A stretch of 64,000 nt of DNA from Bugula neritina (taxonomy: Eukaryota; Animalia; Bryozoa). The notes under the pieces are model-generated. The model saw only the letters and a program-made list of their open reading frames with translations, was not told the origin of the DNA and made no database searches. The stretch spans positions 27,139,673 to 27,203,672 of the forward strand of contig OZ037766.1 in the NCBI GenBank assembly GCA_964035545.1, given 5' to 3'. A program made the translations under genes and the position numbers. Shown here piece after piece: positions 1 through 64,000 of this stretch. Every line of letters begins with the position of its first letter. Position 1 is the stretch's first letter.

Positions 1-374
1 AGCCCATTTACTGCACCTTTATTGCATTGAAAATAATTAATAATTATTGTATACAAAGATATAGCATATTGTCTGAAAGCATTAATGACGTGGCAAAACA
101 CCAAGCATCATCAAACAATCACCAACAGTTAAGTATATCAGTTTCCTATTACTAATACTTTGAAGTCACTGAAGCTGATGTCACTAGCACTAAACAAATA
201 TAAACACTTGAAATAAGAAATGCAGGTGTAAATATTTCCTACACTGCCTTTACATCTTGCTTTCAGTTGGAATAATTAATTATAACACTAACCAAATTCT
301 TTTGTTCCATAACATAGTTGTTGCTAAAAATAACTTCTAATGACTTTAATAGACTCACACAAGTTTATAGTAGC

Positions 375-565
375 TATCTTTGTGAGAAACTCTTGATAAA
401 AAGGGTTTTTGTGAAAGCAGGCTAAGGACTTAAATTTAAATAAGGCACAAGAACAATTATGACTGGATGCTCTTCCTAACATCGCCAATGGCCTTTGTCA
501 GGGCTAGAACCTATGACCTCGTGTTAACTAGGCAAACGCTCTAACCCCTAGACCACTGGTGCTCC
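375..565 (-). mobile_element. tRNA-derived SINE, copy 1 of a family with 3 copies in the window
   Basis: The reverse complement has a tRNA-like head (TGGTCTAGGGG A-box-like, GGTTCTAGCCC B-box-like) and a core GATGTTAGGAAGAGCATCCAGTCATAATTG shared with 28815-28950 and 33630-33835. Confidence 0.75.
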
Positions 566-3500
566 TATATCAATCTACATAGAACCATGTTTATTAAAAA
601 CTCATTAGGTATAGATCAAATGGCTAACAAATATTTTGCATATTTTACACATTAACAAGTTTTATATTTGAACTGACTTTTACTAATTGAATTCATCTAA
701 CTCTAAAATGGCTTTGTGATGAAAAAATGATATAACAATTTTTCATTTAATAGCACTTTACAAACTGAGTTGTCTTTTAAAAAAACAATCAGAAAAAATC
801 ATATTACCTTATTTCAATTAAATTTATAGCAGCTGGAGTTGTCTGCATCCACTCACTTCAAAGTCTGGGAAAATCAAATGAGTAATAGAGGCCATGCATA
901 ATTCTAATAACAATTTCAAAGTAAAAATCTCACAAAATTATTTTTAGCTCATAGAATGCATTTGGACTTTGCAGATGGAGTCAAAAACTTTTGAATATTA
1001 TGACCTCAATTTTCAACATTTTCTTTTTTTTGCTTCTACACTTCTTGCATGTGTTTTCTATTCTAGGCTTATCATCGTTGGTTAAGAGTTATATTATGGT
1101 CTTCTGTATAATTAAATAATAACAGAGTTTACTTTCTAAAAAATGTACTCTGAATCACCATTACATTCAGTTTTAGAAACACATCCGCAATAGATTGATA
1201 ATATTCTTATAAAGGTAGCAAACAAATTGTGAGAAAAATAAACAAATTAAGTTTAAAAATAGTTTGTTTTAAAATCCTTTCTAATTATAAAAGCTTGATT
1301 GGCCAAAACTCATCAAATTTTAATTAAGATACAAGCAATGGAATATAATACAGTGCACATTTGTAAGAATTTGCTAATTTTAGCAAACTAGTAGCTAAAA
1401 ATAGCCATTTTGCAATCAATAACTGGTAAGTTTCCCACTATTATACATTATTTAACATTAACATCATTATACATCATACAATACTATTCTAGAACATTGT
1501 TATAGCTGATGTAAATTAGTGACGTGATTCATAGAATCGTGACCTTGTTTTGATTGCACATAATGCATAATGACCTGCATTGAGGTGAATTGAAGCAAAA
1601 ATATAACTGCTTGTAAAATAAATGAGTAGGAAGAAAACCACAAGTTAATTGTTATTTCATTCAGGTTTTTGTCAGATTCAATTTGTACTTACACTGTTAC
1701 ATCACACCCTATCTTGAAGTTGAAATTTAAAAATGCTAATGTGAGTTGTAACTCCTATAGTTGTATGTAATAGATTATATTAACTTAATGATTAATGAAT
1801 CTATTTATTGACATTTCCTAAAAACTAAAATGATATATATATTAAGTTGTCTCAATTACATTCCATTTATTTTCTGATATATATATATATATATTATTAT
1901 CAAAAGAAGTTTACTGCAACCATTACGTTTGAATCATACCTTTTCCAATAAATTGAAAATAAATCACACAGAACGTTATGCCTATTAGAGCACCTACTGA
2001 TCACTGGATAACATAATAGATGTAATTTTAGGTTATTTTAGACACAATTTATTATTTGTGTGTCAATCAATTTGTCATGGTGACAGAAGATATGCTTTGA
2101 GGTTGCTTTGTATTCTGTAAATCAACCTTGTATGCCTTACAATAGCTGCCAAAGATAACTTTAAAAACCAGCTTCTCTCTCTGAACGTACGAAAAGCTCA
2201 GACTTCCACAGTGTTGCTACAAATAGGTAGCAATAGCATAGCGTATTATAACTTTATATCATATAAATGAGTCATAAAATAGAGAGTTTTGTTTAACTGG
2301 TTCTTTGTTTCCAAGAATGTATACATGTGTGCGACTTGTGTTATAATTTATTTATAGACAGACATATACACTATTCAGTACCAACGCCTACTTATGTTAG
2401 CATACCTTCATTATTGTACTGAGAAGTTTTCTATCGCTTTATATTCAAAAGTGTGAGTTGAAAAAAGCTTATGTGCGTTGTAGATAGCTCAATGGTTATA
2501 TAGTGGCAAATATAACAACCTAGAATTTAATCTGTCAACCCTGAGAACTAAATTCTAAGCCACCAACTACATATGAATATGTACTGTATATTTTTGTTGC
2601 TATAATTACAACTATAGTTTTAATATTTGTAGTTTAAGCCATTTACTTTCTTGGTTTGTTTGTACACAACCAAAGCTTCATTTGTTTTGCATCACATTGT
2701 AGTCATTGTAGTTGACTTTATGTATAGTAAAATTATTGTAACATGAAAACCAGCTAATTTGGTACGCATATTAATCATATATAGAACAGGATTTTTGTAT
2801 TTCCTATTCACATTAGAAGATTAGAAGTTTGGGGTCACACCCAAACTATTAATTCATCATCTACTGAAAACTTTTAAATATAATTTAGTTCTTATAGATT
2901 CTATCACTAACACATCATAGTCAAGTGTTTTGTCATAACCTTCAACTTGTAAGATCAATTTCAAACATCATTGTGTCATTTAATGACGTATAACCATCTT
3001 TGCTATCAGTGAATGATGTGTGTTATTCTTTATTGCTTATCTATATTTTATTGTTTGTATGTCATCTTGCCTTGGCTTTGTTGTGAAACTTTTCAACACC
3101 TCTGTGTGAGATGAAACACATTTTTTTATTAAACATTTATATGCTGTGACCTAATGCTTTATTACTCAACTTAAACAAGCCATGCTTTGCTATTATATTA
3201 TGTCCTTTGATGCACTATTAATTGCTTGTTTTTGTTTTTGTTTGTCTTAAATTTAGTTGCACAATTTGTGAGTATAAAGAAGAAGAGTTGGCAATTGAAA
3301 GACTTGTCAACATGTTCAAAAGCAGATGCAGCAATCTTTCAAACAAAAAGTTTGAACTATTTTAAGGAGTGCGCTGTTAAAAATAGAGGTACAAAACTGT
3401 ATTGTATTCTTCTTGACCTCACCAAAAAGTTCCTTTTGTATTAAACTGTCTTAAATTTTAATAGTTTTAGTCTAGATTCAACTCTGCACAGTAGAGTTTA

Positions 3501-6500
3501 ACTGTATTACCTTTCATTTTGTAAATATTTCGTTGCATTGCATATATTTCGAATACTGCATTGAAGGTTACTCTAAGTACTTGTTCAAATCATTAGTATG
3601 ATTGTGTCTTAATGCTACCAGTTAGTGCAACAATGTTACATTATATAATACAATGAGTTAGCATATTATTATTGTGTAGTTTTTCTTTATAATTTGTTCC
3701 AACAGTTGCTAATCTTCATTTCATACAGAAAAGGTGCTCTGTACTACAGGCTGCTCCTGTGAATATTTGGACACAGATCAAATATAACAAACATTCCGTA
3801 CAGCTATAGGTTGAATTCCGTGAATTGTTCTAGCCTATAATCTAAAAACAGTTTTGTCCACCGTAGGATAAAAGAATTGATATACATGATTGGTTAAAGC
3901 ATTTGAATATTCAACAACTATGCAGTATGTTCACAATAAAGCCATGTTATATCCGATCACATCACGCAATGATGTGTTTGTATAGAACACGTGATGCATG
4001 GCTTATTTGGTAGGGTCAAACAGAATAGCAATAGCATGAAGTGTAACAGCTCACACCTACATATATAAATATACACAATATATATAGTTCAGAGACTATG
4101 TGAAAAGTGTGTATATTACATGTTCAAGTCTCCAGTAAGAGTGTTGACTGCTGTAGTCTGAATTCGACCTGCTTAACTAAAAGCTCATATTTTTTCAGGT
4201 GAGTCCAAAGTGAATTTATCTATGATCACTTTTTGTTAAATAATAGAATTCCTCTACTTTTATATTTATATAGTATCTTTGTATGAATGTATTTGTGGTC
4301 TGGCAGTTAGGGCCCCTTACTTAGGGTGTCATTAGCTTGAACTTCTTGCAGGGCTATTTGTCACGCCAAGACAAGTTTTTTTGAACATAGTTGCTCCGGT
4401 GTCTCTTACAAAGTGTTTAAACCATGCTGCTAGTTTGGAGGCAGACTAACTTCTTAGTCAACTAATTAAAGTCTGTTTTCATGGTGGCTCTTAGAAGAGC
4501 AGAAATAATAATCAGATGTAATTTTGTACTTACATATGTAGTTGTACTTGAGCCTCGAATATAATTTTACAAGAATGAGTAACACAAACAGGCTTATACA
4601 AAAATGTACCTAATTTAGTTTTGAGTTTACAGAATAGATTTAATTCATGTTTGGCATAACCTAACCTTTACTCTTATGAGAAGTATAATTATTAACACTA
4701 TCCTTTTTACTTAGTGATAGTTACAAGAATAATCTATCCCCTTCTTTACATACATATGCATGCTAAGTAGCAGCGAAAGTTGGTGAGAACCTGGTAATTT
4801 CAAGCGGGAGGTCTGTAGAAAGTTTTGGTTTTCAGCTTCATGTAACAGCACTACTCAACAGCAATAAATACAAAAATAGGTATTTTAGGCAATTTCTGAC
4901 ATTCTAGATAGACTTGCTATAAGCATCCAATCTGCACCCTGTGTTTTAAGATCATGTTAAAAAATTATGAAGGTTTTAGCTTTGATCAGCCATTGTTATT
5001 GCTGTTGAACGTTATCAAAAATGTCGCTACACTGTAGTCTATATAATCTTTGCATATTAGTATAGCAATAAGATGGGCAGAAGGCTCAAACACTTCACCA
5101 TCTAGCTTCTAGTCTTGTCTCTTATCATCTACAGGACCAGGTAGCATAATTCATGAAGCCTGAAGTTTAGTGTCAATTCAAAATGTACATAATATAGTAT
5201 TGTTATATGCTTACATGTATATAAAATTACTAACAATACTTTGCTGAATGTTGGAGTTTTGCAGCCTTTTAGCCTATGTATTTTTTGCCTTTTTCTTATG
5301 GATGCATGCATGCATATATGTGCATACTACAGCTCACTAATTTTCTATATCACATATAAAGTAGCAACATCTCTTTATCCATGCATCTACTCAAAATGGT
5401 ATCAAATCACAACTCAAGTTGTTAATTGAAATATTTAATTGATTTTAACTAATTTATTCAAGTTGTTTACTACAGGATGCTGTATATTCTAAGTCTTTTC
5501 AGGCCCTTAAAATTTTATTAAATAGCAATTATATTATCAACTAATAATATAATTAGCAGACTGAGTAGAATTAGCAGGTGCTTGAAAGCGTGTTCTAGCC
5601 CTTCAGCGAATTAACCTATACGCCTTTCTGAATTACGCATACAGACTTGAGTCAGAGAGAAATGAGTTTATTACTTTTTATACGAGTATTGTGAGTATAA
5701 GAGCTAACTGTTAATAAATCTCGAGCAGGACAATGCATTGTAATCAGCTCATTTGAGTTGTTAAATTCCAAGTAGAGATGTAATCCTCTCTTACTATGTT
5801 TATATTGCTCTCATAAATGTTATTACGTTGAGTATTAATTCACTACTATAAGTCTCTACGCTATAAGACTCTAAAAAAAATGAGAGTTGAAGAGTGAGCA
5901 TAATATACATGTTGAACACTAAACAAACAATATCTACACATCTTTTAATCTAACAAAGACATGCACCTTTTTTTTTGTCTGACAATGAAATAATATTTCT
6001 TTCAGTGATCGCATGATATTTAGAATATGATGTGATAAAGCTTGCAATTAATGTTGAATGTACAACGCAATAATTATAGCAAGGGAACTTGTTGTTGTTT
6101 GCCTAATTTTGAATACAAAGTAGAAAGTGGTTTTTAGTCTGTGCACTCTTTCCTTTAATTATTATAATTATATGCATAAACCATATTATATATATGCTTA
6201 GTTCAATGTGTTGTCATAGCGAAACGCCAGTGTTAGTTTCAACTTTTCAGTGTGCTAATCAATTTCTACATTGATATTATCTTTTCACAGGCGGAACAAA
6301 AGTAAACAATAACCTGTATAGTCACAAAAACAGAATGAAATGAATTATCAGCATTTTTGCAAATTTCAAAGAATAAAAATACATTGCATTCTTAGAAGCT
6401 TGATTCTTGATTCTTTTATTGACATGAATAGAATTTTAGTCTGGAATAAACTACTATTGTTTGCCGTTTGTGTAGAATATAATGTGTCATTTTAACCAAA

Positions 6501-9500
6501 TTTGCTTTGAAATTTAATTAAAAGTATTTATTGTGAACAACTAAAATTTGTTTGCTTTGAAAGCTCTTAGTTTAAATATTGACATTGCAGTTGAAATGAA
6601 TTTGTAAAGTGTAGTGCTAATATTGACTTTTATGTATATCACTGTCAGAACAACCAAACATCTTAATGCTTGAATGATTGCTTTCCAGTCTTATCTTTAG
6701 AGTTTCTGCAGTTTTTTTTATTCTCATGATCACATGCTGAACATCAAGTGTATAATTAAAGTTTGATTTAGATTGTTGTGTACAAATTCATATCACAAGT
6801 TATACTTAATTTTTTAATTTATTCAAGCTAACTTCCTTAGTTGTGTATCATATTGCATGACTTTCATTGTTCAGAAAGACTACTTCAAAATTACTAAATT
6901 GGTAAGCATTACATTATTATGGTATATATTTAGCTTTAAGGTTTCAATGAAAAATACTCTTTTGACAACCAATGTAAACACTGTGCTTTTCTCATACAAA
7001 TGAGTGCTTAAAGCAAGTTTTAATGGCAAAATTTCTTTTTAAATCAAAAATTAGAAATCATGTTAATTCTTTCCAATGAAAACAACCTTTAGAATCGCCT
7101 ACATTATTTTTATTTATTTCTATCATAGGGTTTCTGAAGAGATCGATTAGTTGATACACATAATGAAATCCTGAGAGATCTTTTTGTTGTTTTGTGGCTA
7201 TAGTCTGCTGTTGTCTCCAGTTTCTCTCTTGTGAATTAATCGCCCACAATAAGCCAAAAGGGAAAATGATTTCCAGGATTTATGACGTCGTTTGTATAGC
7301 GACATGTTAGACTGAAAGAAATCAGTGGTGGTTATATTCACTTACTTTTGCTATAGCAACTTGATACGTATAAATGCAAAGTGGACAGATCTATTCTAAA
7401 AGCAATTGAATCTTTGAAATAGTTTTAACTAACCGATGCTACTTTAGCAGAATTACACAACTGCAAAAAGAAAAAGCAGAACTTATATAGTGCAAATAAA
7501 AATACACATTATTTGAATTAATTAATGTGCATTGTCATATGGTATTGCACAGATGGTATGCCTAGTTTTATACTTTTGTAACTGTATATTCCAGGCTTTC
7601 ATTATTCACATAAAAAGAATATATTTCTATCGTATCTTAGTTCTTAGTTTTTCTCAAGGCTATTTTGTCCTCAGAAATATGAGCTCTAAAGTGATATAGA
7701 TATCATCGTAAACTATGCAATGTGCAGCAACTGTAGAGAACTGGCAGTTACATCTCTACCATGTCAAAAGTTCTTACTATAAGACATGCACGGTGGGTTA
7801 TACTAGAGCATTGCTTTTCAAGTTGGCACTTGTTCAAAGTTTGGAAAATATTTTACCTAAATTGGCAAGTGAATGCACTGCTAATGATAATTATAGATTC
7901 ATTTAACTGCCTGGCTATCATTTTTATAGCCTGGAATTGGATCCCACCAAATTCAAGGAACAAATCTAGTTACTAGCAATTTAGCTTCAATAGATTCAAA
8001 GTTTATACTACAAAAATATAGAAGAAGCAATTATACATCTGTTAGCAAGAAGCTTGTAAGTAGGTAAATAAAAGTTTTAGTAAGATTAATCTGATTTATT
8101 ATTAATATAAAACACAATTATTTAATTGATTGATTTTTATGATTTGCATTTTAGTAAAATCCGCTTTGATCAAATATTTTATATAAACATAATAACTGGT
8201 TCACAAACGCTTATGTCATGGCATTGTTTAGTATTCTGGTTATTAAAATTAGTTGAAATTCCAGCTAAAAGGTACTTGAAACTGTTAAAGATAGGAATTG
8301 GTAAAATGGAAGATGTTATAGTTGTTATTGATGCAGTTTATAACCTGGCGTTCAAATTTAATGATGGGTGAAATATATTCATAACTTCAACTACTAGCAA
8401 ACTATAGCAAAAACACATCACATTAATCATATGTGCATAATTTAACCAAGTTATTTTACCAGACACACTGTGGACTAAGTAGTATTCATTCCATTCAGTT
8501 CAAAATTTGAATGGTAAATCTGAATCAGTTATTTCTCTTTTTTGCATAGTGCATAAAGGTGAATTTATTATTATTTTAACTGTTTGTTTAAGCTAGGTAA
8601 AACATTCGAAAAGTTGTTGTAAATTTTCTGCTTTTGCAATTGCAGTCTGAAAAGGTATAAATAGCGTTTATTTCTTCAGAAATTGCAGCTATGCAGAGTT
8701 TAACTAGTACTCATTCTGTACCACACCCTCTATTAGAAATATCCTTTTAAATTTGTGATTGGGTGGGCGTAGCTAAACATGTCATTTAAACAAAATATTG
8801 CAGTGCAAACTTTCAATGAATTTTTTATAGCATGTGCATGGTACAGCGTGCAAAACGTAAACTTGCACTAGCTGACATGACTGCCCGATAACTGCATGTG
8901 AAAAAACACTAGTCATATTGTAATCAAACAAACAATATAACTTATCAAAGAAGTCCAGTCATTATATTGTGCTAAGGCATTGAGAGACAATTGTATTTGG
9001 TTAATTTGATAGTTAAACCAACAATAGCAGTTCTCATGTAGACTTTGTTAAATTTATCATTAGCTGTGCTCTAAACTGTGAGTATTTTGTTTCATCGGAA
9101 AACAGTTGCTACAACAAAAGTAAGTTTTAAAGTTCTTCTAATACTTAGGCACTATTCTATAATTAGAAACCTTGAGAATATATTGATTTTATCAGATTTA
9201 CACCAGAAAGCATCTGCTTAATGACGTAGAAATGCAACAAATGCTTTAAGGATAAACTAAGCTATATAGCTACAATGCTATGTAAGGCAACTTTTAAACA
9301 TCTTATCGCCCCTAAAAACCTTTCTTACATCCATCTGGGTACAATTACAGAGAGCCAGGTTACAGACTTCAAATAGCATGTTCCATGTAATAAGTTAAAG
9401 GCTACAAGTTCCCAAGTATTGTCGAATTTGAAAAGTTTTAGACAGTAATTTTTTTAAAATGCTGTTTATAAACTCTGCTTTAGCCATTTAGTTTGTTGGT

Positions 9501-10061
9501 TTGGAATATGTTTTCCTTTTGCTACTTAACATAATTGTTGTTCACAGAAGTTCCAATGCGATATAATAGTGAATGCATGCTGCATTATTATGTTTTATAG
9601 CATTATGATTAGGCTACAATAAACTACACCATCTACACTGTTTCAATCATTACTAACTGTTACAAGTAACTTAATGTAACGTTTATATAACTAAACATTT
9701 TCTCAAAGTACACGAAACACTAGCAAGCTCGTCAGTTGTCAAAACAATTTATTTTTGCTTAACGTTTTATATAAGAGTTTACGTTTTGATAGGCACTGCA
9801 TATACTACAATAACTATATAGTGGTTATATAAGTGTGTAATAATTAGTAGCATGTGCCTCCGTTTGAAAATTTGTTCTCTATATAATGCAGGTTTTATAC
9901 ATACATGTATATATACTTGTTTTGATAGTTAAAATACTGTATTCAAAAATTTTACTCTTGGGATTTTAGATATTGAGGCATCGAGGTGAAGCTAGTTTTA
10001 AGCTAGTCTATCAAGAAAAGAAAAGGATATTTAGAAAAGAGATTAGCATTAAAGATTGACG

Positions 10062-12721
10062 ATGGGACTGTATAACTTTCTCCCTATTCTATCTACTGTA
10101 TTATTCGTCAATCTCAGTCTATCTTTAGCTGCCCCTGTATCAGGTAAACTATTGTTTTTACATAAATCATTACATTGATAATAGCTCTCCCTTAGCACTT
10201 AGCACTTTCATATCCTTATACTGTACATACCTATACCGATACCTACGCCTATGCTTATACCTATAGGTTGGATCATTATACTGTAATATCGAAAATTAAA
10301 GATTTGCAATTGTGTTGAAAAATTTAATACAATGCAAAAATATCAAATGTGATTCCATATATTTTATTTTCTAAGCCTTTATATTGAGAGAAGATAATTA
10401 CAAATAACTTACCACAAGCTTTTTAATTAGACATTTGAGATACAATAATAATATTATAATATGTGTATATATCTAGGTTTAAATGGCATAATTACAAAAG
10501 ACACAACTACAATTATAGGGCTAGAGGAGTTTAACTTGAAATTTGAACAGTATGTTTTATACAATGTTGCAATATTTTACAGATTTTGAATGCAGTGGTA
10601 CACTAGTAGAATGTTTGTACCAGAAACTAAGATCTGCATCAACTACAGCATCTCCTGCCCCTAACGCAGAAGATATGAAAAGAATGTTGAGCAGACATGG
10701 TAAACGAACAGAGCCACTTCTCCCAGTGAGTAGCTGTGCTATGTAATAATCACATTAATGAATGTGGTGGCAGCTGCAGCAATATATAGCAGTAAATGTA
10801 GCGCAGCAGTAGTACTTGCAGCAGCACTATTATTTCATTGTAAGACCAGCTAGGAGTGGTAATAGTAGCAAAAGTAGCTTAGATTTAAAGAGTTTGCTAT
10901 AGTTATATAAGCACTTTCTCTATTGATGATCTCTTACCTCACCATTAGTTTGCTAAAATGTCTATAAGTAGAAAACTTATAAACCTCATGCAATATTTTA
11001 TGCAATATTCAAAGATACTTGAATAAAGATTTCTTCAAGCTTGCTTGGCTGATAAAACCAACTTGTAAATTTGAATAGAAATTGTCTACTTTTAGACTGC
11101 TGGTTCATTAGCTGGTGAAGTAGGCACTCAGGAAGCAACGCTCGAAGGTCTGCTACAAAAGCTGGAAGAAGTAAAAGAAAAACTTAAAAAAGTCCAGGTA
11201 CTACATCACTCATTGAAACAGGATCAGTTTGGAATTTAAGCAGTACTTATTTTTATCATCTTTGATAATTTTCAAAGTCTAATTAAAACCATAATTAACG
11301 ACATAATTGCATCAGATATTTTTAATTGTTGATATTACATTTACTAATAACAGCGGTTGTTTTATTCAACTAGAAAATATTTATTTTTGTAAATAAATAA
11401 AGTATTTGCACTCTTAGTCACTACAACTTACAAATAGCTTCTGGAATTATCTTCTATTACTTTTCCAATTACTGTTAAGCTTTTGAATTAGTATTACCAT
11501 GTTCATTTAAACTGATTGCATAGTACCAACATATACGCAAGTATAATAACAACTTTTTGGTAAGAAGTTCACTGTTAATTACCCATCATATATTCTAGAT
11601 CTTTAAAAAAAATAAAACTCATTGTTCAAACGTTTCTAGGATGGTTCAAGCGTGGTAGATGTAACCTCACCAACAACAGCAAAAGATGATAACTCCGAAA
11701 ATGATTCAGCTCTGCAGAAAATAAAAGGTACAGTGAGTGACTGCATGCAATAATAGCCATACAATTTTTGTTCTCAATCAAAGTTAACATACATATTGAT
11801 TATGCATCTAAGTTCCAACAATTTTATTGTTTCCTATATACAAAATTTAATTAATAATGAAATGAGATTTCATAAAACAATATACATTGTAGTATATAAT
11901 TTGATGAATTTAATGATAAGTTCGTTATTAGATATTACTTTTTATTGATTGTTATGTGTCGAGAGACAACTATGCAGTGCAATTGCCAACACATGAAAAT
12001 TATTAAGCAATTCCCAAATTAAAAAATACATATATGTATTATATAGTTGAATTGCCTTACCTATTAGTTTATTTTTTATATACTTTTGTTTACCTGCACA
12101 CTTCGTGCAGTTCTTTTTTTTTATTGGAATCTAGTTTGAAAAATTAGTTAAATTGCTCAATATGTTCGATAATTAGCTTTAGTAACTAAAACATAGGCAT
12201 TATACACTATCCTTGACCTTGGCTATGTCAACATTACATGTCTAAAATATAACAGTTCGAAAAATCACATTTATGTTTATGTACCAGCCGTTTATTTTTA
12301 TTTAATAACCCCATCAATAAAATAGTTTTTCAACTTAATATACTTTTGTTTAAATTAATCTTATTTTATTTAAACAGCATATATTTTTGTAGATGACATT
12401 GACAATATTCTAGCAGAAATGAACAGAAAATCAACAAAAGTGTTGACTACCACAGAAACGGCAGCCACCCCCACGAAGACTGACAAACTTCAGTTGCTGT
12501 CAAGAAAGTTAGCAGAGTTAGACCAGAGGGATCAAAGAGAGCAAGAGATGACAACTCCCTCAGCAAATAGCTCTACAGAAACACTTAATAATATTGTATA
12601 CAGAATGCAAGGACAAGTAGAGGCAATAACAGACATTGTTAATAAGCTTATAGTAGTAAATAAATTAGCTTATGTTGATTTAAAACAGAGGATTGATGCC
12701 ATTAGCATACAACCTAGGTAA
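10062..12721 (+). CDS. Secreted protein of unknown function (~247 aa, 5 exons): signal peptide, short amphipathic helices separated by Thr/Ser/Pro-rich linkers, possible prohormone cassette
   Basis: Exons 10062-10143, 10583-10725, 11096-11197, 11640-11727, 12393-12721; all GT-AG and phase-consistent (744 nt). N-terminus MGLYNFLPILSTVLFVNLSLSLA-APVS; helices TLVECLYQKL, TLEGLLQKLEEVKEKLKKV, ALQKIKDDIDNILAEM, DKLQLLSRKLAEL, TLNNIVYRMQGQVEAI. Confidence 0.8.
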
Positions 12722-13732
12722 TTGATTAAGGTATTTATAATTATTAATAACAATAACGATCATTTGATGTAATATGTTATATATTTAGTGCATCTCATAA
12801 TATTATAAATTGCATTTGATTTGTTGCATACAAATTAAACAAAAGGACTTAAGACACTTTTTCTTCAAAGCAGTATCAATTTCTATCAATTTTCATGGAA
12901 ATATCTTCATGTTTCTTTTACAGTTAAAGCTTGCAATATTATAGCTAGCTGCACTATTTGACCCAGACATAAACATTTTCAAACAGAAAAAAAGTTTAAT
13001 CAAACTGTTTGAAGATTCCCTTTAGAGTTTATAAGTTCAGTTTTTGATTATAAATAGTTGTTTTAAATATTATTATGTAAAGAAGTGTTCTCTTACATTA
13101 TTTTTGTTGTTGATAGGTTTTGTTGTATATTGTATAGTAATTTCCAAGAGCATTTAATAATTGCAATGCTTGCAATCTATTTATAAACAAAAAATTTCCG
13201 ATTTTTTGAATTGAGTATTTTATTTTAAAATGTTTAGACTGCAATGCTAGTGTGTAATAATTGCTTTTAAAATTGTATGAGTAAATAATACATGCAGGGC
13301 GAAACTCTTGCTGAAAATAATATTAGAACCTAAGTTTACTATAGCAATAAACTTCTCAATTTATACAAGTTCCTGCTTATAACCACACTTCAATACTGTA
13401 TTGTGTAACTATCAAAACATTACAATCTAGACATTATATCACTATAATATTTTCATTGGTACGTATAGTGTTGATGAATCACAATAATTGAGTTTATAAG
13501 TTGAAGTTTCACTAATTACACAAAGCAGCAATATAAAACTTACAATGACTATAAGTTTTCAAAACTCTTATAATTAAATTGTGCATTTGAGCAAAAAGTA
13601 AAAATAATCACTATTTTAATAGACCCTTTTCAAAGGTTTCCCATATCCCCCCCCCTTGCAATTAAGGGTTGTGTCTTCCCAAAATAAAAATTGTTGAATA
13701 AAATATACTTGAACGCATTTTTGTGGTTTTGC

Positions 13733-14255
13733 TAATTCCAAATAAAGTCAGTACTATTACTAGTAACATGTTTTCCTGCAACATTCTAGTACTCTACTAA
13801 ATATATACTGACTGTCCATGAACTACAAAAACAGAAGGAAAAGTATGCAATTGCTAGTAGCACATATCTTACTAAATGTTGTTTATTACTGTGAAATACA
13901 TTCATGTGTCATATTGTGTTAAATGTGATGGATATGTTGACAGTAGTGTTATAACTCAAATTGATTATACTTGTTTAGTAAGCAATGGGACTGAAAATGT
14001 TTTCAAAGAATTTGATATCAGATTATTGATAATAGCTAAATGATATTTTTCATAACATGAACTGTGATTAACAAGTATTTGTACACTGAATGCTATAATG
14101 CATTATACTAAAACTTTAGATGCTTCCATAAGAAGCAGTAAAAAAAGATTTTGGTGTTGAAAAATTGTGTCTAGTTCATCTCAAGTCTCAATCACTAGCA
14201 CCACCAAAGCTGCCACCACAAGACTGACAAACATATGATTTTAGCATATTTGCAG
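13733..14255 (+). repeat. Left arm of a ~500 bp diverged inverted repeat (partner ~16000-16469)
   Basis: AAGTCAGTACTATTACTAGTAA...CTGCAACATTCTAGTACTCTACTAAATAT...GACAGTAGTGTTATAACTCAAATTGATTATACTTGTTTAGTAAGCAATG matches the reverse complement of the 16.0-16.47 kb segment, with substitutions and a ~30 bp indel. Confidence 0.85.
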
Positions 14256-15999
14256 CTTTTTACTGCTGCAATCGCTTAGCAATTTATTTTGGTATTCAAA
14301 TAATTATCATCATATTTATTTAATTTGATGAGAATAGTGGCTGCGCAGTAAACAGATGTCAAAACTTTTTCCCAAAGCTTATAATAAACCTTGTTAAAAG
14401 TGAAAGCCTTTAGAATGGATTAAAATATTTGAAAGTGTAAGATTTGAATAAAAGATGTTTGTTATTTGTTATTTTGTACTGAAAGCAACATTTTACTCAT
14501 AATGATTGAAATCCAATATTGTATTGTAAAACTTTTGCTACAGCTCATTCTGGTGCTGCTTTAATGCTGATGCGCTTTGTATTTTATCATATTTGACTTT
14601 GCTGTCATAACTATGTGATTATTATAATATCACTACTCTGATTGCTATATTTGTTTACTGTTTATTTACAGTCAGTTGGCTTAGTGACAGTAGGTATATA
14701 AAATAAAGTTTGTGCATATTTGAGCAAGTATCACTTCTGTGTTTATAATGCTGTCACAAGGATATATATATTTCGAAACTTGCTGAAGCAACTCTTAAAA
14801 TAGAATTATTAGAGGGAAGACAAATCTCAGTGTAAAGAATTGACAGCATATAATAAGACAGTAAGTCAAATGTAGAACCTGTTGAGATGCAGTGACAGAG
14901 AAATCTCAATAGCCAAAGTTCTTTAATTATCTTTAATAATTGGATTTCAATTATGCATATTTTTCTTTTGCTATACTTTTATATCACATATGGCAGCTTT
15001 TCCTGTAAGTTGATAGAAGCTCTGGCAACATTGTAGCCCATGCAATTATTTTAATATATGCCAGTTTAAAAGTTATCTTTACTATGGGGGGGGTCAAGCA
15101 ATAAGCAAGGAAAGGCAACTCTAAAATATGTTAAGAAATTTTGCTGGGGTCAGCAGCTACATGTAAAGTAATAAAATTTTCATAATATGTTTTTCTAAAG
15201 ACTTTTCACATTTGAATGCATCAATATATCAGTCATGCTTACACAAGTGCTTTTTTCAATAATTATATAAACTTGCTTTCAATTTTAAATAAAATTGCTG
15301 AATTACTAAAAGTTATACTTCTTAAGAGCCAAAAGAAATTATAAGACTTTATGGTCTGTGCAAATCTTTTGCATTTTTAATGTTAACATTGACAGCAATA
15401 TAAAACCAAGCAAGACACTATTATATTAGAGATAAGATAACTCTTATAGGCTACTGAAGTATCAGCATTGCACTGGCAAAGTAACAAAGTATGCAAAAGA
15501 ATTAGCACATGTTGAATTATGTATAGTAAATTAAAATATAGAATTGACAATTAACTATAGAAACAAAAAATTCAACCAAAAAAGTAGTTTGGACTTGTTT
15601 ATCTTCATAATATAATAAGGTAAACAAACAGTTAACTATTAAATGCTAACATTTTATTACTTTTATTCATGTAAGGCCGTATATATGCTACAATTAAAAC
15701 TTTTTTAACTCTGCAGCAGCTAGATCGATTGCTAATTATCATGTGAAAATGTACTTAGAATATTATTCCAGCTGTTTAAAATACAACGTAGTTCTAAAAT
15801 AAACTTGGATCACCGTGCGGCTATTAGTAAAAAAGCATTAATTACAGGCCTATGCTTCTATTTTAATAAAATGCCCATTTTCAAAAAATTTGTCGTTCAT
15901 AAAAATATTTTTATTGAAAACCAAAGTATATACATAAAGCTATTAGTTTGAATGAGAGCAGCATATTACAGAACTAAAGTGTTTCAGAGCCTTATACCG

Positions 16000-16469
16000 G
16001 CTATACAAATCTGCTAAAATGGTACCAGTTTTGTGGTGACAGTATTGTGCTGCCAGTGATTGACACTTTAAATGACCTATTATAGATACAAGCTTTTGGC
16101 ACCAAAATCCGTTTTGCTTTTTGCTTTGCATTATATCGACCATTCAGTAAACAAATACTTGTTTATCACAGCTCATGTTATATAAAATATCCATCAGCTA
16201 TTGTCAATAATTCCATATCAAATTATTTAAAAACATTTTCAGTTCATTGCTTACTAAACAAGTATAATCAATTTGAGTTATAACACTACTGTCAACATAC
16301 CCATCACATTTAACACAATATGACACATGAATGTATATGTGCTACCAGCAATTGCATACTTTGCCTTCTGTTGTTGTAATTTATAGACAATCAGTCTATA
16401 TTTAGTAGAGTACTAGAATGTTGCAGGGAAACATATTACTACTAGTAGTACTGACTTCACTTGGAATTA
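16000..16469 (-). repeat. Right arm of the ~500 bp inverted repeat
   Basis: CATTGCTTACTAAACAAGTATAATCAATTTGAGTTATAACACTACTGTCAAC...TTTAGTAGAGTACTAGAATGTTGCAG is the reverse complement of the left arm. Confidence 0.85.
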
Positions 16470-18668
16470 TCAGTGCTCATTCAGCTGGCTAATACTCATG
16501 TTCATTATTTAGATACCACAAATATCTATTGAACACAATACTATGGCGGTTTCATGGGCAGCTATATGGTAAGTTTTGTGCTATCAACTATAATAACTCA
16601 ATTTTTCATAATAAAGTTCATATATATTTTTACTATAGACATGCTGTAAGCCATTTTTAAGTTAAATAAAACAGTAGCTCCTAAAAAATGTTTAACAAAA
16701 GATGTAATCATTTCATAAATGTTAATCCAAGGCATATGCTGTTGCACTTTTCAGGTATAAAGTTTTACTGCACAAACTTTTTGAACAGTGCGATGAACCA
16801 CTGCCTTTAACGACAAACTAATTATTTCATACTTTAAGTGTAAGGCTTCAAGCCCAATACTATTTCCTTCATAACATATCATATATCATATATATATATA
16901 TATATATATGTACATACAGCATTTAATTAAACAGCATATAATATAACATAGATTGTATAACATTATATTACATTGTAAATTATATTAGCTAGAATGATAT
17001 GACTATAATCAATGATGCATTGTATTTTTTATTTTTCAGCTTTGCTTCATGGCACTGCCATATTCTTTGCTGTTTACTTATACTCCCACCAATTCACCAA
17101 GGTAAATAAATTTTCCATTATAATCAGTCTCTGTTTTATACTAGTAGGCATCTCAATAATATGCCTCTTTTTACAGTCAGGTTTGAAGCAGTGGACTGTC
17201 AACTATAAACTTGTTCCATGGCTTCACATGAGTCATTTGTGTGTTCACAATTTCAATTTAATTGAGAACATAATTATCCTTTGTTGTGATATGATATTAC
17301 AATACATAGTTTCAGTTCAGTTTCAGTTTGGGGGAGTTTCCCACTAAGAACCCATTGAGTGTGAATGCATGGGAACTCGATATATGCATATACATAATAT
17401 ATGCATATAATATAATTTTATTTTTCTTTAGTTATAGGGTTTCGTGGTAAAATGTAAGTAAAAAAATTTAAAAACCAACACTCTAGTCTAAATTCCATCT
17501 TTCAACTCTCTAGTAGTTCGAGGATAAAAAGAGTGAAAATATACTTTCGAAGATATTGCAGGCAAGAAAAACTTTGAGTGTTGTCTGGTATTAATTGGAG
17601 GTTGTGGAGCGACATATCCTTGACTTATTAAATTATTTTCTATACATTTGAAAGATAGTATATAGTGCAATATAATAAAATAGTATAACAGTATACCCTA
17701 ATTAAATATGATTAGTAATAATAACATAAATAATTATTTTGCAAGCAAGCTCATGTTTCCTGTTCATTTCTGCTAAATTGAGTATAAATAATTTCCATCT
17801 GTGGTTTGGACTAATTTAATACACATAAAAGCAAATTCACGATTATTTAAAAGTTATTCACTAAAATAATATCTGACAGCTATAGATATACTAGCCACTA
17901 GCCACTATATAGCTAGTAACTGGTAGCCATTAAGCATTAGTCATCAGCCTAATATAACCATGTAGTTATCAGAGAGTGTTTTTGTAAGATCAAATGTTGA
18001 CTTGTTTAATTACTGTTGTTGTTAGATTAAACGTTGGTTCTTAGTTCTTTTGCAACACTTTGGGCAACACAAAATGCAGTGATCGTCTGCTTGCTATATA
18101 TATGTAATATGTTATGTTTACGATATATTATACACCATTAAAAAGATGTGTGTATAAATGTTTTCATAAATTTTCATAATATCAAGCATATTTTATATAA
18201 CATTTATGATAATACTTTTAAAACTACTTCCCTATTAAACTCTCTTTAAATTGGAAAATAATAATTTGTATATGCTACTTTTTATACACTGAAAACTGCT
18301 GCTATAGAATCTCGCGTTGGCTCGCATCCTTTTACTCAGCATTGAGTTTGACATTATACAGCATTCTCTAAAGTTAGTAATGAGCTGATATACTTAACTG
18401 ACAGTGTATAGATTGGCAGTTTTATGGTATAAAACATTCTGCTCAAAAATAATTATTTTATAAGCTCTATAAAAAGCTCAGATTGCTTTACTTATCTATT
18501 CTACTAATTCATATTTAATTAATTAAATTGTGCTTTACTTTGCTTTACTTTTCAAAAATTAAAGGTTTTGAGTTATTTTTTATTTATATCTGATTAAGCT
18601 CAGCATAACATGCTCGCTGCTTTTAGACAAAGTATTAACAAACATTCTGTTGATTCTAACTTTTATAG

Positions 18669-18808
18669 GTGAAACAAAGCCTGGATATGTTCATAATGCT
18701 GTATGTGATGATGATGGTTTATATAGAGATGGCTATTCTTTACCTGCAGAACAAAGTAATAGAAACATGAATGAGAATGTGTATGATTATGTAGAAAAGG
18801 CACTTTAG
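18669..18808 (+). CDS. Orphan terminal coding exon resembling a tyrosine-motif cytoplasmic tail; upstream exons not resolved
   Basis: Acceptor ttttatag| followed by a phase-1 open frame ETKPGYVHNAVCDDDGLYRDGYSLPAEQSNRNMNENVYDYVEKAL*; purine-rich and exon-like relative to its flanks. Confidence 0.5.
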
Positions 18809-20247
18809 CGCAGTAAGCAAGATGTAATGCAATCCAAATCATGGAGGTGCCTGCAGTTATTATAATATGTAAACAAAGAGCAGATAATTATAACGATTTA
18901 ATTGTTCATGTATATTGTATATTATAGCAGATAAGGAACTTTGCTACTTAATTGTAATAGCATATTTACTGAGATTGTACCAATATTCAAGCATGTAACC
19001 TTTTTAAAATTTTATCCTGTGCAGGTGGTGAGTGAGGCTATTGAATATATATACACTCATGTGTATGCATGCATTTTTATATAATTGAACTTCTTCATGT
19101 TAGTATAGTTTTGTTGTGAAAACTCCCAATTGCATTGGCATCCTTATAACTAATTATATTTTAAATTGATAGCACTATAATGGCTAGACAATTAATTTAT
19201 TACACTTATTTTGTAAAACAAACCACATATAGATAATATGATATAAATAATAATTTACTGTTCATAATCAGTGTTTTCACACTCTAACAATGAAAAGAAG
19301 TTTAATAAAAATAAATTTGATAAGAACTTTTCTATTTTGCTAAAATACTTGCACTTTTGTTGCTCAAACTTATTAGAATTATTTTGAAATTATTACAGCA
19401 TTTATAGTATTGAAAATAGAAATAAAGCTGTATAACAACAATAATAATGCTTCTATATGCAGATCTTTATATGTTGATATTGATAATATTGGTGTATTGT
19501 TTAAAAAGGTGTTTACAATTAGCACCCTAAGACATAGGCATGCCTGCTAAATTTTCAGTTACAAACAGTATAGTTTAAATGTTGCAACCAGGTAGTGAAT
19601 GAATATATTATTTTCACATTCTTAGCAGTTTATCTATTTTAGAGAACATAACGTATATATAAACTTTTTGCAAACGTGGAGTTGTCCTACTAAAACATTG
19701 AATTGTTTATTTACTAACATGTAACTTGAGACTATATAAGATGAATATATCTTTGCTTGAGAGAAATGTGCAAAATGCTACAGAAATAAACTAGAGTTAA
19801 GCTAACTTTAAATGTTTTGTACTGCTTCCATTGTAACATAATTAGTGATGGCGTTTTCAAGCTGCATTTAACGAAACAAAACCTACATGAAACTTGCAGT
19901 TGTTGAGCTTGAAATAATTATTTATTTTGCAGAGTATATCTTAGCAGCATTTAATAATTTAAATTATTAATAAATTCGTAAAAAAATCATATTATCAAAG
20001 CAAAGAGAGGAGATAACCTTATTAAATATTCATTGGGAATTGATTATGATAGTTATAATGCATAAAGTTATTTCAAGTATTATTGTGCATGAACAACAAG
20101 TCTTATCAACAGACAAAATATTTTAGTAGTTTTGTGGGTAAAATGCAGTTTAAGTAGAGAGCATAACTTCAATATAGTAAGAATAAGATGTGGTAGTGAT
20201 CTCGAGTACATAAATCTTTATTGTAGAGTAAACAGCTGAGAAAGGTA

Positions 20248-20989
<742 letters not shown>

Positions 20990-21146
20990 ATTCGACCAAA
21001 GTACCGATGTCAGAGTCCGATTGTTGGAAGTTGCCGATTGTCGGAGTCCTACAATAAGACAGAATGAGAACAAAGAACTTTTTCTTGTATAAAAGTAGGC
21101 GAGCTAGCAGTGTAGAACCAGTCTACTACTACACAAGTCAAGACTA

Positions 21147-21398
21147 CCCCCTTGTTCACACATTGCCGCACCGTGAACCGTAACAGCACAAACAAAATGG
21201 CGACGCTGTTGCATTTTGTCAACGGGTGAGCTGTGACCAATCATAATGAGGCTAATTTTTGTCTGCGGTGACTTGGATAGTATTTACAAATTATTCGCAA
21301 TATTCTTATCAAAAGATGTTATATAAATGCTATTGACTAGATAAAAGCAATTACGTGAAAAGAATCTTTCTTTTAAATATATTCGTTTTTAAAATAAT
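21147..21398 (-). mobile_element. Second, truncated copy of the same MITE in inverted orientation
   Basis: Starts with the TIR CCCCTTGTTCACACATTGCCGCACCGT; 21230-21398 is a near-perfect reverse complement of ~20636-20806. Confidence 0.75.
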
Positions 21399-21594
21399 AT
21401 ATATATTTCTACTACAATAATATATATACTGGTTTTAAAAATGTTTTGCTTTATAGAAGCATAACACAACATTATATTATATGTGTTCAGGGTTACAACT
21501 TCTGCCGGATGCTATTTACTTTAAGCACTAGTTTTCAATAATCAAAATAATGAGTAAAACGAAACAGAAACCTGTTAACTGTAAATATTCTTTA

Positions 21595-24500
21595 CTAGAT
21601 AACTGGAGGAAATTCTGGGAAAAAATAGAGTTTTCTGTCATTAGTAAATGTGCATTGGTGCACTGGCACAACTCCACCAAGCCACTTCTTGCCGTTCTTT
21701 CTTCTCCTAATACTAGATTCTCTTACTCTGTTCTGTATCTACAGCAAACAACATTTTATTTTCAACTTTTATTTAACAAGTTTTTCCAGAATTTATTCAT
21801 TGAGAGTTGAGTTATTGAGTACGAAATTTTAAATTTTATTGCTAATTTCTACTCTTAGAATTCCTCTTTTCTCCTATAGCATTATTTCACTTCATTATAT
21901 TATTTTATATAAAGTCTTTATAATTCCAGCTATTTCACAAAAATAAATCTTATAAATTTTACAATAAAAAGGCAAAGTTTTTCAGCATAATGTAATACAG
22001 CATTAAGTTCCAAGCATTGTAAGTATGGACCGTTTTAACTTTAAAATTGTAAATTAGGTTTGAGGAACTAAATGACATTTACACAGTTAAATACTGTTGC
22101 AACTCGGAACACTGTTTATATGTATTTAGCAACTTTTTTTCTCTGTCATTATAATAATCTTCTACTCTTTTTAGTCGCAGCTATGAAAAATGTTCAACTA
22201 TGCTCTAAAAGCAAACAGCGCTCTTTTCAAGCCAAGTTTCAATATGTGTTTTTGTTATTTTTATCGACAGCAGTAGTCATCATTGAATTACTAACCCAAT
22301 AGGTTATAACTTACTATTTTAGCCAGACTTTCAAGGTCTCTGTGACAGGCATGTTTATAAAAAGTAGCTACAAGAATTCTGATGAAGCATGATCCGTGGG
22401 TTAGACTCCTGGTTGATACATAATCTACAAAAAGACAACGTAAAAAAATATGCCATTCCTAACTACTTATATTGAGGTACTAATGTTAATCAAAACAGGC
22501 ATGTAAAATATGCTTTCACTTTATCGCAACATTGTAGTAATTTGGTGGATTTAGAATAATTAAGTGGAGAATATAACTCCTTGTATTTAATAGAGAAGTA
22601 GAGAGCTTCTTGTAAGGTATGAGAGTATCTCTATTGAATGTAGAAATATCCGAGGTGGGTCTTTATCGGGTGAGCTTCAGCTGTAGACTGACTCTACACT
22701 GCGAGCTCGCCTCTTTATTATATACTCTGAAAATATTTTTTCAAAAATATTCTACCGATCTTCAGTCGAAAATTGGTCATATGTCCGACATGTCAGAGTC
22801 TTCAACTCAAATGCCCGACACTCCGACATGCCTGACTTCGGACAAAGAACGCTGTATAGCACACAACAAAAAAAGCAACCAAGAAAATAAAACTATTTGT
22901 CAAGCTAAGGCTACATATTAATAAAACAAAAAGACAACTTCAAAATCCATCACAATATTGTGATATGGCATCTCACCATCGCTACTGGCTTTCATTACAA
23001 AGAAGTCATCTGAATCCAAGTGAATATCTTCAAAATTAGGTAATGACCGTGGCGGAATAGCTGCTTCAGCATTCTCACTATAACTGGACTCAGCATCAAA
23101 TTGTTCCTGAGAAAGTTGGGAAGTTAGAAAAGAATTCTGATCATCTTGACTTGCAATGTTTTCTTCTAAAGAAGTATGGCTACCAGCTCCTTGCACATTT
23201 ATTGGGTCATTAGAGCTGTTTTTGGTATCTCCATAGTCAATTCGATCTATCAAGCAGAGAATACTTATTTATATACTGTTTACAACTTCCAGCTGCTCAC
23301 AAGTCACAATATGACTGATTCTATTCCCAGCCATGCATAAAATATTAAATTTGGTTTTGATCAAATGGCCTTTTGTTATTAGTTGAAGCAGCGAAAGCAT
23401 CCCATCCAGCTGCAGCTTTGAGTTAAATCAGTGGTCCATGGTGTAAAGGTTGGCGCGTTTGCTTGCAAGCTGGAGGTTTTGGGTTCGAACCCCAGTGGGG
23501 CAAAATTATTTTTTTAACAACAATTTTGTGTTTTAAACAAACACTAAAACTTACTGCCAGAACAAGCTTGAATAATAATAAGTTTAGGCTTTCCTTTCAT
23601 TGATTGGAACTGAGATGCAGAAAGTAACTGTTTTATATCACCAAGCTTGACCCACTTATTGTCATGACTCAGAATTTGATCTCCAGTCTGCCCATGGCTC
23701 ATTATTATCAAAACAAACATAGAAAGGTGTTTGTGCACCTCAAGTACTGTTTCGTCTTTTATGGCCTGAAACATCTCCTGAAATTTATGAAAGTATGTTT
23801 AGGCAAATTTTTAAAATTCACTTTAAAATATGAAATAAAGGATATTTTTAGTTTAGACATCTAGCATTTTTTCTAACAGTGTCTAACATGTGCGTTGTGA
23901 GCAGCCCATAGCCTGCATATATACACAGTTGCTGTGACTCATAGCTCCTGTCATCTAAATCTTGTAGATAAATAGATACAATTCTCAACTTGGTTCTTGA
24001 CATTTGTTTATAGCACTGTTTAAATTACACTTCATTGCCTCTGAACATGCTTTATTCACTTGACTTTCTAATTACCTAGTTTTAGGTTATTAACAATTAT
24101 TAGCTACAGGGTGCCATTCTCAGATCACAGTAATTTTACCGATTGTTTATTTGTTCTGTCAGCTCAGGCTATTTGGTAAAAAGTGCACAAAAAAGTTTAT
24201 TCACACATTTACCTTTGAACTTAGGTATAAAGGTGTGAAATGTCACTGAACCAAATAATTAAACTAGCAAAAGCATATAATATATATATGCAATATCATT
24301 TACATCTTTGTTCTAGTTTAAACGAAAGTTATTTCCGATATCAAAGTTAGTAAATCGTAGCAAGCAATAGTTTTTTGCAAGTTTTGTTCATGTTACACTG
24401 AAAGCTTGTGTTCCCGAAAAGTTTGAATGAAAGTTCAAATAAATTCAGTGACTGTTTATAAAGAAGGCCTACAATATTTCTATTAAGCTACTGGAAACTC

Positions 24501-24938
24501 ATCATTTCAAGTTACATTTAAAGTATGAGCAAGATTACTTATTCTACAAAAGATAGCATGTTTTGTCAATTAAAGCTTTTACTGTAGTATAGAGTAATAT
24601 ATATAGATCTCAATCAGTTTTGAGAATGAAGACAACTTAACATAGGAAATACAGAACATCAACAAACTGATCAAAATCAAAATATACGCAACATAGTCCT
24701 AATGTCTAATGATTGTTTAGATTAGAAATTAGATTAAATAAAATAATTTTACCTCAGATGTTAAATCTGTCGTATCTTCTTCATCCGTCGCAATTTCAAA
24801 GCTCATTTTTTCAAACAAGCGTCTTATATTTACATAATCAATCTCTCCACCTTTTCGCGCATAACCAGGTTTGTTTTTAAAAAGTCGGTTATCTAAGATT
24901 AGAACCCTTCCTTTCACTTCAGTGTTCATAGGGTAGAC
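21595..24938 (-). CDS. Caspase domain of the fusion (exons 8-12): p20, long acidic linker, p10
   Basis: Catalytic His in SHG at 23691-23699 and catalytic Cys in QACSG at 23556-23570. p10 exons 22315-22424 (DYVSTRSLTHGSCFIRILVATFYKHACHRDLESL) and 21595-21738 (IQNRV...TFTNDRKLYFFPEFPPVI*) are not in the ORF track. Confidence 0.93.
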
Positions 24939-27900
24939 CTTTTACAATTATTTAAAAGAAATTTCATAATATTTTTATAATCAAGCAGAGTTGCATGTGA
25001 ATATATTAACAAACAACAAATTTGAAAAATAATGCATGACATTACATACCATTTATTTCAAATAATGTTATTCCTGTTTGAATTTCACTTATAATACCTT
25101 AGTAGTGTTGGAAAACAATCGAGTTACTGAATCCTTAGTGCAAGGTTTTAGCTCCATTTTGATGCATGCGTTGCTCTGTGTACCAAAATAGCCTTGTTGC
25201 TCTACATCAGATACCTCGCTATCCTCATTTTCCACTGGGTAGTTGATTGCTTGCAGACCTGTAGCAACAGCAAAAACATTTAATTGAGTATACAAGTGTA
25301 TACTTCACTCACTGTCAAGCCAGAAAGCATTTTGAATAAAAAAAATATAAACTAGAATGGCTACACACCAGTCCTAACAACTAATCTCACCTGATGGCTT
25401 AAAAAAATCATTTCGTTGTAATTTTTCTGTGTAGTCTTTGAGTTTACTCATCTCACATTCAGAAAATTCAAAGCCTGAAAAAAATAATTGACATCTCACA
25501 TTGCTATATAAAATACATGCGCGGTAAGAAAATTAGATATTCAGTTTATTAAAAAATAAGGGATACATATTGCAATTACCAACTCTTACAAGGAAATTTG
25601 AAAGGTTTTGGAACTGTCTGCTTGGATGTTCCTGGTTGCATGCCGTTGTTGCAGTAAACAGGCTCAACTCCTCTAAAACTTTTTACACTGACAAAAAATC
25701 TGTTATTTAAGTGAGACTCTTTTGGTGCAGCAAACAGCCAGGATGGATTCACTTTGGTATCTGGAGTAGGCGATCTGATGAGTAAGCAGTGAGAGCAATA
25801 GAAGGTTATCACTGGGCGAATAGCTCTCCAAACATTTGCCAATTTGTTTAGGATGTGTGCTATTAAACTGGTTAGCAAGCTCCATGAAGAGCCAATCAAT
25901 TCTATTGGACTTGAAACTAGTATCATAAATTTTCTATTGTTGTAGTCATGTACTAGGTGCAAGGATTGTTCACCTTTGCCCACAAATGTTCCATTACCAT
26001 AGACTTTTATCGAGCAAGTTTCATCTGAGATAAAGTTTAACACTTCTACTGTAATCAGCTGATGAACATATTTAGGAAGATGAAGCCCATTAAACAGTAT
26101 CTCCATTTTTAATTGAACATCATTTGGTGGCAACAAATTTTCATTGGTAAATTCTTGAGTAAAATAGGGCACAAAGTAACCTTTGCCATATTCTTGTGTA
26201 ACTGGTCCATGAATAATACAAAACGACTTCAGAACTTCAATTGCAGCCTCATGAGGAAAGTTTGTTTCTGTTTTGAGAAGATGGATTAATAACACTTCAT
26301 TCAATAAACCACTTTCTGTAAAAGATTTTATGAACTGTTCATAGGTTTGTTTTTCTATGATTTGATTTTCAAATCTAAAAGTTCTGAATGTTTGGAGGCG
26401 TTGTTCCCATTTACTTTTAGATGAGTGGTGAAACAGTATTGAAATCATATCAGTTATTATTGGTATTTGATGAAAGACATACTGTTTCAAAATGCGTATG
26501 TTTTCAAACCAGAATATTTTTCCTGAGTCATGAAAGTATCGCAATACTACTTCTATCGCTTTGTCTTGTGTAAAACTGTTTTTAATGAATGACAAATCTA
26601 TGCAAGCCTTATCCTTGTGCATTTCCACAAAATTTTCAAGTTCTTTCCAAATTTTTGGAATAATGACTTTAAAACTTGAAGAACGTTGTTCTATGCAATG
26701 CATGAGGCCAAGTAGTTGATCCTGAACTTGCTCCACACCTATTTCAAAAGTTTCTTCAGGATTAAAAAGCTGTTTTGCTGTATTTGAAACATGACTAATT
26801 TCACAAAAACCCAGGTCGTCTTTGGAGAACTCCATTTGATCATCAATCATCTCATTTCTGATAGCTTCAACAGCAAAAAGAAAACCTTGTTTTGCTTTAG
26901 AAAACACCTCAGATGTCAGCTTATCTAAATGAGTGAACACAAGGATTGGGGGTCCAAGATTTGGGGAAGCCAAGTAAAGATGGGATAGCCAATCAACACA
27001 ACGCCGCCTTGTTGCTTCACGATAACCTTTACTCCGGGCTAACTCAGCAAACTCTTCCATGTTGACAACAATTATTGGAATACAATGTTGCTTTAGTGCC
27101 AGTTGATAAGCTAAGTGGTAGACTTCGTGACCACCGAAATCAATAAATTTTAAAGTTGTGTCTTTGAGTTGGCAAGTTTCCATTTTGAAAACTCTGGTTG
27201 TTTCATCTAAGGGTGAAATTTCATTTCGAAATGTCAACTTCCTTTTGCCTGATACCAAGCTTCGAATCAGGCTAGTTTTCCCAGCCATAAAATTACCAAC
27301 AACAACCACAGGCACGATTTTATTTTCCGTCTCTTGTCCCGCTAAACTGTCACTAAAATACTTTCGTATAGCTGGTAACCCTTGCTGGCAAACAGAGTAT
27401 GGTGGCAGTTCTAGCAACTCACATCCGACGCAAATTAACTTCTTCAAATTGTTCAACGCGAGCAACTCAGGCTCCATTTGTCGAAGCTCCTTGTTGCTAC
27501 TGAAATCAAGCTCATTCAAGTTATTTAACTTATAGATAACTTTAGGAAGATGAGTGAACTTGTTGAAAGAAATCTCTAATTTTTCTAGATGTTGTAGTTT
27601 GGATAAGCTGTAATTAAGAATATAAAAATAATCAGTCATGGTTTTGGCATTACAGTTTAAAAATCAAAGCATTAGTTATTTTAGAGTTGAATACATGTTA
27701 CAACGCCTTCGATCTGTGTTATAGCTAATTTTTCATTAAAAGCCGCTGCAAAAATTTTTAAGAGTTTATTGGTTACATCTTTAGATTTGTGATGCCTTTT
27801 ATATAAAAGTTCAGAGGACTGGATATACAAAGTAGCATAGTTATGCTGTCTTACTGTTTGGTTTACTGCTTTTACTAATAACCAAAATTTGGAGATTCGT

Positions 27901-30900
27901 AGCACATAATTGCTATAATTTTTTTATTGGGCCTCCCCAAACTTCACAGCACCCTATTGTCTTCAACAATAATAACATAATTATATGTAAAGTGTTAATT
28001 AAAAGTTTTTCTTCTTGCATAATTTAACAAAAGCCAAAGCACTTAAGTCACCATACAGCCAGTGCCATTCTTTATTTAAATATAGCTGCTGTGTAGTGCC
28101 ATTCTTTGTTTAAATAGCTGCTGTGTAGGTGAGAAGTTCCCATGGCTCTTCTACTAATACCCAGATCTATATCTGCCATTTATGATTTATTTCTAAAAAT
28201 TTAAGGTAATGCAAGACATTTTTAATAAATTGACATCAATATTGTAATGAGTTATTTTTATGAAACCTCAATTCTTATATAACAAAATCTACGTTTAGAT
28301 GGATACAACACACAAGTGACTTATTATTATGTTCTATTATCAAAACCTAAAACAGTAAGTTTATTTTAATATACTTTATCTTTTTCTAATGCATTTTGTG
28401 CTAAAATTGCTTGCAATGGCAGTGTAAAATTAGAAGTCGCAATCAAAACTAAATTTTCAGTTAGAAACTCTCTGGCACCCTATACGTAGTGAGCCTGGGG
28501 AGCCGAAAGCTCCACCAATTAGAAACTAAGAAATGTGGTAAACAATTTAAGGTACTCTCACCCTTTTCTCCAGACTTTGGCTGTTACTAATTATCACTTT
28601 TTAATTATATAAATGCTAATTAAACTTTAAGACTTATAGGAATAAAATGCTGTATGAGCAATATGTCATTAAAATTATTATTTAGTAGTGGTACATATAC
28701 AGAAAGCTCTGACTTGGAGATTTTCGCCAAATAACTAGCTTTAATCGAGTGATTTAAGCTGTATTATTTGACCTTGAACAAGTTTAACACTTTGAAAAAT
28801 AATATGTTCACTTCCATTGGTGATGTTAGGAGGAGCATCCAGTCATAGTTGCTCCTGTGCCTCATCTGAATAAGCCCTTAACCCAATTTAACAAAAAACC
28901 CTTTTCATGGGGGTTTCACAGGGATGGTGACTATAAACTTGCGCGAGTTTTTTTATGTGATATTTATAAAATCACGACGCCACACTTGATCACCTTACCT
29001 CATTGGTATATCTCTTAGATTGCACTGTACAAGTACCAGTTGCTTCAGCATACTCAGCTCTGAGATTGCTTCAGGCAATCCATTGGCAAAGTTTGCTTCG
29101 AATATTTGAAGGATCTGAAGGTTACTCAAAGCCTTGAACCTTTCCAAAATAAAATACAATCAGCAAAACAATATATGCAAACTTTATTTACAATGGTATG
29201 AATAAATTTTGTGTAAAACTCAACAAGTGAAACTTGCTGTGCATATTGTACTAAAAACAATATATACCATGCTAATCAAGTGGCAAATATCTGATGAAAC
29301 AAAAGCAATTCATTTTTAAATTCTATAAACTCGTGGCGATTTCTAATGAATGCATTTGTTTTCTGCTTCAATATAATTATTACCAATTTTAATATAGATC
29401 TATAATCTGCCAACCAATTTGCAAGTAATTTTTTTACCTCTATAGTCAGATTGTTTTTCTAGCTTTATCCGTCAATATGAAAATGTGCAAACAACTGCAA
29501 TTTTTAGAAAATTTTACAGTTCAGTAGCAAAATAGGCTTGTTTAAATAGAGCAATATAGTTATGGTACGTTGTTTTTAACAATTTTAAGAGCTTTTATAT
29601 AGGCAAATATTTATTACTTGTTTGAGTGTATATTGAGATATATTCTAGAATCTAGTGTAACATTATTAGCATGGGGGATTTCAAACTGCAGTTTTATCAA
29701 GTATTTGTTAAGTTAGTCATGTGACCAACTAACACTCAAGCATGTTTCATTTGACAAAAAATATTCGATAAAACACAGTATTTATAAGATCTTTTTACCT
29801 CTCTGGTAAGTCACGAAGTTGACAGCTAGCTAGTAGAAGTTTAGTTAGAGAGCTAAGGCTACATATGGCGTCTGGTAAACCCTTTGACATGTTGAATCCT
29901 CTTATTCCAATTTTTTTCAGCTTACGGAGAGATCCTAAACTGAATGCATACAGGCTATAATATTAATTCAAGAAATTCGAATTTGAACTGTTTTTAATAT
30001 GTAAACATCATAAGCATAACAAAAGCACCAGTTGAGCTATAACAAATTAACATTAGCATTCTGCTTCTATAAACAAAGGGCATTTCAATTAAATATGAAA
30101 GGCATAGTGAAAATTGACTTGCATGTACCAATTAGAGATTAATTTAATTTATAAAAGGTTTTATTTACATCAGGTTTCAAATACTAGGCTAATGTCCGGT
30201 TATATGTAGACTGCAATTCTCTGATCATATTACTACTTATAGCATTAGTTTTGTTATAATTAGGATTATATGTTTCCCTATGTCCTAATCAGGTGGTGGA
30301 TTAGATTATATAATTACGATAATTAGCATTGTTGTTACTATACCCATTATCAATTGTAATATAATAATTACTGTGTAGCAAAGAAGACTAGTGTGACTTA
30401 ACATAACACAAGTTATATACAAAAATACACTGTTTATTTTATTATTAAACAACTACACAATACTAGCCAGGGTGTATGGTTGGCAGCTATAAACGTATTG
30501 CTTCTTGCTCTATATTTTTGCAGCCTGAGCCAGTTTTTGCTTGCATTAGTTAGCTAAAAATGTTAAAAATTAATATATCAGATGATAAAGGAGGGTTTTT
30601 ATTGGAATTATATATTAAATTTTTTTTGCATTGAATTTACTTCAGATTCATCACTTTTCAGTGGTTCCTATAGTCACTTTTCAGAATTAATTATTATTTT
30701 GATCGTTTGACTGATTTAATAGGTGTTGCAGGAGTATTGGCAGCTTTCCAAAAACCATTGTTAAATGAAAGCTATTTACTGACAGTTTTAATAGGTGCTA
30801 GGTAAAACTCTAGCAGGTCAGTGTGTAGCTTATATATCACAGTTATACCAACATGCAATCTATATAAATTTAAACAATTGACCAATCATGTACACTTTTT

Positions 30901-31606
30901 CAATTAAGCTCATTTAAAGTTTGTAGCTACATTATGTATAATTAATTCAAAACTGTGTCATAAGTTATATAACTATATATAAAGTCATTTTTATTACCTA
31001 GGCAAGTCAGTTGGTTTTGTTACCAATTTCAAGTCATTAAGTGAGAAGATTCAAGAATTAACTTTTACTCTTACTTATACTCACCAGTCTAAAGGATAAG
31101 ATGTTTGTCTGTTTCCTACTAGTTTTATTCTAATAGCATTTGGGCATAAGAAATCTAATGGCAGCATATGTTGGTCAATTTGAGCGTATAGATGAGTGAT
31201 TTGGTAGGGGTGAACACTTCTAATTATAGTGTTATAGTCTTCAACAGTTGTTAGTTGACTTTCAGGTATATATGGCATTTTGTCAATCTCATCTTCCCCA
31301 CTATGCCTGTACCACAGCCTACAGCCTGTAAATAGCACCACAATCTCATCACATCATTTTAGTGTAACTTAGCATGTGACATAGCTTTGGTTATTGCATT
31401 GTTATAAACTGTTGCTCATAGTTGCATCCTCTAAATGCTTTGATAGAACATTTAATGTCGAAGCATATACTGTATTTAGATAGAAAGCAAGCCCAAGTAA
31501 AATGAAGCACGAATAAGAATTAATTACCTGAATCCGAGACAAGCTGTGTTGGTAAATCTTCTGTGTACACTTGTTGGGAATTTTCTTTGCTGGGAGTGTC
31601 CCCCAT
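21595..31606 (-). CDS. LRR-Roc-COR-caspase fusion protein (Roco family with C-terminal peptidase C14A), 12 coding exons, ~1265 aa
   Basis: Exons 31528-31606, 31085-31325, 29799-29939, 28999-29139, 25590-27607, 25391-25474, 25098-25258, 24753-24938, 23555-23777, 22977-23246, 22315-22424, 21595-21738; all GT-AG, all phases match, 3798 nt with no internal stop. LRRs (LPDAICSLSSLTKLLLASCQLRDLP, LSKLQHLEKLEISFNKFTHLP); Roc G1 GNFMAGKTS, G3 DFGGH, G4 THLD; COR (IPKIW, LRYFHDSGKIFWF, CSHC); caspase YPMN..KGRVLILDN, MSHG, GKPKLIIIQACSG, DDFFV, YVSTR..HGSCFI, RKLYFFP. Confidence 0.9.
23433..23515 (+). mobile_element. tRNA-derived SINE head or tRNA pseudogene inside a caspase intron
   Basis: TGGTGTAAAGG (A-box-like), TTGCAA loop, GGTTCGAACCCC (B-box), then a T-rich tract; stems too poor for a functional tRNA. 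Confidence 0.55.
25590..27607 (-). CDS. Exon 5 of the Roco-caspase: last LRRs, LRR cap, Roc GTPase and COR domain
   Basis: Corresponds to ORF 25576-27639. Roco-type LRR cap LELPPYSVCQQGLPAIRKYF; P-loop at 27271-27297; DFGGHEVY at ~27118-27141; THLD at 26923-26934. Acceptor ttacag| at 27607, donor CCT T|gtaaga at 25590. Confidence 0.93.
28068..28128. repeat. Short tandem duplication (~33-35 bp x2)
   Basis: AGTGCCATTCTTT(A/G)TTTAAA(TA)TAGCTGCTGTGT occurs twice head to tail. Confidence 0.85.
28815..28950 (+). mobile_element. SINE copy 2 (core and tail; head degraded), intronic
   Basis: GATGTTAGGAGGAGCATCCAGTCATAGTTGCTCCTGTGCCTCATCTGAATAAG...ACCCTTTTC...TCACAGGGATGGTGACTATAAACTTG matches the other two copies. 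Confidence 0.75.
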
Positions 31607-33629
31607 TATGGGAATCCAACAGGTTGTTTAACAAAAGACTACATTTTAAATTATGACTAGAAATACTGCATATAAGATCTGGTTTGTAAGCACAACCATG
31701 CTGATGTATTTCCTGCTAACACGACACTACATTGTGGCACTGTTCAGTCCCACATGTGACGTTCTGCAACATATTTGTGCTACATTTTATACTGAAGTGA
31801 TTACAAAATTATCTAAAGCCCAACACTTACACGATTGTGACCTGCATGAATGCTTTGCCAGCCAAAGAGAAACTTTCACTATGACAACAGTTCAAACAGG
31901 CTAAACTATTCAAATTAATTCCTCAGGAGAGAATAAAACACTGCCTGCAGGTATTCTTTTTTTTCCTTATCCTTTATTCTTGCTAATGAATAATATGCCT
32001 ATATTGTGTTATAACTCTATAGTTCTGATTAAATATTGATAGAATAAATTACATCACAAGCTAATAATAATAATATACAATAGCAAAAATATTGATCTGC
32101 GCATACTTTTCATTGAAATATTTGCATAATGTATTGATTGATCGCCTGATGCAATTTGATTAAAGGTTCTAGGCCAGTTTCTATATATAATATCGTGTTA
32201 CCATAAATCAAATACTTTGATTGAATTTGTTATTGCTAGTGTTTTAACAGCCAAGTCAAACAACTCATGCAAAAGCAGCTTTTATAAGCATATCATGCTT
32301 GTATAAAGACATTTTAATTGGACCCCCTATTTCATACTCTATGCACGGTATATGAAGTATCAGGTTCTACTTACCTACAGTCTGTGTAAGAGTCCCCCCT
32401 GCAGTCTTTACTTTCACTCTCACAACAGCCAATATCCAAGCCGTACAAGCTGGTAAGGCAGTTAGCCAATCACCTCATGTTAGCTTGTAGCTTATCTGCT
32501 AAAGACTATAAACCGCATTATATTCCAGTATAGTTAAGTAAAATTATAATAACTGCATAATTCATCAGAATATTTGGATCCCTACTTGATGTCATGGTGT
32601 TATAATGTAAATTTATTTCTATATGTTAGCAAAAGTATATTCATAGCTAATAGGCTATATCTTACCCTATTTGTAAATTAAGTGTTTCTTTATTGCTGAC
32701 AAACTAATTGCTTATTGAAGTAAATTTTTCAAATTGATATAATAGATGGTGTAAATATATACATTGTCAAAGTATTGGATGACCTCTTCTGTAATAAAAC
32801 AGTTCGTGTAGACATATCTAGCAAGTATAATATATTTAATAGTTGCATGTAGATTGCTAAGTCATTAACTTTTTGAACTGATGTATTTTGATAGAAAAAT
32901 ACCTCAACTCAATTTTATTACACAAAGCATTTATTTGATTATTACTTCAAAATATTGATATACTAAAACTTTGAAATAATCTTAAAACTTTAGAGAGATA
33001 AAATATTTTATGAATTCATTAGTTTTGGAGCTCTGTAAATCCACAGTATATAAGGTAAAACAGAAGAGAGTATTGATTTTAAAACCACAACTGGTTTAGA
33101 ACTTCAAAATTGCTGTTGAATATGAATCTAGGCTTTGATGTACAGGCAGACTATGCAATATAATTAATAACTTCAATCTTTAGTAATTAGTGCATCTAAT
33201 CAAAGTCACAGTTTCCTAGCAGTACAAACGTTTTGTGTTAGAGAATTGATTATAAAGAAAAGCATGCAGTATAATTAGGAGCACTGCTGAAGTTCTACCT
33301 GCCATGTCTGCAATACTCAGTAATGAGCTCATTCAGTCCTGCAACAAATAACCAATTTACACAGGTTTATGCATCTAAAACATAGTTAAGATACAATTAT
33401 AAGAAAACAAAATGCAAAATTCTATCATTTGCATATTGAGATTTTATTTAAAAGTATTTACTAATCAAATGAGGTTTGTTTTAATTGCAGCTAAAATTAT
33501 ACACGTCATTAGTTTATAAACTAAACTGCTGTAATTATGTAGCTGAATTATAGTTCATAGCTAGTTAGAGTCATGGAGATGAAACTCAGATGTTATTCAA
33601 CATCATGTATAAGTTTAAAATATAGTATG

Positions 33630-33835
33630 GAGCAAGGGCCGCGGTCTAGGGGTTGGCTTAATAAACCCAGATTCACAAGTTCGAATCCCAGTGAAGGCCG
33701 TTGATGATGCTAAGAAGAGCATCCAGTCACAATTGCTTCTATGCCCCATCTGAATAAGACCTTAGCCTACTTTGAAAAACCCTTTCCATTATTAGTTCTC
33801 ACGGGAATAGTGAGTATATAAACTTGTGTGAGTTA
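33630..33835 (+). mobile_element. SINE copy 3 (tRNA head, core and tail)
   Basis: CGGTCTAGGGG...AGTTCGAATCCC followed by GATGCTAAGAAGAGCATCCAGTCACAATTGCTTCTATGCCCCATCTGAATAAG. Confidence 0.78.
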
Positions 33836-34113
33836 TTATGTTAACAGTACTCAAGTTGCTATAGCAACAAGCAGCTGGGTAGAATATGCGCAGTATATAT
33901 GTAATAGGCAAATAAAACACTAAACAAATGTATTCTATCACTGCATGTGTTTCCATTGCTTCAACTAGATTAGTATGAATGCTTAATGCAACAATAGATA
34001 TGTGGTTGCAGTTTGTATTCTGGGTGTGGTTTCATTAAATGCAGCCGTTCCCAAAACATTGAGTGAACAACTCAAAGCATTAGAACAGCAGTGATTAAAG
34101 AGAGATGATAACT

Positions 34114-34719
34114 TTACCTGTCCTCGTCTAACTGGCCGTCTAGCTGGCCAACTATTTCTAACAGCGATTCGATGTAATCTACCACATGGTCCGACCCAGA
34201 CAGCCTGGCTTCATCTAAAGGGGTTGACCCAGCATTGTTTTTGTTGCCTAGTAACCTGGTGAGCTCATCTGATGACAAATCACCCAGCATGCACTGCACA
34301 ATGTTTAGGTGACCTTGAAAAGCCGCAAAGTGCAATGGGGTGTCACCGCCAGTAGAGTTCTTTATCTCTAGCAGCTTGCAAAAGTCTTCCCAGGGCATTA
34401 TAGTAGCCATCGCAGCAAAAATACAAACCTGTGCATTCTCAGCAGCTAAATGAAAGACGGTGAACCCATCCAATGAACTTCTTTGTTCGAAGATTTCGTA
34501 TAACCTTGTAGGTGTTATAAGATTTTCTATTAGATTGAAGATTTCTTTTTTACCGTCCATCAACATCCAGTGAACTATAGTGTGACCATCTTCATCTTGC
34601 TCTTTTAACGCTGCCACTCTCACGTCCATTGTTTTGCTCAGGAGTATATCTCTAAATCTATTTTTTTCATTACAAATCACTAAACCTTTTAATACGTGAT
34701 AAAATGGTGAAGTAGGCAT
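34114..34719 (-). CDS. Ankyrin-repeat-only protein (~201 aa, 4 ANK repeats)
   Basis: Repeats DEDGHTIVHW, SLDGFTVFHLAAEN, GGDTPLHFAAFQGHLNIVQCML, NNAGSTPLDEA. The ORF end coincides with a donor AG|gtaaag at 34118, so the true C-terminus may lie in a downstream exon (33329-33338 gives RTE*). Confidence 0.85.
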   Translation of the reverse strand: MPTSPFYHVLKGLVICNEKNRFRDILLSKTMDVRVAALKEQDEDGHTIVHWMLMDGKKEIFNLIENLITPTRLYEIFEQRSSLDGFTVFHLAAENAQVCIFAAMATIMPWEDFCKLLEIKNSTGGDTPLHFAAFQGHLNIVQCMLGDLSSDELTRLLGNKNNAGSTPLDEARLSGSDHVVDYIESLLEIVGQLDGQLDEDR

Positions 34720-36403
34720 TGTAGTTCTGACCCAAAACTAAAAGTACGCGCAAATCTGTTACAAGAACTGTTTTTAAATGTTTTGTAAAAATAGAACTGT
34801 ACTATATTTAAAGCCTAAAAAAGCTTTTTTCAACATCAATTAAACTTTGGCTTGTATAAAAAAAGCTCTAAAGTGTCATATATCTCATATTTATATTCTA
34901 CGCAGTTTTTTCTTCATTTTAAAAGGCATTTTTACATATCTCACATATACATATAATTAACAAGCATTGCCATAGTTTACTGAATTGTTTTTTTCTCTGG
35001 ATATACATATTAATAAAAGTATATTTCAGAATTGTTTTCTAGCTTCAAAAATCCTTTTAAAAAAAGTCAAATAATATATTATAACCAAAAAGCAACTATC
35101 AGCGCTATAATTATGTAACTTGCTTTAAAATTCACTTAAATTATATTCAATATAATTATTAGCTTATGCCATGCTTTCATGCATATACATGCAACTTCCT
35201 ACTTATTCTTTTCATGTACACTAGCAATGCTCCATTGCATAATTAGGTTGCCGAAAACTCTATTAAATTTCTACGCTTTAAATAAAATGAAATATTGTTG
35301 TACATCAAGTTATGAATAATTAAACATTTTTATATTATAATCAATAATTTAAGATTATATAATATAATATACTGTATATATAAGATAGTTCAATAATTAT
35401 TAGTACCTAATTTACTTTTATACCTTTTTTGAGATATAATAAAATTACATTTTCTTCAAAGTAGAATAGTATTTAATCTAAAATAATATTATTATACTAT
35501 AATATAATTATTCAGATGTTCTGATTGGCTCTTAATGTTTAAGAATTCAATTTAAATAAAGATTATTAGATACTGCCAGTGCAAGCTGGTACTTTCCACT
35601 TTATATATTAGTGGTGAACAAGAAGTCTAAGAAAGGCTGAAATATCTATCATAACTGCAGCAAGTAATTTGTCTTCTAAGGTAAAACAAATCTGCACTGA
35701 ACAGAAACTAAAATTAAGAAGACAATTCTATAATAATAGTTGTGTCATGCTGGCTAAAGATTCTGCTCTATTTTTAAGTAATCCAATTTATTATTCTCAC
35801 TTTCTAACAGCTGCAGTCTTTATTGTTTGATCAATTATTTTTTCTATCAAAACACTTCTTTTAATTTTTTTACTCATCATGTACTCTCATTATTCAACAG
35901 AATTTGTGTCCAAGTAGCATAATGAAGATGGGTTTTATACTCATTTTGATTTAAAATGAAATATATTTCTGAATTTTTAAAGCTAAGCACACTAAAAAAT
36001 TTCATTCTGTAAAACAAGATCTAGTGAATAGCATACATTCAGAATAAAATAGAATATTGAAGCAACTATTTTTAGTTTATTTAGTTTTTATATAAATTCA
36101 AAAGAGAAAATATCATTTTTAATAACAAATATCTTGTTTCACTAAAAATAGGCCTTTTATAATAGTCTAAAAGCAAATTTATGCATTTTAGGGATTTTTA
36201 GCAAATGCAAAAAAATCATCAAAATTTAAAAACCTAAAAATAGCCTATGTCTTTTATAGTCCAAAAGCAAAAATTAATGTAGCAACTGCTGTATAAATTT
36301 TATCAAAACCTAAAAATGTGTTATCTTTTGCAGTAATTAGAACTTGCTGATACACATAGATCACAATGTAGTATGGGGAAGCTTCTCTCCTTGTTTTGAA
36401 GAG

Positions 36404-39400
36404 CTACTCTGTTTGGTCACATACTTGACTCACTGGTGTTTTCAAGCAAATAGTTGGCAAAAGGATTAGCCCTGCCAACATTGTGGCACCTCCAGCTATG
36501 TAGTATGTTAATTCAAATCTATCACCACCAACGCTGAAGAAAAATGCTAAAACAAACAATAATTGTGTAACTTGCAATGAAAATAGGCAAAAGAATCACA
36601 TGCAATTGTAATATTAACATATGGCAAGTTACCAAGAATATATGAGATTCTCTTCAGATTTATAAATTATTCAAGTTTTTATAAAAAACTAATTTAGTAA
36701 GTGTTTGAGGTTTATCTAAATTTAATGCAGATTGGGTGTTAGATAAACATTTTAAAACAAAATTTAAAACAATAGTTTTAATCATTTACAAAGAGGTTAT
36801 TTGTAAAACTTTTTATAACTTTTCAAAACAGCACAAGTCTACAAAAGCACCAAAGCTGTTTGTCTTTTCTCATAGAGGAGTATTACTCTTAAAATAAAAT
36901 TTCATAGTTTGAATTTTGTAATATGAAGGTTATATAGTGCCAAGGTGATAAATGTTATAAAATAAGCACAATATCCAAATAATAATATGTAAGTTTTATT
37001 AGTATATAAAGCTATGATTTAGTGGCTAAAGTTCATAAAATAAAAGCCAAAAAATAAAGATCACTTGATAAAGGTCATAATAAAAAGATTGCAATATACT
37101 AGGATCATGATATACAGGTTGTGATATAAAATTATTTAATATAGAGTTGTATGATATAAAATTATATAGTATAGAGTTATATTATATAGAGTTATATAAG
37201 TTAGAGTTATATAATAGAGTTATATAATATAGAGTTATATAATATATTTATACAATATATAGTATAGAGTTATATAATACAGAGCTATATATAGTATAGA
37301 CCCATAATATAAAGTCGTAATATAAACGGTCATAATCTAAAAGTCATAATATAAAAGTCATAATAATATAAAGATTAAATATGCAAAATTGTTAGCTGTA
37401 CACAAAGCCTACCTGCAGCTGGAGATCCACATATCGTACCAACTCCAGCTGCAAGATTGGTGAGACCAAAGGCTGTATTTAAAAAGGGTTGGGGACTCAG
37501 AATGCTCGTTATCGTGGCAACGTTTGCCAGCTGAATGCCATAAAACAAACCATAGGATGAGCAGGTGATTGCAAGTGCTAAGAAACTGTTGCTGGACCCT
37601 GACGCATCTATGTTCATCAGACAAATACAAATACCGCTTAAAGTACAGGATATTATGTATATGTTGCTATGGTTACAGCGACACAGGCTGGGTAGAATAT
37701 TAAGCAATCTCCCAATCGCATTGCAAAGGCCGAGAGTTGACAAGATGTACACAGCTTGCTGATAAGATAAACCTTTTTGCTCCGCGTAGTCTGGTATAAA
37801 GACAAACACAATAGCCGATCCAAATCCAAACAAACAGTTACTGATCCAAAACAAAATAAATCTCCAAGAGCAAAGAGCTGTTAGCTGTTCTTTAATAGTA
37901 GTTGCCAGAGTTTGTTTCTGATTAATATGCTTTATTGTGATTAAGAGACCAGCCACAGAAATCTGAAGGATAACTCCTACATAATAGAATGGTTTAGAGT
38001 CAGTTATTGTCATGTACACTCCTTACAATAAGATTTGGTATAGCTGTGACCAGGTTCAACTGTTCATAACTCTATCTTAAGTACTTTAGTTTGGTTTAAC
38101 TCTGCATTTTGACAACTTTCTAGAACCCACATGTAAATGTACTAAAATACTACATTGTTATATGTAATTATTTGAATAGTAAATGTTTTGTTTTTAACTT
38201 AAATTTATTGGGATATTAAAGTTAGCTGGTAATAGTATTTCAAGCTTTCTAATTATCTTTGCACATACATACTTGAATTGTTATATAAGCAGCTCCATGT
38301 TAAAGGTTTTTGAGTGCAGTAGTTTGGGGCTCTCTAGTTTGGAGTTAAGGTTTAGTGAAACCCCAACTCCAAACTCAAGAGTGGCACTACTGCACTCATT
38401 CACCCTCTCAACTCGAAGCTGCCTATAGGACAAATCTACATAATTTAAGCTTAAAGTACCTGAAGTTGCTTTCACACTTTATACTTACCGGCTGTCATCA
38501 GATATGCCCCTCTCCATCCAAACAGGCCTATTGCCCATTTTATGTAGAGTGGCATTATTAGCGTCCCAACCCCAATGCCACTGAAACTGATGGTAAAGGC
38601 TACAGCTCTCCACTTTTTAAAATAATGTGAAAGTAAAGTTATAGAAGGTATGGATACAAATGATATTCCAGTACCTAAAATATAAATGCTCATTCAACTA
38701 CATAGTTGAAAAAACTTAATAGAATATTATAATATGATAATAAAAACAAAATGACAATTACTGAAAAATGAAGCCAGATAGGTAAAGTAACATGTAGGAA
38801 GAGCTAGTGCACAGAGCTCCATGGCTGTTTGTGCTTGCTGTGTTTGTATATCGCTGTAAAATCATGTTATTACAAATTGGTAACTGAAATACCTCCAACA
38901 ACTCCAACAGTGATGCATAGCATCCACACTTCAGTAGCGAATGTACCTAAAGCCACGCCTCCAGAAGCCAGTATAGCTCCTCCTACTATTGTCACTCTAT
39001 ATCCAACCTTGTCAGCTAACAGCCCAGCCAATGGGCCTATAGAGTATAATATATATGGGCATAAAGTATAATATATTTCTACACTGTTACTAAAATTGGT
39101 GATGTCATTAAATAATAATAAAAAGTGATTATACTTTACAAGCTAAGCACACAATACTTATTATTGTAGGCTGCAAAACTAACTGTTGCTGTAAGAACAG
39201 TTTACCTGCAAGAAATATAAAGCCAATCTGAAGTGAGCCAATCAGTCCAACAGATTTCCGGACTCCATTAAACTCCTCTAGCAGCACTGGAGTGAATGTA
39301 CCAGCTGACATGGCAGTGCCCACACCAGCAGTCTAACAATGTAAAGAGATGAAGCTTAATTATGTGAACAAGCAGGCAATAAAGGGAACTTAGAAAGAAA

Positions 39401-41820
39401 ATTTATATTATTATGTTATCATGTAGTCATACAAGAAGAATGCTAAACTAATTCCCTAAGTATATGTATTGTTAGCTTGTGATGATTGTTCTTTAAAAAT
39501 TACTAAAATGAATTACATATACAACAAACAAAAATATCCTAAAATCCGAGTTCAAATATTAAATCCATATCAAGTGCATGTTAGTCCTGCAGTTAGAATC
39601 TGCATGTTATGGCTGACACTTACATGAATGAAAAAGCAAATAATAAGAATAACCCATGCATATTTCTTGTCAGTATAATATTCAGCATAGCAACTGTCTC
39701 GTGGTTGGCTAACTTTCTCAAACTCAGTCTTTGGCCCTAAATCCTACAACAGTCAACACATGAAAATATGCCGATATTAAGGTAAAAAGGCTATCTTAAC
39801 AGAACACTTCTAAATTTTTTTGCTGAATATAGAATTGATTTCATAATTCTCAACATAAATTTGCAACTGTTTTTAATTTTCATCCAATGCAATTAAAAAA
39901 AGTTTGCTAAGAATTAGTATGTAAATACTCCATTTTTTATCCATTAATGGTGTTTCAAATTTGTTCACCGAGCTGAAATGGCAACAGTACATCAGTTGCA
40001 TCACAAGAATTAGTAGGCAAAGTTAACATATATAAATCATTTCACAGGAAAAAGCTCACAATGTTTTATAGTCTTTAGATGCTATTTTTTCTCATCTGAA
40101 ATCAATAATTGTTAGAATTCTTCTCAGAACATGGGGAAAGATTGTATAGTTGCTAGTGTACTAACAATAGGGCACTTATATATCAAGTTTTCTGATTTTA
40201 CATCACTTTTTGAACTGGCAAAGTTAGTGATGGTTCAAGTGAAAATCTCAAATTTCTGTTTTTTTCCCAATGAATTTTTGATTGAAGCGTTAATAAATGT
40301 TTTTTTAAGTTCACAACTAGCTTCCTTTGATATTTTTTTTAAATATTTAAAAAAGATCAGTTTCAAATTTGCTTAAGAAGCCAGGCCAGGCAATTTTTTT
40401 CATTTTGATAATTTCAGGCATTTGAACTCATAGAAACTTTTTTAATTTTTGCAAAAAAAGGTATAACAAACAGTATTATGGCTAAAAATTGCAAAAACAC
40501 ACTAAAAAGTTAGAAAAACAGCTTTTTATTCAACAATGAAATGCAATACTAGTTGTATATTGTCCACACATGTGGATGTCCAATACTTCAATTGTTGTAT
40601 GGTGTCCACATATGTGGACAGTGATAAAAAGCATATTTCTGTAAGCATTGTAGAATTTTTCATTCAAAACTTCCAAGGATAAGTTCGTTCCGATTGTGGC
40701 AATGGCATAATAAAAATATGAAAGTTGAACTAAACTGGTTTAGGCTAAAAACATCAAAATAGTGTAATAGGCAAAAAAAGAAAAGCTTGCAAGTGAAACA
40801 GCAATTCGAAATCTTGATTTTAAGGCACAAGTTTCTTTGTCAATAGAGTAAATGCTAAGTAGTTTATTTAAAAAATGTGAAATATCAAAACTTTAACCTG
40901 TTTTAGTGCAAACAAGTAGTGTCCACATATGTAGACGCTGTGCATGAAAGGGATAACCTAAAGCACTGCACTATGTTCTTGCACAAGAATTATTTATTAT
41001 GCAACGTTTTACAAATTTGTTCTAAGCAAATAAATAAAAGAAAGCTTAATGAAAGCATTGTGGGTATAGCTGAGCTGTAACATGAAATGAGCTTACTGAG
41101 TTGTCAAATTACCCAAATAAATTTCTATCAACTAATATTCTAATGACAGCAGCTAGCTCCTATACTCATGTAAAATTCTAAACACCCGTTATTTCTCATT
41201 CATACCTCTTTAACTTAAAAAGATAACTAATATTGTATAAACAAATTTTACCAAATAAGTATTATGACATGCAATATAAAGCAATATAATACAATGGAGT
41301 ACAATATAATACAATAGAATGGAATAATATAATACAATATAAAGCAATATAGTACAACAGAATGCCATATAAAAGTACCACAGTTACAATTTACTATTAA
41401 AATGTTTGAAAAGTTGCAAAGCTACATTCTTTTTTGTGTATAAAAAGACGCGTATATAAGTGTAGACATTTTCTTACTAATATATGTATGCAACTTTATA
41501 TTATATAGTTTGAATCTACAGACATTATGCTGGTCAGAATAATTCTTTATCATACAAAATCAAAATGTAAATCAAATTTAAAGTATATAATTATATAAAA
41601 AGTTTTTTGCTCTCCTTCTTAGAACATTATTCTCAATACCTCTTATACATGTAGTTTCCTGTAACTATATACAATGTATACTAGATACTCGTATTCTTAT
41701 CTTACTATTACTATTTTAATTACAACCTCTTAATATTATTATATTAACTTATAATATCAATATTTTTAGCTATAACACAAGTCATTTTGTACAGTACTTA
41801 TTTACCTCTGAAATGCTCAT
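36404..41820 (-). CDS. Monocarboxylate transporter-like (SLC16/MFS) copy A, 7 exons, ~432 aa
   Basis: Exons 41806-41820, 39624-39743, 39206-39332, 38893-39036, 38489-38674, 37413-37976, 36404-36546 (1299 nt, phase-consistent). SLC16 motifs DKKYAWV, GPLAGLLADKVGYR, HYFKKWRAVA..SGIGVG, FGWRGA, IPDYA, NAIGR. Confidence 0.92.
37110..37375. repeat. Degenerate AT-rich minisatellite (TATAGAGTTATATAA and GTCATAATATAAA units) in an MCT intron
   Basis: Repeated TATAGAGTTATAT motifs; related degenerate units occur at 46550-46870 in copy B. Confidence 0.7.
39796..40952. mobile_element. ~1.1 kb insertion specific to MCT copy A intron 1, ending like a TTAA-targeting (piggyBac-like) non-autonomous element; left boundary uncertain
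   Basis: Absent from copy B, where the equivalent site reads ctTTAAgctaaacc. Right end GAAAGGG|ATAA. The palindromic motif TGTCCACATATGTGGACA occurs at 40603-40620, with variants at 40561 and 40920. Confidence 0.5.
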
Positions 41821-42693
41821 GTTAAAGCTTTGCTGAAGATATACAACCAGACAGACCTCTTGAAGTTATAATAACACTAAAGTACTAGTGTACCTGTTGA
41901 TTTAATGTTATAAACAGTAGTTTCTTTTGATCATTGTAATTATGAAGTCAAAACTATTCATTACCATGCAGGTGGTGGTCTTCAGTTGATAATTATTTCG
42001 TAGTGCAAATATTTTCTTCCAATTTATACTCTTAGGTCAGATGATGAACTGAAACCTGTTTTAATGGCACCACAGCTTACACACATTAAAACTTTTCTCT
42101 TGCCAAAATTAGCAGTAAAACTTGATTTATTGTTTTGCTAATATAGTTGCTTACTGTTTAAATTAATTTATTGCTTGCGTAATTTTTATCAAAATTTTAT
42201 GGCAAAACGTCAAATATGTGTGCTTCTGTCAGATTAGGGAATACACTAACACAGCATATTATATTTTTGCAGAGCAGATTATATGACACAGTGACTTGGT
42301 ATATTTACAGAGAATAATATGCTAATAATAATCATAATAGAACTAATAATTTAAATATGCGTAGTTGAAAAGTTAAAAGTATAAAATTAATGAGAGGAAA
42401 TTCAAACTTCATCATCGCCATACTATGAAATGATTTACTAGGTAAACATAATTAGTTGCTAATACAATCTACCTAAAAAACATTTATTTTGTTGATGAAA
42501 ATAGAAGTGTAAAAAGAGTTTCATCTCCATGGAGCCTGCAAAAACTATGAAAATATTTGCTAATAAAATAGGAGTAGAATTCTTATGAAATCTGCAAAAA
42601 ATGACTATGTGAAAGTAGTGATAAATATTACAATAATAATATAATTCTTAAAAATTTTTTAAAAAACTAAGCTATAAGATGCATGATTATAGA

Positions 42694-42758
42694 TGTGTGT
42701 GTGCGTGTGTGTGTGCGTGTGTGCGTGTGTGCGTGTGTGCGTGTGTGGTGTGTGTGTG
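42694..42758. repeat. Imperfect (GT)n microsatellite
   Basis: GTGTGTGCGTGT run. Confidence 0.9.
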
Positions 42759-43158
42759 TTCTTTTAATGTTTAACTCTTACTTTTGTATTTCACAAGTTA
42801 TGTCTTTGGGATATTCCACTAAAATATGGCTCGTCAATGCTGAGGTTTGCCTTTGGGACTGTCAGTAAGATGGCTGCTGTGACAGGTTGATGCAACTATA
42901 AATTATTAAATCTGCTTCATCACAGTATGCAGACTGCAGTCTATCTACAACATTCAAGAAATAGTATGAAATGCATTTATGAAAGCAATATATCTATTAC
43001 TTGAGTAGAGTTAAAGTTGAAATATGCAAATTTTGAAGGAGTTGAGTAGTATAATGTTACACAACGACCTGATGATTGTAGCTTGCACTACGTGAAACAA
43101 TATTGTAGTCGAAAAATGAATATATAAGTTTATTTTATATCCAAAATTGTATCAGTAC

Positions 43159-43266
<108 letters not shown>

Positions 43267-43851
43267 ACATGCAATCGTGCAGCCCAGATATAGCCCGTTA
43301 CAAAGGTCAACACATTAGCAATGGCTCATGAATTTTATCAAACTACAATTCAAAATTTATACTTTAGATTATGAATTGCAGTACGATTAATGCTAATTAT
43401 ATAACCTACAAAATACAAAGATGAGCCAACATCAACTGATCCTTCTGGTGTCAACTTCTATTTTAGGCAGTAAGCTGACAACTCACCTAACCAGTTCTTG
43501 CCAGTTTTTGCCGCCAGTTTTCGCCAGTTATTGCTGGTATCCTCAAATTTTGAGCCACCGCCAAGAAGATCCAGCGTAAAAAGGAATGCAAATTGCTGAA
43601 AAGTAAGACAGAAGAAAGATTATAGAAAAGAGTAACGGAAGGAGATATAGCAGCAGCAGCAGAAGCCGCAATAATAGCATTAAAATTAGAAGAAGTATCA
43701 AGAAGAAAAACAGACTGGTTGATAATATACATATATCTGTTATAAGTATAGTAGGCCTACAGAACAGTTGCATTAACTAATTCTGCAGTTTTCATACTGA
43801 GGATACATTAACCTACTTTTACTGTTGTTTTATTTCATTTGCACTGAGAAG

Positions 43852-43950
43852 TTTATTGATTTTGAAGCTGCACAAATTTGTATTGAAGAAAACTATGTGA
43901 ATTGCAAAACTTATTGATTTTCAAGTTGCACAAATTTATATTGAAGAAAC
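43852..43950. repeat. ~57 bp-period tandem duplication near the duplication junction
   Basis: TTATTGATTTT(G/C)AAG(C/T)TGCACAAATTT(G/A)TATTGAAGAAA occurs twice. Confidence 0.8.
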
Positions 43951-44224
43951 CATTTTAAATACTGAAGTTTAAACTGCAATTTCCTTTGTGAATCTAATTT
44001 GGATAATTTGTCCACCTTGTTTGTCGGACTTGTTAGTTTTGTGAGTTTGCCAGTATAATATAGGCACAGCAAAATTGCAAAGGATTGTTGGAATAATTTT
44101 TGTTTTTAGTTTTTTTTTTGTAACATTTTATTGTTATTATAATTTTGCTTGCTTCTATATTATCATCAAATAGATATACATATACAAAAACAATGTTATA
44201 GTTTCTTTCTTTAGGAGAGCAAAG

Positions 44225-44365
44225 AGTGTGACCATCTTCATCTTGTTCTTTCAATGCTGTCACTCTCACATCCATTGCTTTGCTCAGGAGTATATCTCTA
44301 AATCTATTTTTTTCATTACAAATCACTAAACCTTTTAATACGTGATAATATGGTGCAGTAGGCAT
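44225..44365 (-). pseudogene. 5' fragment of the ankyrin gene (first 47 codons), truncated at the duplication breakpoint
   Basis: MPTAPYYHVLKGLVICNEKNRFRDILLSKAMDVRVTALKEQDEDGHT matches ORF 34114-34719, then similarity ends abruptly into AT-rich sequence. Confidence 0.88.
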
Positions 44366-45911
44366 TGAAGTCTTGACCCAGAACTAAAAGTATGTGCAAA
44401 TCTGTTGCAAAAACTGTTTTTAAATGTTTTGTAAAAATAGAACTGTACTATAGTTAAAGCTTAAAAATCTTTTTCAAACCTCAATAAAGCCTATAGGCTT
44501 GTTTACTTAAAGAAAAGCTTTATAAAGTGTCATAGTTCATATTTATATTCTAGACATTTTTTCCTTCATTTTAAAATGCATTTTTACATATTAACAGGTA
44601 TTAGGCATTGCCGTAGTTTATTGAATTGTGGGTTTTCCCTGAATATACACATCAATAAATGTTTAGTTGAGAATTTTTTTCTAGCTTTCAAAATACTAAA
44701 AAGAAGTGAAATATAATGTAACCAAAAAGTAAATATCAATGCTATTATTTAACTCGCTTCAAAATTTACTTAAATTATGTTCAATATATTTATTAGCCTG
44801 TGCTTCCTTGCATATATACAACTTGCTACTTATTTCTCTCATGCATATAGCAATACTTCATTGCATAATTAAGTTGCTAAAAACTTTGGTAAATTTTTAC
44901 ACTATTTAAATGAAATGAAATATTATTGCAGATAAAATAATGATGATAATTAAGCATTTATATCTTATAATATAAGATAAATTATGATTATATTTACTGT
45001 AATATATATAAAGTATTTCAACAATAATTGGTACTTTACTTTTACATCTTTTTCTTTTTGAAATTCATTGAAATTGCACTTTTTACAAAATAAAATATTA
45101 TTTGATCTAAAATATTTAGATATTTTTAGTTGGTCCTTGTTTAAGAATTCAATTTAAATACAAAGTATTAGAGATACTGCTAGTGCAAGCTGGTACTTTC
45201 CACTTTATATATCAGTAGTGGTAAACAAGATGTCTGAGGAAGGCTGAAACATCCATCATAACTACAGCAAGTAATTTGTCTTCTAAGGTAAAACAAATCT
45301 GCACTGAACAGCAACTAAAATTAAGAAGACAACTCCAGAATAATATATGTGTCATGCTGGCTCAAGATTCTGCTCTATTTGTAAATAATCCATTTTTGTT
45401 CTCCCTTTCTGACAGCTGCAGTATTTATTGTTTGATCAATTATCTTTTCTATCAAAATACTTTTCTTGTTATTTTTATGAATTATTATGTCTCAATGTTC
45501 AACAGAATTTGTGTCCAAGTATGGAGATGGGTTTTATACTCATTTTGATTTAAAACAAAATGTATTTCTAAATTTTTAAAGCTAAACACACTAAACAATT
45601 TTACTTTGTCAAATAAAATCTACTGAGCTGCATATATTTAGAACAACATAAAATGTTAAAGCAAAATTTTTTTCAGTATATTTAGTTTTATATAAATTTA
45701 AAAGAAAAATAGCATAGTCAATAAAACTTATCTTTTGCACTAAAAATATGCCTTTTATAACAGTCTAAAAACAAAATGTATTTCAACAAATGCAAAAAAA
45801 ATTATCAAAATTTAAAAACCAGTTGTTATTTTTTGTAACCTGGAACTTGCTGATATATGCATATTCACATTGCAGCATAGAAAAGCTTCTCTCCTTGTTT
45901 TAATTAAAGAG

Positions 45912-48900
45912 CTACTCTGTTTCGTCACATACTTGAATAACTGGTGTTTTCAAGCAAATAGTTGGTAAAAGGATTAGCCCTGCCAACATTGTGGCACCTC
46001 CAGCTACGTAGTATGTTAATTCAAATCTATCACCACCAATGCTGAAGAAAAATGCTAAAACAAACAATAATTGTGTAACTTGCAATGAAAATAAGCAAAA
46101 GAATCACATGTAATTGTTATATTAATTCATTTCAAGTTACCAAGAAAGTATGGCATTCTCTTTAGATTTATAAATTATTCAAGTTTTTATAAAAAAACAA
46201 TTTAGTAAGTGTTGGGGACTTATCTAAATTTAATGCAGATTGGGTGATAGATGAATATTTTAATATAAAGTTTAAAACAATACTTTTATTCATTTTCAAT
46301 AAGTTTATTTGTAAAGCTAATAAATATATTTGCTTGTAGTAGAATTTTCTAACTGTTGAAAAGCATTGCAGAAGAGTATCACTATTAGATTATAAATAAG
46401 ATGATTAATTTTACATTTATTATATTCTATTTGCTACTCTTTGAACTGTTTTCCTGGTTTTCATAAATTAAAAATAAGTGTCATATAGTTAAAATGTTGT
46501 AATGTGAAGGTTAAATAATGCCGAGGTTATTTAAGCTTATAATGTACTGTAAGTCATAACAAAATAATAATATATAAAGGTTTTACTATAAAATCATAAC
46601 ATAATGGTCGTAATATACAGGTCATAATATAAAGTTTTGATATGATAGCCAAAGGTCAAAGGTCATACTATAAAATTGATAATGTGAAAACCAAAGAACA
46701 AAGGTCACGGCATAAAGATCATGATGTACTATAATATAAAGATTGCATAATTACAAAGGTCGTAATATAATACAGGCTGTTATTGAAGTTTCATAATATA
46801 GAGTCCATAATACATACTCACCATGCATATAGACCCATGACGTATAAAGGACAAATAATATATAACATATTATATAACACACAGTGCCTACCTGCGGCTG
46901 GGGATCCACATATCGTACCAACTCCAGCTGCAAGATTGGTGAGTCCAAAGGCTGTATTTAAAAAAGGTTGGGGACTCAGAATGCTCGTTACCGTGGCAAC
47001 GTTCGCCAGCTGAATGCCGTAAAACAAACCATAGGATGAGCAGGTGATTGCAAGAGCTAAGAAACTTTTGCTGGAACCTGACAAATCAATGTTCATCAGA
47101 CAAATGCAAATACCACTTAGAGTACAGGATATTATGTATACGTTGCTATGGTTACAACGACACAGGCTGAGTAGAATATTGAGCAATCTCCCAATTGCAT
47201 TGCAAAGGCCAAGGGTTGACAGGATGTACACAGCTTGCTGATAAGATAAACCTTTCTGTTCCGCGTAGTCTGGTATAAAGACAAACACAATAGCAGATCC
47301 AAATCCAAACAAGGAGTTGCTGACCCAAAACAGAAAAAATCTCCAAGAGCAAAGAGCTGTTAGCTGTTCTTTAATAGTAGTTGCCAGAGTTCGTTTCTGA
47401 TTAATGTGCTTCATTGTAATTAAGAGACCAGCCACAGAAATCTGAAGGATAACTCCTACATAATAGAATGGTTTAGAGTCAGTTATTGTCATGTACACTC
47501 CGTACAATAAGGTTTAGTATAGCTGTGACCAGGTTCAACTGTACATAACTCTATCTTAAGTACTTTAGTTTGGTTTAACTCTGCATTTTGACAACTTTCT
47601 AGAATCCACATGTAAATCTATTAAAATACTACATTGTTATATGTAATTAGTTGAATAGTAAATGTTTTGTTTTTAACTTAAATTTATTGGGATATTAAAG
47701 TTAGCTGGTAATAGTATTTCATGCTTTTTAATTATCTTTGCATATACATACTTGAATTGTGCTATATAAGCAGCTCCAAATCGAGGGTTATTGAGTGCAG
47801 TAGTTTAGGGCTTTCTAGTTTAGAGTTAAGGTTTAGTGAAACCCCAACACCAAACTCAAGAGTATCGGACTACTGCACTCATTCACCCTCTCAACTCGAA
47901 GCTGCCTACAGAAAAAATCTACATAATTTAAGCTTAAAGTACCTGAAGTTGCTTTCACACTTTATGCTTACCGGCTGTCATCAGATATGCCCCTCTCCAT
48001 CCAAACAGGCCTATTGCCCATTTTATATAGAGTGGCATTATTAGCGTCCCAACCCCAATGCCACTGAAACTGATAGTAAAGGCTACTGCTCTCCACTTTT
48101 TGAAATAATGTGACAGTAAAGTTATAGAAGGTATGAATACAAACGATATTCCAGTACCTAAAATATAGATGCTCATTCAACTACATGGTTAAAAGAGAAC
48201 TAATTAAATATTATATGAAAATAATGAAAACAAAATGACAGATTAAAAAATGGAGCCACGCAGAGGTAAAGTAACATGTAGGAAGCTAATACACAGAGCT
48301 CTATGGCCGTTTATGTTTGCTGTGTTTGTATATCGCCATAAAATCATGTTAGTAAGTATTGGTAACTGAAATACCTCCAACAACCCCAACAGTAATACAT
48401 AGCATCCACACTTCAGTAGCAAATGTACCCAAAGCCACGCCTCCAGAAGCTAGTATAGCTCCTCCTACTACTGTCACTCTATATCCAACCCTGTCAGCTA
48501 ACAGCCCAGCCAATGGGCCTAGAATATAATAAGTATATTTCTACACTTGGAAGTTACCTCCTACTAAGAAAACAGATATGGGCTGTTACTAAAATTGGTA
48601 ATGTCATTAGATAATAATAATTGCAACATGATAATATTTTACAAGCTAAGCACACAATGCTTGTTATTGTAGGCTGCAAAACTAACTGTTGCTGAAAGAA
48701 CAGTTTACCTGCGAGAAATATAAAGCCAATGTGAAGGGAGCCAATCAGTCCAACAGATTTCCGAACTCCGTTAAACTCATCTAGCAGCACCGGAGTGAAT
48801 GTACCAGCTGACATGGCAGTGCCCACACCAGCAGTCTGACAATGTTCAGAGATGAAGCAAAATTGTATAGACAAACAGGCATTAAAGGGAATATAGAAAG

Positions 48901-50365
48901 AAAATGGATATTATTATGTTATCACGTAGTCATACAAGAAAAATGTTAAACTGATTCATCTGTCGAAAGATGTTTTTAACTTAAGACCATTGTGATTTAA
49001 AAATCGATAAAATAAATAATAAATTATGTAACAAAAAAAATGTTTTAAAATCAAATTTCAAATAGTAAATAGATATTCACACCAACTGTTTGTTTTGATA
49101 AAAATCAGCTGTACGGTGGTTTATATATGCATGTTATATGACTATAACTACATTTCCAAGCTTTTTCATTCCATGTTTAGAAGCAGTTGCATCAAATGAA
49201 ACCACAACCGTAATTGTATGCAAACCGAAATCACAAATTCATCAGTAGGAGCATTTATTGGAATAATGTAGTAATATAATGGAAAAGTAGTGACTATAAC
49301 ACTTACATGAATAAAAAAGCAAATAATAAGAATAACCCAGGCATATTTCTTGTCAGCATAATATTCAGCATAGCAACTGTCTCTTGGTTGGCTAACTTTC
49401 TTGAGCTCAGTCTTTAGCCCCAAATCCTACAACAGTCAACACATGAGAATATGACAATATTGTAATGGCTGTGGGAGAACGTGTTACTTCCCAGCTATTA
49501 GGTATACAAACACTTGCATAGAAAGTGTTACTGTATTATAGTTAATAAGTATTATGACATTCTTTGTGTTACGCTCAGGCTAACATTGTGAAATGCCCCA
49601 CTTCTGCGGTGATGACGCAGGATTCCATACTATAAGCCGCTGCAGTCCTCACTACCGGAACCCACCGGCCAATCAAATGACACTTTTCCTTTATTATAAG
49701 CGCCATCATTATATATGTAGAGCCAAGCTAACTATCTTGTCATCTGTATGACTTGTATACTTTCTTTTGATTCAATGTACACTTCTTTTTGTAATTAGAA
49801 TTGTAAATATAATTGTTTATCTAAACGTAACAAATACTCTGTTTTTTCCGTAAACCTTGTAGACAGGTTTTGATCTAGCAGTCAAAGCACACAATAAAAC
49901 CACACCTGTATATATAATTAGTCCACAAAACTACAAGAATATTAAAGCAGACTGATTGTATTATTAACATTAATTGTTCTTTAAGCTAAACCACTGTTAT
50001 ATGTTTTTACATAAGAAAGATCTTTAATGAGAATTTTTAAAAATTTGGTTCAAGCAATTAAATTAAAAGAAAATTAAAAGAAAGCATTATGGGTAGCTGA
50101 GCTGTACCATGAAATGAGCTTACTGAGCTGTCAAAGTACCCAAATGAACGTATATATTAACTAATAACTATATTTTATGGGCAACTGTTCCTATACCCAT
50201 GCAAAATCATATATTATACACTTCTTATCTCTTTATTAACTTAAAAAAATAGCATTTTAATTACAACATCATAATACTATTATACTAATTTACAATTTCA
50301 ATATTGATTTTTAGCTATAATATAAATCATTTTGTACAGTACTTGTTTACCTGTGAAATACTCAT
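45912..50365 (-). CDS. Monocarboxylate transporter-like (SLC16/MFS) copy B, 7 exons, ~432 aa
   Basis: Exons 50351-50365, 49307-49426, 48709-48835, 48375-48518, 47972-48157, 46892-47455, 45912-46054; every exon length equals copy A and the frame is intact. Confidence 0.92.
49461..49937 (+). mobile_element. Probable solo LTR (~475 bp) in MCT copy B intron 1
   Basis: Absent from copy A; begins TGTA and has TACA at 49932-49935; flanked by a direct repeat AATAT; internal CCAAT, TATAA and AATAAA (~49893) in the expected order. Confidence 0.6.
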
Positions 50366-51658
50366 GTTGAAACTTTGCTGAAGATATACAACTCTTGAAG
50401 TTATAATAACATTGAAGTACGAGTGTACTGCATGGTTGCTTCAATATAAACAGTATTTTCTTTTAGTCATTGTAAACACGAAGTTTTAAGTACGTTTTAA
50501 GTTTGTGAATGCTAAATTATAGAACAAATATTTTGACTCAATATAGTCTTAGGCCAGATGATAAATTATAACTTGTTTTAACGGCACTACAGTTGTCACA
50601 CGTTGAACTTTTTTCTTGCCAAAATTAGCAGTAGAACTTGTTTTATTGTTTTGAGAACAGTTGTTTAATGTTAACTTTAATTTGAATTTATTTACGGAAT
50701 ATCTAGCACGATTCATCCTGCTGGCATGCTTGATTATGGAGCAATTTTTAAATGGATATAAATAGTCAATTGTTTTTCTTTAAGCTGAGCATTGTTAATC
50801 TATTTTTTATCAAAGTTTTATGGCAAATCTTCAAATATGTACATGCTTCTATATTTAAAAATGAAAACAAAAGTTAGAGCAGAAAAGAATAATAAGCTTT
50901 GATGGAGTTTGCACTTTAAAAAAACGTTCACCTTTCAGTGTGATCTGTTTGTCATAGCCGCAAAACCAGCGTAGGTATTTGCTTTATTTTACCTTTTATC
51001 AAATTAAAAATTAAAACCACAGATTATAAACTTGATAATTGTGTTGATTTTTTTAATAATGTAAGTCATTTGAATGTTCTTATGCTTTCTTAGCTACTCA
51101 CTGTACACTGAAGAATGTTCCACTATATAATATTAGGCAACTCAGTAGACCATGTTTTTTCAATAAACATGTTATTCAATAAATATGAATCCAAACTTGA
51201 AATGACGTCTTTTAATAGTTAATGAATATTATAATATAATATTATACTATATAACCAGTACTTATGCACTCAACTCCGCAAAGTGTTGTCATGTCTGTGA
51301 TATGCAATAAATCAATCAATCAATCAAAACACTTGTTTAATATTATGGTAATTTTGATACTTAGCAATAAATCAATTATAATACCATAATCGTATGATAT
51401 ATTTCATAATTTGTCCATTATGGTGTTGTGTCTATTAAGAAAGCTTCTAATTTTGTTTCCAACATTTTATAGTGCGTTAATAGTTTTTCAGCAATTTTCC
51501 GTACTTTCAGAAAATAAAATCATTCTCTTATAGCTATATATAGAGTTTCAGGTTAATACATCACTGAATGTTTAGCAATTTTTTAGACAAGAACTAGTAG
51601 CACATTTACAGCAAATAAAAAGTGACTTAGTTTTGCCAATTTCCATAAATTTTTCAAT

Positions 51659-53742
51659 TTAAATAGTTTCTTCTTGGCTGAGTTTATGATTATTCATGTC
51701 GACATACGGCTCCAAATAGTCGTCTGCTGCTGTATCTTCAATATAAGATAAAAAGTAGTTTGTAGGTACTCCTTCTGATATATTTGATGGTTTTGTAGGT
51801 GTTTCTTGGACTATCTTTGGTACTGGTGTAGAAACTTTCTGGGCTACATTTGGCAGCGTTCTGTCTGGTAAGACAGCATACTTATGTTCTGCCTGATCAA
51901 ACTTTACTTCTTGGTAACTTTGTTTTAACCTTTTACCTTTTCGTTTTCTGGTTTTGTCTGTATATAATTATAAAACTGATAAGTTTACATTTTTTCAAAT
52001 TGTAGGCAATTTAGTAGTTTTAAGTGACTTTATGCATGTTTACAAATTTATCGGAATTAAAATGCAATATTTGATCTAAAAATTTTCTTCACATTTAAAT
52101 ATTTGTTATGCATGAATTTACCGCTTGATATTAGAATTACTGAAATATAATAATCTATATTCATTTTACTGTATAAAAATAAATGAATAATTTATTCTTG
52201 TTGCAAAACTGTTTATAAATACATTATATGTGATTAAATGATACACATCAGTGTTATCTTCTGCAGTATTATGCAAGAACACTATACTGATCAGACTCGA
52301 GAACTTTTATCCAAGCGTGACGCAAGTCGATGGGGTAAGCAGAAATGCCAACAAATTCATTAAAATGCAAACTGGTAAAATAAAAAGTTACCTGCTTTTT
52401 TCCGACAGCAGCAAGGTATAGCAATGAATGCTACTGCTGCAATAACCACAATAAACAACACCAAAACCCTTCCACAAGAGAAAATTGATTTTGAAGGTGT
52501 CACCATCTTCTTTAACGTTTGGTTTGAATGAATAACATACCAAGTGACAATGGCACTTTTTCCTAAAAAAAAGTTACTGTGTGTTAGAATATAAATATTA
52601 TATAAAATTTTATAATCAAAATACAACCACTTTTTACTGTAAACAATTTTAAATAAAATATCAGCGTTATATAGTTTTTAAAACTTTTCTAACATTTAAT
52701 AATTTACTTGGTTTATATACAGGAAAAATTTCTTGATTGTTTTTATTTATCTGAATATGTATTATTTTCCATGCAACTATCATTGAAATCTTGCAAAGTA
52801 ACACAATATATTTTCACCAAAGATTCCATTATTTGCAGTGCACTGAATTTGCTCCTTTGTTTGATTGGGCAGCTGAGTTACAATGAACGAATCAGATGCA
52901 ACACTCTGAAGCAGGCCAAAGCGTTTCCAAGTGAAGTAAAGAGGCAAGGGTTGTCCACTCACACACTCAGAGCAGTTTAGCGAAAGTCTATCGTAGAAGC
53001 TGATTGGTGGGTGTGAAGTGTCTAAGCTTTCAATATCTAGATATGACGTGTTAAAAGAGCAATTAAAGTTTTAGTCTTGTGGCGTGCAAACAGATATTCT
53101 GAAAATAAAGCCACACTTATGCACAAAAGTAAAACAACTAAAAGGCCATTTTCAATAATTAATTACTTAAAATATTTATCATTGAGTGTGATTTTTGTCA
53201 CAGGTCTTTTTATAGGTCATATTGGAGTGCGTGAATGTGTCATTATAATTAGTAAGCAATCAGCAACACTAAAAAGAATTACTATTGCTTTTTTGTAAAA
53301 CGAAAAAATACAACTTTAAAAAATTTATGGCTTGATTTGCATAGTGGTGTATTAATACTGTAAGAGTGGGTAAGTATGTTTGTAAGATGCAACACCACTT
53401 AGAAAGAGTGTACGCTTATTTTCAATTTGTTTCCTCACGAGGTTGCTAGTTAATTCACGCACACAAACAAGACAAATATGAGATAGACATTTTACATACA
53501 CTTTGGTATTACTGTAATAGACTTATAAATGTCCTCATTGTCCCAGTTGCTATGAACATTATCCTGACAAGAAACAGTGACTCCATCTCTGTCCACTTTA
53601 GTGGCCGTATATTTTGGTAACAAAACCACTTCTCCGTTTACCTCTAAAATAAAATTGAGAATGTTTTCAAATGCTAACTCTACTTATTTTGTTTATTCTC
53701 TTATAAATTCTTCTGTTTGCCAGCCATTTTGATTGAGCTTAA

Positions 53743-53830
<88 letters not shown>

Positions 53831-55403
53831 CACACTACACACCACACACCACACACCACACACCACACACCACACACCACACACCACACACCACACACCA
53901 CACACCACACACCACACACCACACACCACACACCACATACCACACACCACACACCACACACACGAACCACACACACGAACCACACACACGAACCACATAT
54001 ATATTACATTTTTCATTATGCATAATGTATATTGTGTTTTTCACTATAGATTATAAAAGATAATATCATATGACATACATTAAACACGATATACAATAAT
54101 ATATAATGTCAATTATACGCAATATATAAGATGGTATATTATATAATATATGGTGTACAATTGTATATCTTGTAATATTCAAGGTCTATATAGTATATGC
54201 AGTGAAAAGCACTTAGTAAGATTGAAAATAGTTATTTTCATTATGGCAGCAAATTGACTCACTATATTCATAATCAGTTGTAGGATCGCTGCCTTCTGCT
54301 ACGCACTTAAATGTAAACTCCTCCCCTTCCACTACTTCTGCTGGATATAGCATCAGTCTAAGATTCCTTGTCCCGGCTGCATAAATAATAGCAAACTTTA
54401 AAACTAGTATAACATATTATAGTGATACGTCTTTACCTAAACTTTAGCAACTCATTTAAGCATAGTTTTAATAGCTTCAATGTCGAAGTTCTAAGTTCTT
54501 TGCATGAATAACCAACATTTTCAAATATCAAATTGGCAATGAATATATTTTACAGAGCATGCTCTGCTTGTTTACCATACTTTGATTAGCAAAGGCTATA
54601 GTTTTTTATGAAGTGTTAAGTTTCAATACATAATGAACTATAGAGATGTAGTGTCAAATTGTTATAAAATGAGTGTTATAATAAATCTGTAGCTAAACTT
54701 CAATTTAAATTTAAATCTATAAGGAGAAATATCAAACAGTTTATGTTTTATTTTTAAGTACTTTTGGTATATGACATAATATAACATCTTCAGGTGCATT
54801 AATTAGAAGATTTTGGAATAGTCTTTCCATTTTTTTAAAACGCGTGCTATGTATACTGCATGATTTAATTCTAGCTAATAGCAGTTTAAAATTGGAACAC
54901 TAATTTGAAGCAAAAGTTAGTCTTATTTACTAATAATTAAATTATCTTTAAATATAATATTTCAATTATTTGCTGAGATATATTCAAAAACTCACTAGTT
55001 GCAGCACCAACTGAAATGTCAAGCCAAATGATATTCTAATGACTTAATACTATGTAGTCACTACATATACATAGTGTACATAGGCATTACAAACAGCATA
55101 TAGTATATAACATATAGTGCAGCAAAGCTTTCTAATATAATGCAATATTATATCTGTTATATTTCAATCCTCAGAGATCCTACCACAAGTTTATATGGTG
55201 AAGCACATATTGTCACAGATCATCAACAAAAAAGTTTCATGTAAATAACTATATTTTGTCTTCCAATGATAATACTCATTGGGGTTTAATATAGTTATCT
55301 AAATTTCTCTTGTATAAAAACTTAAGTTCTCACCTGTCAATGATAGGACGGTGACAGTAACTGTGATGAAATAGTGGATTAATCTCCCGAATATCAAAAT
55401 CAT
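51659..55403 (-). CDS. Type I membrane IgSF receptor (~338 aa, 6 exons): signal peptide, 2 Ig-like domains, TM, Cys cluster, tyrosine-motif tail
   Basis: Exons 55334-55403, 54263-54376, 53500-53643, 52818-53036, 52392-52562, 51659-51957 (1017 nt, all introns phase 1). Ig1 VVEGEEFTFKCVAEGSDP...DGVTVSC; Ig2 LSLNC..GQPLPLYFTW..IQCTANNGIFG; TM VLVLFIVVIAAVAFIAIP then CCCRKK; tail YQEV, YAVL, DDYLEP, YVDM. Confidence 0.88.
53745..53995. repeat. Compound microsatellite: (AC)n, then (CACACAC)n heptamer, then 11-mer units; intronic
   Basis: Direct reading; explains the poly-HT and poly-VC ORFs. Confidence 0.97.
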
Positions 55404-55885
55404 GTCGCCTCTTTCTTAGTGCAAGATTTCTTTAGACCATTGATATGTTTGAATGTTGTTTGAGTTTGTGTAAAATAAATTAGTTACACATTTTGAAATA
55501 AAGGAAGCAAATGGTAGAGGTCTAGCTACTAGTTAGTCTAGCTAGCTATCCCAGTGTATTTAGTTCTAATGAGAAAATTAATGCTTGAATATAAATAAAT
55601 GATAATATAAATATATGTGTAAGTCTGACATTGATAAGTTGACAATTACTGATAATAATAACAGGCTTATCAATGTATTTCCTGACTCAATTATTAATTT
55701 AACAGTAAGTGTAATTGAATATCAATAACTATATAGTTTATTTTAAACACAAACTGACAGCGTTTTTTTAGTCAATAAAGATTGTCACATTCTAAAGCAA
55801 TGATAGCACTCAATATGATTAAAAGCTAGGCCGCTTTAATAAACGTGAGGTTCAGAGTACAACGCCTGTTGCTTACATTAGTTCT

Positions 55886-55962
55886 CTACAGGGCATAGAA
55901 TTTGTACTTACACTATCTATAGGACACAGATTTTGTACTTACATTATCTACAGGGCATAGAA
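55886..55962. repeat. 31 bp tandem repeat, ~2.5 copies
   Basis: CTACAGGGCATAGAATTTGTACTTACACTAT and variants head to tail. Confidence 0.85.
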
Positions 55963-56558
55963 AATTTACATTAGCTATAGAACATAAAAGTTAAAGCAGG
56001 CTGACGTTCCATTGCATCATTATAACTGTGAACGTTCTCCATCATCTGACATAAAATACGCAACTTGGGTAAAATATTTAGTTTAATTGAGGTTATTCAA
56101 TATTTGTTTCCATTAGCTTTTAGCTGGCTACACTTAGTAAATATATCCAATACAATAAAATATAATAAACTCAAACTTATACAACAAAGATATGTAATAC
56201 AATCAAATGTTATACAGTAAAGCAAAGGCAAAAAATATCTTTGAAACTTGGAGGAAATTAGAGAAACTTTTCTTCCTTTTTCTTTCCTTTATAACTGGCT
56301 TTAAGCTCATGAATTATAATAGTATAATATTTAGTATCCTGTAACAAGATACCAAATAGAAGAGATAACACTACACACACTTTATATACCAGAATATTGC
56401 TATAGTTCAGTGTTTGTTATAGAAGGGGTAGAGTAGAAATTAGAAGCATTTTAATTATGTATAGTAGTAAAATCTCGAACTGCTTGTCTATTGTTCGAGA
56501 AGAAATTCCAGTATCTGGATATGTTGAGAGATGTAACCGGAAGAGTTTGAGACTGCTA

Positions 56559-57043
56559 GCAGCAGAAGAAGCAGAAGCAGAGGCAGCAGCAGAAGCAGAA
56601 TAAGCAGAGACAGGAGCAGCAGAAGCAGAGGCAGAAGCAGCAGAAGAAGCAGTAGCAGCAGAAGCAGCAAAAGCAGCAGAGGCAGAGGCAGAGGCAGAGG
56701 CAGAGGCAGAGGCAGAGGCAGAGGCAGAGGCAGAGGCAGAGGCAGAGGCAGAGGCAGAGGCAGAGGCAGAGGCAGAGGCAGAGGCAGAGGCAGAGGCAGA
56801 GGCAGAGGCAGAGGCAGAGGCAGAGGCAGAGGCAGAGGCAGAGGCAGAGGCAGAGGCAGAGGCAGAGGCAGAGGCAGAGGCAGAGGCAGAGGCAGAGGCA
56901 GAGGCAGAGGCAGAGGCAGAGGCAGAGGCAGAGGCAGAGGCAGAGGCAGAGGCAGAGGCAGAGGCAGAGGCAGAGGCAGAGGCAGAAGCAGAGGCAGAGG
57001 CAGAGGCAGAGGCAGAGGCAGAGGCAGAGGCAGCAGCAGCAAC
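56559..57043. repeat. (GCAGAG)n hexamer array of ~60 units (56676-57034) with degenerate GCA-rich flanks
   Basis: Direct reading; explains the poly-AS and poly-LP ORFs. Confidence 0.97.
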
Positions 57044-57691
57044 AACTTGTATATTTATATGGTATAAATCTGAAAATTTGAGTTTTGTTGGCTCTGAGGA
57101 AAACACGGTGTTTCGTCTAAAAACATTTACTTCAAATATTTTAGTTGCACATTTTCATTCATATACAATCATTGGTTTAATTCTTTTTCACTATGAACAC
57201 ACATTATCTCCATCAAAATCACATAAATAAGTCCCAGTCTTTATAACTAATTTAATAATAAATTCAATGCTAAATAGTCAAACTATTGGAAGCAAGTTTC
57301 CTTAGAATGAAGGAAGTTTGAAGAGTTTAGAATATGTATTATTTATTATTATATAAGAAAATTATTTGAATAGAAGTCACCAAAGGCTGCTTGTACAATA
57401 AATTCCAGGTTTATTCATGTTTTTATTGATAAATTAGTAGTATCAGTTCCTCTAAAGCAAATTTAGATGCATCAGATACTTGATGTTTGCTCAACGAGTA
57501 GAATGTTTTATTACCATAAATGAGTGAAAAGCAGCAAACTTATCTAAAAATTAAATGCAAATTCATTAATTAAAGTTGACAAAGGAATCGCTATTACTTT
57601 TAATAGTGACATATGCTGACTGCACACATCTGACCAAAGCTGCCTTTTAATGCCTTGAACTTTATGAGGAAATTCCACATTAACTTGATCA

Positions 57692-58147
57692 CTAAGTTTA
57701 GGGCCACACGACGCGTTTTACACGTTCGTGATGTTCAAGAATACACGCTAGTAACCTGCCACACACAGTGCGTGTGTTGCGAGTGCAAAAAATTATTAGC
57801 CAACGATGTTAGTGTTAAACTTTACTGCTCGCCTTCAGACATTTGTTTTTAGAACTACGTCATCGGCAAAGTGATTTGGGGATTATAAAAGCGGAAATGC
57901 AAACTATATAAAACTGTTTTAATTCAGCTTGCTAAAAGTTAAATCGTAAATTAAAATAATAAAAGTGTGCTAGCTAAATATTACATGGTGATAAGCCAAT
58001 TAGATCAGACACGCATGAGCGTGCCGCTAAGCTCGCTCAGCATGCTAGACGCATGAAAATCCCGCTCATGACGTCCAATTTTTTGGCTAAACGTGCTTTC
58101 TCGCACGTCACTCGAGTGTAAAATGCATCACGTGGCCCTACACTTAG
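57692..58147. mobile_element. MITE (~456 bp) with long imperfect terminal inverted repeats
   Basis: Left CTAAGTTTAGGGCCACACGACGCGTTTTACAC pairs with right GTGTAAAATGCATCACGTGGCCCTACACTTAG; similarity extends ~55 bp; CpG-rich relative to flanks; no coding capacity. Confidence 0.8.
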
Positions 58148-59067
58148 AGCTGTACTTCAGCTGTTGATAGTACAGGGAGTAAGTAGAAAATATCAAAAAG
58201 TGGACAGTTGACACCTATACAACAAAATATTATATTAAAGCATATAAAGATCTTAAAAACCTGATTGTATTCTTACAAAATCTTACGTTTTATTACATGG
58301 TTTAGATTGTGGTACATAGAGATATCTTTAAATGCTCTAGGCTTCTCTTCCTTAAAACACTGATGGTACTATCTGGTTTTAAATATCACTGTTTATGGTT
58401 TCACTGACTTGTAAATTTTAGTTTGAAATAAGGTAAATAGTTTTATGACAAACAAATGCAGTGAACTGAATAAATATCGTTGGTATTCCAATGCTGAAAA
58501 ATTATGAATTAGCAAACTGAAAATGTTTGAAACGGAAACCTAAGTGTGTTTTTATATGTAAGTTTGTATGCTTTAATCCATGTCAAGAGAATTTCCTTTT
58601 TTTATTATCTTCTTTTATTGTCCTCAAGAGCTATTATATTACGCTAGACTCTATAATAGTGACTGTAGTACTTATATAGCTGTATGAGTGTTAACATGTT
58701 GTTCTTATAGTTAATTGTTAATATGTTTAATGTTTAATCGTTAATTTTTTGGATGACTGCAGCAATTAGTTAATAAATATGCCTCTATACATGTAGTGAC
58801 CATTACCTAATAGTATGGTTATCGGCTGTCATGATATTTTATATGTGAGTAGCTTTTGAAAGTATAATAAGCAGGCTAAGTGATTGTTGGAATTTGCAAC
58901 TCATATATTATACAATATTATGTTAAATGGTGTGATGCAATAGGAATGCAGTAGGCGTGACCATGTGCTAATTTCAATAGCTGTTAAGAGTAAAAATATC
59001 CACTATATCTGTAGCTATAGAGGTTTCTTAACAACTTGTTGAGTTATTCTGTGATTTAAGTGACATA

Positions 59068-62000
59068 ATGAAGTGTTCAGTTCTTATTTTGGTAAGTTTG
59101 TAAATATATTAGTATATTAGTTAATTCCATCTGTTTTACAGGTTGAATGAGAAAGTTTTAAAATTCTAAAGAGAGCAATTTAGTAATTTGCTAGATAAAA
59201 TGAACCTATCTTGGAAATTTATTTTTATTTACTTTATGTCAGTTTTTGAATTTTGTATTAGTCAGGATTTGTAATAGCATCACTTGTATAATCATTTATT
59301 TTGGCTTGACATTTGGTAATGGTGAATTATCCCTACATACACATAATCTCAATGATCATACAATACTTTATTTAAACAAATACAAATTAATTTAGATCAC
59401 AATATAAGATCGCTTACATGTACGTGCAAAAGCTAAAACTTTTTTGGAACAATTTAAATATATAAAACACGGTTTTTGGTTTTTGGTGTGATGGTTGTAA
59501 AGCAAATACTTAACATGCAAGCATCAGGATACCAACAATTCGTTTTCAACAATCAAACTTCTAAATTCGTATTTTTATAAAACAGCTAATATAACATTTT
59601 ACTAATGAGCTTTTGGTTACTCATTAAAAATTATTTACATTATAAAGTTTTGAATTGCATACATTTAATAAAATAGCTTTTTAAAAAGCTTAAGGTTGTA
59701 TTTAAATAAAAATCCAAAAACAAAAATTGATAAATATTTAAGCACATAAATCTTAGCTCTTTGTTTACCATTATTATTGTTTTTATTAGTACTACAGAAA
59801 CTTGGCAAATTACTATTCATCACAACTGAAAATTGTAGAAAAATCTATAGTCCTTGTAGATAATTTTCAAAGAGAAATAAAATTTAGAGATACTATATAT
59901 AACATACCTGCTATCTCTGGAAGTGTAATGTATCGTTAATTTGTTTTCAAAGATTTGTCTTTTTGTTCCGGCATGGCCGAAGACCTGTGACAGCACGCTG
60001 ACAAGGTAAAAATATAGCCCTATTAACTATCTTTCAGTAGAAATACTCAGGCTAATTTCTTTTTTACTTGAAAATTTGCTAGTTTTTTACATATGGCTTT
60101 GTTTTATATAAATTCAAGCAATTGCTTCTTTAGTTCATAGGTATGCTAGTAAAACAAAAGTTTGTTAAAAGACAACAAATAATTTTACTGCTGCTTATTT
60201 ACTTTTACAGGTTAAGTTGTAAATTTTGGCAACTATTATAATAAGAAAAACAGTGACAATAATAATTAGAAGCAACAGAATTAAGTTATTTCATAGGAAC
60301 TGCTGTAATAATTATCAATCATTATTTTAGCCCCTACTTCAACAGACCACAGGCTTTTTCTAAAAAGCCATTCACTATCACTCATATGCAGTTGGATTTG
60401 TTCAAAAATGATGGGAGTATTTTATCTTCTACCTGGAGCTCTATTCAAACATCTGATGGCCAACCGTTTAAGGCCCCAATAATTCTTCTACCAGAACGTG
60501 CAACAGGGTTTGAGCAACTAAATGGAACTCATGTTGTTCTGGCAGTACATGATCAATATTGTCTTAAAATGCTAGACAGAAGAACTAACAATGTGAGCAC
60601 CTTTGCAGGAACATGTGGTAGTGAAGGGTACAGAGAAGGGGCAGTAAATTTCGGGTTGTTCAGACGCCCTTTCAATGTTGTTAAAGATTCTCAAACACCC
60701 AGACTCTTTGTTACGGATACCCATAATCATGCAGTATGCGCCGTTGATATACATTCTGGGGAATTGTCTACTTTATTAAAATCAGGTTTTAGCAGGCCTA
60801 GAAATTTGATGTGGATAGCAGGTAGTTTATTTGTGAGTAATGCTTACTACCTCTTGGAAATCAGTTGGTTGAGTGATGGTTCTGTGATTAATACAAAAGT
60901 TGTGGGTTCAACATCTGCTGGTTATGTTGATGGTAGCTTTGCAGATTCTAGATTTAAGTTTCCACGCAATTTAATAGCATTGGGTTCCAACATGTTTCTC
61001 CTTGCTGATGCAAACAAAGTTCTGCGATTACTAGATTTCAACAAACAGGAAGTCCGACCAGTGTGTTTTAATGGAGAATTTCCTTGTACAACTAGTAGTG
61101 TGTTTCCAAAAAATTTACTTTCTGCATTGAAAGTTGGCGCAGATTTGTACATAGGAGCTGCAGGGGGAGATACTCGTATTTACAAAATAGAGGGTTAGTA
61201 CATATGCAGTAAACTCTTATAAATACATATTTCTCCTTAAAAGATCAACTCTTACAAATTTTTATATTGTTTTTTATTCTTCAGGTGTAAAAACTAATCT
61301 ATTTTTTATCAACAATACAATAGTTATTACTATACTTTAGGGTTAATATTAGTCATCTGATCTACTATTTTTGCAACCAAAACTGGTTTCTATTATCAAA
61401 GGAACTTTCAAGTGTTTTCATTAACACTGTCATGTTTACCATATATTATTTTGCAAGAAAATCTATATTCATGCATATTGCACTGGCATTCTTACAACAT
61501 TCAGTTTTATTAATTATACTTAGATTACTGCATAATTTATAGATAGCTGTGCACACTAAAGGTGAAATTGGCAATACTTAGAAATTTTAAACATTAAACT
61601 TTTTAGAAATGTATGATGATGTATAGAGTGTCTAGTTTCTCTATAAGAGTCAAACTGATATGCAATTACATCACATACACTGGTATGTTTTGTTGCAGAT
61701 TTCAACTATCCATATTATAATAGTACTTTCTACTTGCTCCCTGAACAGCCCATAGTGAAGGTGCAGCTGCATGATCAACTTAACGTGTCATTTCCTGAAG
61801 GAGTGTACGACATTGAAAGATTAGATTTGGCAGAATCATGCAGTCAGACTCTCATCATCACAAGTAAAACTAACTTGTTGTTCTAATTATATGTATTGAA
61901 TTCGAATTGACTTTCTAATCAAGTTTGCCACTTCAAGCTAAATGGTAGTCAACATGGCAAAAATCTCAAGGCAGTTTAAAAGACAAATCTTCTTAAAAAC

Positions 62001-63644
62001 ACTTCTTTCTTGCGTATGCTCTAAAGTGTGTTATTTTTTGTTTGAACTTTTATTTGAATGCTCTTTAATTAGTATAATTATATCATCAGATTCCAACTTT
62101 TGAAATGTCTAATTATTGTCTATGGGGCATTTTGCATCAAGCTAGACTAAAGCATGAAGTGTAAAAAACATGTTTTAGCTAGCTTTTATATCATGCTAGA
62201 CTCAAGTCGTTTTACAGTATACAGTGTAGAAACATGTTTTAAAGTTTCACATCTACAAAATAATACAGGGCTATATTTTCTACATACAGAATCTCCAATC
62301 ATAAGAAGACTGGTATTCAAGGCAAGATATGATGTTAGTTGTATTGTACTTCTGGATGACGCTAGTAAGCTGTTCTTAAACCAAGTGCTGATACATAAAA
62401 TAAAGCAGTTTGACAGGATCTGTGACAAAGGTATGAACTTATACTCTTTCTAAACCTGCTTCATATAAAACTAGTGATACAACTAGAACTGTTGAGTTTC
62501 TGTTGATGTGCAGTCATTTAATAGTAACCATTATTTTATAGTTTGATAATATTTTGTTGGTTTGAATTATTTGATTAGCTCTACTTGTTAAATGTGTGCT
62601 TTCGAACTCAGTCATTATAGTTTTTACCTGTATTTGACCCTGCAACTGACATTGATTAGAATGACTACAAGTTGTTAGTTTGACCCAGTAGCTTACTTTA
62701 GCATGAGCTTTTGCTATGTATAGTTGCTTGCAAAATATTAAGTTATCGGTGTTCATTACAAATTATATAACTGTTAAATTATTTCAAATTTCAGCTATTT
62801 ATTATTTGCTTATTCTTCATAGAATGCAGCTTTTCCTCTAAGATCCCACCTGTGTATGAGTGTAAGGATAATCAGTTAACAGTACATTGGCCAACAGACA
62901 AGATATTTGCTGTCGACACTGTAATTATTCCGGCAGCACTGTATGAGAAGTTGATGGAAAGAATAGATAACTTGATTATGGCTGATGATATTGAGATAAT
63001 TATTCTGACACACCAACCTCCGTAGGTTTTCAATTTCTCTATTCAAATGCTTTTTAAATCAATAAAAGAATTTAACCCAAGCACATATGCAGCAGCTCTT
63101 CTGCTACACATCAAAATCTCTACAGCTTTAAAAGTCAATTGTTTTTAAAAAAGATTATCTATTGTTAGGCATATCATGCAAGTCAAGCCTCTGGGTTATA
63201 ATATCATAAATATATATGTATGGTTTTTTCAATTAGATAGGATGCTTTGAAGTTTTTGAAGCTACTATTCAGCAGGGAGTGTTTGGCTACTTCAGTTTCC
63301 AACTTTTCAACAATATTTGAAAAGCTCTAAAACTCATTCATTTCTGCAATGAAGTTACATTATAGAAATATATTTTGATCTTTTAAAAAAGTTATAAAAA
63401 GATCATCATTGACAAAGAAAGTTGGACTTTCAAGTAGCATTTTTATGTAGCACAGATCTGCTGCTTTTTCCCCAAGAAGTTGTTATTTTTAGTAGTGCAT
63501 ATAATACATGATAAGTTTTATTATAATGATAGGTTTATAAAGGCAAAGAGTGACACCAATGGACAGGTGGTTGGAATAGATCTGGTCTCCACATGTGTAG
63601 ACAGTAATCTGGAGTATAATGCTGTTAGAGATATCTGCATTTAA
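59068..63644 (+). CDS. Secreted NHL-repeat beta-propeller protein with an unrecognised C-terminal region (~548 aa, 7 exons)
   Basis: Exons 59068-59091, 59953-60005, 60331-61193, 61699-61863, 62200-62430, 62823-63021, 63533-63644 (1647 nt, phase-consistent). Signal peptide MKCSVLILICLFVPAWP; NHL motifs STFAGTCGSEGYREG..LFRRP, LFVTDTHNHAV, GFSRPRNL, AGYVDGSFADSRFKFP. The last exon is less certain, because an alternative stop lies at 63023-63025. Confidence 0.82.
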
Positions 63645-64000
63645 AAAAAGTTAACATAGATTTTAACAACCATTTAAAACTTTACGTACTGCATGTCAAC
63701 AACTATTTATTTTTCTTTTCTTATTGCATTTTACTTATTAAACTTCACACTTTCTTTTATTATAGACTTTTTGACTAAAGGATTTCTTGTCTAATCGCAT
63801 AATATGCATAATATTATATTATTGTTATAATCTATTTTTCACCCTATATGATATATCTGAAGTGCTATATAAATCTCAGCAACAAAGCAACATTTTAGCT
63901 ATCAATAAAATATATATAGCTACAAAAGTTGAGACAAACTACTGTTACTGGAGTAAATTGTAGTCATGCAGATAGTTGGTGAACTATTTTCTATTTCTTT

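Follow-up and report, generated by a model that had tools for sequence, protein, structure and literature searches.

The window, a 64,000-nucleotide stretch of the Bugula neritina genome, carries a gene of 12 coding exons that encodes a single chain with the domain order LRR-Roc-COR-linker-caspase (Table 1). The joined exons make up 3798 nt, with GT-AG borders at every intron and one stop codon, which is terminal; the frame of 1265 amino acids that the initial annotation had pieced together from five ORF fragments and seven further exons is thus recovered at the same length. A 4409-nt RNA contig (L001, from SRR4020085) contains all 12 exons in the correct order and covers 11 of 11 junctions, with 0–3 mismatches in the junction 28-mers. 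RNA contigs from four runs of four studies lacked each of the seven introns that lie between 27589 and 21591, including those at the three Roc-COR-to-caspase junctions (25590/25474, 25391/25258 and 25098/24938) for which the initial annotation had called for a transcript check. The syntenic locus in another B. neritina assembly has an identical 12-exon layout and the same splice sites. As the RNA contigs are 95–99% identical to the window, they represent other alleles or a sibling species and not the window's individual. An 11-exon model (acceptor 29934, 1183 aa) was ruled out, since the RNA contains the exon 31325–31085 and uses the acceptor 29939. Searches were run with single exons, database proteins and contig L001 rather than with the joined 1265-aa model, which was used to check the frame, to compare it with the window, to place the motifs and to map the introns.

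Table 1. Features of the LRR-Roc-COR-caspase gene, in positions of the window
Feature	Positions	Strand	Evidence
Whole gene, LRR-Roc-COR-linker-caspase, 12 coding exons, 1265 aa	21595..31606	-	Frame check, RNA contigs, second assembly
Exon 1, 5' untranslated part, to limit of RNA contig (start unmapped)	31607..31931	-	RNA contig L001
Exon 1, aa 1-26	31528..31606	-	Frame, row P0097, RNA contig
Exon 2, aa 27-106; without Pfam match; terminal stretch degenerate LRR-like	31085..31325	-	Frame, RNA, Pfam
Exon 3, two-repeat LRR cassette, 141 nt, phase 2-2	29799..29939	-	Pfam, frame, RNA
Exon 4, two-repeat LRR cassette, 141 nt, phase 2-2	28999..29139	-	Pfam, frame, RNA
Exon 5, aa 201-873: last LRRs, Roc, COR-A, COR-B; Cys cluster at end; phase-1 donor	25590..27607	-	Pfam, structure model
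Roc G1 P-loop GNFMAGKTS, aa 305-313	27271..27297	-	Frame, alignment
Roc G2 threonine, present in 61/62 bryozoan-type rows	27196..27198	-	Alignment
Roc G3 DFGG, aa 357-360	27130..27141	-	Frame, alignment
Roc G4 THLD, aa 426-429	26923..26934	-	Frame, alignment
Arg557 codon: intact (CGA) in window and L009, stop (TGA) in L001 and in L002 (other assembly)	26539..26541	-	RNA, assembly
Exon 6, post-COR linker helix	25391..25474	-	RNA, structure model
Exon 7, acidic disordered linker, S[DE][VLI]SD motif at 25220-25206, then caspase run-in	25098..25258	-	RNA, alignment, model
Exon 8, caspase large subunit start; S1-pocket Arg983 at 24857-24855	24753..24938	-	Pfam, caspase-3 alignment
Exon 9, catalytic His1045 (23696-23694), Gln1087, Cys1089 (23564-23562) in QACSG	23555..23777	-	Pfam, frame, alignment
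Exon 10, intersubunit linker (long, acidic), then small subunit start	22977..23246	-	Alignment, model
Exon 11, small subunit; S1-pocket Arg1187 (22410-22408)	22315..22424	-	RNA, alignment
Exon 12, small subunit end and stop; 3' untranslated part reaches at least 21397	21595..21738	-	RNA contigs

A Roco gene stopping at 25576 beside a separate caspase gene, or an assembly artefact, might be suspected, since the raw ORF terminates at that position and the reference assembly is annotated here with two genes (302 and 604 aa). However, a single RNA contig crosses every junction between the two parts, the splicing recurs in four studies, the introns are identical in Watersipora relatives, and the split annotation is accounted for by a nonsense allele in the reference assembly. 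With Roc-COR and caspase on one transcript, the outcome named in the initial annotation as fatal to its proposal, a Roco always ending at 25576 and an independent caspase, does not hold, and two genes are refuted as the main form with near certainty. Rare isoforms drop out of contigs, and intron-5 retention is possible as a minor form.

Using Pfam exon by exon, LRRs were detected in exons 3–5 and Roc in exon 5 (32.3 bits, cut-off 27), while COR-A (E 7e-4) and COR-B (E 0.02) were found in the same exon under the cut-off. The structure model of exon 5 (pLDDT 90) matches LRRK1, CtRoco and LRRK2, as well as the isolated COR structure 3dpt, and Roc precedes COR, as in Roco proteins. Both Pfam and structure matches identify the NTPase as a Roc domain of Ras-like type and not the NACHT or NB-ARC of NLR/STAND receptors. 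MFHAS1 orthologues end after COR, whereas this chain runs on into the caspase in the RNA. The P-loop is intact in 56/60 bryozoan-type rows and degraded in four; a conserved canonical G5 motif was not seen in the region examined of the bryozoan-type alignment. Roc-COR modules (LRRK1/2, MFHAS1, DAPK1, bacterial Roco) dimerise via COR with nucleotide-dependent cycling, and by analogy the bryozoan protein may bind and hydrolyse GTP and pass through a COR-mediated monomer-dimer cycle; our structure predictions were of monomers only.

In the C-terminal part, Peptidase_C14 scored under the cut-off in exon 8 and 46.8 bits in exon 9. Alignment with caspase-3 places Arg983, His1045, Gln1087, Cys1089 and Arg1187 as the catalytic dyad and the Arg-Gln-Arg S1 pocket for Asp, the small-subunit stretch alone scoring weakly. 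Foldseek retrieved caspase-9, caspase-11 and CED-3 (target TM ~0.8), with large and small subunits in a caspase fold, in agreement with the intact His/Cys dyad and both subunits of the initial annotation. On descent from the caspase-2/-9/-1 group the signals diverge: caspase-9 and caspase-11 are the closest structures by narrow margins, the sequence search instead favours caspase-3, and the Atlas search returned generic caspases only. The intron pattern is one which we take to resemble that of caspase-2/-9/-1; our literature search found no paper on caspase intron patterns. The active-site motif QACSG departs from the usual one in having no Arg after the catalytic Cys. Asp-directed protease activity is predicted from the intact catalytic and pocket residues.

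The death-fold domains whose absence had been noted from the ORFs are indeed missing: Pfam is blank for CARD, DED and death domains in the linker and the model consists of one helix and an acidic disordered stretch, ruling out a hidden death fold there. The chain thus has no CARD or DED prodomain of the kind found in classical initiator caspases (2, 8, 9, 10, 1). COR and caspase are separated by a flexible linker of ~85 residues, in which the motif S[DE][VLI]SD is kept in 10 of 13 bryozoan rows amid divergent flanking sequence, and the two-domain model gave them no fixed arrangement (pTM 0.47).

In the Roc-COR tree the gene falls in a diverse bryozoan clade (support 100/100), distinct from MFHAS1 and CtRoco. 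Full-length Watersipora relatives have caspase exons downstream of Roc-COR, with introns in common; the contigs L006 and L007 were too short to reveal such exons. Throughout this large and much-diverged family the GTPase motifs, the catalytic dyad and the Asp-pocket residues are retained. There are dozens of paralogues with less than 50% identity, and the number of LRR motifs ranges from 3 to 22 across relatives, in phase-2 cassette exons. Bryozoan proteins are labelled as MFHAS1 homologues in databases, and in automated annotation the family is obscured by labels that include MFHAS1, CASP8 and SHOC-2. Within a literature search that covered few subscription journals, no paper on bryozoan Roco-caspases and no functional study of any Roco-caspase was found.

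The nonsense allele at Arg557 occurs in at least two samples, so that some colonies can dispense with this copy. Between the window and the RNA allele, pN/pS was 0.25 for the caspase, 0.44 for Roc-COR and 1.38 for the N-terminus with the LRRs, all from small counts; the excess of amino-acid changes in the LRRs was not reproduced against the second haplotype (0.46). The stop, seen in one transcriptome as well as in the reference assembly, and the degraded P-loops of four of 60 relatives might suggest that birth-and-death evolution has left this copy decaying and with little function. This is very unlikely: the window, the further sample L009 and rows P0001 and P0156 are intact at the site, caspase and Roc-COR are under purifying selection between alleles, the catalytic residues are complete, and splicing is seen in four studies.

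We favour, with a probability of about 0.55, a single-chain cytosolic surveillance protease that combines sensor, switch and initiator caspase and is activated by Roco-driven proximity. The Roco module would take the place of the CARD/DED prodomain in an initiator-type caspase, with a phase-1 intron between the Roc-COR exon and the caspase exons. At rest, the protein would be a monomer, most likely GTP-bound by analogy with CtRoco, and the caspase a tethered inactive zymogen. Sensing of a ligand or disturbance by the variable LRRs, or a shift in nucleotide state, would favour the COR-B dimer, and the flexible linker would allow two caspase domains to pair and cut each other's intersubunit linker. 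The conserved acidic motif could be a control point, either a caspase-freeing cleavage site or a phosphorylation site, and the protein would act through Asp-specific proteolysis, with cell death or defence signalling as the result. Such a protein would be the one-chain equivalent of an NLR inflammasome or apoptosome, with a GTPase substituting for the STAND ATPase; the proposed collapse of receptor, adaptor and caspase into one protein is plausible.

The splicing, the conserved G motifs, the structural and alignment matches of both enzyme parts, the pN/pS against the RNA allele, the variation in LRR number and the effector swapping in amphioxus and bacteria count for the surveillance protease, and against it count the pTM of the two-domain model, the variable and debated oligomers of human Roco proteins, the LRR pN/pS of 0.46, the QACSG motif and the nonsense allele. 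Roco proteins dimerise through COR-B (PMC6337361), and caspase fusions are activated by forced dimerisation, according to work cited in PMC2575513. CtRoco, the best-studied Roco protein, is monomeric with GTP and dimeric with GDP or without nucleotide (PMC5714945); a caspase switched on by dimerisation would therefore be off in the GTP state. Of the initial interpretation of a GTP-switched sensor-protease, the single transcript, the domain order, the intact catalytic residues and the absence of death folds stand; its nucleotide sense would need correcting on the CtRoco precedent, and the novelty suggested for the architecture has to be lowered.

Two other functional readings are each unlikely, the latter marginally more so. 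In one, the Roco part is a scaffold for localisation or developmental turnover and not for pathogen sensing, for example bringing the caspase to membranes or partners in the cyclic degeneration and regeneration that bryozoan polypides undergo, and an upstream protease cuts the acidic linker to free the caspase. This would fit the retention of the linker motif, the roles of human Roco proteins in trafficking and at membranes, and transcripts in 4/4 RNA runs examined, none recorded as challenged, but the divergent paralogues, variable LRR number, null allele and effector swapping suit receptor families better. In the other, the sign is inverted: a Roco dimer or closed LRR-Roc-COR fold would keep the caspase off, and its release would come from GTP-driven monomerisation or, in a guard or decoy logic, from a pathogen effector that damages the LRR or Roc part. 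The monomerisation of CtRoco by GTP, a form called the activated state in titles of papers, favours this, and MASL1, whose toxicity rises when GTP binding is lost, shows nucleotide control with a sign that differs between systems. A monomeric GTP state would, however, require another activating platform; initiator caspases are active only as dimers.

It is tentatively suggested, at somewhat less than even odds, that bryozoans independently evolved, and greatly multiplied, single-chain receptors for immunity or cell death whose initiator caspase is gated directly by the cycle of a Roco GTPase. If so, animals would have here an alternative to NLR inflammasomes, and the monomer-dimer cycle of Roco proteins, debated for LRRK2, could be read out directly as protease activity. 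A COR-tethered caspase would report fluorogenically which nucleotide or oligomer state is 'on', for LRRK2 as for MFHAS1. The gene is also a pointer to possible intracellular defence in a colonial animal that carries a heritable bacterial symbiont.

The initial annotation knew of no such animal protein; the layout is nevertheless present in an amphioxus LRR-Roc-COR-caspase family and, with DED and TRADD-N in addition and no LRR listed, in a sponge protein, and it is already on record for bacteria. The amphioxus proteins (Branchiostoma; BRAFLDRAFT_67388, XP_035697785) share the domain order, with an animal C14 caspase, the positions and phases of five caspase introns, and the phase-1 intron that closes Roc-COR. 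They differ in having only ~21% identity, no helix or acidic linker, the motif QACRG, and, in the gene checked, a single exon for LRR-Roc-COR; their C-terminal slot is interchangeable between caspase, GT4, OTU and death domains. They are probably the 'LRRs-caspase' hybrids that Zhang et al. proposed in 2008 as a shortcut from recognition to apoptosis (PMC2575513), a paper that does not name Roc or COR and whose gene ids were not matched to the family; the amphioxus caspase paper PMC3196919 makes no mention of LRR or Roc. A single clade of bryozoan and amphioxus caspase-bearing Roc-COR rows was rejected (p-AU 7e-31), also when the amphioxus effector-swapping clade was included (p-AU 0.001), which makes more than one origin of the fusion probable; a single caspase-domain clade gave p-AU 0.22, with two outgroup rows only, none named.

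In bacteria, the identical architecture string (LRR, AP-GTPase, COR and caspase, e.g. OQX07365.1) is listed among counter-invader proteins, for which an anti-invader role is proposed by prediction only, and 24 or more defence effectors occupy the corresponding C-terminal slot (Kaur et al. 2021, PMC8195603). The bacterial caspase is one in the broad, prokaryotic sense, whereas the Bugula gene is an animal one, rich in introns, and encodes a p20/p10 caspase. The sponge protein (Amphimedon XP_019855546.1; PMC8195603), like that of Bugula, joins an animal Roc-COR and a caspase in one chain, but it retains DED and TRADD-N (AP-GTPase+COR+DED+TRADD-N+caspase), and LRR is not listed. The presence of the fusion in bacteria, in amphioxus, in bryozoans and, alongside extra adaptors, in a sponge, probably through repeated origin, suggests a general role of LRR-Roc-COR in switching cell-death effectors, in parallel with STAND ATPases. 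MFHAS1/MASL1 and CtRoco share with the bryozoan protein the LRR-Roc-COR core, its fold and the G motifs, but have no C-terminal caspase. NLR inflammasomes, the Apaf-1/caspase-9 apoptosome and the PIDDosome with caspase-2 follow a like logic of repeat sensor, switch by nucleotide or oligomer state, and proximity-activated initiator caspase, but achieve it with STAND ATPases or death-fold adaptors on separate chains, domains which the bryozoan protein lacks.

The gene is real and expressed. In this AT-rich animal DNA, twelve minus-strand exons, separated by introns that all have GT-AG ends, join into a frame of 3798 nt and 1265 aa with a single terminal stop, exactly the length predicted in the initial annotation. 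L001, a 4409-nt contig from RNA run SRR4020085, carries 12/12 exons in order, starts 325 nt ahead of the ATG and extends to 21397 at its 3' end, and all 11 junction 28-mers are matched in it with 0–3 mismatches each. A 1183-aa alternative without exon 31325-31085 was contradicted by RNA. All seven introns from the Roc-COR exon (exon 5) to the last caspase exon are spliced out, with GT-AG ends, in contigs from four RNA runs of four studies, including the three junctions that had been singled out for checking against RNA. These contigs are 95–99% identical to the window and therefore represent a sibling species or different alleles. In another B. neritina assembly (GCA_010799875.2), the syntenic locus (L002) agrees with the window in its exons, its splice sites and the neighbouring MFS gene upstream, which places the host in B. 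neritina or its species complex.

Table. Features of the window and their coordinates
Feature	Position	Strand	Remarks
LRR-Roc-COR-caspase gene	31606-21595	-	12 exons
Exons 3 and 4			LRR cassettes, 141 nt each, phase 2-2
tRNA-Cys gene or tRNA-derived repeat	23432-23503	+	in the intron separating exon 9 from exon 10; haplotype L009 lacks part of it
Tandem duplication	34579-39564; 44225-49070	-	copies offset by ~9.5 kb at 81-90% identity; piecewise matches to both in the contig from the other assembly
Ankyrin-repeat ORF in duplication	34114-34719; 44033-44365 (partial copy)
MFS transporter gene in duplication	37375-38019; 46818-47507
270-aa ORF	60386-61198	+	by eye NHL or beta-propeller repeat protein; no Pfam match
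Long simple repeats	56417-57106; 53701-54056		spurious Ala-Ser, Leu-Pro and His-Thr ORFs

At position 26541 (Arg557), L001 (coordinates 1993-1995; window 26539-26541) and L002 read TGA instead of CGA; the site is intact in the window, in the JGI contig L009 and in two database ORFs. Because of this stop, NCBI annotates two genes at the locus, of 302 aa and 604 aa. That Roco and caspase are indeed separate genes is virtually excluded, since RNA contigs splice the Roc-COR exon through to the caspase exons. The stop might also be taken as a sign of a decaying gene copy, which we consider very improbable; comparing the window with L001 gives a pN/pS of 0.25 for the caspase, 0.44 for Roc-COR and 1.38 for the N-terminus and LRRs, the last value resting on 10 non-synonymous and 2 synonymous changes. 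Against L002, the N-terminus and LRRs give 0.46, and the LRR signal is therefore weak. The stop allele, which occurs both in the reference assembly and in a transcriptome of independent origin, would encode 556 aa (LRR-Roc and part of COR-A), with an in-frame 677-aa COR-caspase ORF downstream; its mRNA was assembled at normal depth regardless of the nonsense codon. Over exon 7 (window 25096-25262), run X1 has a second contig that shows 18 differences plus an insertion of 6 nt; it represents either an allele that has diverged strongly or a closely related paralogue.

By every feature testable in this analysis, the predicted product is both a Roco protein and a caspase. Pfam finds further LRRs in exon 5, Roc above the cut-off and weak COR-A and COR-B, and the structure model of this exon (pLDDT 90) matches LRRK1, CtRoco and LRRK2 along its whole length. 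Roc motifs G1, G2, G3 and G4 are conserved across the family, with an intact P-loop in 56/60 rows, and a conserved Cys cluster closes COR. The post-COR stretch, blank in Pfam, is modelled as one helix followed by a disordered acidic linker; neither approach revealed a death fold there, in agreement with the initial annotation. A linker motif, S[DE][VLI]SD, present in 10 of 13 bryozoan rows versus 0 of 6 amphioxus rows, may serve either for cleavage or as an acidic kinase site. The catalytic dyad noted earlier was confirmed as His1045 and Cys1089 (QACSG), while Arg983, Gln1087 and Arg1187 align with Asp-pocket residues of caspase-3. The best structural matches of the caspase model are, by small margins, caspase-9, caspase-11 and CED-3. 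Its two subunits are joined by a long, acidic, disordered linker. Other identities were ruled out: NLR, as the NTPase is Roc; classical initiator caspase, as no death fold lies ahead of the caspase; and MFHAS1, as the chain runs past COR into the caspase.

With exon 5 as query, 110 clusters (50% identity) had E < 1e-30; about 60 rows, many from unlabelled samples, form one bryozoan-type clade (support 100/100). Roc-COR and a caspase with the catalytic motif are combined in at least nine Watersipora and at least three Bugula database proteins, and caspase exons also lie downstream in two genomic paralogues that have diverged to 36% and 28% identity. The same Pro-Cys splice donor ends the Roc-COR exon in 4/4 exons checked. 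In Watersipora XP_067947674, 7/7 post-COR introns match the window in position and phase, and the LRR region has eight phase-2 introns; family members carry 3 to 22 LRR motifs. No paper on bryozoan Roco-caspases was found in the literature searched, in which this expansion is undescribed.

LRR-Roc-COR and caspase lie in one chain with intact motifs, within a family that is conserved and diversified. The best reading, with a probability of about 0.55, is by analogy a Roco-driven dimerisation of tethered caspases: COR-B dimers would pair two caspases, and the LRRs and nucleotide state would set the monomer-dimer equilibrium. COR-B mediates Roco dimers (PMC6337361), and artificial dimeriser fusions, as cited in PMC2575513, are a precedent for proximity-paired caspases. 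In the simplest version GTP would be the off state, because CtRoco forms dimers in its empty and GDP-bound states but monomers with GTP (PMC5714945), and MASL1 (MFHAS1) unable to bind GTP is more toxic; the 'GTP-switched' label of the initial annotation would be refined accordingly in sense. That the Roco part is a localisation or developmental scaffold appears unlikely, and an inverse or guard switch slightly less probable still.

The initial annotation knew of no such animal protein; the same layout occurs in amphioxus and is catalogued for bacteria (PMC8195603), and the architecture is thus already on record outside bryozoans. The exon-5 search also returned amphioxus P0113 (LRR, Roc, COR-A, COR-B, caspase), and a Branchiostoma follow-up yielded twelve LRR-Roc-COR-caspase proteins, with siblings that carry a GT4, OTU or death domain at that end. 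Branchiostoma P0171-P0210 are an LRR-Roc-COR family with exchangeable C-terminal effectors (caspase, GT4 glycosyltransferase, OTU, death); caspase and GT4 are both present in P0175 and P0199. The amphioxus 'LRRs-caspase' hybrids of Zhang et al. 2008 (PMC2575513), who suggested that recognition feeds directly into apoptosis and left Roc-COR unnamed, are likely the proteins found here. In Kaur et al. 2021 (PMC8195603), caspase is one of at least 24 effectors given for LRR-AP-GTPase-COR proteins of bacteria, and the supplement contains the exact LRR-AP-GTPase-COR-caspase architecture in bacteria and a sponge Roc-COR-DED-TRADD-N-caspase protein. Caspases are unmentioned in the Roco review PMC6337361, and no functional test of any LRR-Roc-COR-caspase protein was found in the literature searched. 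P0120 (Lingula) and P0122, LRR-Roc-COR proteins with a weak CARD match at the end, may be a two-chain version of the sensor-caspase logic. Other caspase fusions encountered were P0212 (ENA/JGI contigs; 936 aa), with an LRRC8/pannexin-like membrane region and LRR, and P0170 (Logan contig; 1028 aa), with Mind-bomb-like SH3, ankyrin and RING.

In Roc-COR trees, midpoint-rooted and with long branches present, the bryozoan and amphioxus proteins fall into separate clades, the latter nearer hemichordate and other Rocos. Joint clades were rejected, with p-AU 7e-31 for caspase-bearing rows only and 0.001 with the amphioxus effector-swapping clade; a joint caspase clade had p-AU 0.22 in a tree with two outgroup rows. 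The linker differs between bryozoan and amphioxus Roco-caspases, whereas the caspase introns are common to both. This intron pattern resembles that of caspase-2, -9 and -1; if it is theirs, both lineages would have used a CARD-type caspase, its prodomain replaced by a Roco module at a phase-1 intron. Repeated fusion is a more likely reading than a single origin.
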